Source: Pseudomonadota bacterium
GTDB lineage: Bacteria > Pseudomonadota > Gammaproteobacteria > Pseudomonadales > Halomonadaceae
DNA length: 64,000 nucleotides
NCBI GenBank assembly: GCA_051749645.1
Contig: JBNJIT010000004.1
Coordinates: forward strand, 89,158 to 153,157
Reading direction: 5' to 3'
The notes beneath the pieces were generated by a model that had not been told where the DNA came from, made no database searches, and saw only the letters and a list, made by a program, of their open reading frames with translations. Shown here in pieces: positions 1 to 64,000 of this stretch; position 1 is the first letter of the stretch, and every line of letters begins with the position of its first letter. Made by a program: the position numbers and the translations under genes.

Positions 1-1
1 T

Positions 2-718
2 GCCCAGGGCCCCTTGGGTGCCTATGGCGAGTCCCACACGCTGCCGGCGGCCAAGGTGGTCAAGTTGCCCGACGCCATCGACTTCGAAACGGCGGCGGCC
101 TCGATGCTCAAGGGGCTGACGGTGCAGTACCTGCTACGCCAGACGCGTGAGCTTCAGGGTGGTGAAACCGTCCTGTGGCATGCCGCAGCCGGTGGGGTCG
201 GCTCCATCGCCTGCCAGTGGGCCAGGGCGCTGGGTGTGAAGCTGATCGGCACCGTGAGCTCGTCGGAGAAAGCGGCGCTGGCCGAGAAGAACGGTGCCTG
301 GGCGACCATCGACTACACCCGGGAAGACGTCGTCGAGCGCGTCCGCGAACTGACCGGCGGCGAGATGTGCGACGTGGTCTACGATTCGGTGGGCAAGGAT
401 ACCTGGGAGACTTCGCTCGACTGCCTCAAGCCGCGCTCGCTGATGGTCAGCTTCGGCAACGCCTCGGGGCCGGTGGAGGGGGTGAATCTTGCCATCCTCA
501 ACCAGAAGGGTTCGCTCTTCGCCACCCGGCCGAGTCTCAACGGCTATGCCGACACCCGCGAGCGGCTGGAGTGGATGGCCGGCGAACTGTTCGAAATGCT
601 CGAAAGCGGTCAGGTCCAGGTCGATGTTTCCCATCGCTACCCGCTGGCCGAGGCCGGCCGGGCGCAGGATGCGCTGCAGAACCGCCAAACCACCGGCTCG
701 ACGATTCTGCTGCCTTAA
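2..718 (+). CDS. qor: NADPH:quinone oxidoreductase (zeta-crystallin/MDR family), 5'-truncated by window edge
   Basis: Motifs AASMLKGLT, HAAAGGVG, YDSVGKDT, FGNASG and TGSTIL; the frame is open from base 2. Confidence 0.88.
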   Translation, partial: AQGPLGAYGESHTLPAAKVVKLPDAIDFETAAASMLKGLTVQYLLRQTRELQGGETVLWHAAAGGVGSIACQWARALGVKLIGTVSSSEKAALAEKNGAWATIDYTREDVVERVRELTGGEMCDVVYDSVGKDTWETSLDCLKPRSLMVSFGNASGPVEGVNLAILNQKGSLFATRPSLNGYADTRERLEWMAGELFEMLESGQVQVDVSHRYPLAEAGRAQDALQNRQTTGSTILLP

Positions 719-724
719 ACTTTG

Positions 725-808
725 GCTGCGGGCTGCGGGCTGCGGGCTGCGGGCTGCGGGCTGCGGGCTGCGGGCTGCGGGCTGCGGGCTGCGGGCTGCG
801 GGCTGCGG
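725..808. repeat. Perfect tandem heptamer (GCTGCGG)x12
   Basis: Counted directly; lies between the convergent qor and rpiR stops; related unit GCTCGTA at 811-817. Confidence 0.97.
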
Positions 809-844
809 GTGCTCGTAGCCCGCCCCGCTCGCGTCCCGCAGCCC

Positions 845-1768
845 TCAGCCGCTCTCCACGTACGCGCCCATCTGGCGCATCCGCGACTCGAAGTTCGCCA
901 CGTTGTCGACCAGGTCGTCGGGGCCGAAGGCGACGCACTCCGCCAGCAGCACCTCGATCAGAGTGATGGCCGAGAGAATCGAGGGAAAGAAGTGCGGCGT
1001 GGCGTTGGCCACGGTGAAGGTGATCGCGGAACCCGGCACCAGCGGCGAGCGCAGGGTGTCGGTGATCACGATGGGGCTGAGCCCCTGCTGCCGGGCGATG
1101 GTCAGGGCGCGCATGGTTTCGTTGCAGTAGGGTTCGAAACCGAAGGCGACCACCACGTCATCCTCGCCATAGGCCGAGAGTTCGGTGAGCAGCCCCCCCT
1201 CCTGGCCGCGTATCAGCTGGACGTTGGGCATGGCGATGCGGCCCACGTAGGCGAAGTGGTAGGCGCAGGCGAAGGTGTCGCGAAACCCCACCACGGCCAC
1301 ACGGCGGGCTTCCAGCAAGCGCTTGGCGGCCTCTCGCACCTTGGTCTGGTTGTTGGCGGTGAACAAGCGTCCGATGTTGTCGAAGGCGGCGTCCCCCACG
1401 TCGAGGAACACCTGATCGTCGGTCTGGCTGGCCAGACTACGCAGTTGGTTGGCGCGGCCGGAAAGCTCCACCGGGCCGGCCTGCACTGCCGACTGGAATA
1501 TCTCCCGGAACTGCTCGTAACTCTCGAACCCCAAGCGCTTGGCCAGACGCACCAGCGTGGAAGCAGTGACCGCGGCGGAAGTGGCCGACTTGCGAATCGA
1601 TTGGAAGGCGATTTCCACCGGGTGCTCCAGCACGTAGCCGGCGGCCAGTTTCAGCTGCGGGCTGAGTTCCGGGTAGGCGTCGGCCAACTGCTGTTTCACC
1701 GTTTCCAGGTCTGCCGGCGGCGTCTTGCCAGCCGATGATTCGCTGTTGTCAGGCATGTGTTCCTGCAC
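845..1768 (-). CDS. MurR/RpiR-family transcriptional regulator (HTH + SIS)
   Basis: LSPQLKLAAGYVLEHP...SIRKSA...VTASTLVRLAKRLGFESY HTH; SIS domain with VITDTLRSPL. Confidence 0.9.
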   Translation of the reverse strand: MQEHMPDNSESSAGKTPPADLETVKQQLADAYPELSPQLKLAAGYVLEHPVEIAFQSIRKSATSAAVTASTLVRLAKRLGFESYEQFREIFQSAVQAGPVELSGRANQLRSLASQTDDQVFLDVGDAAFDNIGRLFTANNQTKVREAAKRLLEARRVAVVGFRDTFACAYHFAYVGRIAMPNVQLIRGQEGGLLTELSAYGEDDVVVAFGFEPYCNETMRALTIARQQGLSPIVITDTLRSPLVPGSAITFTVANATPHFFPSILSAITLIEVLLAECVAFGPDDLVDNVANFESRMRQMGAYVESG

Positions 1769-1824
1769 GGCGATCTCCTGCTTTCCAAAGTGGCGCCATT
1801 GTAACTCATGCGTGGCGCCAATCG

Positions 1825-1899
1825 ATGAAACAATCGTTTCTCATAGATTTATATGATGGTACGTGCGTGTTGACGTTGTCTACGGCCGTGGTCTAGGAT
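1825..1899 (+). promoter_or_regulatory. Palindrome GAAAC-N4-GTTTC (1827-1840) and sigma70-like promoter TTGACG-N18-TAGGAT (1870-1899)
   Basis: Seen in the divergent rpiR/crotonase intergenic region. Confidence 0.45.
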
Positions 1900-2029
1900 G
1901 CGCGGCATAACAAGTGTGCCGAATACAGTTCTATAACGGTACGTTTGTTTCTAGCCAGGAAAGCCTGTGTGATTCGTCATCCGTGCTGCTCCTGCCGATT
2001 CGAACCCTGGAGAGTATTCACGTAACGCC

Positions 2030-2824
2030 ATGAGCCACACCTCCCCTGAAACACTGATCGTCGACCGTCACGGCCCGGTGACCACGATCCGCTTCAACCG
2101 CCCCCACCGCCTCAATGCGGTGGTCGAGCCTCTTTACACTGAGCTGCTAGCAGCCCTGGCCGATGCCGAGGCGGACAGCGAGGTGCGCGTCGTCATTCTC
2201 ACCGGCGAAGGGCGTGCCTTCTGCGTGGGTGCCGACATGAAGGAGCATGGCAGCGCCAGTCGCTCGCTCTACCAGCGGCGCCAATACCTGCAGCTCGGCA
2301 ATGACGTCTGCGAGACGATCCTGCGCTTGAAGAAGCCGGTGGTCGCTGCGGTGAACGGTTACGCGCTGGGCGCGGGAGCGGAAATGGCCGTGGCCTGCGA
2401 CTTCATCCTGATGGACGACGACGCCCAGATCGGCTTCCCCGAGGTGAGCATCGGCACCTGCGTGGGTGGCGGCGTTTCCAAGCTGCTGCCACAGCTGGTG
2501 GGGCTTTCCCGGGCGCGTCAGCTGCTCTATACGGGCCGGCGCGTCCACGGCGAGGAGGCCGTGCGTCTCGGACTGGCCACGTCGAGCTGGCCGACGGAAG
2601 CGCTGATGACCGAGGCTCGTCAACTGGCAGAGACATTGGCGCAGCAGGCGCCGGTTTCCATGGCCATGCTCAAGCGCTTGGTCAATCAGAGCGGCCACAC
2701 CGATCTGGAAGGGCAGCTGCAGCAGGAGCTGGATGCCGTCTTCACCTGCTCGACCACCGCGGATTGGCAGGAGGGGGTGGACGCCTTCGCCGAGAAGCGT
2801 CCGCCCCGCTTCCAGGGCCAGTAG
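2030..2824 (+). CDS. Enoyl-CoA hydratase/isomerase (crotonase) family protein
   Basis: AFCVGAD, AVNGYALGAGAE and FPEV motifs; both canonical glutamates appear present. Confidence 0.9.
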   Translation: MSHTSPETLIVDRHGPVTTIRFNRPHRLNAVVEPLYTELLAALADAEADSEVRVVILTGEGRAFCVGADMKEHGSASRSLYQRRQYLQLGNDVCETILRLKKPVVAAVNGYALGAGAEMAVACDFILMDDDAQIGFPEVSIGTCVGGGVSKLLPQLVGLSRARQLLYTGRRVHGEEAVRLGLATSSWPTEALMTEARQLAETLAQQAPVSMAMLKRLVNQSGHTDLEGQLQQELDAVFTCSTTADWQEGVDAFAEKRPPRFQGQ

Positions 2825-2915
2825 CCCCTGACGCAAGCACGTGTGATATCCCGCCCGGCACGACGCCGGGCCATTGACCATCCACTATGAACCCCGAGGT
2901 CAAGGTCGACAGCAC

Positions 2916-5117
2916 ATGAATCCCATCGAAGGACACCTACCCACTCGCAGCCCCCTGCACGACATTCTGGCACCCCGTGGCATCGCTGTGATCGGCGCTT
3001 CTGCCGACCCCACCAAGCGTGGCTACAAGGCCATGGTAGGCCTGGTGAAGGATGGCTACCGGGGGGAGATTTATCCGGTCAATCCCAAGGCCGACATGAT
3101 TCTCGGCATCGAGGCGTGGCCCTCGGTCACGGCCATTCCCGGCAACCCGGAGCTGGTGCTGATCTGCACCCCGGCGGCCACGGTGCCCGGGTTGATCGCC
3201 GAGTGCGGTCGCCGCGGCATCAAGGGGGCGGTGATACTCGCCAGCGGCTTTGCCGAGATCGGCGGCGAGGGCGCCGATCTCGAACGCGAGATGATGGCCA
3301 AGGCGCGCGCCCATGGGGTGCGTATCATCGGCCCCAACACCTCGGGCATCTTCAACCTGCATCACCAGGTCAACCTGCTGGCACTGGACAACGTCAAGCC
3401 GGGAGACGTGGGGATCATTTCCCAGTCGGGCAACATGCTGCTGTCGTTGGCGCTGGAGGCGCAGCACAATGGTCACGTGGGCTTTTCCACCTACGTGGGC
3501 CCGGGCAATCAGAGCGACATCGGTTTCAACGACTACCTGCGCTACCTGGGCGAAGACGAGCACACCCGGGTGGCGACGCTCTACGTCGAGGGCTTCCGCG
3601 ACGGACGCAGGTTCCTCGACGTGGCCCGCGAGGTGACTGCCATGAAGCCGGTGGTGGTCTACAAGTCAGGGGCAACCGAAGCCGGCCAGAAGTCGGCCAG
3701 CTCGCATACCGGGGCACTGGCCGGCAGCTATGGCATGACCGTCGACCTGCTCAAGCAGGCTGGGGTCAGCGTAGTGCACCAGTCCGATGAGATCCTGCCG
3801 GTGGCCGAGGGACTGGGCCTGTTGCAGAAGGCGCGCGGCAAGCGCGTGGCGGTCATCTCCGACGGCGGCGGCCAGGCCACCATCGCTTCAGACCGCCTCA
3901 CCGAGGCGGGGCTCGAGCTCGCCGAACTCAACGACACCACACGTGCCAAGCTGCGCGAGGTGCTCTTCCCTCAGGCTTCTACCGTCAATCCGGTGGACGT
4001 GGCCGGCTCTACCGACGCCAACCCCTCGCGGCTGGCCACCTGCATGGAGATCGTCGCCGCCGATGATAACGTCGACAGCGTTTTCCTGGTGGGCATGTTC
4101 GGCGGCTACAGCATCCGTTTCGCCGAATCGCTGCTCGGCGACGAGATGCGCGGCGCCGAGTCAATGGTCGACCTCTCCCATGCCACCGACAAGCCACTGG
4201 TGATCTACAGCCTGTATGCCCCGATCAAGCCGCCGGCTTTGCGCCGTCTGCACGAGGCGGGGCTTCCAGTCTACGACTCCATCGAGCACTCCGTACGGGT
4301 GCTGGCGGCACTGGGGGAGCGCGGCCTCTACCTGGCGCAGAACCACCGTCAGGAGCGCGAGATGGCGGTGTCGGCCAAGCCCGAGTTGGCCGAGCTCTTC
4401 CACCGTGCTCAGGGTGAGGGGCGCGACCTCTTCGAGTACGAGGCCAAGCAGTTGCTGCGCGGGCACGGCGTGGCGGTGCCGGAGGAGCGGGTCGTGGGTA
4501 GCGAGAGCGAACTGGTCGAAGCCGCCAAGGCCTTCGGCCAGACCCCCTTGGCCATGAAGGTGGTTTCCCGGGATATCCTGCACAAGTCCGATGCCGGCGG
4601 CGTTCGGCTCGACCTGGTCGGCGAGACGGCACTGCGCGAGGCACGCGAGGCGATCCTGGCCTCGTGTCGTGCGTACGATCCCCAAGCCGAGATCGAGGGC
4701 GTGCTGGTCACTCCCATGGCCAAGAAGGGCGTCGAGGTGATTCTCGGCGTGATTCGCGACCCAATCTTCGGCCCGGTATTGATGTTCGGTCTGGGTGGCA
4801 TCTTCGTGGAGATTCTCGAGGACGTGGCATTCCGCTCGATCCCGCTTTCCCGCCATGATGCCGAGTCGATGGTGGAGCAGATCAAGGCCAAGAATATTCT
4901 CGGCGGTGTGCGCGGTGAAGCACCGGTGGACAGGTCGGCGCTGGTCGATCTGCTGCTTACGGTATCGCGCATCGTCGAAGCCTATCCCCAGCTCGTGGAA
5001 CTCGACCTCAATCCGGTGATCGCGGGTGCCGACGGCTATGCCGTGGTCGACGCCCGGGTTATCGTGGCACGCGATCTGCCACCGGCAGACAGCGATCTGG
5101 AGGCTGCCAGCGCATGA
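2916..5117 (+). CDS. NDP-forming acyl-CoA synthetase (acetate-CoA ligase family, fused alpha + ATP-grasp beta)
   Basis: IAVIGASADPTKRG CoA-binding domain, IGPNTSG, SHTGALAGS phospho-His motif, HKSDAGGV ATP-grasp, ELDLNPV; ATG at 2916 preferred over 2874. Confidence 0.88.
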   Translation: MNPIEGHLPTRSPLHDILAPRGIAVIGASADPTKRGYKAMVGLVKDGYRGEIYPVNPKADMILGIEAWPSVTAIPGNPELVLICTPAATVPGLIAECGRRGIKGAVILASGFAEIGGEGADLEREMMAKARAHGVRIIGPNTSGIFNLHHQVNLLALDNVKPGDVGIISQSGNMLLSLALEAQHNGHVGFSTYVGPGNQSDIGFNDYLRYLGEDEHTRVATLYVEGFRDGRRFLDVAREVTAMKPVVVYKSGATEAGQKSASSHTGALAGSYGMTVDLLKQAGVSVVHQSDEILPVAEGLGLLQKARGKRVAVISDGGGQATIASDRLTEAGLELAELNDTTRAKLREVLFPQASTVNPVDVAGSTDANPSRLATCMEIVAADDNVDSVFLVGMFGGYSIRFAESLLGDEMRGAESMVDLSHATDKPLVIYSLYAPIKPPALRRLHEAGLPVYDSIEHSVRVLAALGERGLYLAQNHRQEREMAVSAKPELAELFHRAQGEGRDLFEYEAKQLLRGHGVAVPEERVVGSESELVEAAKAFGQTPLAMKVVSRDILHKSDAGGVRLDLVGETALREAREAILASCRAYDPQAEIEGVLVTPMAKKGVEVILGVIRDPIFGPVLMFGLGGIFVEILEDVAFRSIPLSRHDAESMVEQIKAKNILGGVRGEAPVDRSALVDLLLTVSRIVEAYPQLVELDLNPVIAGADGYAVVDARVIVARDLPPADSDLEAASA

Positions 5118-5929
5118 GTCAAACGCACACAACGTCTCAGCCCGAGCTGAGCGATGCCCGCCTCGAACTCGAGGGGCGCATCGCCACCCTGACACTGGAC
5201 CGCCACGACGTGCGCAATGCCTTGACCGGCACGGCGCTGGTCGACGACATCGTCGCCGTGGCCGAGTGGGTCAACCGTTGCGACGAGGTTTCGGTGCTGG
5301 TGATCACCGGCGCCGGCTCGGCGTTCTCCGCCGGTGGCAACGTCAAGGACATGGCCAGCCGCGGCGGTGACTTCGCCGGTGCCCCGGCCGAGGTGGCCGA
5401 GCGCTATCGCCGCGGCATTCAGCGCATGCCGCTGGCCCTCGACGCCGTGGAGGTGCCGATCATCGCCGCGGTCAACGGCCCGGCCATCGGCGCCGGTTTC
5501 GACCTCGCCAACATGGCCGACCTGCGGCTGGCCTCGAGCAGGGCGAAGTTCGGCGAGACGTTCCTCAACCTGGGCATCATTCCCGGCGACGGCGGCGCCT
5601 GGTATCTGCAGCGCCTGATCGGCTACCAGCGTGCCTTCGAGCTGACCCTCTCCGGGCGGGTGATCGACGCCGAGGAGGCCAGGGAGACCGGCATCGTGCT
5701 GGAGGTCACCGAGCCCGAGGCGCTGATGGCGCGCGCCATGGAGCTGGCCGAGCGCATCGCCGCCCAGCCGCCCAAGGCCACGCGGCTCACCAAGCGGCTG
5801 ATGAAGAAGGGCAGCCGCATGGCGCTGCCCGACTTCCTCGACCTCTGCGCGGTGTTCCAGGGGTTGTGCCACAACGAACCGGAGCACCTCGAGGCGGTCA
5901 ACGCCATGCTGGAGAAGATGACGAAGTAA
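5114..5929 (+). CDS. Crotonase-superfamily protein (atypical active site)
   Basis: AFSAGGN, AVNGPAIGAGFD and LGIIPGDGG motifs; ATGA overlap with the ligase. Confidence 0.88.
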   Translation: MSQTHTTSQPELSDARLELEGRIATLTLDRHDVRNALTGTALVDDIVAVAEWVNRCDEVSVLVITGAGSAFSAGGNVKDMASRGGDFAGAPAEVAERYRRGIQRMPLALDAVEVPIIAAVNGPAIGAGFDLANMADLRLASSRAKFGETFLNLGIIPGDGGAWYLQRLIGYQRAFELTLSGRVIDAEEARETGIVLEVTEPEALMARAMELAERIAAQPPKATRLTKRLMKKGSRMALPDFLDLCAVFQGLCHNEPEHLEAVNAMLEKMTK

Positions 5930-5950
5930 CCCGCCTTCTCCGCGTTCTCT

Positions 5951-5974
5951 ACCCGGCTGCGGCCGGGTTTTTTT
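5951..5974 (+). terminator. Rho-independent terminator
   Basis: CCCGGC-TGCG-GCCGGG followed by T7. Confidence 0.85.
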
Positions 5975-6058
5975 GCTTCCTAGGCCATGAAAGGGCTTGT
6001 CCAGCAAGGGCAAAGCTGGCGATGCTGAGGCCATCCGATCTCACAGGGAGGTGAACGC

Positions 6059-7930
6059 ATGGCCGACAGCACACTGGTCTTCATCGTGCTCGGGCTGACT
6101 CTGGCCGCCTTCGTCTGGGGGCGCTTTCGCTACGATCTGGTGGCGCTTTCGGCGCTGCTCGGTTCGGTTCTGCTGGGTCTGGTGCCGTCGGAGGAAGCCT
6201 TCCTGGGCTTTGGCCATCCGGCGGTGATCACCGTGGCCGCGGTGCTGGTGCTCAGTCGCGGCTTCGAACGCTCCGGCGTGGTGGACGTGATCGCCGAGCA
6301 GGTGCTCAAGGTGGGCGAACGGCTCTTCCTGCAGCTGTTGGTGCTCACCGGTACCGTGGTGGTGCTCTCCGGCATCATGAACAACGTGGGCGCGCTGGCA
6401 CTGCTGCTGCCGGTGGCCATGCGCATGGCCCGCGAGCACGATGCCTCCCCCTCCATTCTGCTGATGCCGCTGGCTTTCGGTTCGCTGCTCGGCGGGCTGA
6501 CCACGCTGATCGGCACTCCGCCCAACATCATCATCTCGGCTTACCGGAGTGGCGTTACCGGCGAGAGTTTCGGGATGTTTTCCTTCTCGCCGGTGGGGGC
6601 GGCGGTGGCGCTGGTCGGACTAGCCTTCATTCTCCTGGTGGGCTGGCGGCTGGTACCCCAGCGCGCCGGCAAGGCCTCCACCGAGGCAATGTTCGACACC
6701 GCCCACTACCTGGTGGAGCTGCGAGTCGGCGAGGAGTCGGAGGCCAACGGCCTGACCCTGCGCGAACTGCAGGAGGAGCTGGAAGAGACCATCCCGGTGC
6801 TGGCAGTGGTGCGCGGTGAACGGCGCCGGGCCGGCCATGCCTTCTTCGGCGCATTGAAAGAGGGCGACATCCTGCTGGTGGAGGCGGGGCCCGAGGAGAT
6901 GAAGCTGCTGGAGGACAAGGCGGGGCTTCGCCTGGGCAAGGAGGCCGAAGATGATGATGAGGAGGAGGCCGAGGAAGGCTCCGAGTCAGCCGACGATTCC
7001 CAGGCCGAGGTGAGTGTTAGCGAGAAGGAAAAGAGCGATGCCGACAAGCCCCAGAAGGGGGGCGTGGATACCGAGGGGCTGCAGCTGGTCGAGGCGGTGG
7101 TACGCAACGACTCCATGATGGTCAACCGCACCGTCACCCAACTGCGCCTGCACAACCAGTTCGGGCTGCATCTGGTGGCGGTGGCTCGGGACGGCGGCCG
7201 CCTCAAGCAGCGGCTGCACGAGATCCGCTTCCGCCCCGGTGACGTGCTGCTGCTCCAGGGGGGGGAGAGCGAACTCTCCGAGAGTCTGGCGACGCTCGGG
7301 TGCCTGCCGCTGGCCAGCCGTAACCTGACTCTGGGGCAGCCGCGAATGCTGCTTGCCTCGCTCGCCATATTCGCCGCCGCCATCCTGGCCATGATTTTCG
7401 ACTTGTTGCCGGCGGCGGTGGCGCTGTCGCTGGCTGCCCTGGTGACGCTGATGGTCGGAGTGCTGCCGTTGCGCGAGGGCTACCAGGCCATCGACGGTCC
7501 GGTGATCGTGCTGCTCGGCGCCATGATCCCGGTCGGCCAGGCGCTGGAGACCAGCGGCGGCGCGAACCTGATTGCCGAAGGCATGCTGGCGTTGGGCAGT
7601 GACTGGCCGGTGGTGGTCTCGCTGGGAGCCCTTTTCTTGCTGTCGATGGTGCTCTCCAACGTCATCAACAATGCCGCAGCGGCGGTGTTGATGGCGCCCA
7701 TCGCAGCGAGTCTGGCCAGCGGCTTCGATGTTTCGGTGGACCCTTTTCTGATGGTGGTGGCGGTGAGCGCTTCCTGTGCCTTCCTTACGCCCATCGGGCA
7801 CCAGTCCAACACCTTGGTGATGGGCCCGGGCGGCTACCGCTTCGGCGACTACTGGAAACTGGGATTGCCGCTCTCGCTGGTGGTGCTGGCGGTGGCGATG
7901 CCGATGATCCTGATCGTCTGGCCGCTGTAG
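6059..7930 (+). CDS. SLC13-family permease with two TrkA-C (RCK_C) domains
   Basis: MNNVGA, TLIGTPPN, INNAAAA and FLTPIGHQSN...GGYRFGDY motifs; hydrophobic N- and C-halves around a soluble core. Confidence 0.88.
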   Translation: MADSTLVFIVLGLTLAAFVWGRFRYDLVALSALLGSVLLGLVPSEEAFLGFGHPAVITVAAVLVLSRGFERSGVVDVIAEQVLKVGERLFLQLLVLTGTVVVLSGIMNNVGALALLLPVAMRMAREHDASPSILLMPLAFGSLLGGLTTLIGTPPNIIISAYRSGVTGESFGMFSFSPVGAAVALVGLAFILLVGWRLVPQRAGKASTEAMFDTAHYLVELRVGEESEANGLTLRELQEELEETIPVLAVVRGERRRAGHAFFGALKEGDILLVEAGPEEMKLLEDKAGLRLGKEAEDDDEEEAEEGSESADDSQAEVSVSEKEKSDADKPQKGGVDTEGLQLVEAVVRNDSMMVNRTVTQLRLHNQFGLHLVAVARDGGRLKQRLHEIRFRPGDVLLLQGGESELSESLATLGCLPLASRNLTLGQPRMLLASLAIFAAAILAMIFDLLPAAVALSLAALVTLMVGVLPLREGYQAIDGPVIVLLGAMIPVGQALETSGGANLIAEGMLALGSDWPVVVSLGALFLLSMVLSNVINNAAAAVLMAPIAASLASGFDVSVDPFLMVVAVSASCAFLTPIGHQSNTLVMGPGGYRFGDYWKLGLPLSLVVLAVAMPMILIVWPL

Positions 7931-8004
7931 CCCTTGACCGAGAGCGCATCCCGCCGCACAGGCTCCAGCCTTGTCGGCGTTTGGGAGCGGCAAGGGAATG
8001 ACAG

Positions 8005-8031
8005 GACGCCCCGGCGGCTGGCCGGGGCGTC
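8005..8031. terminator. Bidirectional hairpin between convergent genes
   Basis: GACGCCCCGGC-N5-GCCGGGGCGTC. Confidence 0.7.
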
Positions 8032-8057
8032 TTGATCGCTGAGGGCGAAGGTGGGGG

Positions 8058-10505
8058 TCAGGCAGGGTTGTGGCGCAGCACCTTGTCCTTGTCGATGACG
8101 AAGGCGTCGTATTCGAAATCGTCCACAGTCAGCAGTTCCAATACCTGGGCTTCGCGCTCGCGCATGAAGGCGGCGTCATCTTCGCTGATGAGGCCGGTCT
8201 TGGCTGCTTCCTCCACCCGCTGCTCCGGATGCAGGGCCTCGGGAGGCAGTTCACCCTTGGCGTAGGCCTTGTTGACCGTGCGGTAGAGCGTCTCGGCGCG
8301 TTCCTGGGTCGCCAGCAGGGCGTTGTAGCGTGCCAGCGGATTTTCCCGTGTGCCGTCGTCGGTGTCCCAGGTATTGCGTAGCAGCTTGTCGCGCAGGGCG
8401 GTGTCGCGGGAGACGGCCTGGGCGATGCGACGTGTCAGCTCGTCGTGGGGGCGCTTGCAGCGCTTGCCCCGTGGCATCACCAGCACGCGCAGGGTGCGTG
8501 CCAGGGCGCGGTTGGGCAGGTTGTCGAACAGCTCGTCAAGGGCGTGCTCGGCGCGGTTCAGCAGCAGTTGGCAGCTGTAGTGGAAGAGCGTCGCCTCGTC
8601 TTCGACCTTGTCGCCCTCGTGCCACTGCTTGATCACCATGGAGGCCAGGTAGAGATTGGAGAGCACGTCGCCCAGGCGTGCCGAAAGCATCTCGCGCTGC
8701 TTGAGGCTCGAGCCGAGGCTAGCCATGGCGGCATCGGCGCACAGGCCGAAACCGGCGGAAAGCCGGGCGATCTCCTGGGCGTAACGCTTGGCCACGCCGT
8801 CGAAGGGTGCGGCGGGCCTGCCGATGCCCAGCCCCTGGGTGAAGGCGCGGGCGGCGTTGCCGAAGATCAGCCCGGCATGGCCGAAGAACGCCTTGTCGAA
8901 GGCCTGGACGTCGTCGGATTCCTTGGCGGCCAGCTCTTCCAGCACGTAGGGGTGGCAGCGGATGGCGCCCTGACCGAAGATCATCAGGTTGCGCGTCATG
9001 ATGTTGGCGCCTTCCACGGTGATGGCCACCGGATTGGCGCTGTAGCCGATGCCCAGATAGTTGCGCGGCCCCAGGGTCACCGCCTTGCCACCGTGGATGT
9101 CCATGGCATCGCTGAGGATCACGCGCTGGAATTCGGTGAGCTGGCTCTTGAGAATTGCCGAGGGCACTGCGGGCTTCTCGCCGTGGTCGATGGTGTTGGC
9201 GGTCTGGTAGACCGCTGCCTGGGCGATGTAGCCCAGGGCCGTCATGCGCGCCAGCGGCTCCTGGACGCCTTCCATCTCGGCCACCGGCACGTTGAACTGG
9301 CGACGGATGCGGGCGAAGCCGCCGCTCCAGCCGATGGCGTAGCGGGCGGTGCCGGTGGCGCCGGAAGGCAGGGTGATGCAGCGGCCCACGGAGAGACACT
9401 CCACCAGCATGCGCCAGCCCTGGCCGATCATCGTCTCGCCGCCGATGATGGTATCCAGCGGTACGAAGACGTCCTTGCCCTTGATGGGGCCGTTGAGGAA
9501 AGGGCTGCCGATGGGGTGGTGGCGGCGGCCGATCTCCATGCCTTCGGTATTGCGGGGAATCAGCGCCAGGGTGATGCCGCGGTCCTCTTCCTCGCCCAGC
9601 AGGTGGTCCGGGTCGAACAGGCGGAAGGCCAGGCCCACTACGGTGGCGATGGGCGCCAGGGTGATCCAGCGTTTCTCGAAGTCGAGGCGTACGCCGAGGA
9701 CTTCCTCGCCGTCGACGATCTGTTTGCAGACCACACCGGTGTCGGGCAACGAGGTGGCATCGCTACCGGCGCGTGGGCCTGTGAGACCGAAGCAGGGAAT
9801 CTCGCGGCCATCGGCCAGGCGTGGCAGGTAATGGTTCTTCTGCTCGTCGGTGCCGTACTTGAGCAGCAGTTCGCCAGGCCCCAGGGAGTTGGGCACGCCC
9901 ACGGTGACCATCAGCGTCTCGCTGGCCGAGAGCTTCTGCAGTACCAGGGACTGGGCCTTGGCGGAAAAGCCCAGGCCGCCGTACTCCTTGGGAATGATCA
10001 TGCCGAAGTAGCGCTCCTGCTTGAGATGATCCCAGAGCTCCTGGGGCAGGTCGGCGCGCTCCTTGGCGATCTCCCAGGCGTTGCACATTCCGGCGGCCAC
10101 GCCACACTGGTTGTCGATGAAGGCACGCTCCTCCTCGCTCAGGCCGTCGTCCCGATAGTCCAGTAGCGCTTGCCAGTTCGGCTTGCCGGTGAACAGCTCG
10201 CCATCCCAGGCCACGCTGCCGGCCTCCAGCGCGGTACGCTCGGTGTCCGAGACTTTGGGCGAGACCTTCTTGAACATCGCGAACAGCCGTGGGGTCAGCC
10301 ACTTGCCGCGCAGCGCCGGCAGGCCGGCGGCGGCCACGCCGGCGGCACCGAGCAGCAAGAGGACACCCAGCAGCGTGGAAGCGAAGAGCAGGCTGGCCAG
10401 GCCGGTGGCGGCGAGCACCGCCAGTGCGGGCAGGGCGCCGGCCTCGCGGCGCATCACCGCCAGCAGGCCGACGATGGCCACGGTCAGCAGGATCAGGGTG
10501 AGCAT
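8058..10505 (-). CDS. fadE: Long membrane-anchored acyl-CoA dehydrogenase
   Basis: 815 aa, N-terminal TM segments, VPNSLGPGELL, FGLTGPRAGSDA, KRWITLAP and ITVEGANIMTR motifs. Confidence 0.92.
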   Translation of the reverse strand: MLTLILLTVAIVGLLAVMRREAGALPALAVLAATGLASLLFASTLLGVLLLLGAAGVAAAGLPALRGKWLTPRLFAMFKKVSPKVSDTERTALEAGSVAWDGELFTGKPNWQALLDYRDDGLSEEERAFIDNQCGVAAGMCNAWEIAKERADLPQELWDHLKQERYFGMIIPKEYGGLGFSAKAQSLVLQKLSASETLMVTVGVPNSLGPGELLLKYGTDEQKNHYLPRLADGREIPCFGLTGPRAGSDATSLPDTGVVCKQIVDGEEVLGVRLDFEKRWITLAPIATVVGLAFRLFDPDHLLGEEEDRGITLALIPRNTEGMEIGRRHHPIGSPFLNGPIKGKDVFVPLDTIIGGETMIGQGWRMLVECLSVGRCITLPSGATGTARYAIGWSGGFARIRRQFNVPVAEMEGVQEPLARMTALGYIAQAAVYQTANTIDHGEKPAVPSAILKSQLTEFQRVILSDAMDIHGGKAVTLGPRNYLGIGYSANPVAITVEGANIMTRNLMIFGQGAIRCHPYVLEELAAKESDDVQAFDKAFFGHAGLIFGNAARAFTQGLGIGRPAAPFDGVAKRYAQEIARLSAGFGLCADAAMASLGSSLKQREMLSARLGDVLSNLYLASMVIKQWHEGDKVEDEATLFHYSCQLLLNRAEHALDELFDNLPNRALARTLRVLVMPRGKRCKRPHDELTRRIAQAVSRDTALRDKLLRNTWDTDDGTRENPLARYNALLATQERAETLYRTVNKAYAKGELPPEALHPEQRVEEAAKTGLISEDDAAFMREREAQVLELLTVDDFEYDAFVIDKDKVLRHNPA

Positions 10506-10534
10506 GGAGAAACTCCGCTGGTTGGTAGTGCAAA

Positions 10535-10556
10535 AATTCGAACGAATGTTTGAATT
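10535..10556. promoter_or_regulatory. PsrA-like operator upstream of fadE
   Basis: AATTCGAAC-GAAT-GTTTGAATT palindrome 30 bp upstream of the fadE start; resembles the (C/G)AAAC-N2-4-GTTT(G/C) site of TetR-family PsrA. Confidence 0.6.
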
Positions 10557-10663
10557 CTTGCAGACTAGCCCACTTTACTGCAACCGGCCAGTACCCACGA
10601 TCATGCCAAGGCCCAATACGTCGAGCTATCTTGCTCGAGGCTTTCCCGGCGGTAGGCCGGTTC

Positions 10664-10701
10664 GGGGGCGCTGTGCCCCCTCCCTGGGCGCTACCGATGC
10701 C
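10664..10701. repeat. Truncated copy of the small interspersed element at 12507-12593
   Basis: GGGGGCGCTGTG-CCCCCTCCCTGGGCGCTACCGATGCC aligns with GGGGGCGCTATGAATCCCTCCTTGGACGCTACCGATGCC. Confidence 0.7.
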
Positions 10702-10742
10702 CTGCTGCGCTCACGCATCCTGCTCCGCTTGCAGGGCCGGCG

Positions 10743-12437
10743 CTATCCGTCGAGCCGGCGCTGGGGCTCGCCGCGGGCCGGGGCGTTGCCCGCCACATAG
10801 TAGGGGGCGTCGCTTTTCGACAGCCGCTCGCGGCCGCGGACGCGATCGGCGATCTTCTCGGCGAGCATGATCGTCGGCGCGTTGAGGTTGCCGGTGGGGA
10901 TCAGCGGGAAGAGCGAGGCATCCACCACCCGCAGGCCCTCTACGCCGTGTACCCGGCCCTGGCCGTCCACCACGGCATCGTCGCCCTCGCCCATGCGGCA
11001 GCTGCCGCAGGGGTGGTAGGCAGTCTCGGCGTGGGCACGCACGAAGGCGTCCAGCTCGGCGTCGGAGGCCACGTCCGGCCCCGGCGAGATCTCCCGGCCG
11101 CGGTAGGGGTCGAAGGCGGGCTGGGCGATGATCTCCCGGGTCAGGCGGATGGCGTCGCGGAACTCCTGCCAGTCCTTGTCGGTGGACATGTAGTTGAACA
11201 GGATGCTCGGCGCCGCCTCGGGATCTTGGGAGGTGAGGCGGATGCGCCCGCGGCTCTCCGAGCGCATGGAGCCGACGTGGGCCTGGAAGCCGTGGGCCTG
11301 CACCGCGCTCTTGCCGTTGTAGCTGATGGCGATGGGCAGGAAGTGGTACTGCAGGTTGGGCCACTCTTCCTGGTCATTGGAGCGGATGAAGCCACACGCC
11401 TCGAACTGGTTGCTGGCGCCGATGCCGGTGCCGAGGAACAGCCATTCGGCGCCGATCTTCGGCTGGTTGTACCACTTCAACGCCGGGTAGAGGGAGATCG
11501 GCTGCGTGCACTCGTACTGGATATACATCTCCAGGTGGTCCTGGAGATGGGCGCCGACGTTGTCGTTGACGTGCACCGCCTGGATGCCGAACTCGTCGAG
11601 CACGTCCTTGGGGCCCACACCGGAGCGCTGCAGGATCTGCGGCGAGGCGATGGCACCGGCGCACAGCAGCACTTCGCGGCGGGCACGGACCTGCCGTGGC
11701 TGGCCCTTGTGCGTATAGCGCACGCCTGTGGCGCGTTTGCCTTCGAATTCGATGACGTCGGTGGTGGCACGGGTCTCGATGGTCAGGTTCTCGCGCCCCT
11801 TGGCCTGGTCCAGGTAGCCGCGGGCGGTGGAGGCACGCCGGCCCTTGGGGGTGACGAAACGGTCCATGGGGCCGAAGCCCTCCTGTCGGTAACCGTTGAC
11901 GTCCTCGGTCTCCGGGTAGCCGGCCTGCTTGCCCGCCTCGATGAAGGTGCGGTAAAGGGGGTTGTTGTCGTCTTTCGGCGTGGTGACGTCGATTGGCCCG
12001 CTATCGCCATGGTAGGCGTTGCCACCGATGTCGCGTCGCTCGGACTTCTTGAAGTAGGGCAGACAGTCGGCGTAGGTCCAGTCTTCGAGGCCCGTTGCCT
12101 TGGCCCAGTTGTCGTAGTCCAGTGCGTTGCCGCGGATGTAGCACATGCCGTTGATCAGCGAGGAGCCGCCCAGGCCCTTGCCCCGGCCGCACTCCATGCG
12201 CCGGCCGTCCATGTGGGGCTCGGGGTCGGTCTCGAAGGCCCAGTTGTAGCGCTTGCCCTGCAGCGGATAGGCGAGCGCCGCCGGCATCTGGGTGCGGAAG
12301 TCGAAGCGGTGGTCGGGGCCGCCGGCTTCCAGCAGCAGCACCTGTACGTCCGGGTCTTCGGTGAGCCGGGCGGCGAGCACGTTGCCGGCGGAGCCGGCGC
12401 CGATGATGACGTAGTCGAATTCGCGAAGCTGGGACAT
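10743..12437 (-). CDS. betA: Choline dehydrogenase
   Basis: GMC oxidoreductase: [40 protein letters not shown]; downstream of betB. Confidence 0.96.
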
Positions 12438-12506
12438 GGCGGTTTCCCAAAAAATTGAAACGGAGGTGGCGTCGGGCGTCAGAACCCCAGTCCGCGGCTG
12501 ATCCGT

Positions 12507-12593
12507 GGACAGGTCTACGAGGGGGCGCTATGAATCCCTCCTTGGACGCTACCGATGCCATCCCTGGCATCGGACCCCCTCTATGACCTGTCC
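12507..12593. mobile_element. MITE/REP-like element, 87 bp, with terminal inverted repeats and an internal hairpin
   Basis: GGACAGGTC-TAC-GAGGGGG ... CCCCCTC-TAT-GACCTGTCC termini; internal CCGATGCCA-TCCC-TGGCATCGG; partial second copy at 10664. Confidence 0.5.
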
Positions 12594-12632
12594 CCGGCGC
12601 CGCTCATCTTGGTGGCCGCAACACGACTCACG

Positions 12633-12653
12633 GCTCGTGGCTCGAGGCCCGTG
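12633..12653. repeat. Three degenerate heptamers (minus strand CACGGGC CTCGAGC CACGAGC)
   Basis: Immediately 3' of the betB stop; same units as at 23192-23247. Confidence 0.6.
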
Positions 12654-12655
12654 AC

Positions 12656-14125
12656 TTAGAACACCGACTCGAAGGGGCCCATCTCGATCTGCACCGACTT
12701 GGTCTGGGTGTAGTGGGCAAGCGTCTCGAGGCCGTTCTCGCGGCCCACGCCGGACTGCTTGTAGCCGCCCACCGGCATCTCGGCGGGGGATTCGCCCCAG
12801 GTGTTGATCCAGCAGATGCCAGCCTGCAGGCGATGGATCACCCGGTGGGTGCGGTTGAGACTTTCGGTGAACAGGCCGGCGGCAAGACCGTAGTGGGTGG
12901 CGTTGGCGCGGCGAATCACTTCCTCTTCGTCACCGAAGGCGAGGACTGCCATTACCGGGCCGAAGATTTCCTCGCGTACGATGCGCATCTCGTCGGTGCA
13001 GTCGGTGAACACCGTGGGCGCCGCCCAGGCGCCTTTTGCCCGCTCGCCCTGATTCCAAGCGTCTCCGCCGGCCAGCAGCGTGGCACCCTCCTGCTTGCCA
13101 AGCTCGATATAGGAGAGCACCTTGGCCTGGTGCTCGAAGCTCACCAGTGGGCCGAAATTGACGCTCGGGTCCAGCGGGTCGCCGGCCTTGATGCGTGCCA
13201 CGCGCTCGGCGATCTTCGCTTCGAAGTCCGCCTTGACGGCATCCTCGACGAAGACCCGGGTACCGTTGGTGCAGATCTGCCCGCTGGAGTAGAAGTTGGC
13301 CATCATGGCGGCGTCGGCGGCGCGGTCGAGGTCGGCATCGGCGAACACGATCAGCGGCGACTTGCCGCCCAGTTCCATGGTCACTTCCTTGAGGGTGGAG
13401 CCTCCGGCGGCGGCCATCACCTTCTTTCCGGTGTTCACCTCGCCGGTGAAGGAAACCTTGTCGATGCCGTCATGTTCGGTGAGCATCGCGCCGACCGCGC
13501 CGTCGCCGTGAACGACGTTGAAGACGCCGTCGGGAAGGCCCGCCGCGGTGAAGATCTCGGCCAGCTTCAGGGTAGTGAGCGGGGTGACCTCGCTGGGCTT
13601 GAAGACCACGGCGTTGCCGGCAGCCAGCGCCGGGGCAGCCTTCCAGCAGGCGATCTGGATGGGATAGTTCCAGGCGCCGATGGCACCGATCACGCCCAGC
13701 GGCTCGCGACGGGTGTAGACGAATGAGTCCTCGCGCAGGGGGATCTGGGTGCCCTCGATTGCCGCTGCCAGGCCGGCGTAGTACTCCAGGGCATCGGCAC
13801 CGGTGACGATGTCCACCGCGGCGGTCTCGCTGATCGGCTTGCCGGTGTTGCGCGTTTCGAGCTCGGCGAGTTCATCGTTGCGCTCTCTCAAGATCGCCAC
13901 GGCGCGCTGCAGGATGCGGCCACGCTGCATGCCGCTCATGGCGGCCCAGGCGCGCTGGCCCTCGCGGGCTGCGGCCACGGCGGCGTCTACGTCGGCGGCG
14001 GAAGCCTGCTGTACGCGGGCCAGCACGCTGCCATCGAAGGGGTTGACGACCTCGAAGGTCGTGCCGGAAGTGGCGTCGACAGGGCAGCCGCCGATGTAGA
14101 GAGTTTGGATGTCGAGCTGTGCCAT
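12656..14125 (-). CDS. betB: Betaine aldehyde dehydrogenase
   Basis: [24 protein letters not shown] and EEIFGPV motifs; real start MAQLDIQ at 14125 with RBS GGAGG. Confidence 0.96.
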
Positions 14126-14169
14126 GAGGCCTCCTGTTCGGGCCAGGTCGGTGTGCGGAAGGTGATGGC

Positions 14170-14787
14170 TCAAGCGCCGTCCGGGTCGTAAGCCGCCACC
14201 TCGTGGCCGGCGAGCAGCTGGTCCAGCGCCGCATGCGCCAGGCGGCTGGCCTTGTCGGCATCCAGCTTGCCGGGCGTGAGGGCACCGCGCAGCCAGAGCC
14301 CGTCGATCACGGCGGCCAGGCCCGCTGCTGCACGGTGAGCATCGTCGCGGGGCATGAGACGCCGGAACTGGTGGCACAGGTTGGAGTGCAACCGGCGATG
14401 GTTCACCTGTTGAAGCCGCGCCAGGCGCGGCTTGTGCATGCTGCTGGCCCAGAAGGCGAGCCAGGTCTTGGCCACGGCGCTGGTGACCTGGCTGCGGTCG
14501 AAGTTGCCATCGATGATAGCGCCGAGGTGGGCTCGGGCGCTGGTGTCCTCGAGCGACTGGCGACGTGCGGCCACCGCGTTTCCCAGGTCGTGGAGGATCT
14601 GGCGCATGGTCGCTTCCAGCAGACCGTCCTTGCCGCCGAAATAGTGGCTGATGATCCCCGCCGAAACGCCGGCATGGCGGGCAATGCGCATGACGGTGGT
14701 ATCCGCCAGGCCGACTTCGTCGATAGCGACCATCGTGGCCTGGATCAACTGCTGTCGACGGATGGGTTCCATTCCGACCTTGGGCAC
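14170..14787 (-). CDS. betI: Choline-responsive TetR-family repressor
   Basis: GTG start giving [15 protein letters not shown]; [10 protein letters not shown] and IDGLWLRG motifs; RBS AGGAG. Confidence 0.95.
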
Positions 14788-14861
14788 CTGCGCACTCCTG
14801 TTAGCGGTTTCTGTCTTGCAACCACACCTGTAGACGTGGTTACCATGTGCACAGCTTGCCA

Positions 14862-14889
14862 TTTCTTTATTGAACGTTCAATCAAGAAA
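14862..14889. promoter_or_regulatory. BetI operator
   Basis: TTTCTT-T-ATTGAACGTTCAAT-C-AAGAAA near-perfect 28-bp palindrome between divergent betI and choX; core matches the known BetI box. Confidence 0.85.
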
Positions 14890-14951
14890 GGGCAGTCGTG
14901 AGCCTGGCGCCACGGCTATACTCAAGTGGCCAACCGAAAAGGGGAACTCCG

Positions 14952-15917
14952 ATGAACAAGACGAACCTGTCGACTCTCACCGCTTTGGGCATGGGTGCCG
15001 TTGCCATGGGGCTAGCAGCCTCACCGCAGGCAGCCGACGAACCCGAGAGCTGTAGTACCGTTCGCTTTGCTGAAGTGGGCTGGACCGATATCACCGCCAC
15101 CACGGCGCTGACCACCGAAGTGCTGGAGGCGATGGGCTACGATACCCGCATCGATACCGTCTCCGTGCCCATCGCTTATTCCGGCATGAAGAATGGCGAT
15201 TTCGATGTCTTCCTGGGGAACTGGATGCCTTCCATGGCCTCGATCAGCGATCCCTACATCGAGGATGGCGACGTCGACCGCCTGAGTGCCAACCTCGAGG
15301 GTGCCAAGTACACCCTGGCCGTACCGCAGTACGTCTATGACGCCGGTGTCACCTCGGTGGAAGACTTGGCCGAGCACGCCGATGAGTTCGACAGCGCCAT
15401 TCACGGCATCGAAGCCGGCAACGATGGCAACGAACTGATCCAGCAGATGATCGACGATGATGCCTTTGACCTGGGCGATTGGCAGTTGGTCGACTCTAGC
15501 GAGGCGGGCATGCTGGCCGAGCTGCGCGCTCGGGTGCCGGACGAAACATGGATGGTGTTCCTGGGTTGGGAACCGCATCCCATGAATACCAACTTCGACA
15601 TGGCTTACCTGGAGGGCGCCGACGACTACTTCGGCCCCAATCTGGGCGGCGCCACCGTCTACACCAACACCCGCGGCGGTTACGTCGGGGAGTGTGGCAA
15701 CGTCGGCACCCTGCTGGACAATCTTGAGTTCACTCTGGAGATGGAGAACCAGCTGATGGGCGAGATCATGGATGAGGGTGAAGACCCCCGCGATGCTGCC
15801 CGCGCTTATTTGCAGGCCAACCCCGAGGTACTGGATGACTGGCTCGAAGGCGTGGAGACCCGTGACGGCGAGCCGGCGCTGCCGGCGGTGAAGGCCGAAC
15901 TCGGACTCGAAGGCTGA
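14952..15917 (+). CDS. choX: Choline ABC transporter substrate-binding protein
   Basis: Signal peptide; VGWTDITATT, FLGNWMP, GIEAGNDGN and FLGWEPHPMN motifs. Confidence 0.88.
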   Translation: MNKTNLSTLTALGMGAVAMGLAASPQAADEPESCSTVRFAEVGWTDITATTALTTEVLEAMGYDTRIDTVSVPIAYSGMKNGDFDVFLGNWMPSMASISDPYIEDGDVDRLSANLEGAKYTLAVPQYVYDAGVTSVEDLAEHADEFDSAIHGIEAGNDGNELIQQMIDDDAFDLGDWQLVDSSEAGMLAELRARVPDETWMVFLGWEPHPMNTNFDMAYLEGADDYFGPNLGGATVYTNTRGGYVGECGNVGTLLDNLEFTLEMENQLMGEIMDEGEDPRDAARAYLQANPEVLDDWLEGVETRDGEPALPAVKAELGLEG

Positions 15918-15930
15918 GCCCGATAGAGAC

Positions 15931-15959
15931 TTGCCTTGGTGGCGGGGGGCGTGCATAAT
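15931..15959 (+). promoter_or_regulatory. sigma70 promoter of tRNA-Met
   Basis: TTGCCT-N17-CATAAT. Confidence 0.65.
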
Positions 15960-16000
15960 TCTCCCCCGTTGCCTGGCGAGCTCACCAGGCCCACGGAAAA

Positions 16001-16077
16001 GGCTACGTAGCTCAGTTGGTTAGAGCACATCACTCATAATGATGGGGTCCCCTGTTCGAGTCAGGGCGTAGCCACCA
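16001..16077 (+). tRNA. tRNA-Met (CAT), elongator
   Basis: Cloverleaf GGCTACG.../CGTAGCC-ACCA, anticodon arm CATCA-CTCATAA-TGATG; matches the elongator Met type. Confidence 0.97.
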
Positions 16078-16085
16078 GACCTGTC

Positions 16086-16122
16086 GATGACGCCCGTTCG
16101 CCCCTGGCGAACGGGCGTCATC
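16086..16122. terminator. 17-bp perfect hairpin after tRNA-Met
   Basis: GATGACGCCCGTTCGCC-CCT-GGCGAACGGGCGTCATC; no clear U-tract. Confidence 0.6.
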
Positions 16123-16184
16123 GTTGACGGAGTCACGGGGCCCAGGTGGCAGTCGTAAAAGGGCAGGTGAGCGGTATACGGGCC

Positions 16185-16212
16185 TTGACCTGATGAAAGC
16201 GATCCGTATACT
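16185..16212 (+). promoter_or_regulatory. sigma70 promoter of the tRNA-Asn cluster
   Basis: TTGACC-N16-TATACT. Confidence 0.7.
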
Positions 16213-16233
16213 ACGCTCCGTGTTCGAGGCCAT

Positions 16234-16309
16234 TCCCCGATAGCTCAGTTGGTAGAGCAAATGACTGTTAATCATTGGGTCGCAGGTTCGAGTCCTGCTC
16301 GGGGAGCCA
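16234..16309 (+). tRNA. tRNA-Asn (GTT)
   Basis: 76-nt cloverleaf, anticodon loop CTGTTAA, encoded CCA. Confidence 0.97.
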
Positions 16310-16346
16310 TCGATTCAGAACACGCCATGCTGATCCACGCAGCCGA

Positions 16347-16422
<76 letters not shown>

Positions 16423-16450
16423 TCAGCGATCCTGCCGCATTCATGCCCAT

Positions 16451-16526
<76 letters not shown>

Positions 16527-16750
16527 TCACTTCCCCTTGGGCATTTCCTCCTCGCGTTTTCATTTTCGATTCCGGTCATACAAGACATTTCTTGCGGGAC
16601 GTCAAGAAACCGGCAGTGGTAAAGCCTGGGGCGCGGATCTAGTGCTTCCGGTCACTTGACGGCATAGGCCGGTCATGTTCACTTAACTCCGGTTCAGTTA
16701 CGTCTCAAGCGAGCGTTTGGATATCCCTCTCACCCATGAGTCGCTGATCG

Positions 16751-19627
<2,877 letters not shown>

Positions 19628-19665
19628 GCGGTGCTGCCTTCGGTTGCGGTCGAAGGCAGCACCGC
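19628..19665. terminator. 15-bp perfect hairpin between convergent genes
   Basis: GCGGTGCTGCCTTCG-N8-CGAAGGCAGCACCGC. Confidence 0.7.
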
Positions 19666-19688
19666 TACTGCATCAATAAGCAACCCGC

Positions 19689-21749
19689 TCAGGGGGAGCC
19701 GGCAAGGCGGCGCTGGGAAAGTTCCGCGTAGTCGGCGAGGATCTCGGCCGCTTCAAGAACCTGGGCTCGATCCACGGGCTCGTCGTCCCGATCGTCCTCG
19801 TCGCCGTCCCGGGCGTCGGCCCACTCTTCCAGAGGCTCTAGTCCGAGCGCCTCCCGTCGCTGGTTTTCCAGGGCGAGCTGCTCGGCTTCCTGCTGTTCCA
19901 CTTCGCGCTGACGCTGCTCACGGTCGAGGCTCACGCTGGTGCGCTCCTCACGCATGTGGTCGGCCAGCTCGGCACGCTGTTCCAGGTAGACGAAGTTGGG
20001 GTGGGTGTCGGCGCGGCGTTCATGCCGGTTGCGCAGGGTTTCGAGGTACTCCCAGGGTTCGCCGTAGGTGCGATACTGCACTTCGCGGACGGTGTCCCAC
20101 TCCAGAGCGTTATCGAGGCTGCTCTCGCCGATCCGCTCCGGGTCGATGAGGTTGGGGAAGAGAATGTCAGGTTCCACTCCGCGGTGCTGGGTGCTCTCCC
20201 CGGAAATACGGTAGAACTTGGCGCGCGTGAGCTTGATTTGCCCGTGACTGAGGTCGCTCAAGGTCTGCACGGTACCCTTGCCGAAGGTGGCGTTGCCTAG
20301 CACCAGGCCACGGCCATAGTCCTGGACGGCGCCAGCGAAGATCTCCGAGGCGGAGGCCGACAGGCGGTTGACTAGCACGGCCAGAGGGCCGTCGTAGAGC
20401 GCACCGCTTTCGGTGTCACCGTAGAGATTGATGCGTCCCCGAGCATCGCGGACCTGCACGGTGGGGCCGCGGTCGATGAACAGTCCGAGCAGCGAGTTGG
20501 CTTCCTGCAGCGCGCCACCGCCGTTGTTGCGCAGGTCGAGCATCAGGCTGTCGATGCCTTCTTCCTGCAGGCGTTCGATCTCTCGGGCGACGTCGCGGGT
20601 AGTGCTGCGGTAGTCTTCCTCGCCGGCCTGCCAGGCATCGAAATCGACGTAGAAGGTGGGAATGGTGATCACGCCAACGCGGCGTACGCTGTCCTCGCGC
20701 TCGACTTCGATGACTTCGCCTTTGGCGGCCTGCTCCTCGAGATCCACGGTATCGCGCGTGATTTCGACTTCGTGAGAACGAGTCATGTCAACGGCTTCGG
20801 CCGGCACCACGTCGAGGCGGACGACGCTGCCCTTGGGGCCGCGGATTAGGTCGACGACCTCATCGAGGCGCATGCCCACCACGTTGATCATTTCGCCATC
20901 CTCCTGGCCCACGCCGACGATGCGGTCGGCTGGCTCCAGGGCGTCGGCGCGGTCGGCGGGGCCGCCTGGCACCAGGCTGGTGACCTTCACGTACTCACCA
21001 TCGGATTGCAGCATGGCACCGATGCCTTCCAGGGACAGACGCATCTGGATGTCGAAGGACTCGCCCTGCTGAGGCGAAAGATATTGGGTATGCGGGTCGA
21101 TGCTGCCGGTGACTGCGGCCATGAACAGGCCGAAGACGTCCTCGCCATTGGTCTGTTCCAGGCGTGTGAGCTGTCCTTCGTATCGCTGGCGCAGGTTGGC
21201 TTCGATTTCGTCGCGGGACTGGCCGCTGATGTCCAGCGTGAGCGCGGCATTCTTCAAGCGCTTGCGCCACAGCTCGTCCAGCTCTGCCTCGCTGGTGGCC
21301 CAGGCGGCATCGCTGCGGTCCGTCTCGAGCCGATCGTCGCTGTCGAAGGTGAGTGGCAACCCTTCGTCGATGCGTGCCAACAGCCAGTCGTAGCGAGTTT
21401 CGGCACGCTCGTGGTAGCGCCGATAGAGGGCGTAGGCTTCTGCCAGCTCGCCATCGAGGAGCATGTCGTCGAAGCGGGTTTCGAGATGCTCGAAGTCCGC
21501 GATATCGCTCTCGAGCAGAAAGGCGCGCTGGCCGTCGAGAATGTCCAGGTAGCGGTCGAAGGTGGTCTGCGACCATTCGTCGTCGAATTCGATATCGGCG
21601 TAGTGGCCATAGCGCAGGGATTCGGCGACTTCCACGGCGACCTGGCGATGGGCATCGCTGGGTTCTATCCGCGCCAGCGCCGAGGCGCTGACCAGCAGCA
21701 GCACCACCAGCAGGGTGGTTCTCCGCCGAAGGGCGACAAGCTGGCTCAT
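19689..21749 (-). CDS. prc: Carboxy-terminal processing (tail-specific) protease, S41
   Basis: DPHTQY, GIGA PDZ, DLRNNGGG, SASASEI, GKGTVQ motifs; start MSQLVAL at 21749. Confidence 0.93.
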   Translation of the reverse strand: MSQLVALRRRTTLLVVLLLVSASALARIEPSDAHRQVAVEVAESLRYGHYADIEFDDEWSQTTFDRYLDILDGQRAFLLESDIADFEHLETRFDDMLLDGELAEAYALYRRYHERAETRYDWLLARIDEGLPLTFDSDDRLETDRSDAAWATSEAELDELWRKRLKNAALTLDISGQSRDEIEANLRQRYEGQLTRLEQTNGEDVFGLFMAAVTGSIDPHTQYLSPQQGESFDIQMRLSLEGIGAMLQSDGEYVKVTSLVPGGPADRADALEPADRIVGVGQEDGEMINVVGMRLDEVVDLIRGPKGSVVRLDVVPAEAVDMTRSHEVEITRDTVDLEEQAAKGEVIEVEREDSVRRVGVITIPTFYVDFDAWQAGEEDYRSTTRDVAREIERLQEEGIDSLMLDLRNNGGGALQEANSLLGLFIDRGPTVQVRDARGRINLYGDTESGALYDGPLAVLVNRLSASASEIFAGAVQDYGRGLVLGNATFGKGTVQTLSDLSHGQIKLTRAKFYRISGESTQHRGVEPDILFPNLIDPERIGESSLDNALEWDTVREVQYRTYGEPWEYLETLRNRHERRADTHPNFVYLEQRAELADHMREERTSVSLDREQRQREVEQQEAEQLALENQRREALGLEPLEEWADARDGDEDDRDDEPVDRAQVLEAAEILADYAELSQRRLAGSP

Positions 21750-21877
21750 CAATGAAGCACTCCTGGTTTCGTGTACACTTCCTTCCCTAGACACGCACAA
21801 GGCGGACGAGTTGCGAAAGGCCGGTTCGGCATTGTAGCAGTTGTCCTGCCAACCACAGCCCCTGAAAGAGGATTCTC

Positions 21878-23176
21878 ATGTCTCGGGAAGCCCGACTGGA
21901 CCGCTTGTTCGACTTTTTGAAGCGCTCGCCCACTCCCTGGCATGCCGTGGCGGCCATGGCCGAGCGATTGGAGGACGCGGGCTATCGTCGTTTGTCGGAG
22001 TCCCAGCCCTGGCAGCTAACCCCGGGCGAGCGGGTCTACGTGACCCGCAACGACTCATCGATCATCGCCGTGCAGTTGCCCCACGGGGAGCTCGAATCAC
22101 TGCGCATGATCGGTGCACATACTGACAGCCCCGGGCTTCGCCTCAAGCCTCAGGCAGCGCAGCAGAGTGCCGGCTGGCTGCAACTGGGCGTGGAGGTCTA
22201 CGGCGGAGCCCTGCTGGCACCCTGGTTCGACCGCGACCTGGGGCTGGCCGGGCGGATGCACCTGCGCCATGCCGACGGTCACCTGGAAGGTGTGCTGCTC
22301 GACGTCGATAGGCCGGTGGCGATCATCCCCAGTCTGGCCATTCATCTCGATCGCGAGGCCAACAACGGCCGCTCGCTCAACGCTCAGACGCAAATGGCGC
22401 CGGTCTTCCTGCAGGGCGGGGAGGGCGCCGATCTCGAGCGCCTGCTGCGAGAGTGGCTCGATCTCCAGCATGGCATTCGCGATGCCGAGATTCTCGATTT
22501 CGAACTGGGATTCTATGATCTCCAGCCTCCGGCCCGGGTCGGGGTAAACGGCGAGCTGATCGCCAGCGCTTGCCTCGACAACCTGCTCTCCTGCTTCATC
22601 GGCCTCGAGGCACTGCTGGAGAGTGACGGTAGTCAGGGTGCCCTGCTGGTGGCCAACGATCACGAGGAGGTGGGCAGTGCCAGTGCCTGCGGTGCCCAAG
22701 GCCCTTTCCTGGGCGATGTGCTGCGCCGCATCAACGCTCAGTTGGGCGAGGTCGGCGACGAGGGCTATATCCGCCTGGTCCAGGCGTCGCGGCTGATCTC
22801 CTGCGACAATGCCCACGCCCTGCATCCCAACTTTCTCGACAAGCACGATGCCGCTCACGGGCCGTCACTCAATGGCGGGCCGGTGATCAAGGTCAATGCC
22901 AGCCAGCGCTACGCCACCAACAGTGCGACCGGTGCGCTGTTCCGCGATCTGTGCCGCGAGGCCGGCGTGCCGGTACAGACTTTCGTGACTCGCGCCGACA
23001 TGGCCTGCGGCAGCACCATCGGCCCCATCACTGCCACGGAGATCGGCGTGCCGACCCTGGATGTGGGCGTGCCGCAGTGGGCCATGCACTCGGTTCGCGA
23101 GACGGCGGGTAGCGCCGACGTGGAGCATCTGACCCGTGCGCTGACAGCCTTCGTCAATCGCTCGGTGCTGCCCTGA
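21878..23176 (+). CDS. M18-family aminopeptidase (aspartyl aminopeptidase-like)
   Basis: GAHTDSPG, LDNL, DHEEVGS, SCDNAHALHPN, CGSTIGP and AMHSVRE motifs. Confidence 0.92.
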   Translation: MSREARLDRLFDFLKRSPTPWHAVAAMAERLEDAGYRRLSESQPWQLTPGERVYVTRNDSSIIAVQLPHGELESLRMIGAHTDSPGLRLKPQAAQQSAGWLQLGVEVYGGALLAPWFDRDLGLAGRMHLRHADGHLEGVLLDVDRPVAIIPSLAIHLDREANNGRSLNAQTQMAPVFLQGGEGADLERLLREWLDLQHGIRDAEILDFELGFYDLQPPARVGVNGELIASACLDNLLSCFIGLEALLESDGSQGALLVANDHEEVGSASACGAQGPFLGDVLRRINAQLGEVGDEGYIRLVQASRLISCDNAHALHPNFLDKHDAAHGPSLNGGPVIKVNASQRYATNSATGALFRDLCREAGVPVQTFVTRADMACGSTIGPITATEIGVPTLDVGVPQWAMHSVRETAGSADVEHLTRALTAFVNRSVLP

Positions 23177-23184
23177 TGCCAGGC

Positions 23185-23261
23185 GGCGAACCACGGGCGT
23201 TGGGCTTCGAGTTTCGCGCCACGAGATACGAGCCTCGAGCCACGGGTTTCGAGGGGCGAGT
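23185..23261. repeat. Run of 11 in-register degenerate heptamers (consensus NNCGRGY)
   Basis: GGCGAAC CACGGGC GTTGGGC TTCGAGT TTCGCGC CACGAGA TACGAGC CTCGAGC CACGGGT TTCGAGG GGCGAGT. Confidence 0.7.
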
Positions 23262-23272
23262 TAGACTATGGC

Positions 23273-23335
23273 CCGCAGCCCGCAGCCCGCAGCCCGCAGC
23301 CCGCAGCCCGCAGCCCGCAGCCCGCAGCCCGCAGC
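23273..23335. repeat. Perfect tandem heptamer (CCGCAGC)x9
   Basis: Counted directly; reverse complement of the unit at 725-808. Confidence 0.97.
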
Positions 23336-23337
23336 CC

Positions 23338-23369
23338 AAAAAGCCCGCCTGGGGAACAGGCGGGCTTTT
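23338..23369. terminator. Bidirectional Rho-independent terminator
   Basis: AAAAA-GCCCGCCTG-N5-CAGGCGGGC-TTTT. Confidence 0.88.
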
Positions 23370-23381
23370 CGGCATCCGATC

Positions 23382-23458
23382 TGGTGGCTACGCCCTGACT
23401 CGAACAGGGGACCCCATCATTATGAGTGATGTGCTCTAACCAACTGAGCTACGTAGCC
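23382..23458 (-). tRNA. tRNA-Met (CAT), elongator; identical to 16001-16077
   Basis: Exact reverse complement over 77 nt; own promoter TTGACC-N17-TAGACT at 23502-23474. Confidence 0.97.
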
Positions 23459-23521
23459 GCACAACGGGGGCGAAGTCTACGGATTTATCCGGCGCTGGTC
23501 AAGCACTTGGCGAGGCAGTGC

Positions 23522-24613
23522 TCAGACGTTGAAGCGGAAGTGGATGACGTCTCCATCCTGGACGATGTACTCCTTGCCCTCCAGACGCCACTTGCCGGCG
23601 TCCTTGGCGCCCTGTTCGCCACCGAGCGTGACGAAGTCGTCGTAGGCCACCACCTCGGCGCGAATGAAGCCCTTCTGGAAGTCGGTGTGGATCACGCCAG
23701 CGGCCTCCGGGGCGGTGGCACCGACCTTGACCGTCCAGGCGCGCACCTCTTTCTCGCCGGCGGTGAAGTAGGTCTGCAGGCCGAGCAGAGCATAGCCGGC
23801 ACGGATCACCCGGTCGAGACCGGGCTCCTCCATGCCCATCTCGTCGAGGAACATGGCACGCTCCTCGTCGTCGAGCTCGGCGATTTCGGCCTCGATCTGG
23901 TTGCACACCGGCACCACCACGGCGCCTTCCTCGGCGGCGATCTCACGGACCACCTTGAGGTAGGGGTTGTTCTCGAAGCCGTCTTCGTTGACGTTGGCGA
24001 TGTACATGGTGGGCTTGAGGGTCAGGAAGCCGAAGCTCTTGAGCTGTTTCTTCGCGTCGTCATCGAGGCCGAAACTGCGCAGTGGTTGCCCTTCGGCCAG
24101 GTGCGGCTGGACGCGGTCGAGGATCGCCTTGGTGGCAATGGCCTCCTTGTCGCCGCTCTTGACCACGCGGGTCAGGCGCTGGATGGCACGCTCCACGGTG
24201 TCGAGGTCGGCCAGAGCGAGCTCCAGATTGATGGTCTCGATGTCGGCCCGCGGATCGACCTGGTTGGCCACGTGGATGACGTTGTCGTTGTCGAAGCAGC
24301 GCACAACGTGGGCGATGGCTTGGGTCTCGCGGATGTTGGCCAGGAACTGGTTGCCCAGCCCCTCGCCCTTGGAAGCACCCGCCACCAGGCCGGCAATGTC
24401 GACGAACTCCATGGTGGTGGGGATCACCTTCTGCGGCTTCACGATCTCGGCGAGTCGGTCGAGACGCGGGTCGGGCATGGGTACGATGCCCACGTTCGGC
24501 TCGATGGTGCAGAAGGGAAAGTTCTCGGCGTCGATACCGGACTTGGTCAAGGCGTTGAAGAGGGTCGACTTGCCGACGTTGGGCAGGCCGACGATACCGC
24601 AGTTGAAACCCAT
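23522..24613 (-). CDS. ychF: Redox-regulated Obg-family ATPase
   Basis: [27 protein letters not shown] and [10 protein letters not shown] motifs. Confidence 0.98.
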
Positions 24614-24671
24614 GGGATCGTCCTGGAAAGCGTGTTCGAAATTGGCGATTGGCCGGTATTCTACGCGACCG

Positions 24672-24747
24672 AGCTGTAAGCCATAAGCTGTAAGCTGTCA
24701 GAAACCCCATTCCGGCCAGCCGTGGGGTTACTTACAGCTTATGGCTT
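24672..24747. repeat. Heptamer-armed inverted repeat
   Basis: Perfect 17-bp arms AAGCCATAAGCTGTAAG (24678-24694) and CTTACAGCTTATGGCTT (24731-24747), built from TAAGCTG/TAAGCCA units. Confidence 0.8.
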
Positions 24748-24766
24748 CAAACTTTTGGCTGGCTTT

Positions 24767-25357
24767 TCAGCCGGAGGCTGAAAAGCTGTGCAGCCGGTTC
24801 ATGGCGCGGGCCCAGTCGTCGGCGATGGCCAGGGGCAGGGTGGTCTGGCACTCGTCGATGGCCGCGTCGATGGCGGCACGCTCGGCCTTGCCGGGACGGC
24901 CCAGTACGTAGTTCGTCACCTGACGGGCATCGCCCGGGTGGCCGATACCGATGCGCAGGCGGTGAAACGAGTTGTCATTGCCCAGCGCACGGATGATGTC
25001 GCGCAGGCCGTTGTGCCCGCCGTGGCCGCCGCCTCGTTTGTAGCGCGCCGCACCCGGAGGCAGGTCCAGTTCGTCGTGAGCGACCAGCAGCTCGTCCGGC
25101 GCGATCTTGAAGAACTGGGTCAGCGCCGCAACGGCGCCGCCGCTACGATTCATGAAGGTCGTGGGTTCGAGCAGGTGCAGCTCATGGCCATCGAGACGCA
25201 CCTTGGCATGCAACCCGAGGAACTTGCGTTCCGGACGGAGCTCGGTGCCGGCTGTGCGTGCCATGGCCTCGACCAGCCATGCGCCGGCATTGTGCCGAGT
25301 GGTGGCGTAGTCGGGGCCCGGATTGCCCAATCCGATGATCGCTTTGACCTGACTCAT
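24767..25357 (-). CDS. pth: Peptidyl-tRNA hydrolase
   Basis: GLGNPG, TRHNAG, PTTFMNRSG, HDELD and GHNGLRD motifs. Confidence 0.98.
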   Translation of the reverse strand: MSQVKAIIGLGNPGPDYATTRHNAGAWLVEAMARTAGTELRPERKFLGLHAKVRLDGHELHLLEPTTFMNRSGGAVAALTQFFKIAPDELLVAHDELDLPPGAARYKRGGGHGGHNGLRDIIRALGNDNSFHRLRIGIGHPGDARQVTNYVLGRPGKAERAAIDAAIDECQTTLPLAIADDWARAMNRLHSFSASG

Positions 25358-25444
25358 CGCTCAGACTCCCAACAAAAAAACAAGCGCCGAGGCGCTTGAA
25401 GTAAAGAGTGGGGCCACGCTAGGCGTGACCCCTGAGCGGCGGGG

Positions 25445-26095
25445 TTACTCGCCGCTCTCTTCGCCTTCCTCGCCCTCGGCGGCTTCGCCGTCCTCGGGTT
25501 CGCCGGCAGCGCGGGTCTTGGGCTTGGTGATGCTCAGCACGGCGTTGTCATGATCTTCGCCGTGGGAGAGCTCGACCAAGGTGACGCCGGCCGGCAGCTT
25601 GAGGTCGGAAAGGTGCAGGGTGCTGCCCAGCTCGACGTCGGCAATGTCGACCTCGAGGTAGTCGGGGAGATCCTTGGGCAGGCAGCTCACCTCGATGTCG
25701 TTGGAGAGCACGTGCAGTTCGCCGCCCTGATCCTTGATGCCGACGCACGTCTCTTCACCGATGACGTGCAGCGGAATGCGCAGGTTGATCGCGTGGGTGG
25801 CGTCCACGCGCAGGAAGTCGGCGTGAGTGACCAACGGCTTGTAGGGATGGCGCTGAAGGTCGCGCACCACGACCTGCTGAGGCTTGCCGTCCACCTGCAG
25901 TGTGATCACCGAGGAGAAGAAGGCTTCTTCCTCGAGTGCCTTGTAGAAGCTGGTCTTGTCGACGGCGATGGGTTGGGGTGCCTGCTCGCCACCATAGACG
26001 ATGGCCGGCACTTGTTCGTTCGCACGACGCAGGCGGCGGCTCGCACCTTTCCCCAGGTCGTTACGAACGCTGGCGTTGAGTGTGTAATCGGACAT
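25445..26095 (-). CDS. rplY: 50S ribosomal protein L25 / general stress protein Ctc (long form)
   Basis: [22 protein letters not shown] and HADF motifs, acidic tail. Confidence 0.96.
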
Positions 26096-26214
26096 GGAAT
26101 TGCCTCTTTCTGGAGAATAAGGAAACGCTCGGACCCGCGACCAGATCCCAACGCTTCCGGTTGCCCGGGCGACATCGCCCGGGACCTACGTCACGCCGTT
26201 CGACCGAATGGGAT

Positions 26215-27156
26215 TCAGTGGAACATGGCGCTGACGGATTCTTCGTTGCTGACCCGACGGATCGCCTCGGCGATCAGGCCGGCCACGCTGAGCTGGCGGA
26301 TCTTGCCGCTGCGGCGAGCCGTGTCGGAGAGCGGAATGGTATCGGTGACGACGACCTCGTCGAGCACCGAGCCGGTGATGTTGTCCACGGCCGGGCCGGA
26401 GAGAATCGGGTGGGTGGCATAGGCGACCACGCGGCGAGCCCCGTGATCCTTCAGAGCGTCGCCGGCCTTGCACAGGGTGCCGGCGGTATCGATCATGTCG
26501 TCCACCACCACGCAGGTACGGTTCTCGACTTCGCCAATGATATGCATCACCTGGGCCTGGTTGGCCTGGGGGCGGCGCTTGTCGATGATGGCGAGGTCGG
26601 CGTTGAGCTGCTTGGCGATGGCACGGGCCCGTACCACGCCGCCCACGTCTGGTGACACTACCACCAGGTCGTCGTAGTTCTGGCGCTCGATGTCGTCGAG
26701 CAGAATCGGCGAGCCGTAGACGTTGTCCACCGGCACGTCGAAGAAGCCCTGGATCTGGTCGGCATGCAGATCCATGGTCATGACGCGGTCGATACCGGAC
26801 TTGACCATCATGTCGGCGACCACCTTGGCGGAAATCGGAACGCGGGCGGAGCGCACGCGGCGATCCTGGCGGGCATAACCGAAATAGGGCACCACGGCCG
26901 TGACCCGGGTGGCGGAGGCCCGGCGAAGGGCATCCGTCATCAGGATCAGTTCCATCAGATTATCGTTGGTCGGCGCACAGGTGGACTGCAGAATGAAGAT
27001 GTCCTTGCCGCGCACGTTCTCGTTGATTTCGACCGCGATTTCGCCGTCGCTGAATTGCCCGACCGTGGCATTGCCGAGACGAGTGTCCAGGCTCTCGGCA
27101 ACCTTCTGGGCGAGTTCGGGATTGGCGTTCCCGGCGAAAACCATCAATTTTGACAC
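26215..27156 (-). CDS. prs: Ribose-phosphate pyrophosphokinase
   Basis: GTG start [12 protein letters not shown]; [15 protein letters not shown] and DDMIDTAGT motifs. Confidence 0.98.
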
Positions 27157-27218
27157 GCGCAGCCACCTTTGCTGTGTTGGGTCTTCAGGGATCGGGTCGA
27201 CGGTCGTCCGGGACGGAA

Positions 27219-27293
27219 TGGCTGGGGTAGGAGGATTCGAACCTCCGCATGGCGATACCAAAAACCGCTGCCTTACCGCTTGGCTATACCCCA
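27219..27293 (-). tRNA. tRNA-Gln (TTG)
   Basis: TGGGGTATAGCCAAGCGGTAAGGCA...TTTTGGT...CCCCAGCCA, 75 nt; canonical position between ispE and prs. Confidence 0.96.
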
Positions 27294-27354
27294 GCAATCG
27301 GCTCCGCACCGGGTCGGTTCAGCGCGCCGCCGCCATGGCGCTTTGCGACGGCGA

Positions 27355-28224
27355 TCATCGACCCAGCGCAGCATGAAGGGGTGAGCGATTCAGGCCTCGT
27401 GCCGCGAAGGCCATCCAGCGCTCCGGCATGTTGGCCAGCAGCCGCTGGGCCTCGTCTTCGCTCGTCAGAGTGGCGAAGACGCAGGCGCCGGTGCCGGTCA
27501 GCATGGCCGGTGCGCGCTCGCCAAGCCAGCTCAGCGCGTCAGCGACGGCCGGATAGAGTGCCTTGACGGTAGGCTCGCAGTCGTTGCGCCAGCCGGGCGC
27601 TCCCCCCTGCAGTGCGCGCGCCATGGTAATCGGGGGGGTGTCGCGTGTCAATTGTGAAGCCCCGAACACGGCCGGCGTGGCCACCGTGACGCTGGGGTGG
27701 ACGACCACGAACCAGGGCGTATCGAGCTCGACCGGCGTGAGTCGTTCGCCGATGCCTTCTCCCCAGGCAGCATGACCGCGCACGAAGACCGGCACGTCGG
27801 CACCCAGGGCGAGCCCGAGGTCGGCCAGTTCGTCCAGCTCGAAACCGAGGTTCCACAGGTGCTCAAGGCCGAGCAGTGCGGTGGCGGCGTTGGAGCTCCC
27901 ACCGCCCAGGCCGCCGCCCATGGGAAGGCGCTTGTCGAGGTGGATGTCGGCACCGAACCGCACGCGGCCGGCGGCCTGCAGCGCACGAGCGGCACGCACG
28001 ATGAGGTTGTCATCCATGGCAACGCCCGGCAGCGGTGGCGTGAGACGGATTTCGCCATCGCTTCGCCGGCGCAGGTGGAGCGTGTCGCCGTGGTCGAGGA
28101 ACTGAAAGAGTGTCTGCAGTTCGTGGTAGCCGTCGGCGCGGCGACCGACGATGTGCAGCAGGCGATTGAGCTTGGCCGGGGCGGGCAGCGCGAGCCACGC
28201 CGGGCCCGGCGTTGGCTCAGTCAT
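27355..28224 (-). CDS. ispE: 4-diphosphocytidyl-2-C-methyl-D-erythritol kinase
   Basis: PAKLN, GYHELQT, KRLPMGGGLGGGSSNAA and LTGTGAC motifs. Confidence 0.97.
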   Translation of the reverse strand: MTEPTPGPAWLALPAPAKLNRLLHIVGRRADGYHELQTLFQFLDHGDTLHLRRRSDGEIRLTPPLPGVAMDDNLIVRAARALQAAGRVRFGADIHLDKRLPMGGGLGGGSSNAATALLGLEHLWNLGFELDELADLGLALGADVPVFVRGHAAWGEGIGERLTPVELDTPWFVVVHPSVTVATPAVFGASQLTRDTPPITMARALQGGAPGWRNDCEPTVKALYPAVADALSWLGERAPAMLTGTGACVFATLTSEDEAQRLLANMPERWMAFAARGLNRSPLHAALGR

Positions 28225-28846
28225 CGTCGCTTTCCGGTCGCCATTCGTTGATCACCAATGTCACGCGCAGGTCGTCGTAGGTCATCACCAGGCGGCGCGG
28301 TAGCCACAGCGACTCCACCTGGGTCCAGTCGCGATAGTCGATCGTCCAGCCGTCCTGCTGCAGGTGGCGCGGGAAGCCCAGCGCGTCCGTTTCCAGCTGA
28401 TGGGGGCGCTCTTCGTCCGGCAGGCCGCGAACCCATTCGGCGAGCGCTTCGACGGGCAGCGACCAGCCGAGCTGTTCCTGCATCAGCGCTTGCGGTGTCT
28501 CGGCTTCGAAGCGGCCCTCGGCGGTGGTCATCGAGAAGCGGCCCTCGCGTCCTTCCAGGGTGTTGCGTCCGCTACCGAACGGACCGCTGATGAGCAGGCG
28601 GTAGTAGTGAGGGTACTGGCTCCAGTCGAGGTTGGCGCTGGTCGACTCCTCGGGGGTGCGAAGTCCGGCCTTGCCGATCAGGGACCAGGTATCGAACGCT
28701 TCGATGCGCGCCCGTTGCGCCTCCCAGTCACCGGGTTGGCGTTCGCCTTCCGGGGCATCCGGGCGACCCGCGCATCCAGCCAGCAGGGCCAGGGCGAGTG
28801 TGAGCAAGAGAAGTCGTGGGGTCGGCAGGAAAAAGGTCATGATCAT
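28217..28846 (-). CDS. lolB: Outer-membrane lipoprotein insertase
   Basis: Lipobox LAGC, LGWSLPV...WVRGLP, QDGWTIDY; synteny. Confidence 0.92.
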   Translation of the reverse strand: MIMTFFLPTPRLLLLTLALALLAGCAGRPDAPEGERQPGDWEAQRARIEAFDTWSLIGKAGLRTPEESTSANLDWSQYPHYYRLLISGPFGSGRNTLEGREGRFSMTTAEGRFEAETPQALMQEQLGWSLPVEALAEWVRGLPDEERPHQLETDALGFPRHLQQDGWTIDYRDWTQVESLWLPRRLVMTYDDLRVTLVINEWRPESDDD

Positions 28847-30657
28847 GTCTCATCTGTCTGAGAGGCATCAGGGACGAGCTCGGGGATGCGTTCGAGCAAC
28901 TCGTCCAGCAGCGGGTGTTCATCGAAGCGTTCGAGTGCCTCGCGGACCGTGTCGCGGGCTTCATCCCGGCGGTCGAGGGCCCACAGCACTTCGACCAGAT
29001 GGGCGGCGACTTCCTGGTCCGGCATGGCGGCATAGGCGCGCTCCAGCCATGGCAGGGCGCGTTCGGCATCGCCGAGTCGGTAGTAGACCCAGCCGAGGCT
29101 GTCGAGAATGGCGGCATTGCCGGGATCCAGCTCGTAGGCGCGCTCGATCAGCTCGCGCGCTTCCTCGAGACGGTCCTCGATGTCGAGGTCGGCCAGGGTA
29201 TAGCCCAGGGCGTTGAGGGCCATGGCGTGCTCGGGATCGTTCTCGATGATGCGCCCGAGGTCACGCTCCATGGCCTCGAGGTCGCCCTCTTGCCAGGTGC
29301 GCATGGCACGCAGATAAAGAAGCTGTTCGTCGTTGGGAGTGCGTTCGAGTTCGCTGTCGAGCAGGGTGTCGGCGGCGTCCTGGCGTCCCTGCTCGTCGAG
29401 AAGCTCCACCTCGAGAGCGACCAGGTCGCTGTAGTGCTGCTCGTGGCGCAGCCGTTCGATACGCAGGAAGGCGCGGGCGTCCTGCAGGCGTCCATCGTCG
29501 ATGAGCATGCGTGCCGCACGCAGACGGGCGTTCAGGAATTCATCGCCGGGAGGCACCTGCCGGTAATAGAGAAGGGCGTTGTCGACTTCGCCTTCGGCCT
29601 CGGCGATGGCACCCAGCAATGCGAATGCCCCGGCCGGCGTTTCGTCGCTGTCGGTGAGAGGCAGCAGCAGGCGGCGTGCCGGCTCGAGGTGGCCCCTCTC
29701 CAAGTAGAGCTCGGCCAAGGCGAGACGCAGTTCGTGCCCGCCGGCATGACTGTCGAGCAGGGCATCGGTACGGGCTTCGGCGGCGGCTACGTTACCCAGC
29801 GCCAGTTCGGCCTGGGCGAGCTGCAGCACGAAACGAGGGTCATCCGGAGAAATGTCGAGCCCGCGCCGGGCGGCGTTGCGGGCGCGTTCGGGATCGTCGG
29901 CGTTCAGGGCCAGCTGGGCGCGGGCGAACCATATCGCCGGCAATTCAGGGTGCCGCTCAGCGAGTCTGGTCAGACGTGCATTGGCGCGGTGCGTCAGGCC
30001 AGTGGCAGCCTCCAGCATGGCCAGTGCCAGTTCGGCGTCGTGCAGCCGGGGCAGCTCGTCGTCGACATGTTCGAGGAAGGTGGCGAGTCGCTGGCGAAGC
30101 GGCACCAGGTCGGTGTCGGACTCCAGCGCCAGCTCCACCAGTCCGGAAAGGTCGGCCTGGCTGCCTCGCTCGGCAAGGGCCAGGCGCTGTTCGAGGGCCT
30201 CGAGCCAGTTGCCGCGCTGGATGGCGAGGCCAGCCAACAAGCGCATGGGGGCGTTTGCCTGGGGAGCCAAGCGCTGCCAGCGCTCGACGGATTCCTCGAG
30301 TAGCAGCGGGTCGCTGCTGAAGCGTGCCGCCAAGGTGGCGCGCTCGGCCAGCGAGGGGATGCCGAGGCGTTCGGCCATCTTCAGGTATTCTTGGGTGGCG
30401 CGCCGGTAGTCGCCACGCTGGCCGGCGAACTCGGCCAGCAGCAGCGACGAAAGACTGTCGGCATCGAGTCCCTCCTCGATGGCCGGTGCATTGGCCAGTG
30501 GATCCTCATGGGCGTTGCCGGAGTCGGGCGTCGGCAGCGCCTGGCATGCGGCCAGCAGCAGAGGAGCAACGAGGCCGGACGCGGCCAGCCCGAGGCGCCA
30601 GCGCCGACTCGGATGATGAAGGCGAGAGCGTGTCGCCGCGCGGTAGGTGGAGGGCAT
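28843..30657 (-). CDS. Tetratricopeptide-repeat (lipo)protein
   Basis: LAAC lipobox-like site, ALNALGYTL and ILDSLGWVYY TPR motifs; conserved position between hemA and lolB. Confidence 0.88.
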   Translation of the reverse strand: MPSTYRAATRSRLHHPSRRWRLGLAASGLVAPLLLAACQALPTPDSGNAHEDPLANAPAIEEGLDADSLSSLLLAEFAGQRGDYRRATQEYLKMAERLGIPSLAERATLAARFSSDPLLLEESVERWQRLAPQANAPMRLLAGLAIQRGNWLEALEQRLALAERGSQADLSGLVELALESDTDLVPLRQRLATFLEHVDDELPRLHDAELALAMLEAATGLTHRANARLTRLAERHPELPAIWFARAQLALNADDPERARNAARRGLDISPDDPRFVLQLAQAELALGNVAAAEARTDALLDSHAGGHELRLALAELYLERGHLEPARRLLLPLTDSDETPAGAFALLGAIAEAEGEVDNALLYYRQVPPGDEFLNARLRAARMLIDDGRLQDARAFLRIERLRHEQHYSDLVALEVELLDEQGRQDAADTLLDSELERTPNDEQLLYLRAMRTWQEGDLEAMERDLGRIIENDPEHAMALNALGYTLADLDIEDRLEEARELIERAYELDPGNAAILDSLGWVYYRLGDAERALPWLERAYAAMPDQEVAAHLVEVLWALDRRDEARDTVREALERFDEHPLLDELLERIPELVPDASQTDET

Positions 30658-30927
30658 GCGAATCCTGTCCAGTAGACCAAGCCGTCAGCATACCGGCTCA
30701 TGGCGCATGGGCAAAGCGACGGCCGCGCGCTTGGCGGGCAATTGCCGTCAGGCATGACGATCTCCTGGGTATCGGTCGCAGAGGAGGCCGCCAGGGGTTC
30801 TTGCGGCAGGTCAAGGTTGCATCACGGCCGCCTGGCGCCCGAACGGTCAGGCTGTGGTAGAATCCTGCGCCGCAGAGGTGGGCTTTTGAGGCACCACCGA
30901 ACGACACAACGCGAAGACGCCTAACGC

Positions 30928-32193
30928 ATGACGCTTCTTGCCCTTGGTATCAATCACAAGACGGCTACCGTCGCCGTACGCGAACGGGTCGCCTTCACGC
31001 CCCCGCAGTTGACATCGGCACTCGGTCAGCTTCGCGGCATGCCCGAGGTGCGGGAAGCAGCCGTGCTGTCGACCTGCAATCGTACGGAACTGTACTGCGT
31101 TACCGAATCCAGCGGTGAAAGGCCGATCCTCGACTGGTTGAGCGATTTCCATGGCTTGCCGGTGGATGACCTGTCTCGCTGCGCTTATCACTACCTGGAT
31201 AATGAGGCAGCACGCCACCTGATGCGGGTGGCCGTGGGTCTCGATTCCATGGTGCTCGGCGAGCCGCAGATCCTCGGTCAGTTGAAGGAAGCCTACCAGT
31301 CGGCGCGCGATGCCCAGGGGCTGGGCGGTGAACTCGAGCTGCTTTTTCAGCACACTTTTTCCGTGGCCAAGCAGGTGCGTACGCGGACCGGCATTGGCCA
31401 GAACCCGGTGTCGGTGGCCTACGCGGCGGTCAGCCTGGCCAGTCGGATCTTCGATGACTTCGCCCGTTCACGGGCTATGCTGATCGGTGCTGGCGAGACC
31501 ATCGAACTGGTGGCCCGCCATCTGCGCGAGGCGGGGGTGCGCGAGATGATCGTCGCCAACCGGACCCGCGAGCGGGCCGAGGAATTGGCCAGCCAGTTCA
31601 ATGCCGAGGCGATTTCGCTCAACGAAATCCCCGATGCCTTGCCGCGCGCCGATATCGTCATCTCCTCCACGGCAGCGCCGCTGCCCATCCTCGGCAAGGG
31701 CATGGCCGAGCGGGCTTTGAAGAAGCGCCGCCACCGGCCGATCTTTATGGTCGACATCGCCGTGCCGCGGGATATCGAGCCGGAGGTGGGCGAGCTCGAT
31801 GACGTCTTCCTGTATACCGTGGACGATCTGAACGAGGTGATTCAGGAGAATCGCCGGCATCGCCAGGTGGCTGCGGATCAGGCCGAGTCGCTGATTGAGC
31901 ACGGCGTCAGCATGTGGCTACACGAGCGGCGCATCCGCAGCAGCGGTGAGCTGATCCGGCGTTACCGCGACCAGGCCATCGACCTGCGCGAGCTCTCCGA
32001 GCAGCAGGCGCTGGCGCGTCTGGCGCGCGGCGAGGATCCGGAGAGCGTGGTTCGTCTGCTGGCGCATCAGCTCACCAACCGCCTGTTGCACCGCCCCACC
32101 GTGGCCATGCGCGAGGCGTCGGGCAGCGAGCGCCGCGACCTGCTGGCCGCCGCGGAGTCTCTGCTGCTCGACCCCCCTTCCCCGAAATCCTGA
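30928..32193 (+). CDS. hemA: Glutamyl-tRNA reductase
   Basis: [27 protein letters not shown] and DIAVPRD motifs. Confidence 0.98.
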
Positions 32194-32204
32194 CAGGACA
32201 CGCC

Positions 32205-33299
32205 ATGAAAGCGACCCTGCGCCAGCGTCTCGATGCCTTTGTCGAGCGCTTCGAGGAGCTTTCCGCCCTGCTGGCGGAACCGGAGGTGATCGGCGATCAG
32301 CCGCGCTTTCGCGACTACTCGCGCGAATATGCCGAACTCGAGCCGTTGGTCGAGGCCTGGCGGGACTACCGTGCCACCGAGGCCGACCTGGAGAGCGCCG
32401 GCGAGCTGACCAATGACAGCGATGCCGAGCTGCGCGAACTGGCCGAGCTGGAGCTCGCCGAAGGTCGCGACAAGCTGGAAACACTGGAAACTCGCCTCAA
32501 GCAGCTGCTGGTGCCCAAGGATCCCGACGACCGGCGCAACGTCTTCCTCGAGATTCGTGCCGGTACCGGCGGCGACGAGGCGGCGCTGTTCGCCGGCGAT
32601 CTGTTCCGGATGTATTCGCGCTACGCCGAGAAGCAGGGGTGGAAGGTCGAAGTGGTCAGCGCCAGCCATGGCGAACAGGGTGGCTACAAGGAGATCATCT
32701 CGCGCATCAAGGGCGAGGGCGTCTATGCGCGGCTCAAGTTCGAGTCCGGCGCGCACCGCGTGCAGCGCGTGCCGGCCACCGAATCCCAGGGGCGGATCCA
32801 TACCTCGGCGTGCACCGTGGCGGTGATGCCCGAAGCCGACGAGGTCGGAGACGTCGACATCGATCCGGGCGATCTGCGGGTGGATACCTTCCGCTCCAGC
32901 GGGGCGGGCGGCCAGCACGTCAATACTACCGACTCGGCCATTCGCCTGACGCACCTGCCCACCGGGGTGGTGGTGGAGTGCCAGGAAGAGCGCAGCCAGC
33001 ACAAGAATCGCGCCAGAGCCATGTCACTGCTCGCTGCCAAGCTCAAGCAGACGGCCGTGGATAGCCAGCGGCAGGAACAAGCGGATGCGCGGCGATCGTT
33101 GGTGGGGTCCGGCGATCGCAGCGAGCGCATTCGCACCTACAACTTTCCTCAGGGCCGCGTCACCGACCATCGCATCAATCTCACCCTCTACAAGCTGGGC
33201 GAGGTGGTCAGCGGTGAGCAACTCGACGAGGTGATCGCTCCACTGATCCATGAGTACCAGGCCGAGCAGCTCGCCGCTCTGCAGTTGCAGGGCACGTAA
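32205..33299 (+). CDS. prfA: Peptide chain release factor 1
   Basis: GGQ motif (GAGGQHVN), PAT tripeptide, RTYNFPQGR. Confidence 0.98.
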
Positions 33300-34138
33300 T
33301 GCATCTGGACAGGTTGCTGCGGCGAGCGATCCGGCGCCTGACGGGCTCACCCACGCCACGTCTGGATGCCGAAGTGCTGCTGTGTCATGCCCTGGGGTGC
33401 ACTCGCACCTGGCTCTACACCTGGGGCGACCGTGAGGCGACGACTCTGGTTCGGGCGCGCTTCGAGGCGCTGGTGGCCGCGCGCGCCGCGGGTCGCCCCG
33501 TAGCCTACCTCACTGGTGAGCGGGAGTTCTGGGGGCTCTCCCTGGAGACTCACCCGAGTACCCTGATTCCACGACCGGACACCGAGACGCTGGTCGACGT
33601 GGCGCTGGCACTGGCACCGGCGGCGGTGGGCAGGCTGCTCGATCTGGGCACTGGCACTGGCGCCATTGCCCTGGCCTTTGCCAGCGAACGGCCGGATTGG
33701 TCGGTGGTCGGTATCGATCATCAGACCGAGGCGGTGGCCCTGGCACGCCGCAACGCCGAACGGCTGGCCATCGGCAATGCCGCATTCCTCGTAAGCGACT
33801 GGTTCACGGCACTCGTCGGTGAGCGTTTCGACGTGATCGTCGCCAATCCTCCCTACGTCGCTGCGGACGATCCCCATCTGGTGCATGGCGACGTGCGCTT
33901 CGAGCCGGTGAGCGCCTTGGTGGCCGGCTCCGATGGCCTGGATGACCTGCGCTATATCGTCGCAGCCGCGCGCGACCATCTGGTGGCGGGGGGGTGGCTC
34001 GCTCTGGAGCACGGCCACGCCCAGGGAGCGGCCGTGCGCGAGCAGCTGTTGGTGGCCGGCTACGCCGAGGTGGCGAGTCACCACGACCTGGCGGGTCACG
34101 AGCGGGTCAGCCTGGGGAGAATGCCCGGCCTGCGTTGA
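33299..34138 (+). CDS. prmC: Release factor glutamine methyltransferase
   Basis: LIPRPDTE, DLGTGTG and NPPY motifs. Confidence 0.96.
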   Translation: MHLDRLLRRAIRRLTGSPTPRLDAEVLLCHALGCTRTWLYTWGDREATTLVRARFEALVAARAAGRPVAYLTGEREFWGLSLETHPSTLIPRPDTETLVDVALALAPAAVGRLLDLGTGTGAIALAFASERPDWSVVGIDHQTEAVALARRNAERLAIGNAAFLVSDWFTALVGERFDVIVANPPYVAADDPHLVHGDVRFEPVSALVAGSDGLDDLRYIVAAARDHLVAGGWLALEHGHAQGAAVREQLLVAGYAEVASHHDLAGHERVSLGRMPGLR

Positions 34139-34317
34139 GGGGGCGTTACTGGAGGGGGGGCATCCACTGTGATACATGTGTTCAGGAAAAAATACCGACA
34201 GTCGGCCCGATCCCGAGAACGAACGCTGGCGGTTTCCTCCGCCGCTGGGAAATTTCAGGTGAATCGCCTGCCGCGTCGACAGCCTCCATCCATTTCGACC
34301 GGTGTGTCCATCCAACA

Positions 34318-34818
34318 ATGAAAGCCAAGACCCGCTCGCTCGATCGCATCGACCTAAAGATTCTGCGTTGCCTGCAGGAGAATGCCCGCATCTCCTACGT
34401 CGACCTGGCCGCTCAGGTCGGGCTCTCCACCACGCCCTGCCTGGAGCGCGTCAAGCGCCTCGAGCGGGCCGGCGTCATCCGCGGCTACCGCGCCGTGCTC
34501 GACCCCCGTGCGCTGAAGGCCAACCTGCTGGTGTTCGTGGAGATCAGCCTGGAGACCCAGTCGCCGGCGGTATTCGACGAGTTTCGTCGCGCCGTGGCGC
34601 GGCTTCCGCAGATTCAGGAGTGTCACCTGGTTTCAGGGCAGTTCGACTACATCCTCAAGTGTCGCATCCCGGAGATGTCGGCCTATCGCCAGCTGCTGGG
34701 TGACGTGGTGCTGACCCTGCCGGGCGTCAAGGAGTCCAAGAGCTACGTGGTGATGGAGGAGGTCAAGGAGGAGTTTTCCCTCTACGTACCCGATATCGAG
34801 GAGCTCGAAGAAAAATGA
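34318..34818 (+). CDS. lrp: Leucine-responsive regulatory protein (Lrp/AsnC family)
   Basis: MKAKTRSLDRIDLKIL...LSTTPCLERVKRLE, ECHLVSGQFDY; the real start is at 34318, inside the longer track ORF. Confidence 0.9.
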   Translation: MKAKTRSLDRIDLKILRCLQENARISYVDLAAQVGLSTTPCLERVKRLERAGVIRGYRAVLDPRALKANLLVFVEISLETQSPAVFDEFRRAVARLPQIQECHLVSGQFDYILKCRIPEMSAYRQLLGDVVLTLPGVKESKSYVVMEEVKEEFSLYVPDIEELEEK

Positions 34819-35573
34819 GTGCCATGAGCGACGAGGCACTGCTGCGCTACAGCCGCCAGATCATGCTGGAGGCGATCGACATCGAGGGGCAGGAGCGCCT
34901 GCTCGCATCCCGTGCGCTGGTGGTGGGTGCCGGTGGATTGGGCTCGCCGGTGGCGCTCTATCTGGCCGCGGCCGGCGTGGGGCGGCTGAGCATCGCCGAT
35001 GCCGATACGGTGGAGCTTTCCAACTTGCAGCGCCAGATCGCCCATGGCATGGCCGACCTCGGCCACAACAAGGCTGCCTCGGCCCGCGAGGCGGCGCTGG
35101 GACTCAACCCCGGGTGCCGGATCGAAGCGTTGACGCAGCACCTGGACGGCGAGGCCATGGATGCGGCCGTTGCAGCCGCCGACCTGGTCCTCGACTGCAC
35201 CGATCGCTTCTCCAGTCGCTATGCCATCAACGCCGCCTGTTGGCGTGCTGGCGTGCCGCTGGTTTCCGGGGCAGCGATTCGCTTCTCCGGCCAGCTGGCG
35301 GTCTTCGACCCGCGCGATCCCGACTGCCCTTGCTATGCCTGTCTCTACCCGCCTGATGGCCTGGGCGACGAGGCGCTCTCCTGTGCCGAGAGCGGGGTGG
35401 TGGCGCCGCTGGTGGGGCTCATCGGCTGTTTCCAGGCGCTGGAGGCGATCAAGCTGCTCAGCGGCGCCGGCATGCCGCATCGCGGGCTCTCCACCTTTGA
35501 CGGCCTGCACGGCCAGTGGCGTCATTTCCAGGTGCCGCGGGATCCGGCGTGCCCGGTATGCAGCGCCGATTAG
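34815..35573 (+). CDS. moeB: Molybdopterin-synthase adenylyltransferase (MoeB/ThiF family)
   Basis: RYSRQ, GAGGLG, SNLQRQ, CYAC and CPVC zinc motifs. Confidence 0.85.
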   Translation: MSAMSDEALLRYSRQIMLEAIDIEGQERLLASRALVVGAGGLGSPVALYLAAAGVGRLSIADADTVELSNLQRQIAHGMADLGHNKAASAREAALGLNPGCRIEALTQHLDGEAMDAAVAAADLVLDCTDRFSSRYAINAACWRAGVPLVSGAAIRFSGQLAVFDPRDPDCPCYACLYPPDGLGDEALSCAESGVVAPLVGLIGCFQALEAIKLLSGAGMPHRGLSTFDGLHGQWRHFQVPRDPACPVCSAD

Positions 35574-35853
35574 ACGCACGGCGTGTTCACTGTGCAGCGC
35601 TGCGGGCGGCCTGATTCTTTGGCATTTTTTATTTGACAGTTTTTACGTTCGGAATGAGCGAGACGGTAGTTTTTTAGCGCTTTCTATGAGCGATAATGCC
35701 TGGAGTTTCCCTGGCGCCGATACTGCCCCCGTTATTGAATACTTGACATTCGTGCGCTGCCTGGTGTCAAACTGGTGGCGCGGGGAACGCGAGATATCCG
35801 GCATTCTCCCGCGTATTTGCTGATCGCAACCAACAACAACGAGCGCAGTGCGC

Positions 35854-37167
35854 ATGAATACACAGGCTTCCCTTTCTTCTACTGCGCGACGCCTCGAGCG
35901 CCCCGCTTCCTGGTATCGCGACTCCATCGCCGTGGACCTGGATGCTTGCCCGCCGCTGGCCGGCGAGGTGCGGGCCGACGTATGCGTCATCGGAGGGGGC
36001 ATCACCGGACTGTCGGCAGCGCTGCATCTGGCCGAGCGCGGCCACGCGGTGACATTGCTTGAAGCCGGCGAGATCGGTCATGGGGCGTCCGGGCGCAGCG
36101 GCGGACAGATTCTGCCCGGGCTGGGTACCGACATGGCGACCATCGAAAAGGCGCTGGGGCAAGAAGCGGCGCGCGACGTGTGGGAGATGAGCCGTGAGGC
36201 CGTGCGTCTCACTGCCGAGCGCGTCGAACGGCATGCCATTCCCTGCGAACTGTCATGGGGCTATCTGCACGCCGCGGTGAAAACGCGTCATGTCAGAGAG
36301 CTGAAGGCCTTTCGCGACCGCATGGCCAGAGATTACGGCTATGAAGCCCTGGAGTGGCTCGAGGGCGATGCGCTGCGCGAGCGTGTGGTCACCGATGTCT
36401 ATCCCGGCGCGCTCTACGAGCGCGAGGCGGGTCACCTGCATCCCCTCAATTATACCTTGGGGCTGGCCAGGGCGGCGCAGGCCGCCGGGGTGCAGCTTCA
36501 CGAGCACAGCCCCGCGTTGGCCGTTCAGCGAGGACCAAAGCCGGCCGTAACGACCGAGGCCGGGCGGGTGAGTGCCGACTTCGTGGTGCTGGCCACCAAC
36601 GCCTATCAGAGCGGTCTGGTGCCCGAGCTCAGCGGTCGGGTGATGCGTGCTGCCAACTATATGATCGCCACCGAGCCGCTCACCGCGGATCAGGCGGCGC
36701 GGGTGTTGCCGCACAACGATGCTCTCTCGGATGCCAATTTCGTTCTCGACTACTATCGCCTCTCGGCCTCCCGGCGGCTGATCTATGGCGGCGAAGTGAG
36801 CTACGACGGCCGTGAACCGCGCAACCTGTCGGCGCGCATGGATGCCAAGATCGCCCGTCTGTTTCCGGCTCTCCAGGGCGTGAGCATCGACTATCGCTGG
36901 GGAGGTGACGTGGCGATCACCCTCAATCGTGCGCCGGACTTCGGCCGCCTGGATGCCAATCTCTTCTATGCACAGGGGTATTCCGGCCATGGCATGGCGC
37001 TGGCGGGCCTGGCGGGGAAACTGCTGGCAGAAGCCATTGGCGGACAGAGCGAGCGCTTCGATGTCTTCTCGGCCATGCCGCATCGTCGCTTTCCGGGTGG
37101 GCGCCGCTTGCGTCTGCCACTGCTGCTGCTCGCTACCCATTTCTACAAATTGCGTGATCGGTTGTAA
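35854..37167 (+). CDS. FAD-dependent oxidoreductase, gamma-glutamylpolyamine oxidase (PuuB/PauB-like)
   Basis: IGGGITG, GASGRSGGQ, HLHPLNY, DYYRL, QGYSGHG motifs; polyamine gene context. Confidence 0.85.
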   Translation: MNTQASLSSTARRLERPASWYRDSIAVDLDACPPLAGEVRADVCVIGGGITGLSAALHLAERGHAVTLLEAGEIGHGASGRSGGQILPGLGTDMATIEKALGQEAARDVWEMSREAVRLTAERVERHAIPCELSWGYLHAAVKTRHVRELKAFRDRMARDYGYEALEWLEGDALRERVVTDVYPGALYEREAGHLHPLNYTLGLARAAQAAGVQLHEHSPALAVQRGPKPAVTTEAGRVSADFVVLATNAYQSGLVPELSGRVMRAANYMIATEPLTADQAARVLPHNDALSDANFVLDYYRLSASRRLIYGGEVSYDGREPRNLSARMDAKIARLFPALQGVSIDYRWGGDVAITLNRAPDFGRLDANLFYAQGYSGHGMALAGLAGKLLAEAIGGQSERFDVFSAMPHRRFPGGRRLRLPLLLLATHFYKLRDRL

Positions 37168-37197
37168 CCCGACGGTCGCCACTTCGAGGGCCCTACC

Positions 37198-38316
37198 ATG
37201 AGCGACTCCATGACGGCGGATGCTACCGGCAAGACCTCACCGACCTCGGCCGCGCGGGCTACCCCGACCCGCGAAGCCTCGTCCATCGAGCTACAGGGGC
37301 TGCACAAGCGTTTCGGCCGCGATACCGTGGCCCTTGCCGGTGTCGATCTGGATATCGAGCCCGGTGAGTTCTTTACGTTGCTGGGGCCATCCGGCTGTGG
37401 CAAGACGACGTTGCTGCGCATCCTCGCCGGCCTCGAAGAAGCCGATGAGGGGCGCTTGCAGATTGGCGGACGTGACGTCACCGAAGTGCCTCCCCACCGG
37501 CGCAGCGTGAATACCGTGTTCCAGTCCTATGCGCTCTTTCCGCATCTGTCGGTGCGCGACAACCTCGCTTTCGGGCTCAAGATGCAGGGGCTTGCGGCGG
37601 CCGAGTGCGATGCCCGTGTCGCGAAGATCGCCGAGTTCATCCAACTTGGGGATCTCATCGACCGCCGTGTCGATCAGCTCTCCGGTGGTCAGCGCCAGCG
37701 CATAGCCCTGGCGCGGGCGCTGGTCTGCGAGCCCGACGTGCTGCTGCTCGACGAGCCGCTATCGGCGCTGGATGCAGGGCTGCGCAGTCAGCTTCAGGTG
37801 GAACTGCTGCGAGTGCAGAAGCGGCTCGGCATGACCTTCGTGTTCGTCACTCACGACCAGCAGGAAGCGATGGTGATGTCGGATCGCATCGCCGTGCTCA
37901 ATGGAGGGTTGATCCAGCAGGTCGGACCGCCGCGCGACGTCTATGAGCGGCCCGTCAATGCCTTCGTGGCTCGTTTCATGGGCCATGACAACCTCTACCC
38001 AATCACCGCTCGGGATGGCGACAGGGTGACCACGTCGCTGGGTCAACTGCGCGTGGAGCAGGCCGGCGCCGGCGAGCTGCTGCTGATTCGCCCCGAGACG
38101 CTGGACCTGCTGCCTGGAGACGTCGAAGGGCCCAATCATTTGCCGGCTCGCGTGGTCGAGCGCCTCTACCGCGGCAGCCATGCCGAGTATCGTCTGGCTG
38201 TCGCCGACACCACCCTGCAGGCCATGGTCAACAACCGCGGTCGCCACCTTCCCGAGGTCGATGAGCGGGTCACCGTCGTGGTGGCGTCCGACGACCTCGT
38301 CACCCTGGCCGAGTGA
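37198..38316 (+). CDS. potA: Polyamine ABC transporter ATP-binding subunit
   Basis: GPSGCGKT, VFQSYALFPH, LSGGQRQR and LLDEP motifs, TOBE tail. Confidence 0.88.
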   Translation: MSDSMTADATGKTSPTSAARATPTREASSIELQGLHKRFGRDTVALAGVDLDIEPGEFFTLLGPSGCGKTTLLRILAGLEEADEGRLQIGGRDVTEVPPHRRSVNTVFQSYALFPHLSVRDNLAFGLKMQGLAAAECDARVAKIAEFIQLGDLIDRRVDQLSGGQRQRIALARALVCEPDVLLLDEPLSALDAGLRSQLQVELLRVQKRLGMTFVFVTHDQQEAMVMSDRIAVLNGGLIQQVGPPRDVYERPVNAFVARFMGHDNLYPITARDGDRVTTSLGQLRVEQAGAGELLLIRPETLDLLPGDVEGPNHLPARVVERLYRGSHAEYRLAVADTTLQAMVNNRGRHLPEVDERVTVVVASDDLVTLAE

Positions 38317-38325
38317 GGAGGAGAC

Positions 38326-39249
38326 ATGGCTTATTCCGGCACGCTCCCCACCGCTCGCAGCCAAGCCATGGTTCGCGAGGCCCGACACCTGCTGATGACC
38401 GTGGCGCCCGGCGCATCGTGGATCGTCTTCTTCCTGGTATTGCCCAGCGCCTACCTGATGAGCGTGGCCTTCATGTCCAGCGGCACCTATGGGTTGCCGG
38501 AGATGCCGCTCTCCCTGGAGTCGTTCCGTCAGTTGGCTGGATTCGGCTTCCTCGGCTGGAGTCCGGGCAACCTATACACGCTGCTGCGCTCGCTGTGGCA
38601 GACGCTGGTCTCCACGGCGCTGGTGGTGATCATCGCCTACCCCATCGCCTATTACATCTCGACCTGTCGTGCCCGGTGGCGCCCGATCATGCTGCTTGCC
38701 GTGGTGGTGCCTTCCTGGACCAATCAGGTGATCCGCACGTTCGGCTGGATGAATCTGCTAGCACCGGGAACGCCCCTGTCCGGCGTGGCCGAGAGCCTGG
38801 GACTGATTGCGCCCAACATGGGGCTCTATCCATCGAACTTTGCGGTGACGTTGGGCCTTGTCTACAACTTCCTGCCGTTCATGGTTCTGCCTCTGTATGC
38901 CGCCTTCGAGAAGCTCGACACGGCCCAGGTGGAGGCCGCACAGGATCTCTACGCTTCGCCGCAGCGCGCCTTCTGGCATGCCGTCTTTCCTCAGACGCTG
39001 CCGGGGCTGCTGGCCGGAGTCGTGCTGGTGGCCATTCCCGCCTTCGGCATGTACGTGATTCCCGAGCTGCTCGGCGGCGGCAAGGGGATGATGCTGGGCA
39101 ATCTGGTGGCCAATCAGTTCGCGGGATCCGCCAACTGGCCGCTGGGCGCCGCCGGCGCCATCCTGATGCTGATCGCTACCTTCATCGGTCTGTTCGCCAT
39201 GCGTCGCATCGGCAAACGCCTGGGTGGCGGCGAGGAGGTGGTGATATGA
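38326..39249 (+). CDS. potB: Polyamine ABC transporter permease (PotB-like)
   Basis: VEAAQDL EAA loop, PSWTNQVIRT, NWPLGAA. Confidence 0.85.
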   Translation: MAYSGTLPTARSQAMVREARHLLMTVAPGASWIVFFLVLPSAYLMSVAFMSSGTYGLPEMPLSLESFRQLAGFGFLGWSPGNLYTLLRSLWQTLVSTALVVIIAYPIAYYISTCRARWRPIMLLAVVVPSWTNQVIRTFGWMNLLAPGTPLSGVAESLGLIAPNMGLYPSNFAVTLGLVYNFLPFMVLPLYAAFEKLDTAQVEAAQDLYASPQRAFWHAVFPQTLPGLLAGVVLVAIPAFGMYVIPELLGGGKGMMLGNLVANQFAGSANWPLGAAGAILMLIATFIGLFAMRRIGKRLGGGEEVVI

Positions 39250-40043
39250 ACAAGCGATCCTTCCGGCGTGCACTGACTGGCATCTGGTGGCTGACGCTGC
39301 TGTTCCTCTACTTGCCGCTGGCTGTGGTGGTACTGTTCTCCTTCAATGCAGCCAACAGTGCGGCCAGCTTCACCGGCTTCTCCTTGCGCTGGTACGAGCG
39401 CCTACTGGGCAATGAAGAGATTCTCTCGGCCTTTGCCAACAGCATGATCCTGGCCATCGTCTCCTCGGTGGTGGCGCTGGGCATCGGCTGTCTCATCGGT
39501 TATGGCATGTACCGTCATCGCCATCGCAAGCTCGGCTGGCTGATCGTGCTGATCTACCTGCCCATCGTGTTGCCGGATATCGTCTTCGGCATTTCCGAGA
39601 TGGCCTTTTTCGTGCAGATCCACCGACTGACCGGATTCCTGCAGCCGGGGCTGGGCACCATGATCATTGCCCACGTCACCTTCCAGATCCCCTTCGTGGC
39701 GCTGATCGTCTATTCGCGCTTCGTCGGGCTCGACCCGGCGCTGTTCGAGGCGGCCAAGGATCTCTACGCCTCGCCGGTCAAGCGAGCGGTGCACTTCATG
39801 CTGCCGACCATCAAGCCAGCGTTGATCTCGGCGTCCTTCCTCTCCTTTACCTTGTCGGTGGATGACTTCGTCATCAGCTTCTTCACCGCCGGACCGGAGA
39901 GCGCCACCCTGCCCATCTATATCTGGGGGGCGATCAAGAAGGGGGTCTCTCCCGAGATCAATGCCGTTGCCACCCTGATGCTCGGTGCCGTGGCGATCGC
40001 CGCCATTGCGAGCCTACTGTTCAGCCGTCGCCGGCCGGCCTGA
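39246..40043 (+). CDS. potC: Polyamine ABC transporter permease (PotC-like)
   Basis: ATG at 39246; YLPL...FSFN, SLRWY, EAAKDL, SVDDFVIS and SPEINA motifs. Confidence 0.85.
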   Translation: MNKRSFRRALTGIWWLTLLFLYLPLAVVVLFSFNAANSAASFTGFSLRWYERLLGNEEILSAFANSMILAIVSSVVALGIGCLIGYGMYRHRHRKLGWLIVLIYLPIVLPDIVFGISEMAFFVQIHRLTGFLQPGLGTMIIAHVTFQIPFVALIVYSRFVGLDPALFEAAKDLYASPVKRAVHFMLPTIKPALISASFLSFTLSVDDFVISFFTAGPESATLPIYIWGAIKKGVSPEINAVATLMLGAVAIAAIASLLFSRRRPA

Positions 40044-40083
40044 GCCGGCACTCAATGACCCAAGGGGAAACGAGGAGAGCACT

Positions 40084-41148
40084 ATGACAATGCACAAGAC
40101 GACTCTGGCCCTGTCCCTCGGTGGGCTGCTGCTCGCCGGCAGCGTCCACGCCCAGGAGAACAAGCTTTACCTGTTCAACTGGACCGAATACATGGATCCC
40201 GACATCATCGAGGACTTCGAAGCGCAATACGACGTTGAAGTGGTGCAAAACTACTTCAACTCGCTGCCCGAGATGTTCGCCAAGCTCAATGCCGGCGGGG
40301 TGTCGCAGTACGACATCATCGTACCCTCCAACTACTACGTGCCGCGCCTGATCGAGACCGGCCTGGTGCAGAAACTCGACAAGTCGAAGCTCGACAATCT
40401 CGACAATGTCATGGAGCAGTTCCGCGACCCGAGCTATGACCCGGGTGCCGAATACTCCGCTCCCTACCAGTGGGGGACCACGGCACTGGTCTACAACACC
40501 GAGACCTTTCCCGAAGCGCCCAAGAGCTGGTCGTTGATGTTCGACACCGAGGTCAATCCCGATCATCCCTTCGCCTTGATGGGCGACGGTCAGGTGAGCA
40601 TGGGGGCCGCTTGCGCCTACCTGGGGCACGGCTACGACTGCACCGATCCCGAGGCCTGGAAGGAGGCCGCCCGGCTGATCATCGACACCAAGCGGCGCGA
40701 TACCTTCAGCGGCTTCACCGACGGCACTCCGGCGCTGCAGCAGCTGGCCCGCGGGGTTACTCATGTGGGCATGAGCTACAACGGCGACTATCTGTTCTTC
40801 AAGGACGAGGATCCGGAAACCTTCGCGACACTGGACTTCATGATTCCCGATGAAGGCGCCGAGATGTGGGTGGATGCCATGCTGATTCCGTCCGAGGCGC
40901 CTAATCCCGACATGGCGCACAAGTTCATCGACTTCATCCTCGATGCCGAGGTCGGAGCACGGCTCTCCAACTACAACTACTACGCCAGCCCCAACGCCGC
41001 GGCAGAGCCTCACCTCGATGAAGTGCTCACCCAGCCGCCGGTACAGCCCAGCGACGATGACATGGAGCGGCTGCGTTTCACGCCCAGCCTCCAGGGCGAG
41101 GCACTGCAGACCTTTCAGCAGCTGTGGTCGGAGGTCCAGTCTCGCTGA
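40084..41148 (+). CDS. Polyamine ABC transporter substrate-binding protein (PotD/PotF family)
   Basis: Signal peptide; FNWTEY, YDIIVPSNY, PYQWGTT, WVDAM motifs. Confidence 0.88.
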   Translation: MTMHKTTLALSLGGLLLAGSVHAQENKLYLFNWTEYMDPDIIEDFEAQYDVEVVQNYFNSLPEMFAKLNAGGVSQYDIIVPSNYYVPRLIETGLVQKLDKSKLDNLDNVMEQFRDPSYDPGAEYSAPYQWGTTALVYNTETFPEAPKSWSLMFDTEVNPDHPFALMGDGQVSMGAACAYLGHGYDCTDPEAWKEAARLIIDTKRRDTFSGFTDGTPALQQLARGVTHVGMSYNGDYLFFKDEDPETFATLDFMIPDEGAEMWVDAMLIPSEAPNPDMAHKFIDFILDAEVGARLSNYNYYASPNAAAEPHLDEVLTQPPVQPSDDDMERLRFTPSLQGEALQTFQQLWSEVQSR

Positions 41149-41203
41149 GCGAGCGGCTCCCGGTCTCGGCCGGGAGCCCGCCAATTTCCGCAAGGACAAC
41201 CCC

Positions 41204-42571
41204 ATGAGTGACTCACAGGATCGGCCGGTCCTCAACGACTGGTTTCAGTCGCACGGCATCACCGAAGTCGAATGCCTGGTCAGCGACCTGACCGGGATTC
41301 TCAAGGGCAAGATCATGCCCGCCGGCAAGTACCTCAACGGCGGGCGTCCGCGTCTGCCCGACTCGATCTTCATCCAGACCGTCACCGGTGGCTATCCAGA
41401 CGACGAGGACATCCGCTTCTGGAATCCCGCCGAGCGGGACATGGAGCTGGTGCCCGATCTCAACGCCATCTATCTCGTGCCCTGGGCCGATGACCCGACG
41501 GCACAGATCATTCACGACTGCCACTATCTCACCGGCGAACCGGTGGAGCTGGCGCCGCGTCACGTGCTCAAGCGAGTGCTGGAGTTCTATGCCGCGCGTG
41601 GCTGGAAGCCGGTGGTCGCTCCCGAGGTGGAGTTCTACCTGGTCAAGACCAATACCGACTCCGACTATCCGCTGGAACCGCCCATCGGACGCACCGGGCG
41701 CCAGGAGAGCAGCCGGCAGTCCTTCTCCATCGATGCGGTCAACGAATTCGACCCGCTGTTCGAGGAGATGTACGACTACTGCGAGGCCATGGATCTCGAT
41801 CTCGACACCCTGATCCACGAAGAGGGAGCCGGGCAGATGGAGGTCAACTTTCAGCATGGCGATCCCCTGCAGCTGGCCGACCAGGTGGTGATGTTCAAGC
41901 GCATCCTGCGTGAAACGGCGCTGCGTCACGGCATGTATGCCACCTTCATGGCCAAGCCCATGGCCAATGAGCCGGGCAGTTCCCTGCATATCCATCAGAG
42001 CCTGGTGGACAAGCAGACGGGCAACAACCTCTTCGCCGGCGAGGGCGATCAACCCAGTTCGCTTTTCCATCATTACCTGGGTGGCTTGCAGCGCTATCTG
42101 CCGGCGGCAATGCCGCTGCTGGCTCCCAACGTCAACTCCTACCGGCGCCTGATGCGTGGCGAAACCAGCGGGTCGGCGCCGATCAACGTCGAATGGGGGC
42201 TCGACAACCGCACCGTCGGCCTGCGTGTGCCCGTATCGCCACCGGCTGCCACGCGCATCGAGAACCGCCTGGCCGGGGCCGACGCCAACCCTTACCTGGC
42301 TATTGCCGCCTCCCTGGCGTGCGGCTATCTGGGCATGCTGGGCCAGCTCGAGCCGCGCCCGCCAATGCTGGGGTCGGCCTGGTCCGGCGGCAACAAGCTG
42401 CCCGACGACGTCGGCCCCGCGCTGGACGACCTGCGCGACTGCAAGGCGCTTGCCGACGTGCTGGGCGAGCGATTCGTCAACAGCTACCTGGCAGTCAAGC
42501 GTGCCGAGCATAGGGCGTACTTCCAGGTGATCAGTTCCTGGGAGCGAGAGCACCTGCTGCTGCGGGTCTGA
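41204..42571 (+). CDS. Glutamine-synthetase-like gamma-glutamylpolyamine ligase (PuuA/PauA-like)
   Basis: SDLTGILKGK, PEVEFY, HEEGAGQMEVN, TFMAKP, NRTVGLRVP and GADANPYL motifs; start at 41204 with RBS AAGGA. Confidence 0.88.
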   Translation: MSDSQDRPVLNDWFQSHGITEVECLVSDLTGILKGKIMPAGKYLNGGRPRLPDSIFIQTVTGGYPDDEDIRFWNPAERDMELVPDLNAIYLVPWADDPTAQIIHDCHYLTGEPVELAPRHVLKRVLEFYAARGWKPVVAPEVEFYLVKTNTDSDYPLEPPIGRTGRQESSRQSFSIDAVNEFDPLFEEMYDYCEAMDLDLDTLIHEEGAGQMEVNFQHGDPLQLADQVVMFKRILRETALRHGMYATFMAKPMANEPGSSLHIHQSLVDKQTGNNLFAGEGDQPSSLFHHYLGGLQRYLPAAMPLLAPNVNSYRRLMRGETSGSAPINVEWGLDNRTVGLRVPVSPPAATRIENRLAGADANPYLAIAASLACGYLGMLGQLEPRPPMLGSAWSGGNKLPDDVGPALDDLRDCKALADVLGERFVNSYLAVKRAEHRAYFQVISSWEREHLLLRV

Positions 42572-42657
42572 GCGGTGCTGGACATGGTCCAGGTGTCCGG
42601 AGACGGTTAGACAGTGCCTTCTTGTAGACGAATACAGACGCAATCGAGGAAGTCGAT

Positions 42658-43950
42658 ATGACGGCAACGGCGGCCACCGATCACGTGGCGTCCTGGTATG
42701 CGGCCACGGCCAACCCCGCACCGGAGCGGCCTGCACTGACAGATGACATCGACTGCGACGTTTGCGTGGTCGGGGCGGGCTTTACCGGGATTTCGGCGGC
42801 GCTGCATCTTGCCGAGCAGGGCCTCTCGGTAGTGGTGCTTGAAGCGGCCCGCGTGGGGTTTGGCGCGTCCGGTCGCAATGGCGGGCAGATCGTCAATAGC
42901 TACAGTCGCGATATGGACGTGATCGAGGTGAAGTACGGTGCCGAGACCGCTCGTGCCTTGGGCGACATGGCTTTCGAAGGCAACCGCATCATTCGCGATC
43001 GCGTCGCTCGTTATGGAATCGATTGCGATCTGCGTGACGGCAATCTCTTCGCTGCCTGCAACGCCAAGCAGCTGCACGGACTGCGCGAGCACAAGGCACT
43101 GTGGGAACGCTACGGCTACACCGAGCTGGAGCTGCTGGAAGGCGAGGCCGTCAAGCGGGAAGTCGACTCGGAGCGCTACAGCGGCGCCCTGGTCGATCAT
43201 GGTGGCGGTCACCTGCATCCGCTCAACCTGGTGCTGGGCCAGGCCGAGGCATTGGAATCGCTGGGCGGTCGCATTTACGAACGGTCACCCGTGACCGGCA
43301 TCGACCATGGCGAACCGGTGGTCGTGCATACGCCATCAGGTCGGATCAAGGCCGAGCGGGTGGTGATGGCCGGCAATGCCTATCTCAAGGGCGTGCTGCC
43401 CGAGATCGAGGGCCAATCGATGCCCTGCGGCACTCAGATCGTCACCACCGAACCGCTCGGCGAGGCCCGCGCCCGAGCTCTGATCCCCAATGGTCTGGCG
43501 GTGGAGGACTGCAACTACCTGCTGGACTATTATCGTCTGACCCGTGACAACCGCCTGCTCTACGGTGGCGGGGTCAACTACGGTGGCGACGACCCCAGCG
43601 ACATCGAAAGCGTCATTCGGCCCAAGATGCTCAAGACCTTTCCGTCACTGGCCGACGTCAAGGTCGAGTACGCCTGGAGTGGCACCTTCCTGATGACGCT
43701 CAACCGCCTGCCGCAGTTCGGCGTGATCAACGGCAACGTCTATTATGCCCAGGGCTATTCCGGCCACGGCGTGACCTGCACGCACCTCGCCGGCAAGCTG
43801 ATAGCCGAGGTGATCGAGGGGCGCAGCGAGCGCTTCGATGCCTTCGCCGGCCTGCCTCACCTGCCGTTCCCTGGCGGGCGCCTGCTGCGCGTTCCTCTGT
43901 CGGCGCTGGGGGCCTGGTACTACCAGGCCCGCGATCGCCTCGGCATCTAG
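42658..43950 (+). CDS. puuB: Gamma-glutamylputrescine oxidase-like FAD oxidoreductase
   Basis: DHVASWYAATA, GAGFTG, GASGRNGGQ, MPCGTQIVTTEPL and QGYSGHG motifs. Confidence 0.85.
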   Translation: MTATAATDHVASWYAATANPAPERPALTDDIDCDVCVVGAGFTGISAALHLAEQGLSVVVLEAARVGFGASGRNGGQIVNSYSRDMDVIEVKYGAETARALGDMAFEGNRIIRDRVARYGIDCDLRDGNLFAACNAKQLHGLREHKALWERYGYTELELLEGEAVKREVDSERYSGALVDHGGGHLHPLNLVLGQAEALESLGGRIYERSPVTGIDHGEPVVVHTPSGRIKAERVVMAGNAYLKGVLPEIEGQSMPCGTQIVTTEPLGEARARALIPNGLAVEDCNYLLDYYRLTRDNRLLYGGGVNYGGDDPSDIESVIRPKMLKTFPSLADVKVEYAWSGTFLMTLNRLPQFGVINGNVYYAQGYSGHGVTCTHLAGKLIAEVIEGRSERFDAFAGLPHLPFPGGRLLRVPLSALGAWYYQARDRLGI

Positions 43951-44104
43951 GCAGTACTGATTGCCTACTGCGCTCGATATCCTGACCGCCGGCGGTACTC
44001 AGAATCCTCATTGTCTGCCGTGTAAACTCCGGTTCTTCCGTTCCGGCGACGGTCAGCCTCTCATCGCTCGTGACGCCAATCAGCACTTCCAGGGCTTGAT
44101 GCAT

Positions 44105-45838
44105 TCAGAACAAGCCGACGATCTCGCCGTCGTCGTCGATGTCGATGCGTGAGGCAGCGGGTTCGGCGCTGAGACCCGGCATAGTGCGAATTTCGCCGCA
44201 TAGCGCGTAGACGAAGCCGGCGCCGGCGGAGAGGCGCACCTCGCGCACCGGCAGCAACCAGCCGGTGGGCGCTCCCAGCAGTGTCGGATCGGCGGAGAGC
44301 GACAGGTGACTCTTGGCGATGCACACCGGAAGGTGGCCGTGGCCCTGGGCCTGGAACGCCTCGAGTTGCTGACGGGCCTGGGGCGCGAGCTCGATGCCAT
44401 CGGCACCGTAGATCCGCGTGGCGATGCGTTCGATCTTGTCGGCGAGCGGCAGCGCATCCGGGTAGAGGAATCGGAAGTCGCTACCGGCATCGGCTGCCTC
44501 GGCGACCGCCTCTGCCAGCTCCACGGCTCCGGCGCCGCCATCTCGCACGTGGGTGGAGACTGCCGCGCGTACGCCCGCTGCCGCGGCGATGTCGTGGATG
44601 ATGGCGTGTTCGCTGGGGTAGTCCGTCGGGAAGGCATTGATGGCCACCACCGGGGTGATGCCGTGCGCGCGGATATTGTCGATCTGCTTGACCAGGTTGC
44701 TGGCGCCGGCCTGCACGTCCTGCGGGCTTTCGTCCTGCATCGCGGCCGGCAGGGGGTGGCCGGGGCGCACCGTGTGCCGGCCCGAGTGGTACTTGAGCGC
44801 GCGTACCGTGACGACCAGAACGGCAGTGTCGGGTGTGAGCCCTGAGCTGCGGCATTTGATGTTGAAGAAGCGTTCCGCCCCCATGTCCGCACCGAAGCCT
44901 GCCTCGGTGACCAGGTAGTCGCTGCCGTGGATGCCGAAGCGGTCGGCGACGATCGACGAGTTGCCGTGGGCGATGTTGCCGAAGGGGCCGGCGTGGATCA
45001 GCGCTGGGGCATGCTCTAGCGTTTGCAGCAGGTTGGGCTTGATCGCCTCCTTGAGCAGGACGGTCATGGCGCCGGCCGCACCGATGTCGTCGGCGGTGAC
45101 CGGCTCGCCGTCGCGGGTCTCGCCCACCACCATGCGGCCGAGCCGCTGGCGCAGGTCCGCCAGGGAGTCGGCCAGGGCGAGCACTGCCATGACCTCGGAG
45201 GCGGCGGTGATCTCGAAGCCGCTCTGGCGTGTCACGCCATCGCCGCGCCCGCCAAGGCCGGTGACGATGTGGCGCAAGGCGCGGTCGTTGAGATCCAGCA
45301 CGCGCGACCAGCACACCGAGCGAGGGTCGAGATCGACCCCGCGGCGCTGGTGGAGATGGTTGTCGATCATTGCGGCGAGCAGGTTGTGCGCCGCCGTGAC
45401 GGCATGAATGTCGCCGGTCAGATGTAGATTGATGCGCTCCATGGGCACTACCTGACTGAGCCCGCCGCCGGCGGCACCGCCCTTGAGCCCCAGGGTGGGG
45501 CCAAGGGAGGGTTGGCGTATGGCCACCGTGGCCCCATGGCCCAGCTGCTGCAGACCCTGGACGAGACCGATGGCGGTAGTGGTCTTGCCCTCGCCCAGGG
45601 GCGTGGGGGTGATCGCCGAAACCACCACGTAGCGGCCACGTGAGCGGCACTCGAGATCGCTCAGTGCGCCCAGGTCGAGCTTGGCCACACCGCGACCGTA
45701 GGGCTCCACGGCATCGCCGGGCACGCCCAGCCGATGGGCGATCTCCTCAATGGGCCACAGCCGTGCCTGTCGCGCGATGCTGAGATTGTCCTGCATGGGA
45801 GGTGTTGCTGTGGACAGTGCCTGGGGTTCGGGGGCCAT
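44105..45838 (-). CDS. fhs: Formate-tetrahydrofolate ligase
   Basis: TPTPLGEGKTT, KGGAAGGG, HAGPFGNIAHG, EAGFGADMG and TMPGL motifs; start 45838 has RBS AGGAG. Confidence 0.95.
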   Translation of the reverse strand: MAPEPQALSTATPPMQDNLSIARQARLWPIEEIAHRLGVPGDAVEPYGRGVAKLDLGALSDLECRSRGRYVVVSAITPTPLGEGKTTTAIGLVQGLQQLGHGATVAIRQPSLGPTLGLKGGAAGGGLSQVVPMERINLHLTGDIHAVTAAHNLLAAMIDNHLHQRRGVDLDPRSVCWSRVLDLNDRALRHIVTGLGGRGDGVTRQSGFEITAASEVMAVLALADSLADLRQRLGRMVVGETRDGEPVTADDIGAAGAMTVLLKEAIKPNLLQTLEHAPALIHAGPFGNIAHGNSSIVADRFGIHGSDYLVTEAGFGADMGAERFFNIKCRSSGLTPDTAVLVVTVRALKYHSGRHTVRPGHPLPAAMQDESPQDVQAGASNLVKQIDNIRAHGITPVVAINAFPTDYPSEHAIIHDIAAAAGVRAAVSTHVRDGGAGAVELAEAVAEAADAGSDFRFLYPDALPLADKIERIATRIYGADGIELAPQARQQLEAFQAQGHGHLPVCIAKSHLSLSADPTLLGAPTGWLLPVREVRLSAGAGFVYALCGEIRTMPGLSAEPAASRIDIDDDGEIVGLF

Positions 45839-45910
45839 GAGGGGTCTCCTGATGCCGGTTGCGGTAGGCGTGCGCCTCGTTTCAGTATTTTCGCCATGAG
45901 CCATCGCCGT

Positions 45911-45947
45911 TTGTGCGCAGGCGTCAACCGGCTTGGTCGCAGCGACA
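45911..45947 (-). promoter_or_regulatory. Tandem GlxA/ArgR-type operator upstream of fhs
   Basis: Minus strand TGTCGC-N8-AG-N5-TGACGC-N8-AA (21-bp period); -10-like AATACT starts at 45889. Confidence 0.6.
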
Positions 45948-46052
45948 CCGGTGCGATGTCTCTGCAGGTGGGGCGGTTGACGTGGCTATGCAACTTGGTG
46001 CCATATTCATTGTCGTTTAACCAGAACGGCGAGATGGCTCCGGGAGGCGAGC

Positions 46053-47096
46053 ATGGAACCCCACGAGTTGCCGGGCGATGGCCAATACGACATCGGGTTC
46101 CTGTTGATCCCGGGGTTCTCCCAGTTGGCGTTCTCCTCGGCGCTGGAGCCGCTGCGGATGGCCAATCACCTCACCGAGCGGCGGCTCTATCGCTGGCATC
46201 TGCTGAGCCGTGACGGTAAACCGGTCACGGCCAGCAGCGACTTGGCGACCGGCGTCGACGCTGCCCTGTCTTCGGCTCCAAGCCTCGATCTGGTGGTGGT
46301 GTGTGCCGGCGTTGAGGTGCAAAGCCATTGCGATCGCGACACTCTGCAGTGGCTACGGCGCCAGGCCGGTCGGCACCTGCCGCTGGGAGCCGTGTGTACC
46401 GGAGGCTACGTGCTGGCCCAGGCGGGGCTGCTCGACGGCTATCGCTGCACCCTGCACTGGGAGCACATATCTAGCCTCCATGAAGCCCTGCAGTTTCCCC
46501 GTGTGACCTTCTGCTCGCAGCTCTTCGTGCTCGACCGGGATCGCTACACCTGTTCGGGCGGCATTGCGCCGCTGGACATGATGCTCACCTTGATTGCCCG
46601 TCAGCAGGGGCTGGGGCTGGCCGAGGCCATCGCCGAGGAGTTCATCCACGAGCGCATTCGTGGCGTGGGCGATCGCCAGCGCAATCCGCTGCGCGTGCGC
46701 CTGGGTCATAGCCACCCCAAGCTGGAGGAGGTGGCCACGCTGATGGAAGCCAATCTTCAGGAGCCGCTCACCCTCGACGAACTGGCCAGCCACGCCGATC
46801 TCTCGCGGCGCCAGCTGGAGCGGCTGTTTCAGCGCTACGTCGACTGTCCGCCTCTGAAGTACTACATGGACCTGCGCTTGATGCGGGCTCGCCAGCTGCT
46901 GCGCCAGACCCACATGCCGATCACCGACGTGGCCATGGCGTGCGGCTTCGTTTCTCCACCGCACTTCACCAAGAGCTATCGAGACCACTTCGGTCATTCG
47001 CCAAGCCGCGAACGGGAGCGTAGACGCGATCGCGAAGCGGCCGCCCAGGCCGCCAGTCCCCTGTTATCGCACTCTCCGGCCGATCATACCGAGTGA
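46053..47096 (+). CDS. GlxA-family AraC regulator (DJ-1/PfpI + HTH; GbdR/SouR-like)
   Basis: SALEPLRMAN, GAVCTG, TLHWEH, TCSGG and LSRRQLERLF motifs. Confidence 0.92.
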   Translation: MEPHELPGDGQYDIGFLLIPGFSQLAFSSALEPLRMANHLTERRLYRWHLLSRDGKPVTASSDLATGVDAALSSAPSLDLVVVCAGVEVQSHCDRDTLQWLRRQAGRHLPLGAVCTGGYVLAQAGLLDGYRCTLHWEHISSLHEALQFPRVTFCSQLFVLDRDRYTCSGGIAPLDMMLTLIARQQGLGLAEAIAEEFIHERIRGVGDRQRNPLRVRLGHSHPKLEEVATLMEANLQEPLTLDELASHADLSRRQLERLFQRYVDCPPLKYYMDLRLMRARQLLRQTHMPITDVAMACGFVSPPHFTKSYRDHFGHSPSRERERRRDREAAAQAASPLLSHSPADHTE

Positions 47097-47099
47097 GGC

Positions 47100-49667
47100 T
47101 CAGCTGCGGGGGCGCAGGTTCTCCGGGTCGTAGAGCGGGCGATACCCCACGGCGGCCACCCGCAGCGGGTAGTGCTCGCCGAAGTACTCCATGATCAGGG
47201 CGTTGCCTTCCCTGGCATCGCCCTCCGGCAGGTAACCCAGAGCGATGACTTTCTCCACCGAGGGGCCGTAGGCGATGCTGGTCACGTAGGAACGGCGTCT
47301 CACGCTGTCGATCAGTACGTCGCCGCTGGCCGGGTCGAGGATAGGGGCATGGCCGACCGGGAAACGTGGCGTTCCCGCGGCGTCGCGATTCTCCTCCATG
47401 ACCAGGGTGCACAGATAGGCGGGCTGCCGGTCGCGTTCGCGCTGAGCGAGATAGGCCGCCTTGCCGTGGAAGTCCGCCGCCTTGACCTTGGGGCGGGCCA
47501 GTCCCGCCTCGTAGAGATTGTATTCGGTGAGCAGGTCGACGTTCTGCAGCCGCAGGCTCTTCTCCAGACGCCGGCTGTTGGCGTAGGTCTCGACGCCCAC
47601 CGGAGTCACGCCCTGCTCATGGAGAAGATCCCAGAGCGCGAGCCCGTAGCTGAAGGGGACGTAGAGCTCCCAGCCCTGTTCGCCCACGTAGGAGATGCGG
47701 AAGGCCCACACCGGCAGGCCGCGAACGCGAATCTCGCGGGCCGTGGCGAAGGGGAAGCGCTCGTCGTCGAGTTCCTCGGGGGCGTCGGCGACGGCCTGCA
47801 GCGTGCGTCTGGCGTTGGGACCCCACAGCCCCAGAGTGGCCAGGCTGTCAGTGCGGTCCTCGACGTGCAGACCCTCGAGCCCGCGGGCCTGGGCCATGCG
47901 CGTCATCCACACGAGGTCACGATGGCCGGTGTCGCCGCCGCAGATCACCCGGTAGCGGTCGTTGCCCAGGCGGACGATGGTGAGATCGCCGTGCACGCCG
48001 CCCCATTCATCCAGGAAATGGGTGTAGACGCCCTTGCCGGTCGGGGTGTCGCCGCCGACCTTGGCGACCGAGAGGTATTCCAGCAGGGCCTCGGCGTCCG
48101 GGCCGGAGACGTCGTAGATGGCGAAGTGGGAGAGATTGATCATGCCCACGTCGTCGGAAAGCGCCAGGTGCTCGGCGTTGGAGACGCGCCAGAAGTGGCG
48201 GCCGTCCCACTCGTCGAGTCGCTCGGGTATGCGCTCGGCGTAGCGCTCCAGCAGTGGCTCGTTGGCCGCGTAGCCGTGGGCGCGTTCCCAGCCGGCGGCT
48301 TCCATGAAGTGGCCGCCGAGCTCCCGCTCGCGGGGCCAGAAGGGGCTGCGCCGGAGGTTGCGGCCACTCTCGAAGGGTTCGCGAGGGTGCACCGGTGGGT
48401 CGTAGATCTTCCTGGCGATCTCCTGGCAGCGCCCGTACACGTAGTCGGGTGTCTTCTGTACCGGATAGAAACGGGCGATGTCGATGCCGTGGGGGTCGAG
48501 CTCCGGCTTGCCCCGGGTGAGCCAGTCGGCGAGTACCTTGCCCATCCCCGGGCCGTCCTTGACCCACACCGCTTCGCAGAACCACAGCCCGCGGGTCTCG
48601 GGGGACTCGCCGACCAGTGAGCCGCCGTCGTTGGTGACGGAGAGCAGACCGTTGAAGGAGTGCTTTTCGTCCCAGCCCAATTCGCCGAGCGCGGGGGTCA
48701 GTTCGATGGCGCGCTCGAAGGCGTCCATGACCTGATCCAGCTCGAGATCGCGCATGGAGGGCGACAGCCGTGCCTGGTGCCGCTCGAGGATGTCCTGGGG
48801 AGGGACGAGTCTGGGCGAGTGGGCCTCGTAGTAGCCCCACTCGAGCTGACCGCCTTCGGTGCTGGATGGGTCGCCGGTATCGCGCAGGTAGGCGGAGTTG
48901 CCCTGGTCGCGCAATAGCGGGTAGCCGATCTCCAGGCCAGTGCCGGCAAAGGTGTCGAAGGGGCCGAAGAAGAGCAATGGATGCTCGACGGGCATCAATG
49001 GCAGGGCGGCGCCGCCCATGGCGGCGGGAATCGGTCCCCAGATGCCGGAGGTGACGATGACCACCGACGTGGCGATATAGCCCTTGGCAGTCTCCACGCC
49101 ATGAATGCGACCGTTGCGTACGTCGATGCTCAGCGCTGGGGTATCGGCGAAGGCCTTCAGGGCTCCCGATGCCACCGCCCGCTCCACCAGTTCGCCGGCG
49201 ACCTGCTGCGAGCGCGGCACGACCAGGCCGGCGTCGGGGTCCCACATCGCTCCCTGGATCAGGTTGCGGTCCAGCAGTGGAAAGCGTTCGGCGGCCTCGG
49301 CGGCACTGATCATGCGCACGTTGGTGCCGAAGGCTTTGCCCGAAGCGACCTTGCGCTTGAGCTCAGCCAGGCGGGCATCGTCGCCGACGCGCGCCACCTC
49401 CAGGCCGCCGATTCGCTGGTAGCGGCCCATCCGCTCATAGAAGCGCTGGCTGTAGGTGGTGGTGTAGCACGACATCTTGTCGTGGGAGGTCATGTAGCAG
49501 AAGTCGGAGGCGTGGGACGTCGAGCCGATATCCGAGGGGATCGACGACTTGTCGAGGCCGACCAGGTCGTCCCAGCCCTGCTCGATCAGGTGGTGGGCCA
49601 CCGAAGCGCCGACGATGCCGCCCTGGCCGATGATGACCGCGCGTGCCTGCTGGGGTAATGCCGCCAT
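47100..49667 (-). CDS. Dimethylglycine oxidase/dehydrogenase-like flavoprotein (FAD domain + GcvT folate domain)
   Basis: GQGGIVG dinucleotide fold, GSTSHA flavinylation-type His, VEHP, RLEKS and SIAYGPSV motifs; start MAALPQQ with RBS AGGAGG. Confidence 0.8.
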   Translation of the reverse strand: MAALPQQARAVIIGQGGIVGASVAHHLIEQGWDDLVGLDKSSIPSDIGSTSHASDFCYMTSHDKMSCYTTTYSQRFYERMGRYQRIGGLEVARVGDDARLAELKRKVASGKAFGTNVRMISAAEAAERFPLLDRNLIQGAMWDPDAGLVVPRSQQVAGELVERAVASGALKAFADTPALSIDVRNGRIHGVETAKGYIATSVVIVTSGIWGPIPAAMGGAALPLMPVEHPLLFFGPFDTFAGTGLEIGYPLLRDQGNSAYLRDTGDPSSTEGGQLEWGYYEAHSPRLVPPQDILERHQARLSPSMRDLELDQVMDAFERAIELTPALGELGWDEKHSFNGLLSVTNDGGSLVGESPETRGLWFCEAVWVKDGPGMGKVLADWLTRGKPELDPHGIDIARFYPVQKTPDYVYGRCQEIARKIYDPPVHPREPFESGRNLRRSPFWPRERELGGHFMEAAGWERAHGYAANEPLLERYAERIPERLDEWDGRHFWRVSNAEHLALSDDVGMINLSHFAIYDVSGPDAEALLEYLSVAKVGGDTPTGKGVYTHFLDEWGGVHGDLTIVRLGNDRYRVICGGDTGHRDLVWMTRMAQARGLEGLHVEDRTDSLATLGLWGPNARRTLQAVADAPEELDDERFPFATAREIRVRGLPVWAFRISYVGEQGWELYVPFSYGLALWDLLHEQGVTPVGVETYANSRRLEKSLRLQNVDLLTEYNLYEAGLARPKVKAADFHGKAAYLAQRERDRQPAYLCTLVMEENRDAAGTPRFPVGHAPILDPASGDVLIDSVRRRSYVTSIAYGPSVEKVIALGYLPEGDAREGNALIMEYFGEHYPLRVAAVGYRPLYDPENLRPRS

Positions 49668-49746
49668 GCTCCTCCTCCTGGTGTGCCGCCTGGGTTGGCC
49701 GTCGCTGTCACTATTCAAGCTAATGCACCCAGCCTGCGATTGCTGT

Positions 49747-49779
49747 CCAGCGACGACTTGCATTTGCATCGTGACGACA
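49747..49779 (-). promoter_or_regulatory. Tandem operator facing the flavoprotein gene
   Basis: Minus strand TGTCGT-N8-AA-N5-AGTCGTCGCTGG; -10-like TAGCTT starts at 49722. Confidence 0.65.
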
Positions 49780-49805
49780 GCGTGAGGCAAAGCGTCGGCA
49801 TGCAC

Positions 49806-49838
49806 TGTCGCTGGCGCCAAAGTCGCTGTCGTCGCTGG
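49806..49838 (+). promoter_or_regulatory. Tandem operator facing the DmdA-like gene
   Basis: TGTCGC-N8-AA-N5-TGTCGTCGCTGG; -10-like TAGCTT at 49864. Confidence 0.65.
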
Positions 49839-50004
49839 TGCCATGGCAGTGGCCAGTGAGCATTAGCTTTACATCAGGGTAGCGCGTTTGCGCGCCTCGG
49901 AGGTCGTCGCAGTCGATCAGTGTCACGTCCGACAGCCTCCTGGCATTCATTCGATTTCGCCTCGCCGCCGGTGCGTTCCGTGGGGCGGGCAAGGAGCGGC
50001 AATC

Positions 50005-51201
50005 ATGTCCCAGGCCATCGAGAGCATTCAGCACACCCAGGCGGCGCCGGAGATCCTGCTCTATCCGCGTATTCGCAAGTCGCCGTTCTTCTATGCCTCG
50101 CGGCGGCATGGAGTGCGCAAGTACAGCGTCTACAACCACCACTACCACCCGCGCCTCTACACCGATCCGGTGGATGAGTACTGGGCGCTGGTGGAGGGCG
50201 TCACCCTGTGGGACGTGGGAGTGGAGCGCCAGATCGAGATCAGCGGCCCGGATGCCTTCGCCTTCACCCAGCGCTTGGTGCCCCGCGACATGCGCCAGTG
50301 TCAGGTGGGGCAGTGCAAATACGTCTTCGTCACCGCCCCCGACGGCGGCATCATCAACGACCCGGTGCTGTTGCGCATCGAGGAGAATCGTTTCTGGCTG
50401 TCGCTGGCGGACAGCGACGTGCTGCTGTGGTGCCAGGGGTTGGCCTACCATTCCGACCTCGACGTCACCCTCCGGGAGGTCGATGTGGCCCCGGTCCAGG
50501 TTCAGGGGCCCAAGGCCAAGGCGGTGATGGTCGACCTGTTCGGTGAGGCCGTGCTGTCGATGCCCTATTACCATCTGATGGAAGCCGAACTCGACGGCAT
50601 GTCGGTGGTGATCTCGCGCACCGGTTACTCCGGCGAAATCGGCTACGAGATCTATCTGCGCGAGGCGAGCCGCCACGGGGAAGCGCTGTGGCAGCGGGTC
50701 TTCGAGGCGGGGAGGCCCCATGACATGCAGGTGATCGGCCCCTGCCACATCCGACGCATCGAGGGGGGGATCCTCGCTTTCGGCTGCGACATCTGGTACG
50801 ACACCAACCCCTTCGAAGTGGGCATGGGTTATGACTGGATGGTCGACCTGCGTGGCGACGATGACTTCATCGGTCGCGCTGCGCTAGAGCGTATCAAGGC
50901 CGAAGGGGTTTCGCGCAAATTGGTGGGAGTGGAAATCGACGGTCCCAGCGTCGGCTACTTCACCGACGGTGCCATGATCGACGTCTTCCCGGTCCTCGAT
51001 AGTGCCGGCACGCGTATCGGCCAGGTGACCTCGGCCACCCGTTCACCGCGGCAGGAGCGCAATATCGGCTATGCCATGGTGCCGATCGAGCATAGCGAGT
51101 TGGGCACGCCGCTGCGCATCGAGGCCAATACTGGCCTGCAGGAAGCGCGGGTGGTTTCCAAGCCGTTCCACGACCCCAGCAAGGCGATTCCCAAGGGGTG
51201 A
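50005..51201 (+). CDS. GcvT-family THF-dependent methyltransferase, DmdA-like
   Basis: YSVYNH, LWDVGVERQIEISGPD, INDPVLLRIEENRFWLSLADSD, VQGP, SRTGYSGEIGYEIY and NPFE motifs; RBS AAGGAG. Confidence 0.8.
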   Translation: MSQAIESIQHTQAAPEILLYPRIRKSPFFYASRRHGVRKYSVYNHHYHPRLYTDPVDEYWALVEGVTLWDVGVERQIEISGPDAFAFTQRLVPRDMRQCQVGQCKYVFVTAPDGGIINDPVLLRIEENRFWLSLADSDVLLWCQGLAYHSDLDVTLREVDVAPVQVQGPKAKAVMVDLFGEAVLSMPYYHLMEAELDGMSVVISRTGYSGEIGYEIYLREASRHGEALWQRVFEAGRPHDMQVIGPCHIRRIEGGILAFGCDIWYDTNPFEVGMGYDWMVDLRGDDDFIGRAALERIKAEGVSRKLVGVEIDGPSVGYFTDGAMIDVFPVLDSAGTRIGQVTSATRSPRQERNIGYAMVPIEHSELGTPLRIEANTGLQEARVVSKPFHDPSKAIPKG

Positions 51202-51212
51202 GCCCCGGTACG

Positions 51213-51233
51213 ACCCCACCGGTGGTGGGGTCA
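51213..51233. terminator. Hairpin between convergent genes
   Basis: GACCCCACC-GGT-GGTGGGGTC. Confidence 0.6.
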
Positions 51234-52607
51234 TACGTGGCGCAGATACCAGTCGTACTCGAGCTTGTTCACCACCTGCATGGCCGCATCGCGCTCGGCG
51301 CGACGGTTGGCCAGGAAGACGGCGAGGAAGTCGTGTCCCAGTGCCGCATTGAGCACGGCACTCCCTTCCAGTAGGTCGAGAGCTCGTTGCCAGCTGTTGG
51401 TGAGGCTGGGGGATACCTGGGCGTAGGCGTTGCCGGTGATGGGGGGCGGCGGTTCGAGCCGATGATCCAGGCCATGCTCGATGCCGGCCAGCAGGGTCGC
51501 CACCAGGAGGTAGGGGTTGGCGTCGGCGCCGGCTACGCGATGTTCGATGCGTCGCGCTCCGTTGGGCCCGGCTGGAACACGCAGTGCGACCGAGCGGTTG
51601 TCGTATCCCCAGGTGGGTGTCATGGGTACGTAGAGGCCCGGCTGGAAACGGCGGTAGGAGTTGAGATTGGGCGCGCAGATGGCCATGCTCGCCGGCATCG
51701 TGGCCAACAGCCCGGCTACGGCATGGTGCAGGCGGGGCGTGCCGAGTGGCTCGCCATCCGGGTCGGCGAAGACGTTGTCGCCGGCCGGGTCGAGCAGGCT
51801 GATGTGCACATGAGTGCCGTTGCCGGCTTCCTGCCCATAGGGCTTGGCCATGAAGGTCGCCTCGAAGCCGTGCCGAAGAGCGACACCCTTGATCAGCCGC
51901 TTGAGCAGCACGGCGCTGTCGCAGGCGGTCAGGGCGTTTGCGCAGTGCACCAGGTTGATCTCGAACTGGCCGGGAGCGCACTCCTTGAGCGCCGTGTCCA
52001 GCGGCAGCCCCTGGATGTCGGCAGCGTGCTGGATCGCCTCGAGAAAGTCGGCGTACTCATCGAGCTCGCTGATCGAGTAGAGCTGGCTCTGAGTGGCGCG
52101 TTCGCCGTTGCCGGGTGACAGCGGCGGCTGGACCATGCCCAAGGCATCCCGGGCGCGATCCACCAGGTAGAATTCCATTTCCACGGCGACCACCGGCGTC
52201 AAGCCGGCGTGCTGAAAACGGGCCAACACGCGAGACAATACCTGGCGAGGGTCGGCAAAGAAGGGGCTGCCGTCGAGCTCGCTCATGGTCATCAACAGCT
52301 GGGCCTGGCGCCCCTCCCGCAGCCAGGGGCTGGGGGCGAGGGTCCCCGGTATGGGGTGACAGACTCGGTCGCCGTCACCGCTCGACAGGCCCAGGCCGGT
52401 TTCCTCGATGGTGTTGCCATTGATGTCCAGCGCGAACACCGACGCCGGCAAGTGGATGCCCTGCTCATACGCCTTGGCGAGGTTGCTGCCTGGCAGCCGC
52501 TTGCCGCGCATCACACCGTTGAGGTCGCTGATCAGCAGGTCGACGCTGTCGATGTCCGGATGCTGCTCGAGAAAGGCATGGGCCTCGGCGACTGGGCGAG
52601 ACGACAT
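51231..52607 (-). CDS. puuA: Gamma-glutamylpolyamine ligase (PuuA-like)
   Basis: SDLNGVMRGKR, AVEMEFYL, ECAPGQFEIN, TFMAKPY, NRSVALRVP and GADANPYL motifs. Confidence 0.85.
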   Translation of the reverse strand: MSSRPVAEAHAFLEQHPDIDSVDLLISDLNGVMRGKRLPGSNLAKAYEQGIHLPASVFALDINGNTIEETGLGLSSGDGDRVCHPIPGTLAPSPWLREGRQAQLLMTMSELDGSPFFADPRQVLSRVLARFQHAGLTPVVAVEMEFYLVDRARDALGMVQPPLSPGNGERATQSQLYSISELDEYADFLEAIQHAADIQGLPLDTALKECAPGQFEINLVHCANALTACDSAVLLKRLIKGVALRHGFEATFMAKPYGQEAGNGTHVHISLLDPAGDNVFADPDGEPLGTPRLHHAVAGLLATMPASMAICAPNLNSYRRFQPGLYVPMTPTWGYDNRSVALRVPAGPNGARRIEHRVAGADANPYLLVATLLAGIEHGLDHRLEPPPPITGNAYAQVSPSLTNSWQRALDLLEGSAVLNAALGHDFLAVFLANRRAERDAAMQVVNKLEYDWYLRHV

Positions 52608-52793
52608 GGTGTCACCTGTGCGTGGTTGGCTTTGATGGCTATCTTTCAGTTGCTGTCAGGTGTTGTCAAATCCTTTACGACAGAAAGCTGTTCGTTGCGC
52701 CTGACTGGATCGCTATAGAGCTCTTCGGTGCGCATTGTTTGGGGATTCTTGCAGTTTTTCGTGACGAGTTGGCAATCGGCATTTGGGGCTGTA

Positions 52794-52812
52794 TGTTGAG
52801 CAAAGTATAACA
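52794..52812. promoter_or_regulatory. Candidate PuuR/PauR operator
   Basis: TGTT-N11-AACA in the AT-rich divergent puuA/spuC region; related TGTTGTC...CGACA at 52661-52682. Confidence 0.3.
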
Positions 52813-52853
52813 TTGCTCCCATGAGTGGCTCGCGCCGAGGAGACTCCACCATC

Positions 52854-54242
52854 ATGAGCCAGGAATTGAAAGCGCTCGACCGCGCCCATCATCTTCACTC
52901 CTTCACCGACTTCAAGGCCCTGGGAGAAGAGGGCAGTCGTATCATCACCCATGCCGAGGGTGTCTACATCCACGACAGTGAAGGCCATCGGATTCTCGAC
53001 GGCATGGCCGGGCTGTGGTGCGTCAACCTGGGCTATGGCCGCGAAGAGCTCGTCGCTGCGGCCAGCGTGCAGATGCGCGAACTGCCTTACTACAACAATT
53101 TCTTCAAGACGACGCATCCGCCGGCCGTGAAGCTCGCCGAGACGCTGTGTCGCCTGGCGCCTCCCTACGTCAATCATGTCTTCTTCACCGGCTCCGGCTC
53201 CGAGGCCAACGATACAGTGCTGCGCATGGTGCGACGTTTCTGGGCGCTGCGGGGCAAGCCACGCAAGCAGTGGGTGATCGCTCGCGAGAACGCCTACCAC
53301 GGCTCCACCGTTGCCGGCATGAGTCTGGGCGGCATGGCGCCGATGCACGCCCAGGGCGGTCCGCTGGTGCCGGGTATCGCCCACGTCCGCCAGCCCTACT
53401 GGTTTGACGAAGGGCGAGACCGGGACCCCGAGGCCTTCGGCCGCGAGTGCGCTGCCGCCATCGAAGCGAAGATCCAGGAGCTGGGGGAAGATAACGTCGC
53501 TGCCTTCATTGCCGAGCCCGTGCAGGGTGCTGGCGGGGCCATCATTCCGCCGGAAAGCTACTGGCCGGCGGTGAAGGCGGTGCTGGCGAAATACGACATC
53601 CTGCTGGTGGTCGACGAGGTGATCTGCGGTTTCGGACGTCTCGGTGAATGGTTCGGTAGCCAGCACTACGGTCTCGAGCCCGATCTGATGCCGATTGCCA
53701 AGGGACTCTCGTCCGGCTATCTGCCCATCGGTGGCGTGCTGGTGGGGGATCGGGTGGCCGATACGCTGATCGAAGCGGGTGGCGAGTTTTTCCACGGCTT
53801 CACCTACTCCGGCCATCCGGTCTGTGCCGCCGTGGCATTGAAGAATCTCGAACTGATGGAAGCCGAGGACGTGGTGGAACGCGTTCGCGACGAGATCGGT
53901 CCCTACATCGCCAAGCGCTGGGGCGAACTGGCCGATCACCCGCTGGTGGGTGAGGCGCGTTCGCTGGGGCTGATCGGCGCCCTGGAGCTGATCGATCCGG
54001 CCTGCGGCGAGCGTTTTCCCAAGGCGTGGGGAGCGGGCAACCTGTGCCGGGACATCAGCTTTGAGGCCGGCCTGGTGATGCGTTCGGTGGGTGATACGAT
54101 GATCATTTCGCCGCCCCTGGTCATCACCCGCGAGCAGGTCGACGAGCTGGTCGGCCTGGCCCGCCAGGCGCTGGACGAAACCGCTGAACGTCTGGCCCAT
54201 CGCCGGGCTCGCCAACCCCATACAGAGGAGAAATCCGCATGA
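52854..54242 (+). CDS. spuC: Class III aminotransferase, putrescine-pyruvate type
   Basis: LDGMAGLWC, SGSEAND, YHGST, DEVICGFGR and IAKGLSSGY (PLP Lys) motifs; start MSQELK with RBS GAGGAG. Confidence 0.82.
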   Translation: MSQELKALDRAHHLHSFTDFKALGEEGSRIITHAEGVYIHDSEGHRILDGMAGLWCVNLGYGREELVAAASVQMRELPYYNNFFKTTHPPAVKLAETLCRLAPPYVNHVFFTGSGSEANDTVLRMVRRFWALRGKPRKQWVIARENAYHGSTVAGMSLGGMAPMHAQGGPLVPGIAHVRQPYWFDEGRDRDPEAFGRECAAAIEAKIQELGEDNVAAFIAEPVQGAGGAIIPPESYWPAVKAVLAKYDILLVVDEVICGFGRLGEWFGSQHYGLEPDLMPIAKGLSSGYLPIGGVLVGDRVADTLIEAGGEFFHGFTYSGHPVCAAVALKNLELMEAEDVVERVRDEIGPYIAKRWGELADHPLVGEARSLGLIGALELIDPACGERFPKAWGAGNLCRDISFEAGLVMRSVGDTMIISPPLVITREQVDELVGLARQALDETAERLAHRRARQPHTEEKSA

Positions 54243-55741
54243 GCGCCCAGCATCGTCCCGAGAGCCGTGCCGACTGGCAGGCCCTAGCCGACGCCTTGAC
54301 CTTCGAGTCTCGCGCCTTCATCGACGACGACTTTGCGGCAGCGGCCAGCGGCGAGACCTTCGAATCGCGCAACCCGGCAACCGGCGAGCTCCTGGCCGAG
54401 GTGGCGAGCTGCGATGCCCCGGATGCCGAGCGCGCGGTGGCTGCCGGACGCGCCGCCTTCGCCGCTGGCGGCTGGTCGCGCCTGGCTCCCGGTAAGCGCA
54501 AGAAGATCCTGCTGCGGCTTGCCGACCTGATGGAAGACCACAAGGATGAGCTGGCACTGCTCGACACCCTCGACATGGGCAAGCCGATCGGCAGTTCCCT
54601 CGGCGACATGGCCGGTGCCATCGCTTGCTTGCGCTACAACGCCGAGGCCATCGACAAGGTCTTCGGCGAGGTGGCGCCCACCGGCGAGGAAAGCCTGGCG
54701 CTGGTACTGCGTGAGCCGCTCGGTGTGGTGGCTTCCATCGTGCCGTGGAATTTCCCGCTGATGATGACCGCGTGGAAGATCGCGCCGGCACTGGCCGCCG
54801 GCAACAGCGTCATCCTCAAGCCCTCGGAGAAGTCGCCCCTCTCGGCGTTGCGGCTCGCCCAGCTGGCCCAGCAGGCGGGCCTGCCGCGCGGTGTCTTCCA
54901 GGTACTGCCGGGCTTTGGCCATACCGTGGGCAAGGCATTGGCGCTCTCCATGGAGGTCGACTGCCTCTCCTTCACGGGCTCCACCGCCACCGGCAAGCAG
55001 CTGATGCAATATGCCGGGCAGTCCAACCTCAAGCGGGTCTACCTGGAGTGCGGCGGCAAGAGTCCCAACCTGATCTTTGCCGACTGCAAAAACCTCGACC
55101 GGGTGGCCAAGCATGCCGCGGCGGCCATCTTCCACAATCAGGGAGAGGTGTGCATCGCGGGCTCACGACTGTTGGTCGAGAACAGCATCCGCGAAGCGTT
55201 CGTCGACAAGGTGCTGGCCGCTGCCGAGACCATGCAGCCGGGCGACCCTCTCGATCCCGACAGTTTCATGGGAGCCATCGTCGACGAGGCTCAGCACCGC
55301 CGTATCCTCGATTACATTCGCCAGGGGGTGGAAGCGGGAGCCCGGTTGCGTACCGGTGGCCAGGCGCTGTCCGGGCGGGGGCTGTTCATACCGCCAACGG
55401 TGTTCGACGGCGTGACGCCGACGATGGCCATCGGCCGCGAGGAAGTCTTCGGCCCGGTGCTCTCGGTGTTCGGTTTCGACAGCGAGGAAGAGGCCATCGA
55501 ACTGGCCAACGACAGCGTCTACGGCCTTGCGGCCGGCCTGTGGAGCCAGGACATCGACCGCATCATGCGCGTGACGCGCCGACTCCATTCGGGCCAGGTG
55601 TTCGTCAACAACTGGGCCGGCGGTGATCAGACCGTGCCCTTCGGTGGCGTCAAGCAGTCGGGCAACGGCCGCGACAAGTCGATGCACTCACTGCAGGAGT
55701 ACTCGGAGCTCAAGACGGTGTGGATGGCGCTGTCGACCTGA
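54239..55741 (+). CDS. puuC: Aldehyde dehydrogenase (PuuC/PauC-like)
   Basis: VPWNFP, FTGST, LECGGKSP, NQGEVC and EEVFGPV motifs; ATGA overlap with spuC. Confidence 0.85.
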   Translation: MSAQHRPESRADWQALADALTFESRAFIDDDFAAAASGETFESRNPATGELLAEVASCDAPDAERAVAAGRAAFAAGGWSRLAPGKRKKILLRLADLMEDHKDELALLDTLDMGKPIGSSLGDMAGAIACLRYNAEAIDKVFGEVAPTGEESLALVLREPLGVVASIVPWNFPLMMTAWKIAPALAAGNSVILKPSEKSPLSALRLAQLAQQAGLPRGVFQVLPGFGHTVGKALALSMEVDCLSFTGSTATGKQLMQYAGQSNLKRVYLECGGKSPNLIFADCKNLDRVAKHAAAAIFHNQGEVCIAGSRLLVENSIREAFVDKVLAAAETMQPGDPLDPDSFMGAIVDEAQHRRILDYIRQGVEAGARLRTGGQALSGRGLFIPPTVFDGVTPTMAIGREEVFGPVLSVFGFDSEEEAIELANDSVYGLAAGLWSQDIDRIMRVTRRLHSGQVFVNNWAGGDQTVPFGGVKQSGNGRDKSMHSLQEYSELKTVWMALST

Positions 55742-55805
55742 GTTCAGGATGAAGTCAAGTTACGCCGCCGGCCTCAGAGGCCGGCGTCGTCGTTGGTGCG
55801 GTGCT

Positions 55806-55982
55806 TCACGGGATCTGTCGTCGCCGCTCCTCGATCTCGGCCAACAAGGCTTCGGCCTCTTCGCTGAACGTGGCATTGGCGCGCATGTCTCCGTTGCGGG
55901 CGGCTTGCATGGCTTGCTTCAGCTTCTGCTCATAGGCCTTCTGCAGTTGGCGGGTCGGGTTACGCTTTAACCATCCGAGCAT
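55806..55982 (-). CDS. Small 58-aa basic helical protein (resembles DUF6435 family); absent from the ORF track
   Basis: Own translation MLGWLKRNPTRQLQKAYEQKLKQAMQAARNGDMRANATFSEEAEALLAEIEERRRQIP; RBS AGGAG. Confidence 0.75.
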   Translation of the reverse strand: MLGWLKRNPTRQLQKAYEQKLKQAMQAARNGDMRANATFSEEAEALLAEIEERRRQIP

Positions 55983-56019
55983 TGTCTCTCTCCTGGTGTG
56001 TCAAGGCGCCATTTCGGGC

Positions 56020-57720
56020 TCAGAAACTGGCCCACTCCGGTTCCGGTCGAGCGCGTTCAGTTCCCGCTGTCGTGGCCTGCGGCGCCGGATCCGCGGTTGC
56101 ATTCAGGCTGGCCAGGGCGCGATTCACTGCCCGGCTGCTGTCCGGTAGCTGGAAAGCCGACATGGCAGCCATCAACTGCTGAGCGTGTTGACGCAGGTTG
56201 CCCGCGGCCGTGGCACTCTCCTGTACCAACCTGGCGTTCTGTTGGGTGACCTGATCCATCTGGGTGACCGCCGTGCCAGCCTCTTCGACCCCGGCACGCT
56301 GTTCGGCGCTGGCGTGGCTGATTTCCTGCATGATCTGGCTGACCCGGCCGATGGCGGCAACGATGTCTTCGGTGGCCTGGCTGGCCTCGGCCGCACGTTC
56401 GTTGCCGTGCTTGACGCGTTCCCCGTTGCGCTGGATCAGGTCGGTGATCTCCTGGGCGGCGTCGGCGCTGTTCTGGGCCAGCTTGCGCACTTCGGCGGCG
56501 ACCACGGCAAAGCCGCGACCGTGTTCGCCGGCCCGCGCCGCTTCCACCGAGGCATTGAGTGCCAGGATGTTGGTCTGGAAGGCAATGTCGTCGATGGTGG
56601 AGATGATGCTGGCGATCTCGCTGGAGCTCTCGTCGAGCTCGCGCATGGTATGAGTCACCTGATGCACCGCTTCGCCGCCGCGCTTGGCCGTGCTGGAGGC
56701 GTCTTCGGCTTCACGGCTGGCCTGTTCGGCGTTATCGGAGTTCTGGGTTACGGTGCCGTTGAGTTCTTCCATGGCCGAGGCGGTCTGCGTCAGTGCACTG
56801 GCCTGTTGCTCGGTGCGGGAGGCGAGGTCGCTGTTGCCTTCGGCGATCTGTTCGCTGTTGCTGGCCACCGATTCGGCGGCGGCGCGCACCTGAGCGACGA
56901 TGCCTTGCAGTTGGCGGGCCATGGAAACCTGAGCGGCCATGATGCTGTGCCGGTCGCCCTTGCGCAGTCGCCCTTCGGTGGCCAGCTCGCCACGTCCGAT
57001 GGCCTCGGCGAACGCTTTCACCTCATGCGGCTCGGCGCCCAGTTCATGCAGCAGCTGGCGTGACAGGAAGTAGGCGATGAGGCTGCCGATCACCAGAGCG
57101 GCCAGGCACAGGCCCAGCATCAGCATCTGGAAGCCGGAGGCAGTGTCCCGTGCGCTGGCAGTGTCGGTGGCCGTTTCCGCTTCCTGGTGGTCGATGAAGG
57201 CATTGATGTCGTCGAGCCACTGGAAGAAGGCCGGACCGGCCTGGCTGAGCAGGGCGTTGCGCGCCTCGTCGAGGTTGCCGCTTGCGCGTGCGGCGATGAT
57301 TGCGCCGGCTAGGGCGTTGGTGCGTTCTGCCTGGTTCTCGATGGCATCCAGCAGCCGCTCCTCTTCCTGGCTGGCGGCGTTGGCTGTCAGGGTGTCTGCC
57401 ATGCCTTGGTTGGCGGCCCGGTAGTTGTCGGCCAGTTCCCGATAGTCGGCCTGCAAGCGTTCCAGTTCTTCCGGCTGTGCGACCAGCGTCATGTCGCGCA
57501 GCAGGATGGCGCGGTCGTGTACGCTGCCGCGCCAGTCGATGGCATGGCGGAGCTTGACGCCATTGACGTCGTTGATGGTGGTCAGGTCGCGATCGATGCG
57601 GTTGACCTGGTCGATGCCGATGACGGTGAGAATGACGATCAGGGCGAGTACGGCGGAAAAGCCCCCGACCAGGCGGGTGCGAATACCGAGGCGAGCCATT
57701 CTGGCGGTGAGCGTTCTCAT
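56020..57720 (-). CDS. Methyl-accepting chemotaxis protein (four-helix-bundle sensor)
   Basis: Two TM segments, [30 protein letters not shown] hairpin, C-terminal EWASF pentapeptide; start MRTLT at 57720. Confidence 0.95.
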
Positions 57721-57792
57721 TGTGGGCGTTCCTTCTGCGTAGCGTCTGGGGTAGGTGCATGACATCGATGCGACCCTGTGCGTTACCAGACT

Positions 57793-57821
57793 AATACTTG
57801 TATTATATTTGTACAAGTATT
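57793..57821. promoter_or_regulatory. AT-rich inverted repeat enclosing a TATAAT -10 box
   Basis: AATACTTGTA-N9-TACAAGTATT; minus-strand TATAAT at 57807-57802. Confidence 0.7.
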
Positions 57822-57963
57822 TTGCCGTTGTGCAGCTAGCTGAAGCGTGCTCACCGCCGCCGTTAGGTGGAGGCAGCAGCCGAGAAAGGGGGTGTGCAAG
57901 GAGAGGGTGACAGGAAGGGCGGTAAAGGTGTTGTAAAAGGAGTGGCCGGGCGGTGCCCCAGCC

Positions 57964-58515
57964 TCAGAAGGTGCGGGCCGGGGTGGCGCAGCTGACCAGG
58001 CGGCAGGGAATCTGGCCCGGATTGCGAAAGCGGTGGGGGACGTTGGTGTCGAAGTAGTAGGCTTCGCCGGGGCCGAGCACGCGGCTTTCGGCGCCGATGG
58101 TGATCTCGATCTCGCCCTCGAGCACCACGCCGGCCTCCTCCCCCTGGTGGGCGATCATCTCGCGGCCGGTGTCGGCGCCGGCTGGATAGGTTTCGACCAT
58201 GAAGGCCAGCGCCCGGCTCTCGCGATTGGCTCCGACCAGCTTGTAGATCACCTGGCCCGAGCCCATGTCGGCCAGCTCGTCGGGCTTGTAGAAGACCTGG
58301 TTGCGACTCTCCAGATCCATGGTGAAGAAGTCGCCGACGCTGATGGGGATGGCGTCGAGAACCTTCTTGAGGGAGCTCACCGAGGGGCTGACCTTGCCCT
58401 GCTCGATCAGCGACAGGCTGGAGTGGGTCACGCCGCAGCGCTTGGCGAGCTCCCGCTGAGATATCCCGCGCAAAGTACGCAGGGCGCGCAATCGTGTGCC
58501 GACGTCATCGGACAT
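57964..58515 (-). CDS. puuR: XRE-HTH + cupin repressor of polyamine utilisation
   Basis: SQRELAKRCGVTHSSLSLIEQGKVSPSVSSLKKVL, HQGEEAG and PHRFRN motifs; start MSDDVG at 58515. Confidence 0.85.
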   Translation of the reverse strand: MSDDVGTRLRALRTLRGISQRELAKRCGVTHSSLSLIEQGKVSPSVSSLKKVLDAIPISVGDFFTMDLESRNQVFYKPDELADMGSGQVIYKLVGANRESRALAFMVETYPAGADTGREMIAHQGEEAGVVLEGEIEITIGAESRVLGPGEAYYFDTNVPHRFRNPGQIPCRLVSCATPARTF

Positions 58516-58592
58516 CTGGGTTTCCTTGCTGGCGTGAAGTGTCGTTGTCGCCACGGGTCGAGCCCCGTGGCGACGGTCTGGCCGGGTGGGGC

Positions 58593-60046
<1,454 letters not shown>

Positions 60047-60047
<1 letters not shown>

Positions 60048-61507
60048 CAGGCGTTCTCCTCGGCGAAGGCGGGACGGCGCAGGTGCCAGTCGGTGGCTTG
60101 CTGGAACTGATGGGCGACGTTGAGCAGCCGCTCCTCAGCGAAGTGGGTGCCCAGCACCTGGAGGCCGACGGGGCGGCCGTCGACGAACCCGGCCGGCACG
60201 CTGATGCCGGGAATGCCCGCCAGGTTGACGGCGATGGTGTAGATGTCCTGCAGGTACATGGAAACCGGGTCCGACTTGGCCCCCAGGTCGAAGGCCGGGG
60301 TGGGGGAGGCGGGCCCCATCAGCACGTCGACCTGTTCGAAAGCGTCGAGGAAATCCTGGCGAATCAGCCGCCGCACCTGCTGGGCCTTCTTGTAGTAGGC
60401 GTCGAAGAAGCCTTCGGAAAGCGTATGAGTGCCGATCAGGATGCGTCGTTTGACTTCCTCGCCGAACCCCTCGGCGCGGGTGCGCTCGTAGAGGTCGATG
60501 AGATCCTTGGGATCGTCGCAGCGGTGACCGAAGCGCACGCCGTCGAAGCGCGACAGGTTGGAGGAGGCTTCGGCCGGAGCGATGACGTAGTAGGCCGGAA
60601 TGGCATAGTGCGTATGCGGCAGGCTCACCTCGCGCACGCTGGCGCCCAGCGTCTCGAAAACCTCGATCGCCTCATGCACGGTGGATGCCACGGCCGGGTC
60701 GAGGCCCTCGCCGAAGTACTCCTTTGGCAGGCCTATCTTGAGGCCGGCCAGGGGCGCATCGAGTTCGGCGGTGTAATCCGGCACGCCCCGCGCTACGCTG
60801 GTCGAGTCGCGCAGGTCGTGTCCGGCAATGGCATTCAGCAACAGGGCGCAGTCCTCGGCCGTGCGTGCCAAGGGGCCGGCCTGGTCCAGGCTCGATGCAT
60901 AGGCGATCATGCCGTAGCGCGACACCCGCCCGTAGGTGGGCTTGAGACCCGTGATGCCGCAGAAGGCGGCGGGCTGGCGAATCGAGCCGCCGGTGTCCGT
61001 GCCCATGGCGGCGGGCACCAGTCCGGCGGCCACGGCGGCGGCGCTGCCCCCCGAGGAGCCGCCGGGCACGGCGGTGAGATCCCAGGGGTTCTTCACCGGG
61101 CCGTAATGGCTGTTCTCGTTGGAGGAGCCCATGGCGAACTCGTCCATGTTGGTCTTGCCCAGGCTCACGGTGCCGGCGTCGGCGAGCTTCTCGACCACGG
61201 TGGCGTCGTAGGGCGACACGAAGTCGTCGAGCATGCGCGACCCGGCGCTGGTCTTCACCCCCTGGGTGCAGAAGATGTCCTTGAGTGCCAGAGGAAGGCC
61301 GGTGAGCGCGCCGGCCTGGCCTGCGGCATGAGCGGCATCGGCTCGCTCGGCCGTTTTCAGGGCAGCGTCAGGCGTAACGGTGATAAAACTGTTGAGCTCG
61401 CCATCGAGGCGTTCGATGCGGCTCAGCAGATGCTGGGTAAGCTCATGGCTGGTGAACTCGCCGGAGGCGAGGCCGGCGGCGAGTTCGCTCAGTGTCTTGT
61501 CATGCAT
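60047..61507 (-). CDS. gatA: Asp/Glu-tRNA amidotransferase subunit A
   Basis: [22 protein letters not shown] and [10 protein letters not shown] amidase signature; start MHDKT. Confidence 0.98.
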
Positions 61508-61585
61508 GCGGCATGGCTCCATGAAGACGTGCCGGAAGGGTGGAATGGCGGACGAAGCGGCTCCGAAAATGGGCGCCGACGGCGA

Positions 61586-61873
61586 TCATTCGACGACCCG
61601 CGGCACCAGATAGAGGCCGTTCTCCACGGCCGGGGCGCAGCGCTGGAACTGGGTGCGCCGGTCGCTTTCGGTCACCTCGTCGGCACGCAGGCGCTGGGTA
61701 GCGTCGAGGGGGTGCGACAGGGGGGCGATGTCGTCGGTGTCCACCCGCTGAAGCTGGTCGACCATTGCCAGGATGCGGTTGAGGTCGTCGACATAGCGAG
61801 CGGCGTCGCCATCGTTCAAGCCGAGCCGGGCCAGGTGCGCTGCCCGCTGCACATCTGCTTGTTCAAGCGCCAT
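61586..61873 (-). CDS. gatC: Asp/Glu-tRNA amidotransferase subunit C
   Basis: AHLARL, LRADEV and YLVPRVVE motifs. Confidence 0.96.
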
Positions 61874-62040
61874 GGGCTGGATGTCCTCGCACGGGTTGAG
61901 AGTGGGAAACAGCCGCTGAATGTACCATATTCACTGCGTGACGGCAGCCGCGGGTCGGGTGCGCAGAGACGGCGTTGCTTGCTGCCAGGGGGCCGCGGTG
62001 ATACCGTTTGCCTCCGCACAGGGTTCCCGGTCCGCACTAG

Positions 62041-63090
<1,050 letters not shown>

Positions 63091-63119
63091 CGCAGTGAGG
63101 CATATCGGGGGAAACGTCT

Positions 63120-64000
63120 ATCAAGCCGTTGTTCTCGCACGGATCGGTGCCCGTCTATCGCATGCTGCTGTGTGCGTTGCTGGCTGCAGCGCTGATGTTC
63201 GCCGACCATCGCCTCACACGCATGGAGGCCGTGCGGGCCCAGCTCTCCACCGTGGTGGCGCCCATCCAGTGGCTGGTCAGCGTTCCCAGTGACGTCCTGA
63301 CCTGGGGGTCGCTGGCGCTTTCCGAACAGCGCGCACTGGTGGAGGAGAATCGCCGCCTGCGCGAGCAACTGCTGCACCTGTCCCATCGCGTCCAGCGCAT
63401 GTCGAGTCTCATGGCCGAAAACGTGCGTCTGCGCGAACTGCTCGATGCCGGCAGTCGGCATGACGTCCCCTACATTACCGCCGAGCTGCTCTCCCTGGAT
63501 GCCGATCCGTTCACGTTTCAGATGGTGGTGGACCGCGGTCGCCGGGATGGCGTCTACGTCGGACAGCCGGTAATGGATGCCTCGGGGCTGGTAGGGCAAG
63601 TCACGGCGGTTTCGGCCTTCTCCAGTCGCGTGCTGATGCTGGCCGATGCCAGCCATGCGTTGCCGGTTCAGGTCAATCGCAATGGCCAGCGTTTCATCGT
63701 CCAGGGCTCCGGTGAGTACGATAGCCTCGATGTGCTGCATGTGCCGGATACGGCCGACATCCGTGAGGGCGATCTGCTGGTCAGTTCGGGGCTGGCGGGA
63801 CGGTTTCCGCCGGGCTTTCCCGTCGCGCGGGTGAGCGAGGTCGTGCACGACCCGGGCCAACCCTTTGCCCAGGTGACCGCCGAGCCGGCCGCACGACTGC
63901 AGCGTTCGCGTCACTTCCTGCTGCTCTTTCCCCCGGAGCCTGCTCCTGAGGCACCGCAGAAATCGACGGGCGGACCGGGGGCTGCCAGCGAGTCGTCGGC
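63120..64000 (+). CDS. mreC: Rod shape-determining protein MreC, 3'-truncated; probable ATC start; absent from the ORF track
   Basis: Own translation IKPLFSHGSVPVYRMLLC...AENVRLRELL...DADPF...VDRGRRDGVYVGQPV...G(R)FPPGFPV. Confidence 0.92.
   Translation, partial: MKPLFSHGSVPVYRMLLCALLAAALMFADHRLTRMEAVRAQLSTVVAPIQWLVSVPSDVLTWGSLALSEQRALVEENRRLREQLLHLSHRVQRMSSLMAENVRLRELLDAGSRHDVPYITAELLSLDADPFTFQMVVDRGRRDGVYVGQPVMDASGLVGQVTAVSAFSSRVLMLADASHALPVQVNRNGQRFIVQGSGEYDSLDVLHVPDTADIREGDLLVSSGLAGRFPPGFPVARVSEVVHDPGQPFAQVTAEPAARLQRSRHFLLLFPPEPAPEAPQKSTGGPGAASESS

Follow-up and report, generated by a model that had tools for sequence, protein, structure and literature searches.

Three ways are known by which glycine betaine loses its first methyl group: through a Rieske oxygenase, through BHMT, or through the corrinoid MtgB systems. 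Outside betaine metabolism, Sphingobium sp. SYK-6 has a THF-dependent system for O-demethylation, LigM-MetF-LigH, which acts on aryl methyl ethers and has its genes grouped, such that the methyl group is oxidised via the folate pool. MtgB systems, too, end in methyl-THF (PMC12478193). The step we propose below is the same in net terms as that of GbcAB/BmoAB, BHMT and MtgB(CD/A), namely betaine to dimethylglycine, but would be carried out by a DmdA-like protein belonging to an unrelated family, with no call on O2, NADH, homocysteine or cobalamin.

The locus lies in a window of 64,000 nucleotides (the whole stretch of DNA that was analysed) and comprises four neighbouring genes: fhs, a GbdR-like regulator, a dimethylglycine-oxidase-like flavoprotein and a DmdA-like GcvT-family protein. 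Together with three putative operators, they are arranged as follows:

44105..45838, minus strand: fhs, formate--tetrahydrofolate ligase, 577 aa (Pfam FTHFS, 811 bits; NCBIfam NF010030, 786.7 bits)
45920..45947, minus strand: putative operator before fhs, TGTCGCTGCGACCAAGCCGGTTGACGCC (pattern match)
46053..47096, plus strand: GbdR-like regulator of the GATase1-like/AraC (GlxA) type, 347 aa (Pfam DJ-1_PfpI and HTH_18)
47100..49667, minus strand: dimethylglycine-oxidase-like flavoprotein with a fused THF-binding GcvT domain, 855 aa (Pfam domains)
49752..49779, minus strand: putative operator before the flavoprotein gene, TGTCGTCACGATGCAAATGCAAGTCGTC (pattern match)
49806..49833, plus strand: putative operator before the DmdA-like gene, TGTCGCTGGCGCCAAAGTCGCTGTCGTC (pattern match)
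50005..51201, plus strand: DmdA-like GcvT-family protein, candidate betaine:THF methyltransferase, 398 aa (Pfam GCV_T and GCV_T_C)

Profile matches (Pfam/NCBIfam) find all four adjacent C1/folate genes where the original prediction had placed them. We set the gene starts by a Shine-Dalgarno sequence followed by ATG (for fhs, GGAGAC and then ATG), which gives shorter genes in three cases; the earlier starts lay too far upstream because the outer coordinates used had been longest-ORF limits. The module holds no transporter gene of its own. The betIBA genes expected some 30 kb away are indeed there: betA, betB and betI, with an OpuAC-type binding protein, at 10743..15917. The host is a salt-loving bacterium, and the four-gene block that it carries is tightly conserved and predicted to be self-regulated.

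Gene order and orientation within the module are the same in ~35 Halomonadaceae and Arhodomonas species and, within the sampled Halomonadaceae family, the DmdA-like orthologue and the module-type fhs occur in exactly the same 10 of 151 genomes, bearing out the expectation that these genes would co-occur elsewhere. Neighbourhood counts were made by tblastn with defined queries, since longest-frame ORF picking in high-GC DNA gave antisense artefacts. With synteny, shared genomes and shared operators (see below) all in agreement, the view of the locus as one conserved, co-inherited and co-regulated four-gene unit stands. Polyamine-type genes on its flanks (for a GS-like protein, DAO, an ABC transporter, an aminotransferase and ALDH) were considered as further members and rejected; synteny with them is seen in many Halomonas genomes, but they are missing beside the module in Arhodomonas and in several Halomonas, and other genes intervene between them and the module.

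By sequence, the best relative of the DmdA-like protein is DmdA itself (EC 2.1.1.269), the best solved example being that of P. ubique (PDB: 3TFH; 228 bits, 35% identity, E = 1e-66). Alignment over 359 residues shows that the GcvT fold and the folate-binding E/Y motif are kept, with E215 and Y217 equivalent to E204 and Y206 of the 3TFH chain. The proposed chemistry would also be shared, in that an onium centre gives up a methyl group to N5 of THF with no corrinoid involved, although the donor proposed for the module is a quaternary ammonium and not a sulfonium. In DmdA, W171 provides the key DMSP-specific contact (PMC7487153); from our mapping of the numbering we infer that its position is taken by Tyr208 of the DmdA-like protein, a residue that is invariant in a 12-sequence alignment of the family. 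The score on the NCBIfam DmdA model (NF009133) is 334.1 bits, below the curated cut-off of 410 and, judged from this score and the apparent exchange of the key Trp for Tyr208, the protein is most probably not a true DmdA.

The same observations bear on whether the module could be a genuine DMSP demethylase (DmdA) serving DMSP catabolism. DmdA is the closest named family and halomonads do encounter DMSP in their saline habitats; against this, in addition to the sub-threshold score and the replaced Trp, dmdB, dmdC and dmdD were not found near the module, and a flavin amine oxidase would have no role in DMSP breakdown. The DmdA-like family, which occurs in more than 595 species-level genomes, is, moreover, abundant in soil Actinomycetota and Thermoleophilia, where it sits beside betA, dimethylglycine oxidase and sox genes. 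We therefore regard this explanation as extremely improbable.

Of 80 loci, 62 have a divergent MTHFR-like (methylene-THF-reductase-like) gene directly adjoining the DmdA-like one, an adjacency that spans gammaproteobacteria, Actinomycetota, Thermoleophilia and others; in other Halomonas loci, too, the two genes are immediately side by side in the large majority of cases. In the present genome this partner is absent, both from the module and from everywhere else, such that the module is not self-contained as first proposed, and has to rely on MetF and FolD encoded elsewhere. As its most constant neighbour, the MTHFR-like gene also informs on what the DmdA-like protein makes, since it is needed only if the product is 5-methyl-THF. 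This speaks against a T-protein-like enzyme that forms methylene-THF, either by trapping the iminium/formaldehyde released by the oxidase or by acting on sarcosine, and that is not a methyltransferase at all. The motif RTGYSGEIGYEIY does carry Tyr where DmdA carries Trp, GcvT presumably having Tyr at this position as well, and the other GcvT-domain enzymes of the pathway all yield methylene-THF; yet the best relative in both sequence and structure is DmdA rather than GcvT, and the partner flavoprotein already has a fused GcvT domain of its own. Taken with the MTHFR-like neighbour, these points make a T-protein-like activity quite improbable.

Methyl transfer to THF being our preferred reading, the donor is best approached through the wider gene neighbourhood. 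The DmdA-like family is 66–71% identical from Halomonas to Actinomycetota, and the actinobacterial relatives sit in choline/betaine clusters with dimethylglycine oxidase, soxA, betA and fhs. The S. spinosa cluster runs from dimethylglycine oxidase through the DmdA-like and MTHFR-like genes to fhs, and its oxidase is a genuine one (890 bits to PDB: 1PJ5); soxA lies near the DmdA-like gene in all 13 of the 13 Saccharopolyspora and Actinopolyspora loci. On a Thermoleophilaceae contig, the MTHFR-like gene, the DmdA-like gene and betA are consecutive, the last scoring 819.7 bits on TIGR01810 (cut-off 732); BetA-like genes are found within 10 kb in 13 of the 24 loci of that contig's group. On the strength of this neighbourhood, glycine betaine is most likely the substrate. 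The arrangement recalls LigM-MetF-LigH, in that a GcvT-family methyltransferase is grouped with MTHFR and formate-THF ligase, a trio complete in S. spinosa; it differs in that our module has no MTHFR in the window and adds a flavoprotein and a GbdR-type regulator, and LigM itself matches the DmdA-like protein only faintly (32 bits).

The remaining enzymes are a folate ligase and a flavoprotein, each present as a single copy in the genome. The score of Fhs on NF010030 exceeds the equivalog cut-off of 652, and the protein is 65–68% identical to the Fhs encoded beside DmdA-like genes in Saccharopolyspora versus only 51–55% to other Halomonadaceae Fhs. In the flavoprotein, the Pfam domains DAO, FAO_M, GCV_T and GCV_T_C all score above their cut-offs, the same four-domain architecture as in the dimethylglycine oxidase of Arthrobacter globiformis (1PJ5), which is its best solved relative over the full length. 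The relation is nonetheless a distant one, at 414 bits against the 890 of the S. spinosa neighbour and with only 30–33% identity to the actinobacterial dimethylglycine oxidase neighbour, so that its substrate could differ.

The regulator combines a DJ-1/PfpI-like N-terminal domain with an AraC helix-turn-helix (Pfam), the architecture (GATase1-like plus AraC) of GbdR, CdhR and SouR of Pseudomonas aeruginosa, and its gene is likewise placed divergently beside catabolic genes. It differs from GbdR proper in scoring 446.3 bits on the NCBIfam GbdR model (NF052371), under the cut-off of 480; the true GbdR of this genome is a separate gene on contig C10 (613.6 bits), to which the module regulator is 53% identical. 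Two further GbdR paralogues reach 334.6 and 295.4 bits. Scoring covered these four of the five GlxA-type paralogues, the fifth being weaker, and within this set the module regulator comes closest to true GbdR, in agreement with its original assignment as a GlxA/GbdR-type regulator.

The operator was found through k-mer conservation and alignment over 35 species; the two intergenic regions share no exact or near-exact 10–14-mers. Its pattern, TGTCGY-N16-GWCGYC, has three matches in the 64 kb window, each directed at one enzyme gene, compared with a chance expectation of 0.10; three matches were reached in none of 100 shuffles. Because the pattern was derived from these same three sites, the independent test is its conservation, which we counted in 35 orthologous intergenic regions with a slightly relaxed pattern in the correct orientation. 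The site is kept before fhs in 32, before the flavoprotein gene in 28 and before the DmdA-like gene in 34 of these, and is aimed at the regulator gene in just two (composition shuffles, ~0.1 of 35); the matching operators predicted in front of all three enzyme genes are thereby confirmed in most related species. A -10-like hexamer follows each operator at a spacing of 29–30 nt: AATACT begins 30 nt downstream of the fhs operator, and TAGCTT 29 nt downstream of that of the flavoprotein gene and 30 nt downstream of that of the DmdA-like gene. The half-sites resemble those of CdhR, GGTCGC-N15-GGTCGC, which have been described as very similar to the sites of GbdR and SouR (PMC5806209); the putative sites of the module share with this group a direct repeat of GTCGC-type half-sites spaced about two helical turns apart. 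Across the genome there are 40 matches, of which all except the module's three resemble chance matches in coding DNA, so that neither a wider regulon nor a transporter emerged; the strict form of the operator with an inner CAAG/CAAAG has no further copy in the genome. Sequencing runs retrieved when RNA-seq was looked for were all DNA metagenomes.

A genome search for the enzymes expected around the module found metF, folD, soxBDAG and gbcAB all present. MetF is encoded on contig C2 and a second MTHFR on C11; FolD is encoded twice, and there is an NAD-linked formate dehydrogenase; MtgB is absent from the genome. Contig C10 carries a complete canonical island, comprising gbcA, gbcB, dgcAB, etfAB and soxBDAG with its own GbdR. 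The original prediction had the module as an alternative to the GbcAB route, and this holds in the sense of a second route and not a sole one: with the canonical island complete, no gap is filled here. Elsewhere the situation differs, as a GbcA orthologue is absent from DmdA-like-bearing genomes of Actinopolyspora, Solirubrobacterales, Thermoleophilaceae, Arhodomonas and Halomonas icarae. In a comparison of ~20 genomes, 20 of 21 with the DmdA-like gene have no MttB-family protein, and five of these (G003, G006, G007, G008 and G012) also have no stand-alone PF02574 protein, this domain being a crude criterion for BHMT. Genomes that bear the DmdA-like gene but carry no GbcA, MtgB or stand-alone BHMT-like gene, and the gene context in three phyla, both favour the predicted route in which betaine gives dimethylglycine by direct methyl transfer to THF and the flavoprotein acts next. 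It is the gene context and these genomes without known betaine demethylases that make betaine + THF to dimethylglycine + 5-methyl-THF the best reading.

The presence of a canonical betaine route in this genome does, however, lend something to the idea that the same chemistry is applied to another onium osmolyte (proline betaine, carnitine/gamma-butyrobetaine, choline, beta-alanine betaine or trigonelline), with the flavoprotein then demethylating the resulting tertiary amine. That the regulator is a GbdR paralogue and not GbdR, and that the flavoprotein diverges from dimethylglycine oxidase, would fit equally, as would a second DmdA-like family, 51% identical, found with its own ABC transporter in other Halomonadaceae, which indicates that the superfamily holds several specificities. 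Saying this, the module protein is 66–71% identical to copies flanked by the MTHFR-like gene on one side and by betA or a true dimethylglycine oxidase on the other, a level of identity at which specificity seldom shifts, and there is no conserved neighbour gene that would handle a different carbon skeleton; we hence consider a substrate other than glycine betaine unlikely.

With glycine betaine as the preferred substrate, the module probably represents a regulated, horizontally mobile catabolic block that delivers the first two N-methyls of betaine to the folate C1 pool. In our model, the DmdA-like protein would demethylate glycine betaine once at its quaternary nitrogen and pass the methyl to N5 of THF, giving dimethylglycine and 5-methyl-THF with neither oxygen nor corrinoid, as DmdA does on the sulfonium DMSP. 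On chemical reasoning, the lower electrophilicity of a trimethylammonium methyl, compared with a sulfonium one, counts against this step. The flavoprotein would then oxidise dimethylglycine to sarcosine, its fused GcvT domain trapping the carbon as 5,10-methylene-THF, and sarcosine would pass on to soxBDAG (contig C10). MTHFR would oxidise 5-methyl-THF to methylene-THF, a task that may fall to the dedicated neighbour gene in most relatives and to MetF (C2) or the second MTHFR (C11) here; FolD would convert the product to 10-formyl-THF and the module Fhs, running in reverse, would release formate and THF with a gain of ATP. Control would be exerted by the regulator, binding one TGTCGY-N16-GWCGYC site at each enzyme promoter and activating all three on betaine or dimethylglycine. 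The O2-independence originally claimed for the route thus applies only to the methyl-transfer step, since the flavoprotein depends on either O2 or an electron acceptor.

We found no description in the literature of a GcvT-family betaine demethylase, nor any paper describing the module, consistent with its having no already characterised function. On balance we lean towards the DmdA-like family being a fourth type of first-step enzyme: a single, cofactor-free, O2- and cobalamin-independent betaine:THF N-methyltransferase that, with the MTHFR-like reductase and Fhs, would recover reducing power and ATP from the methyl group, with no release of formaldehyde. Such an enzyme would be widespread, in halophilic gammaproteobacteria and soil Actinomycetota, and in Halomonas would operate in parallel to the oxygenase, controlled separately by the GbdR-like regulator. 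Halomonas offers the handiest entry point, with culturable and genetically tractable hosts, a dedicated regulator and three defined (putative) operators; some natural module-bearing strains have the competing gbcAB route and others do not, Halomonas icarae D1-1 and Arhodomonas sp. SL1 being laboratory strains that lack gbcA. Glycine betaine is among the most abundant osmolytes and methyl carriers of saline and soil habitats, and many genomes with the downstream enzymes carry none of the three known first-step enzymes. A DmdA-type betaine:THF methyltransferase would, if true, close this first-step gap, change the annotation of betaine turnover in metagenomes and take DmdA-type chemistry beyond sulfonium donors to ammonium ones.

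The four genes form two divergent pairs within positions 44105-51201, at a chromosomal Halomonadaceae locus whose nearest counterpart among those compared is that of Billgrantia gudaonensis (DmdA-like protein 95% identical). Domain and family scores confirm the original prediction's sighting of adjacent C1/folate genes with one regulator:

Genes of the module (window coordinates, strand, identity and scores)
44105..45838, minus strand: fhs, identified by domain and family scores, above the equivalog cut-off
46053..47096, plus strand: GlxA-type regulator, GbdR model 446 bits against a cut-off of 480
47100..49667, minus strand: fused FAD/GcvT flavoprotein, best solved relative Arthrobacter dimethylglycine oxidase (1PJ5; 414 bits)
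50005..51201, plus strand: stand-alone GcvT-family (DmdA-like) protein, DmdA model 334 bits against a cut-off of 410

The flavoprotein is just 30–33% identical to actinobacterial dimethylglycine oxidase, and 40–43% to its counterparts neighbouring DmdA-like genes in Thermoleophilia. For the DmdA-like protein, the top match of known structure is Pelagibacter DmdA (3TFH; 228 bits, 35% identity), but we rejected its assignment as a plain DmdA: its score lies under the curated cut-off; the tryptophan named as the key DMSP contact (PMC7487153) appears, by our mapping of residues, to align with an invariant tyrosine; the dmdBCD context is absent around the gene; and the family is found in soil lineages as well.

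The block behaves as an inherited unit. As the original prediction would have it, the genes co-occur, with identical order and orientation in ~35 Halomonadaceae species and in Arhodomonas sp. SL1; one gammaproteobacterial MAG carries the same four, rearranged. When 151 genomes were sampled evenly across the family, 10 proved to have the DmdA-like orthologue (at least 90% identity) and exactly the same 10 to have module-type fhs (at least 74%), the two lying a few kb apart whenever they share a contig; remaining members either lack fhs or have one just 51–55% identical to that of the module. Set against this, the fhs adjoining DmdA-like genes in Saccharopolyspora is 65–68% identical, suggesting that the genes have moved together between phyla. 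A 2.5 kb contig assigned to the MAG of a Natrialbaceae archaeon (L031) also bears a DmdA-like gene, with 89% identity to that of Halomonas; a binning error is a likelier explanation than an archaeal copy.

The flanking polyamine-type genes vary between genomes, being syntenic in many Halomonas and unlinked to the module elsewhere. In the window they comprise, upstream (35848-43950), a DAO oxidase, ABC ATPase, permease, binding protein, glutamine-synthetase-like gene and second DAO and, downstream (51231-55741), a second glutamine-synthetase-like gene, a class III aminotransferase and an aldehyde dehydrogenase. The betIBA genes placed ~30 kb away by the original prediction are indeed there (betA, betB and betI, with a divergent OpuAC-type betaine/choline binding protein, at 10743-15917), so that choline-to-betaine conversion is encoded nearby.

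Aligning both intergenic regions from 35 species reveals a single conserved bipartite element, TGTCGY-N5-(C)CAA(A)G-N5-GNCGYC. The strict form (TGTCGY-N16-GWCGYC), itself derived from the window sites, occurs three times in the window and nowhere else within it (chance expectation 0.10), each copy oriented toward one enzyme gene; the predicted matching operators are thus borne out, and a slightly relaxed form recurs toward fhs in 32/35 species, the flavoprotein gene in 28/35 and the DmdA-like gene in 34/35, against just 2/35 for the regulator gene and ~0.1/35 in shuffled sequences. With the inner CAAG/CAAAG included, a genome-wide scan finds no strict copies outside the module. Hexamers resembling a -10 element (AATACT, TAGCTT and TAGCTT) begin 29–30 nt past the respective operators, so the proximal half-site adjoins the -35 position; a placement that would be as expected for an AraC-type activator. 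Half-sites and spacing also resemble the CdhR direct repeats (GGTCGC-N15-GGTCGC), described as very similar to GbdR and SouR sites (PMC5806209). We are in little doubt that the module is a real, conserved and co-regulated THF-dependent demethylation unit.

Its chemistry is best approached through the wider, highly conserved DmdA-like family (66–71% identity between Halomonas and Actinomycetota). The most constant neighbour, immediately adjacent in 62 of 80 loci drawn from all lineages, is a divergent MTHFR-like gene (~290 aa; Pfam MTHFR 45–52 bits, TIGR00676 54–58 bits); an arrangement that makes sense only with 5-methyl-THF as product. LigM-MetF-LigH of Sphingobium follows the same logic, with MTHFR beside a methyl-THF-producing GcvT-family enzyme. 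The Saccharopolyspora spinosa locus runs soxA, GntR regulator, dimethylglycine oxidase, DmdA-like, MTHFR-like and fhs; the oxidase, which matches 1PJ5 at 890 bits, is truly orthologous to the characterised enzyme. The soxA gene is nearby in 13/13 Saccharopolyspora and Actinopolyspora loci. One Thermoleophilaceae contig reads MTHFR-like, DmdA-like, betA (above the choline dehydrogenase equivalog cut-off), with BetA-like, dimethylglycine-oxidase-like and DgcB-like iron-sulfur protein genes recurring within 10 kb in that group. In five Solirubrobacterales loci (L061, L067, L068, L072 and L078; ~11200-14100), a DUF294 nucleotidyltransferase with CBS and cNMP-binding domains, which may be a regulator, follows the DmdA-like gene immediately downstream on the opposite strand.

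This context leaves a single step without an assigned enzyme, betaine to dimethylglycine. Of 20 genomes with a member of the family, only four, all Halomonadaceae, encode a GbcA orthologue (at least 78% identity over the full length); full-length relatives at 44–45% identity, which may or may not share its function, occur in S. spinosa and in one alphaproteobacterial MAG, and GbcA is absent from Actinopolyspora, two other Saccharopolyspora species, Solirubrobacterales, Thermoleophilaceae, both Arhodomonas and Halomonas icarae. MttB-family proteins were not found in 20 of 21 genomes, and five (G003, G006, G007, G008 and G012) also lack a stand-alone homocysteine-methyltransferase-domain protein, making the DmdA-like protein the sole candidate for the first step there. 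Full-text literature searches yield the three known betaine demethylation systems, together with work on DmdA and LigM, and in them we found no description of a GcvT-family betaine:THF methyltransferase. The DmdA-like protein probably makes methyl-THF by transferring a methyl group from an N-methyl onium compound, and glycine betaine is, somewhat less securely, our favoured substrate; the earlier interpretation, stepwise demethylation of a methylated osmolyte, is largely right, yet unproven.

All the genes to be sought elsewhere in this genome (metF, folD, soxBDAG and gbcAB) are present. Contig C10 holds the whole canonical betaine island: a true GbdR (613.6 bits), M19 peptidase, dgcA, dgcB, etfBA, a formaldehyde-dehydrogenase-like gene, NAD-formate dehydrogenase, gbcA, gbcB, a SouR-like regulator, glyA and soxBDAG. 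Canonical MetF (contig C2), a second MTHFR (C11), two FolD and two PurU genes are also encoded. The dedicated MTHFR-like partner is absent from the module, with no homologue genome-wide; the DmdA-like stop at 51201 is just 30 bp from the convergent glutamine-synthetase-like gene. The canonical island, the absent partner and the divergent flavoprotein weaken the case for the module here.

A second DmdA-like family (50–52% identical to the window protein; 366 bits on the DmdA model, likewise under cut-off) occurs in another Halomonadaceae genome (G147, L089:631-11513), adjoining an ABC transporter and followed by MTHFR, PurU and FolD; judged by gene content, this is a parallel, putative THF-dependent demethylation module, and it is found in 8 of the 151 sampled genomes. 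The window's own genome has no second-family gene; at the edge of C11 (789-3521), FolD and the second MTHFR lie together, the latter 68% identical to that of the L089 module.

Given the complete island on C10, the module constitutes a second route in this genome, one that, we speculate, might be favoured under limiting oxygen or where energy conservation via Fhs matters. Two module-bearing strains, Halomonas halodenitrificans DSM 735 (G017), whose gbcA orthologue (C2:229195-230463) has one in-frame TGA, and H. icarae D1-1 (G020), with zero gbcA matches, provide natural test strains for the betaine hypothesis.

Follow-up and report, generated by a model that had tools for sequence, protein, structure and literature searches.

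How are the genes of one-carbon metabolism that surround a single regulator gene at this locus controlled, and by which protein? The window (the whole 64-kb stretch of DNA analysed here) carries Halomonas genes for formate-tetrahydrofolate ligase (fhs), a flavoprotein and a DmdA-like methyltransferase, gathered about a gene whose product joins a DJ-1/PfpI domain to an AraC-type double helix-turn-helix (HTH). An earlier note on this DNA had proposed that the three metabolic genes share one promoter architecture, that this architecture resembles the ArgR box of Pseudomonas and that the adjacent regulator co-activates all three. Our analysis supports that reading of the sites and of the regulator, under which the adjacent protein would bind and activate. 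We put at roughly 70% the probability that the three genes are single-gene units under promoters with a -10 element only, dependent on a regulator of the GATase-1/DJ-1 plus AraC type (GATR), with the adjacent regulator as the most likely binder and the three promoters as its regulon.

Sites of comparable layout have been described before. The ArgR box has the consensus TGTCGCN6GNAA and occurs in tandem with a 5-bp gap, the second copy being weaker (PMC10963909). The CdhR site consists of GGTCGC half-sites with a 15-bp spacer and is very similar to those of GbdR, SouR and ArgR; the central CG of the half-site is needed for the binding of both GbdR and CdhR (PMC5806209).

Promoter architecture

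Each of the three genes forms a unit of its own: fhs starts at 45838 and is convergent with the upstream oxidase gene, while the flavoprotein and DmdA-like genes start at 49667 and 50005 respectively (Table 1). The DmdA-like product scores 334.6 bits against the NCBIfam DmdA model, below the cut-off of 410. Polyamine-type genes flank the module; they are without the motif and hence probably lie outside the co-regulated unit.

Table 1. Genes, putative regulator sites and -10-like hexamers of the module.
Feature	Position	Strand	Sequence	Remarks
fhs, formate-tetrahydrofolate ligase	44105..45838	minus		NCBIfam NF010030, 787 bits; Pfam FTHFS
Regulator gene	46053..47096	plus		DJ-1/PfpI (GATase-1-like) domain + AraC double HTH
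Flavoprotein, dimethylglycine/sarcosine dehydrogenase type	47100..49667	minus		DAO + FAO_M + GCV_T + GCV_T_C
DmdA-like folate-dependent methyltransferase, GcvT family	50005..51201	plus		Pfam GCV_T, GCV_T_C
fhs regulator site, putative	45906..45947	minus	TGTCGC-TGCGACCA-AG-CCGGT / TGACGC-CTGCGCAC-AA-ACGGC	two 21-bp units
fhs half-sites	starts 45947, 45926	minus	TGTCGC, TGACGC	direct sequence reading
fhs -10-like hexamer	45884..45889	minus	AATACT	starts 37 nt past proximal half-site start
Flavoprotein regulator site, putative	49738..49779	minus	TGTCGT-CACGATGC-AA-ATGCA / AGTCGT-CGCTGGAC-AG-CAATC	
Flavoprotein half-sites	starts 49779, 49758	minus	TGTCGT, AGTCGT	direct sequence reading
Flavoprotein -10-like hexamer	49717..49722	minus	TAGCTT	starts 36 nt past proximal half-site start
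DmdA-like regulator site, putative	49806..49847	plus	TGTCGC-TGGCGCCA-AA-GTCGC / TGTCGT-CGCTGGTG-CC-ATGGC	
DmdA-like half-sites	starts 49806, 49827	plus	TGTCGC, TGTCGT	direct sequence reading
DmdA-like -10-like hexamer	49864..49869	plus	TAGCTT	starts 37 nt past proximal half-site start

Direct reading places all six half-sites, their 21-bp spacing and the three -10 hexamers where the earlier note had put them, and the distal half-site is indeed followed by N8-AA at the flavoprotein and DmdA-like promoters and by N8-AG at fhs. The note had missed that N8-AA comes after the proximal half-site of fhs too (45911-45912), a feature invariant in 8 genomes. Two further strings that it had reported as common to the divergent promoters, GTCGTCGCTGG and GCATTAGCTT, are present in both, but they are absent from most of the orthologues compared.

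At all three promoters the proximal unit stops 16-17 nt short of the -10 hexamer, the transcription starts being predicted, and no sigma-70 promoter with a -35 element was found in 45700-50100; the missing -35, together with a proximal repeat over that position, fits activator-dependent promoters. Predicted leaders are about 40 nt long for fhs and for the flavoprotein gene and about 130 nt for the DmdA-like gene, in whose long leader a search for riboswitches and other RNAs gave no Rfam match at E <= 1.

A proximal unit over the -35 position could also serve a repressor, with the adjacent regulator blocking that region until released by its inducer, and ArgR does repress some promoters. CdhR without its ligand represses its own basal expression (PMC5806209). 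Repression is nevertheless improbable, given that a usable -35 hexamer is wanting at all three promoters, as is typical where an activator is needed, and that catabolic targets are activated by the characterised GATRs.

Conservation of the sites

The likeness of the three promoter sites is not due to chance. When the two intergenic regions were aligned across 7-8 genomes of the same genus, the half-sites, the A at +14 and the -10 hexamers were almost the sole conserved islands: 24 of the 26 invariant columns between fhs and the regulator gene, and 37 of 50 between the flavoprotein and DmdA-like genes, fall inside sites and -10 hexamers. The fhs -10, nATACT(G), does not vary among 8 genomes, nor among 19 others; the flavoprotein TAGCTT is aligned with TATGCT or TATCCT in orthologues, and TAG(C/T)(T/G)T is kept at the DmdA-like promoter, where the stretch aligns without gaps in 7 genomes. 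Across 57 sites from 19 genomes the alignment stays in register as two direct-repeat hexamers with a 15-bp spacer (a 21-bp period), in which no site departs from GTCG in the distal half-site or from G.CG in the proximal one, and +14 is almost always A.

Conservation upstream of orthologues, on which the earlier note had made its proposal depend, appears in these footprints; it appears also in 44 orthologous 13-kb loci and in several genera. A relaxed pattern matches in the 44 loci only at these three positions (38/44 on the fhs side, 41/44 on the flavoprotein side and 30/44 on the DmdA-like side). The regulator, the gene order and the three sites are kept together in Halomonas, Billgrantia, Franzmannia and Modicisalibacter, and parts of the module in Arhodomonas, Spiribacter and an unclassified gammaproteobacterial MAG. 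Among the latter, the fhs layout with its 37-nt interval to the -10 persists in Arhodomonas and Spiribacter, and that of the DmdA-like promoter in Arhodomonas and in the MAG, whose regulator is 66% identical. At the divergent flavoprotein and DmdA-like promoters the helical phase of the two sites is preserved, their spacers being 15, 25-26, 36 and 46 bp.

Genome-wide distribution of the motif

Within the window, TGTCGY-N15-WGWCGY occurs three times against 0.31 expected, each time at one of the promoter sites, although the pattern was taken from the sites themselves and is weak evidence alone. We also scanned the whole 3.86-Mb genome with a matrix built on 47 orthologous sites from 16 other genomes. 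The window sites score 37.5 (fhs), 34.1 (DmdA-like) and 21.7 bits (flavoprotein, the weakest of the three), placing them first, second and fourth in the genome, whereas shuffled genomes reach maxima of 13-19 bits with the same matrix. The earlier note had looked to such a scan for more regulon members; every other match in the top 12 lies inside an ORF, and no further intergenic site was found in the 3.86 Mb.

Could the resemblance be a functionless by-product of G+C-rich sequence, in which GTCG-type words are common? GC content is 65%, and only about 16-20 core positions are common to the three promoter classes, a core motif that alone holds only about 20 bits. Furthermore, leave-one-promoter-out scans are weak, the full 44-column matrix finding the omitted class poorly because its spacer columns are promoter-specific. 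Yet base composition would hardly confine the footprints to site positions, limit the pattern to three positions in 44 loci or give ranks 1, 2 and 4 above the shuffled maxima, and the conservation data rule this explanation out.

The adjacent regulator and its paralogues

The 46053-47096 product belongs to the regulator class that had been claimed for it, having the N-terminal DJ-1/PfpI (GATase-1-like) domain and C-terminal AraC double HTH by which a GATR is defined (Pfam PF01965 at residues 43-182; PF12833 and PF00165 at residues 244-323). Its matches in the PDB are 3gra for the N-terminal domain and 3oio for the HTH. Against the GbdR equivalog NF052371 (NCBIfam) it scores 446.3 bits, below the curated cut-off of 480, and a true GbdR orthologue, to which it is 54% identical, lies elsewhere in the genome, on contig C10 beside dgcAB, gbcA and soxB. 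By its sequence, then, the protein is classed as a paralogue of GbdR and not as GbdR itself.

Approximately 17 matches to this regulator are encoded in the genome. The HTH region is identical to that of the C10 orthologue at 61 of 101 positions and the recognition helices are near-identical (SRRQLERLF fully, S(P/T)PHF(T/S)K(S/C)YR nearly so). With so many GATR-like genes and such similar helices, the adjacent regulator may not be alone in binding the sites. The sites could be genuine GATR sites with a paralogue as their main binder, either the C10 GbdR orthologue or another of the roughly 17, leaving the adjacent regulator as a co-regulator or competitor only, as with GbdR and CdhR in the caiX-cdhR region, where overlapping sites are documented (PMC5806209). 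Four genomes of the same genus (G018, G019, G021 and G023) bear on this directly: they keep the flavoprotein orthologue together with this site and the -10, and are without both an orthologue of the adjacent regulator and the DmdA-like gene, which makes it probable that a paralogue can use the site. In these four, however, position +15 is T instead of A or G, which suggests a different specificity. In over 40 genomes, from several genera, the regulator, the gene order and the three sites occur jointly, and the TGTCGC-type motif is absent from the intergenic regions of the canonical betaine cluster on C10. On balance we consider a paralogue unlikely to be the main binder, and prefer the adjacent regulator.

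Comparison with known regulators

The comparison with the P. aeruginosa ArgR box, the target of an AraC/XylS-type ArgR, holds for the TGTCGC half-site, the 21-bp tandem layout with copies 5 bp apart and the weaker second copy; the AA at +14/+15 of that box is here A followed by A or G. At +12, where the ArgR consensus has a G, C predominates (35 of the 47 sites, against 10 with G and 2 with A). The likeness is one of binding-site layout; the regulator here lies outside an arginine-transport operon and its presumed targets are genes of one-carbon metabolism and demethylation.

GbdR and CdhR, and not ArgR, are the closest relatives that have been characterised. Their sites in P. aeruginosa, where they govern carnitine and glycine betaine catabolism, are also direct-repeat hexamers with a 15-bp spacer and a central CG, and the systems further resemble this one in the divergence of regulator gene and target, in paralogues that share sites and in control over methylated-amine catabolism, the last two being predictions here. 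The half-sites differ, being TGTCGC here, GGTCGC for CdhR and GCCGC for GbdR at caiX-cdhR (via PMC5806209). Moreover, the present sites abut the -35 position. The site of CdhR is located over 100 bp upstream (class I), and overlap with the -35 is hence not universal among GATR regulators.

Sequence matches to solved structures included no complex of a GATR with DNA. The regulator's C-terminal domain does match the double-HTH domains of the MarA/Rob/SoxS complexes (PDB 1bl0, 1d5y), in which one domain contacts a pair of patches in the major groove, set about one helical turn apart, and this accounts for a unit built as TGTCGC ... CCA-AA. Those proteins bind single sites as monomers, whereas two tandem units here imply a dimer.

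Proposed mechanism

We propose that fhs, the flavoprotein gene and the DmdA-like gene would each be read from a promoter having a -10 without a -35 and dependent on a GATR. The putative site comprises two head-to-tail 21-bp units, TGTCGC-N8-A(A/G)-N5, the second copy weaker. On the model of MarA, Rob and AraC, one double-HTH domain would occupy each unit, one helix on TGTCGC and the other on the CCA-AA patch about one helical turn downstream, and a dimer joined through its N-terminal domains would cover both. If the -10 occupies -12 to -7, the proximal unit would span approximately -49 to -29, in the -35 position, from which a bound activator could contact RNA polymerase. The most likely binder would be the 46053-47096 regulator, which, to judge from its characterised relatives, is probably on the DNA constantly and switched on by a methylated amine; glycine betaine and dimethylglycine are candidate inducers. 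The regulon would comprise the three promoters and possibly the regulator's own gene, through the intergenic region shared with fhs.

A three-gene regulon of folate-dependent demethylation is well supported by these data; it is small, and its layout is already known from Pseudomonas ArgR, GbdR and CdhR. More tentatively, the module may represent a self-contained, oxygenase-free, folate-dependent route for demethylating glycine betaine, dimethylglycine or another methylated amine, parallel to the canonical GbcAB/DgcAB/Sox cluster that this genome also carries and under its own GbdR paralogue, although we hold this specific route to be doubtful. Under it, paralogues with nearly identical recognition helices would share or compete for TGTCGC-type sites, and the helical phasing of the divergent sites would mean that the bound dimers interact.

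A GbdR paralogue of halophilic Gammaproteobacteria gains from this work a defined, predicted three-promoter regulon and a usable motif, and the site logic of Pseudomonas and Burkholderia is extended to another order. Because fhs, the dimethylglycine-dehydrogenase-like flavoprotein and the DmdA-like methyltransferase are tied into one co-regulated unit, the question of substrate becomes testable through the methylated amine that induces the three promoters. How paralogous regulators share or partition their sites could be studied in a natural setting, the genomes that have the site and lack the regulator.

As a separate observation on contig C10, a looser TGACGT-N15-CGTCGT, its spacing counted by eye, is found upstream of a TATGCT in front of the dipeptidase/dgcA genes.

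Architecture of the promoters

The promoters of fhs, the flavoprotein gene and the DmdA-like gene share one layout, and direct reading recovered every element that the earlier note had claimed for them, that is, the half-sites, their spacing, the -10 hexamers and the N8-AA motif (see table). Distal and proximal half-sites are spaced by exactly 21 bp at all three promoters, and the -10-like hexamer starts 37 (fhs), 36 (flavoprotein) and 37 nt (DmdA-like) after the start of the proximal half-site. At the flavoprotein and DmdA-like promoters N8-AA comes after the distal half-site; at fhs it is AG instead, and there the proximal half-site is likewise followed by N8-AA. The predicted site comprises two head-to-tail 21-bp units, TGTCGC-N5-CC-A-A(A/G)-N5, the second copy being weaker. 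Because each neighbour is convergent, fhs, the flavoprotein gene and the DmdA-like gene are single-gene units.

Genes of the module and its flanks, with the elements of the three promoters (window coordinates)
Feature	Position	Strand	Basis
fhs	44105-45838	minus	
Regulator: DJ-1/PfpI domain and AraC double helix-turn-helix	46053-47096	plus	
Flavoprotein, DAO + FAO_M + GCV_T, dimethylglycine/sarcosine dehydrogenase type	47100-49667	minus	
DmdA-like protein, GcvT-family	50005-51201	plus	
fhs promoter	TGTCGC 45947, TGACGC 45926, AATACT (-10) 45889	minus	sequence read directly
Flavoprotein promoter	TGTCGT 49779, AGTCGT 49758, TAGCTT (-10) 49722	minus	sequence read directly
DmdA-like promoter	TGTCGC 49806, TGTCGT 49827, TAGCTT (-10) 49864	plus	sequence read directly
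Flanking genes: PotABCD-type transporter, two glutamine-synthetase-like, PuuB-like oxidase, class III aminotransferase, PuuC-like aldehyde dehydrogenase	37198-43950 and 51231-55741		

The likeness to the Pseudomonas ArgR tandem repeat proposed in the earlier note agrees with the published ArgR box (TGTCGCN6GNAA in tandem, the two copies 5 bp apart and the second less conserved; PMC10963909), which the predicted sites match in their TGTCGC tandem layout with a weaker second copy. They also match the layout of the CdhR site (GGTCGC half-sites with a 15-bp spacer; PMC5806209), and are a fresh example of an already known type of regulatory site. The flanking genes look like a gamma-glutamylation amine pathway; the motif is absent from all polyamine-type genes on both flanks in the window, by the window pattern and by genome matrix scans.

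A candidate third half-site (TGCCGA, 49795-49800, minus strand) is found precisely 21 bp upstream of the distal half-site at the flavoprotein promoter, and Arhodomonas has a full additional tandem site upstream of its flavoprotein site (L089 9734-9794). The predicted DmdA-like leader (49870-50004) is about 135 nt long, whereas six orthologues have leaders of roughly 50-60 nt, and alignment places an insertion of about 80 nt in it; it matches no Rfam family.

Conservation of the predicted sites

A degenerate pattern modelled on the sites has three matches in the window where 0.31 would be expected, a circular count, since the pattern was drawn from the sites themselves, and we therefore relied on other genomes. 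The organism belongs to a Halomonas/Billgrantia species, its regulator being 99% identical to that of H. faecis and 94% to that of B. gudaonensis. Orthologues of the regulator at 77-88% identity occur in seven genomes of the same genus; gene order is the same in all six of these seven with enough flanking sequence, the seventh (G007) being split across contigs. The half-sites, the A at +14 from the half-site start and the -10 hexamers are nearly the sole conserved islands in two intergenic alignments, accounting for 24 out of 26 invariant columns in one and 37 out of 50 in the other. Loss of the motif upstream of orthologues had been named as a possible refutation; a relaxed pattern run over another 44 orthologous loci, all full-length and 13 kb in size (Halomonas, Billgrantia, Franzmannia, Modicisalibacter and others), matched at the three expected positions in 38, 41 and 30 loci, and nowhere else in them. 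When 57 sites from 19 genomes were aligned in a single register, distal GTCG and proximal G.CG were invariant and A at +14 nearly so.

The genome-wide matrix scan proposed earlier was run with 47 sites from 16 genomes, the closest relatives being left out. Across the genome of 3.86 Mb the window sites take ranks 1, 2 and 4, with 37.5, 34.1 and 21.7 bits (shuffled-genome maxima, 13-19 bits); all other matches in the top 12 fall within ORFs, so the scan yielded no further regulon member.

The layout extends to distant relatives. At the fhs promoter, Arhodomonas has TGTCGC-N15-TGACGC-N8-AA with AATAAT at 37 nt and Spiribacter has TGTCGT-N15-TGCCGC-N8-AA with CATACT at 37 nt, and the Arhodomonas DmdA-like promoter retains AGTCGC with TAGCTT at 37 nt. 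In a MAG (L098) with a regulator of 66% identity, the DmdA-like gene has relocated and now adjoins the regulator gene, its promoter reading TGTCGC-N8-AA-N5-AGTCGC with TAGTCT at 37 nt.

This MAG also carries a complete inverted partner site, TGTCGC-N8-AA-N5-CGTCGT (7044-7070, minus strand). Oriented into the regulator gene at its 3' end, it has no gene to control and could be either a relic or an auxiliary site acting from upstream.

Identity of the binding protein

The regulator is of the same class as those that bind the ArgR and CdhR sites. Its score against the NCBIfam GbdR model is 446 bits, short of the cut-off of 480, and the true orthologue of GbdR in this genome is encoded on contig C10, where its neighbours are dgcAB, etfAB, formate dehydrogenase, gbcA, a SouR-like gene, glyA and soxB; this makes the window regulator a GbdR paralogue, with a small predicted regulon of its own. 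Comparative genomics, within its limits, supports the proposal that it co-activates all three genes, and we consider it probable (about 0.7) that in this genome it is the principal activator at all three promoters. Four genomes of the same genus (G018, G019, G021, G023) nevertheless keep a flavoprotein orthologue of 67-84% identity, preceded by this same site and -10, and have no orthologue of the regulator or of the DmdA-like gene, a caveat on which protein binds. Between the window regulator and the GbdR orthologue on C10, 61 of 101 residues in the helix-turn-helix region are the same, and the recognition helices are near-identical. Cross-binding by paralogues, documented for GbdR and CdhR (PMC5806209), is thus plausible; however, the motif was not found in the intergenic regions of the C10 cluster, and we regard a paralogue as an unlikely main binder. 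The predicted sites are chiefly of use as a lead towards the substrate of the module and in work on how paralogues of the GATase-1/DJ-1 and AraC regulator family share sites.

In the four regulator-less genomes the site reads TGTCGC-N15-(C/T)GTCG(C/T) with the -10 at 36 nt (L038 6842-6905, from G023; L039, L040, L041), and +15 is T, not A/G. The G023 neighbourhood, the one of the four inspected, has no fhs beside the flavoprotein gene, which is flanked by a formate dehydrogenase cluster on one side and by the polyamine-type oxidase and transporter genes on the other.

The C10 genes (C10:87666-111866, outside the window), etfBA among them, form a canonical glycine betaine catabolic cluster that also holds a dipeptidase, formaldehyde dehydrogenase and, apparently alongside gbcA, gbcB, all names being given by eye from translations and sequence rather than by family search. 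The genome therefore has that route as well as the window's folate-dependent module.

Proposed mechanism

No promoter with a -35 element was found in the module's region (45700-50100). Were the -10 to span -12 to -7, the proximal unit would cover about -49 to -29 and occupy the -35 position, the usual arrangement where an activator contacts RNA polymerase directly. The regulator's C-terminal domain matches double helix-turn-helix structures including MarA and Rob, which suggests that each monomer would contact one unit, at TGTCGC and, about one helical turn away, at the CCA-AA patch, with a dimer spanning both units. Characterised relatives are DNA-bound with or without ligand and activate on binding a methylated amine; glycine betaine or dimethylglycine would be the obvious candidate inducers.

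A methylenetetrahydrofolate-reductase-like gene (Pfam MTHFR) lies 3' of the DmdA-like gene in L098 (8408-9286), compatible with a 5-methyl-tetrahydrofolate product while leaving the substrate unspecified; Arhodomonas L089 has a 309-aa ORF at the equivalent position.

The gap between the divergent distal half-sites (49780-49805 in the window) is quantised across 40 orthologous loci, which include some genomes twice, at 15 bp (23 loci), 25-26 (3), 36 (2) and 46 (7), with outliers of 2, 13-14 and 69 bp. It is 26 bp in the window against 15 in its 99%-identical relative. Steps of about one helical turn suggest retained phasing or the insertion of extra repeat units.

Follow-up and report, generated by a model that had tools for sequence, protein, structure and literature searches.

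A DmdA-like protein of halophilic bacteria is likely a folate-dependent glycine betaine demethylase, and its conserved neighbours suggest transfer of the first methyl group to folate

The locus and its genomic background

The window (the whole stretch of 64,000 nucleotides that was analysed) contains a gene encoding a DmdA-like protein, which closes a conserved folate/demethylation module extending from 44105 to 51201 (Table 1). It is a real gene, coding for 398 amino acids with no internal stops; a Shine-Dalgarno sequence AAGGAG lies 8 nt 5′ of the ATG, and the start agrees with homologs of 396–401 amino acids. It is followed by a gene of the opposite strand, the end of which lies 29 nt beyond the stop codon.

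Table 1. Positions of the module genes and of related features in the window
Feature	Position	Strand	Remarks
betI-betB-betA and choline ABC substrate-binding protein	10743–15917	− (betI-betB-betA); + (binding protein)	choline to glycine betaine
Formate–tetrahydrofolate ligase, fhs	44105–45904	−	NF010030, 787 bits, above the cut-off of 652
GlxA/GATase1-AraC regulator, GbdR paralog	46053–47096	+	NF052371, 446 bits; cut-off 480
FAD + GcvT-domain flavoprotein, dimethylglycine oxidase/dehydrogenase family	47100–49667	−	best PDB match 1pj5
Control region between the divergent flavoprotein and DmdA-like genes	49668–50004		rich in TGTCGC/TGTCGT-type repeats, read directly
DmdA-like GcvT-fold protein, 398 aa	50005–51201	+	candidate glycine betaine:tetrahydrofolate methyltransferase; PF01571 + PF08669

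The reading frame of the flavoprotein is open to 49844, with a likely start at M60 giving a protein of 855 amino acids. Its best structural match is the dimethylglycine oxidase of A. globiformis (414 bits), and the Halomonas-type flavoprotein shares only ~33% identity with the lineage of validated dimethylglycine oxidases. A search of the control region for a sigma-70 consensus gave no match. The bet genes (BetA 946, BetB 866, BetI 279 and the choline-binding protein 455 bits, each above its cut-off) are 34 kb upstream and thus outside the module, yet they supply its proposed substrate. The GC content is 0.61–0.68 throughout, with no indication of recent transfer.

On the GbdR model the module regulator ranks second in the genome, behind the true GbdR (613 bits), which is encoded at position 89256 of contig C10. 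The same contig carries GbcA (855 bits), GbcB (680 bits), DgcAB-like genes and SoxBDAG. Because of this second set the module is redundant in the host; its regulator is a paralog, which may mean that the inducer differs. Genuine gcvP (1486.8 bits) and gcvT (544.6 bits) genes are also on C10, away from the module, in keeping with an initial reading of the sequence alone that had noted no gcvH or gcvP nearby. A tblastn search of the whole host genome found no copy of the MTHFR gene that accompanies the module in relatives (see below). The MTHFR candidates of the host are a canonical metF on contig C2 (291 bits) and another gene of the MTHFR family, which adjoins folD on contig C11.

Relationship of the protein to DmdA and GcvT

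The protein contains the motifs SVYNHHYHP, LWDVGVERQIEISGPD, IINDPVLL and FWLSLADSD. It matches the Pfam domains GCV_T (145 bits) and GCV_T_C (56.9 bits) and is without an FAD domain, i.e. it has the GcvT-fold architecture expected of DmdA (PF01571 + PF08669, ~370–400 amino acids). The NCBIfam model for DmdA (NF009133) gives 334.6 bits against a curated equivalog cut-off of 410, while matches that pass the cut-off score 423–700 bits (401 Pseudomonadota genomes). All GcvT models are below their cut-offs (165.3 against 235.85, 181.1 against 300 and 131 against 459 bits), and the LigM/DesA models fall very far short (NF047885, 50.6 against 580 bits; NF047633, 75.1 against 800 bits), with the N-terminal half alone being aligned. 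Among the NCBIfam models the TMAO demethylase folate domain ranks second, at 221 bits. In the PDB the protein matches P. ubique DmdA (3tfh) with 228.5 bits and B. subtilis GcvT with 168.5 bits; the alignment to 3tfh spans residues 10–368 of 369 with ~40% identity. Identity to DmdA sequences over the cut-off is 34–40%.

We aligned 18 over-cut-off DmdA sequences with 84 members of the clade to which the protein belongs (the module clade) and the GcvT of the host genome. The positions behind YN, W(DV), N.P and W.S.A.S are common to DmdA and the module clade and different in GcvT. There are 68 positions conserved in both the DmdA and module clades, 34 of which differ in GcvT, and 34 positions are common to all three. 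On this basis the protein is classified by its sequence as DmdA-type and not GcvT-type within the GcvT fold. The sequence-only reading had judged the motifs to fit DmdA better than GcvT, and the scores and shared columns bear this out; the grouping within GcvT or LigM that it had named as counter-evidence is not borne out by the model scores.

The protein nevertheless differs from DmdA. Its N-terminus is YPRIRKSPFF where DmdA has SRRLRxTPF, a distinction that had been drawn from the sequence at the outset and that holds. Residues that are fixed in DmdA are replaced in all 84 or nearly all members of the module clade: K199/Q200 of the SKQGG segment become G(A,S)/E, and G232/C233/N235/E238 of the PGCPNLIE segment become I/G/C/R. 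Five of these positions (K199, Q200, C233, N235 and E238) are changed in all 84 members. The replaced positions distinguish the clades in the alignment, and any role of theirs in the binding of DMSP is hypothetical. A column equivalent to W197 has been cited as DMSP-specific (PMC7487153). We dropped this as a test of specificity: the DmdA-like protein has Y there, yet so do 13 of the 18 over-cut-off DmdA sequences.

In the phylogenetic tree the DmdA clade (support 100/98) and the module clade (98/98) are separate, with other subfamilies in between, and the AU test rejects their exclusive grouping (p = 1e-5). The DmdA side of the tree includes SAR11 proteins ~89–94% identical to the crystallised enzyme, and not the Ruegeria and SAR92 proteins of ratified function. 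Rooting with GcvT and DMGO-type folate domains was dropped, as very long branches joined inside the ingroup with poor support, and the final tree was built without them. The module clade unites proteins of Halomonadaceae, Arhodomonas, Salinisphaerales and Actinomycetota, and the DmdA-like protein lies inside it with 67–97% identity to the members. From alignment and tree it is thus a true relative of DmdA that lies outside the DmdA group.

Conservation of the module in other genomes

The host had been thought an unexpected one for such a gene, but orthologs are present in 45 Halomonadaceae species of the genome collection, and in 16 of the 201 Halomonadaceae genomes of an even sample. Nor is the gene without context, as had also been supposed. 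A DMGO/DMGDH-type flavoprotein gene adjoins it in all 45 Halomonadaceae loci, a GbdR-like regulator is present in 43 and fhs in 42. In 33 of them a divergent MTHFR-family gene lies directly downstream, as an MTHFR-family gene does in Arhodomonas; an adjacent MTHFR is missing from the host genome and 11 other Halomonadaceae loci, of which one (L053) is cut off by a contig edge and may yet carry it. Among 27 Thermoleophilia-type loci the flavoprotein is found in 21, and 23 have an MTHFR-family gene no more than 10 kb away, for the most part adjacent. A sister DmdA-like subfamily is likewise linked to MTHFR.

Orthologs with 67–75% identity occur in choline/glycine-betaine/sarcosine operons that include DMGO, soxBDAG, FolD, FTHFS and SdaA. 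In one of these (L130; 75% identity) the genes encode the DmdA-like protein, MTHFR, flavoprotein, FolD, FTHFS, SdaA, GFA, SoxB and SoxD, and the flavoprotein is 75% identical to that of the window over 855 amino acids, starting from M60. Operons L005 and L007 comprise soxBDAG, GntR, DMGO, DmdA-like, MTHFR and FTHFS genes, and operon L129 comprises those for a GMC oxidoreductase, a permease, an aldehyde dehydrogenase, IclR, the DmdA-like protein, MTHFR and a DMGO-like protein. In soil Actinomycetota a 67–71% identical protein is encoded beside choline and dimethylglycine genes, and the Saccharopolyspora flavoprotein is a clear ortholog of the A. globiformis dimethylglycine oxidase (893 bits).

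In most Halomonas genomes the module has genes of amine catabolism around it, which encode GS-like ligases, FAD oxidases, an aldehyde dehydrogenase and an aminotransferase. Flanks of this polyamine type are absent from 8 of the 45 Halomonadaceae loci and from all non-Halomonas carriers. Since those 8 loci are without any such flanks the module is autonomous, and a functional tie to the gamma-glutamyl/polyamine-type genes, which are confined to Halomonas, is unlikely.

The lack of dmdBCD context remarked on at the outset is real, and general. No linkage to dmdB, dmdC or dmdD (acuH) is found here or in the 45 relatives, where the neighbours are fhs, the GbdR-like regulator, the DMGO-like flavoprotein and GS-like ligases. 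There is no acyl-CoA dehydrogenase within 39 kb of the gene, and no AMP-type CoA ligase in the scanned reading frames of the window, a scan that covered the short frames at 104–718, 14170–14862, 24767–26095, 28217–28846 and 34318–34818 in part. The ADP-forming CoA ligase at 2916–5117 was considered as a DddX DMSP lyase and rejected, as hydroxyacid-CoA ligases fit better (382 against 211 bits).

Among the carriers, GbcA over the cut-off is confined to the Halomonadaceae; it is absent from two Arhodomonas genomes, one gammaproteobacterial MAG and four Thermoleophilia genomes. MttB is absent from all nine genomes searched. No stand-alone BHMT-type gene is present in three of four Thermoleophilia genomes, where the PF02574 frames are all of MetH length. 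The Arhodomonas genomes do encode a stand-alone PF02574 protein of 322–333 amino acids, which could be BHMT.

A probable role in glycine betaine demethylation

We propose that the DmdA-like protein is a methyltransferase that converts glycine betaine and tetrahydrofolate (THF) into dimethylglycine and 5-methyl-THF, an assignment to which we give somewhat better than an even chance. We infer glycine betaine as the substrate because of the conserved gene context, and 5-methyl-THF as the product because of the linkage to MTHFR. This agrees with one of the two possibilities originally raised, in which a DmdA-like clade acts on some other onium compound, and the conserved context narrows that substrate to glycine betaine.

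In the proposed mechanism a cofactor-free GcvT-fold enzyme would move one quaternary-ammonium methyl group of glycine betaine to N5 of THF. The divergently encoded flavoprotein would then convert the dimethylglycine to sarcosine, with the second carbon trapped as 5,10-methylene-THF, and SoxBDAG from elsewhere in the genome would complete the path to glycine. The 5-methyl-THF would be consumed by MetH or oxidised by MTHFR (in this host metF or the gene on the folD side), and FolD and Fhs would carry the carbon on to formate with a gain of ATP. The GbdR paralog may control the module, which would operate alongside the oxygen-dependent GbcAB route of the host.

We know of no biochemical precedent within the GcvT fold for the transfer of a trimethylammonium methyl group to THF, and DmdA itself reportedly does not use glycine betaine. 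A search of the full-text literature found no paper on a GcvT-fold or THF-dependent route of betaine demethylation, and no assay for the conversion of glycine betaine to dimethylglycine with 5-methyl-THF as co-product. The parallel GbcAB/DgcAB-like/Sox set and truer GbdR of the host, its lack of an adjacent MTHFR gene, the distance of the flavoprotein from validated dimethylglycine oxidases and the possible BHMT of Arhodomonas count against the proposal.

If the assignment is correct, a direct methyl-to-folate enzyme would fill a gap in the many genomes that have enzymes for dimethylglycine and sarcosine and lack all of GbcAB, BHMT and MtgB. DmdA-type chemistry would reach beyond sulfonium compounds to ammonium substrates, and the host would have two parallel betaine routes that differ in their demands for oxygen and energy. 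Metagenome reads from halophiles and soils that are called dmdA below threshold would then be betaine genes and not DMSP genes. A wider and more doubtful extension is that the module might take glycine betaine through its first two demethylations with no need of oxygen, corrinoid or homocysteine, both carbons being kept on folate and ATP gained at Fhs. Halophiles that possess GbcAB might use it when oxygen is scarce (e.g. during denitrification) or when methionine synthesis calls for methyl groups. It might thus constitute a fourth, undescribed start of betaine catabolism, spread horizontally between halophilic Proteobacteria and soil Actinomycetota.

The same transfer of an onium methyl group to THF could act on another quaternary ammonium or sulfonium osmolyte of Halomonas, such as beta-alanine betaine, proline betaine, choline, gamma-butyrobetaine or dimethylsulfonioacetate, with the flavoprotein stripping the next methyl group from the matching tertiary amine. 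The host is already equipped with a complete GbcAB/DgcAB/Sox set and a GbdR belonging to it (613 bits, compared with 446 for the module paralog), its flavoprotein is distant from validated DMGO, amine-catabolic genes surround the module in most Halomonas genomes, and related DmdA-like subfamilies are clearly in different contexts. We consider this unlikely all the same, given that the 67–75% identical orthologs are in operons running into sarcosine oxidase, serine dehydratase or DMGO, that the Halomonas-type flavoprotein itself is found in the L130 operon, and that the polyamine flanks are missing from 8 Halomonadaceae loci and from every carrier outside Halomonas.

The DmdA-like protein might instead be an accessory of the aminomethyltransferase type, with no methyltransferase activity, that traps formaldehyde or an iminium from a neighbouring amine oxidase as 5,10-methylene-THF in the manner of the SoxA, DMGO and Tdm folate domains. 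The GcvT fold, the match to the TMAO demethylase folate domain, the lack of an adjacent MTHFR in the host and the presence nearby of FAD amine oxidases without folate domains (35848–37167 and 42658–43950) are all consistent with such a role. It is improbable, since the motifs are specific to DmdA and not GcvT, the oxidase genes are missing from non-Halomonas carriers, and the MTHFR linkage that prevails in this clade and in its sister is expected of a producer of 5-methyl-THF and not of methylene-THF.

The other possibility raised by the sequence-only reading, a true DMSP demethylase of divergent clade forming methylmercaptopropionate, is highly improbable: DmdA is the top-scoring characterised family, halomonad habitats contain DMSP and functional SAR92 DmdA proteins have a similar 35–40% identity to ratified enzymes (PMC10746254), but the sub-cut-off score, the position outside the DmdA clade, the replacement of K199, Q200, C233, N235 and E238, the absence of any linked CoA ligase, acyl-CoA dehydrogenase or hydratase, and the close soil-Actinomycetota orthologs adjoining choline, dimethylglycine and sarcosine genes all argue against it.

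Comparison with known systems

DmdA is the DMSP demethylase (EC 2.1.1.269), and its product is 5-methyl-THF, which fits the MTHFR linkage of the module clade. The two share the two-domain GcvT fold over their full length, the motifs YNH, WDV..ERQ.E..G.D, NDP and W.S.ADSD and, as proposed here, a redox-neutral transfer of an onium methyl group to THF. They differ in that the module clade is separate and below the cut-off, with residues 199, 200, 232, 233, 235 and 238 replaced; it is surrounded by genes for dimethylglycine, sarcosine and C1-folate metabolism and not by dmdB/C/D; it is found in soil Actinomycetota; and its proposed substrate is a quaternary ammonium and not a sulfonium compound.

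Known betaine demethylation is carried out by the Rieske monooxygenase GbcAB/BmoAB, by BHMT with homocysteine as acceptor, and by corrinoid methyltransferases of the MtgB type; to our knowledge the first demethylation of glycine betaine is currently attributed to GbcAB, BHMT or MtgB systems only. The proposed step, glycine betaine to dimethylglycine, is the same, as are the enzymes downstream (DMGO/DMGDH/DgcAB and then Sox), but fold and mechanism are unrelated. The route suggested here would require no O2, NADH, homocysteine or corrinoid, and would keep the methyl group as methyl-THF. An account of marine glycine betaine metabolism from 2022 assigns the demethylation step to BHMT and GbcAB only (PMC9321204).

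With GcvT the protein shares the fold and the folate-binding core; it differs in falling under all GcvT cut-offs and in being unlinked to gcvH/gcvP, with a bona fide GcvT elsewhere in the genome. LigM/DesA of Sphingobium sp. SYK-6 are GcvT-fold enzymes that form 5-methyl-THF and are clustered with MTHFR (MetF) and formate-THF ligase (LigH). They are distant in sequence, act on aryl methyl ethers and lie in a different context, yet the logic is the same, MTHFR and formate-THF ligase serving to oxidise the methyl group.

Conserved neighbours of the DmdA-like gene

The frame at 50005-51201 is open for 398 codons with AAGGAG 8 nt ahead of the ATG, and its product starts at the same position as database homologs of 396-401 residues. 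The top NCBIfam model is DMSP demethylase (NF009133), on which the protein scores 334.6 bits, short of the curated cut-off of 410; the TMAO demethylase folate domain comes second (221 bits). The best solved structure is Pelagibacter DmdA, 3tfh (whole chain aligned, 228.5 bits), and the next is B. subtilis GcvT (168.5 bits). The DmdA-like motifs picked out by the sequence-only reading are all present, and in alignment they are common to DmdA and not to the genome's own GcvT, which confirms that observation. The reading also described the gene as lacking a glycine cleavage or dmdBCD context; the gene does have conserved neighbours, in the window (see table) and in relatives.

Features of the module, its surroundings and other contigs of the same genome
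Feature	Location	Strand	Remark
Enoyl-CoA hydratase, ADP-forming (ACD-type) acyl-CoA ligase, second hydratase, CitMHS/DASS-type transporter, FadE-type acyl-CoA dehydrogenase	2030-10505		ligase 733 aa
betI-betB-betA; choline ABC substrate-binding protein	10743-15917	-; +	all over NCBIfam cut-offs
Polyamine-type genes	35848-43950 and 51231-55741		module flanks
potABCD-like (pot-type) transporter	module flanks
Two PuuB-like FAD oxidases	module flanks
Two gamma-glutamyl-amine synthetase-like GS homologs (GS-like ligases)	module flanks
Class-III aminotransferase	module flanks
PuuC-like aldehyde dehydrogenase	module flanks		663 bits, below cut-off of 850
Formate-THF ligase (fhs)	44105-45904	-	787 bits
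GlxA-type AraC regulator	46053-47096	+	446 bits, GbdR model
FAD + GcvT-domain flavoprotein	47100-49844	-	divergent to DmdA-like gene; best solved relative A. globiformis dimethylglycine oxidase, 414 bits
DmdA-like gene	50005-51201	+
GbcA	C10		855 bits
GbcB	C10		680 bits
DgcA/DgcB-like genes, etf	C10
soxBDAG, glyA, purU	C10
Formaldehyde and formate dehydrogenases	C10
True GbdR ortholog	C10		613 bits
Another GlxA-type regulator	C10, beside gbcAB		just 186 bits, GbdR model
folD, divergent MTHFR-family gene (353 aa)	C11, 741-3566

A scan for orthologs, with each species represented by a single genome, found 80 loci. Halomonadaceae account for 45 (88-97% identity to the query); identities were 86-87% in Arhodomonas, 73-80% in Salinisphaerales and other Gammaproteobacteria, and 67-71% in Thermoleophilia/Solirubrobacterales. 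Saccharopolyspora proteins reach ~71%. By tblastn matrix of the 45 Halomonadaceae loci, the flavoprotein lies beside the DmdA-like gene in all 45, the regulator is near it in 43 and fhs in 42, and a divergent gene of the methylene-THF reductase family (MTHFR) is directly downstream in 33. An MTHFR gene also lies within 10 kb, mostly adjacent, in 23/27 Thermoleophilia-type loci. No adjacent MTHFR gene is seen in the window's genome or at 11 further Halomonadaceae loci, of which L053 ends at a contig edge and may lack it only apparently. This genome encodes MetH, a canonical metF (291 bits, contig C2) and, beside folD on contig C11, another gene of the MTHFR family, which may stand in for the missing one. 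The C11 protein is similar to the MTHFR portion of bifunctional homocysteine S-methyltransferase/MTHFR enzymes (192 bits).

The flavoprotein frame is open for 914 codons, and homologs of 855-870 aa align from M60 only. Translation probably begins at M60 (49667), which would give a divergent intergenic region of ~335 bp.

The polyamine-type flanks are conserved within Halomonas only and are missing from 8/45 loci, and are therefore taken as an insertion site and not as part of the system; the module appears to have been inserted into a polyamine-type cluster. In an even sample of 201 Halomonadaceae genomes the ortholog occurs in 16, a ~51% identical paralog without the ortholog in a different 14, and both genes in one. 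This patchy spread, with the close identity to Arhodomonas, suggests horizontal transfer; base composition gave no sign of it. A contig of 2.5 kb assigned to the bin of a Natrialbaceae archaeon (L047) carries an 89% identical copy of this bacterial gene, and a record titled Parasphingorhabdus pacifica (P0100; L007) shows PPE/EspG neighbours and clusters with Saccharopolyspora; both records are likely mislabelled.

Glycine betaine as the probable substrate

In Saccharopolyspora and one related actinomycete the gene order is soxGADB, GntR, a dimethylglycine oxidase (DMGO) ortholog, the DmdA-like gene, MTHFR and formate-THF ligase (FTHFS), the DMGO ortholog being clear (893 bits to 1pj5, the A. 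globiformis enzyme). An Actinomycetota MAG locus (GMC oxidoreductase, permease, aldehyde dehydrogenase, IclR, DmdA-like, MTHFR, DMGO-like) has the layout of a choline-to-sarcosine pathway. A 312-kb metagenome scaffold carries first a DmdA-like gene (75% identity), then MTHFR, flavoprotein, FolD, FTHFS, serine dehydratase, GFA, SoxB and SoxD. Its flavoprotein is 75% identical to that of the window over 855 residues, which connects the Halomonas-type flavoprotein with sarcosine formation.

Among carriers of the gene, the three Halomonadaceae searched were the only ones with GbcA over cut-off; it was missing from the four Thermoleophilia and two Arhodomonas genomes and from one gammaproteobacterial MAG. 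MttB-family proteins were absent from all nine carrier genomes searched, and the homocysteine S-methyltransferase domain gave MetH-length matches only, in three of the four Thermoleophilia genomes. Because the context is one of dimethylglycine and sarcosine genes and several carriers are without known betaine demethylases, the simplest reading, which we favor by a little, is that the DmdA-like enzyme would turn glycine betaine into dimethylglycine and yield 5-methyl-THF. The suggestion of a DmdA-like clade acting on another onium compound is thus supported, and narrowed to glycine betaine by gene context. No betaine demethylase that depends on THF or has the GcvT fold turned up in full-text literature searches; for the demethylation step, a study of glycine betaine metabolism in the sea from 2022 lists BHMT and GbcAB (PMC9321204).

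The window's genome has a complete canonical betaine catabolic island at ~89-117 kb of contig C10, so that the module is a second route and its regulator a paralog. A different inducer or substrate is therefore conceivable, though we consider it rather unlikely.

Separation from DMSP demethylase

The proposal of a DMSP demethylase is also unlikely, since assignment to curated DmdA failed every test run (cut-off, clade, fixed residues and context). Across 401 Pseudomonadota genomes the DmdA model gave matches over cut-off in 16 (423-700 bits), and a series of paralogs, frequently from these same genomes, at 260-392 bits. In a tree of 44 sequences (IQ-TREE, LG+C20; ultrafast bootstrap/SH-aLRT) the over-cut-off DmdAs form a single clade (100/98), and the query falls in another (98/98) with Halomonadaceae, Arhodomonas, Salinisphaerales and Actinomycetota proteins. 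A third clade, below the DmdA cut-off (100/99), joins that of the query at 99/90, and an exclusive grouping of DmdA with the query's clade was rejected by the AU test (p = 1e-5).

Comparison of 18 DmdAs with 84 members of the query's clade revealed 68 positions conserved in both and 19 fixed differently. K199/Q200 of DmdA (P. ubique numbering) are replaced by G/E, and G232-C233-x-N235-x-x-E238 by I-G-x-C-x-x-R. W197 (column W171 of PMC7487153, where it was proposed as DMSP-specific) was dropped as a mark of specificity, because most roseobacter DmdAs carry Y. SAR92 DmdAs known to be functional share just 35-40% identity with ratified enzymes (PMC10746254), so percent identity by itself decides nothing, and the case against DmdA is carried by clade, fixed residues and context. 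The protein is thus placed outside the DmdA family as curated, and a DmdA-type action is predicted from comparative genomics only.

A GcvT is ruled out, the GcvT models (181, 165 and 131 bits) each being below their own cut-offs and a bona fide GcvT (544.6 bits) being encoded with GcvP (1486.8 bits) on C10 of the 3.86-Mb, 40-contig assembly; LigM and DesA models gave 51-75 bits.

Related subfamilies and other genes of the window

The ~51% identical paralog and its roseobacter counterparts have their own conserved cluster, different from the module, with OsmC, enoyl-CoA hydratase, AMP-forming CoA ligase and MetV/MetF-type MTHFR genes. Two such proteins (L132, from a Halomonadaceae genome, and L119) share about 50% identity with the query, and their scores against the DmdA model are roughly 360-390 bits. 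FolD and a BCCT transporter are further members of the L132 cluster; that of L119 has a GlxA-type regulator, and its genome also has a true DmdA. The substrate could be DMSP or a carboxylate-chain betaine. With its extension to this subfamily, MTHFR linkage is a common trait of DmdA-like proteins in general, in keeping with methyl-THF as their shared product, and the neighbours vary by subfamily, which fits different substrates.

A third module variant (L127, from the order of the window's organism) has a flavoprotein 71% identical to that of the window, a GlxA-type regulator, FTHFS and an MTHFR-like gene; its DmdA-like protein lies on a long branch, just 42% identical to the query.

The window's ACD-type ligase has an architecture in common with the DMSP lyase DddX. 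This identity was rejected, as 4-hydroxybutyrate- and 3-hydroxypropionate-CoA ligases match better (382 and 376 vs 211 bits). Between the module and the bet genes, which are 34 kb upstream, come the housekeeping genes prs, ychF, hemA, prfA and prmC.
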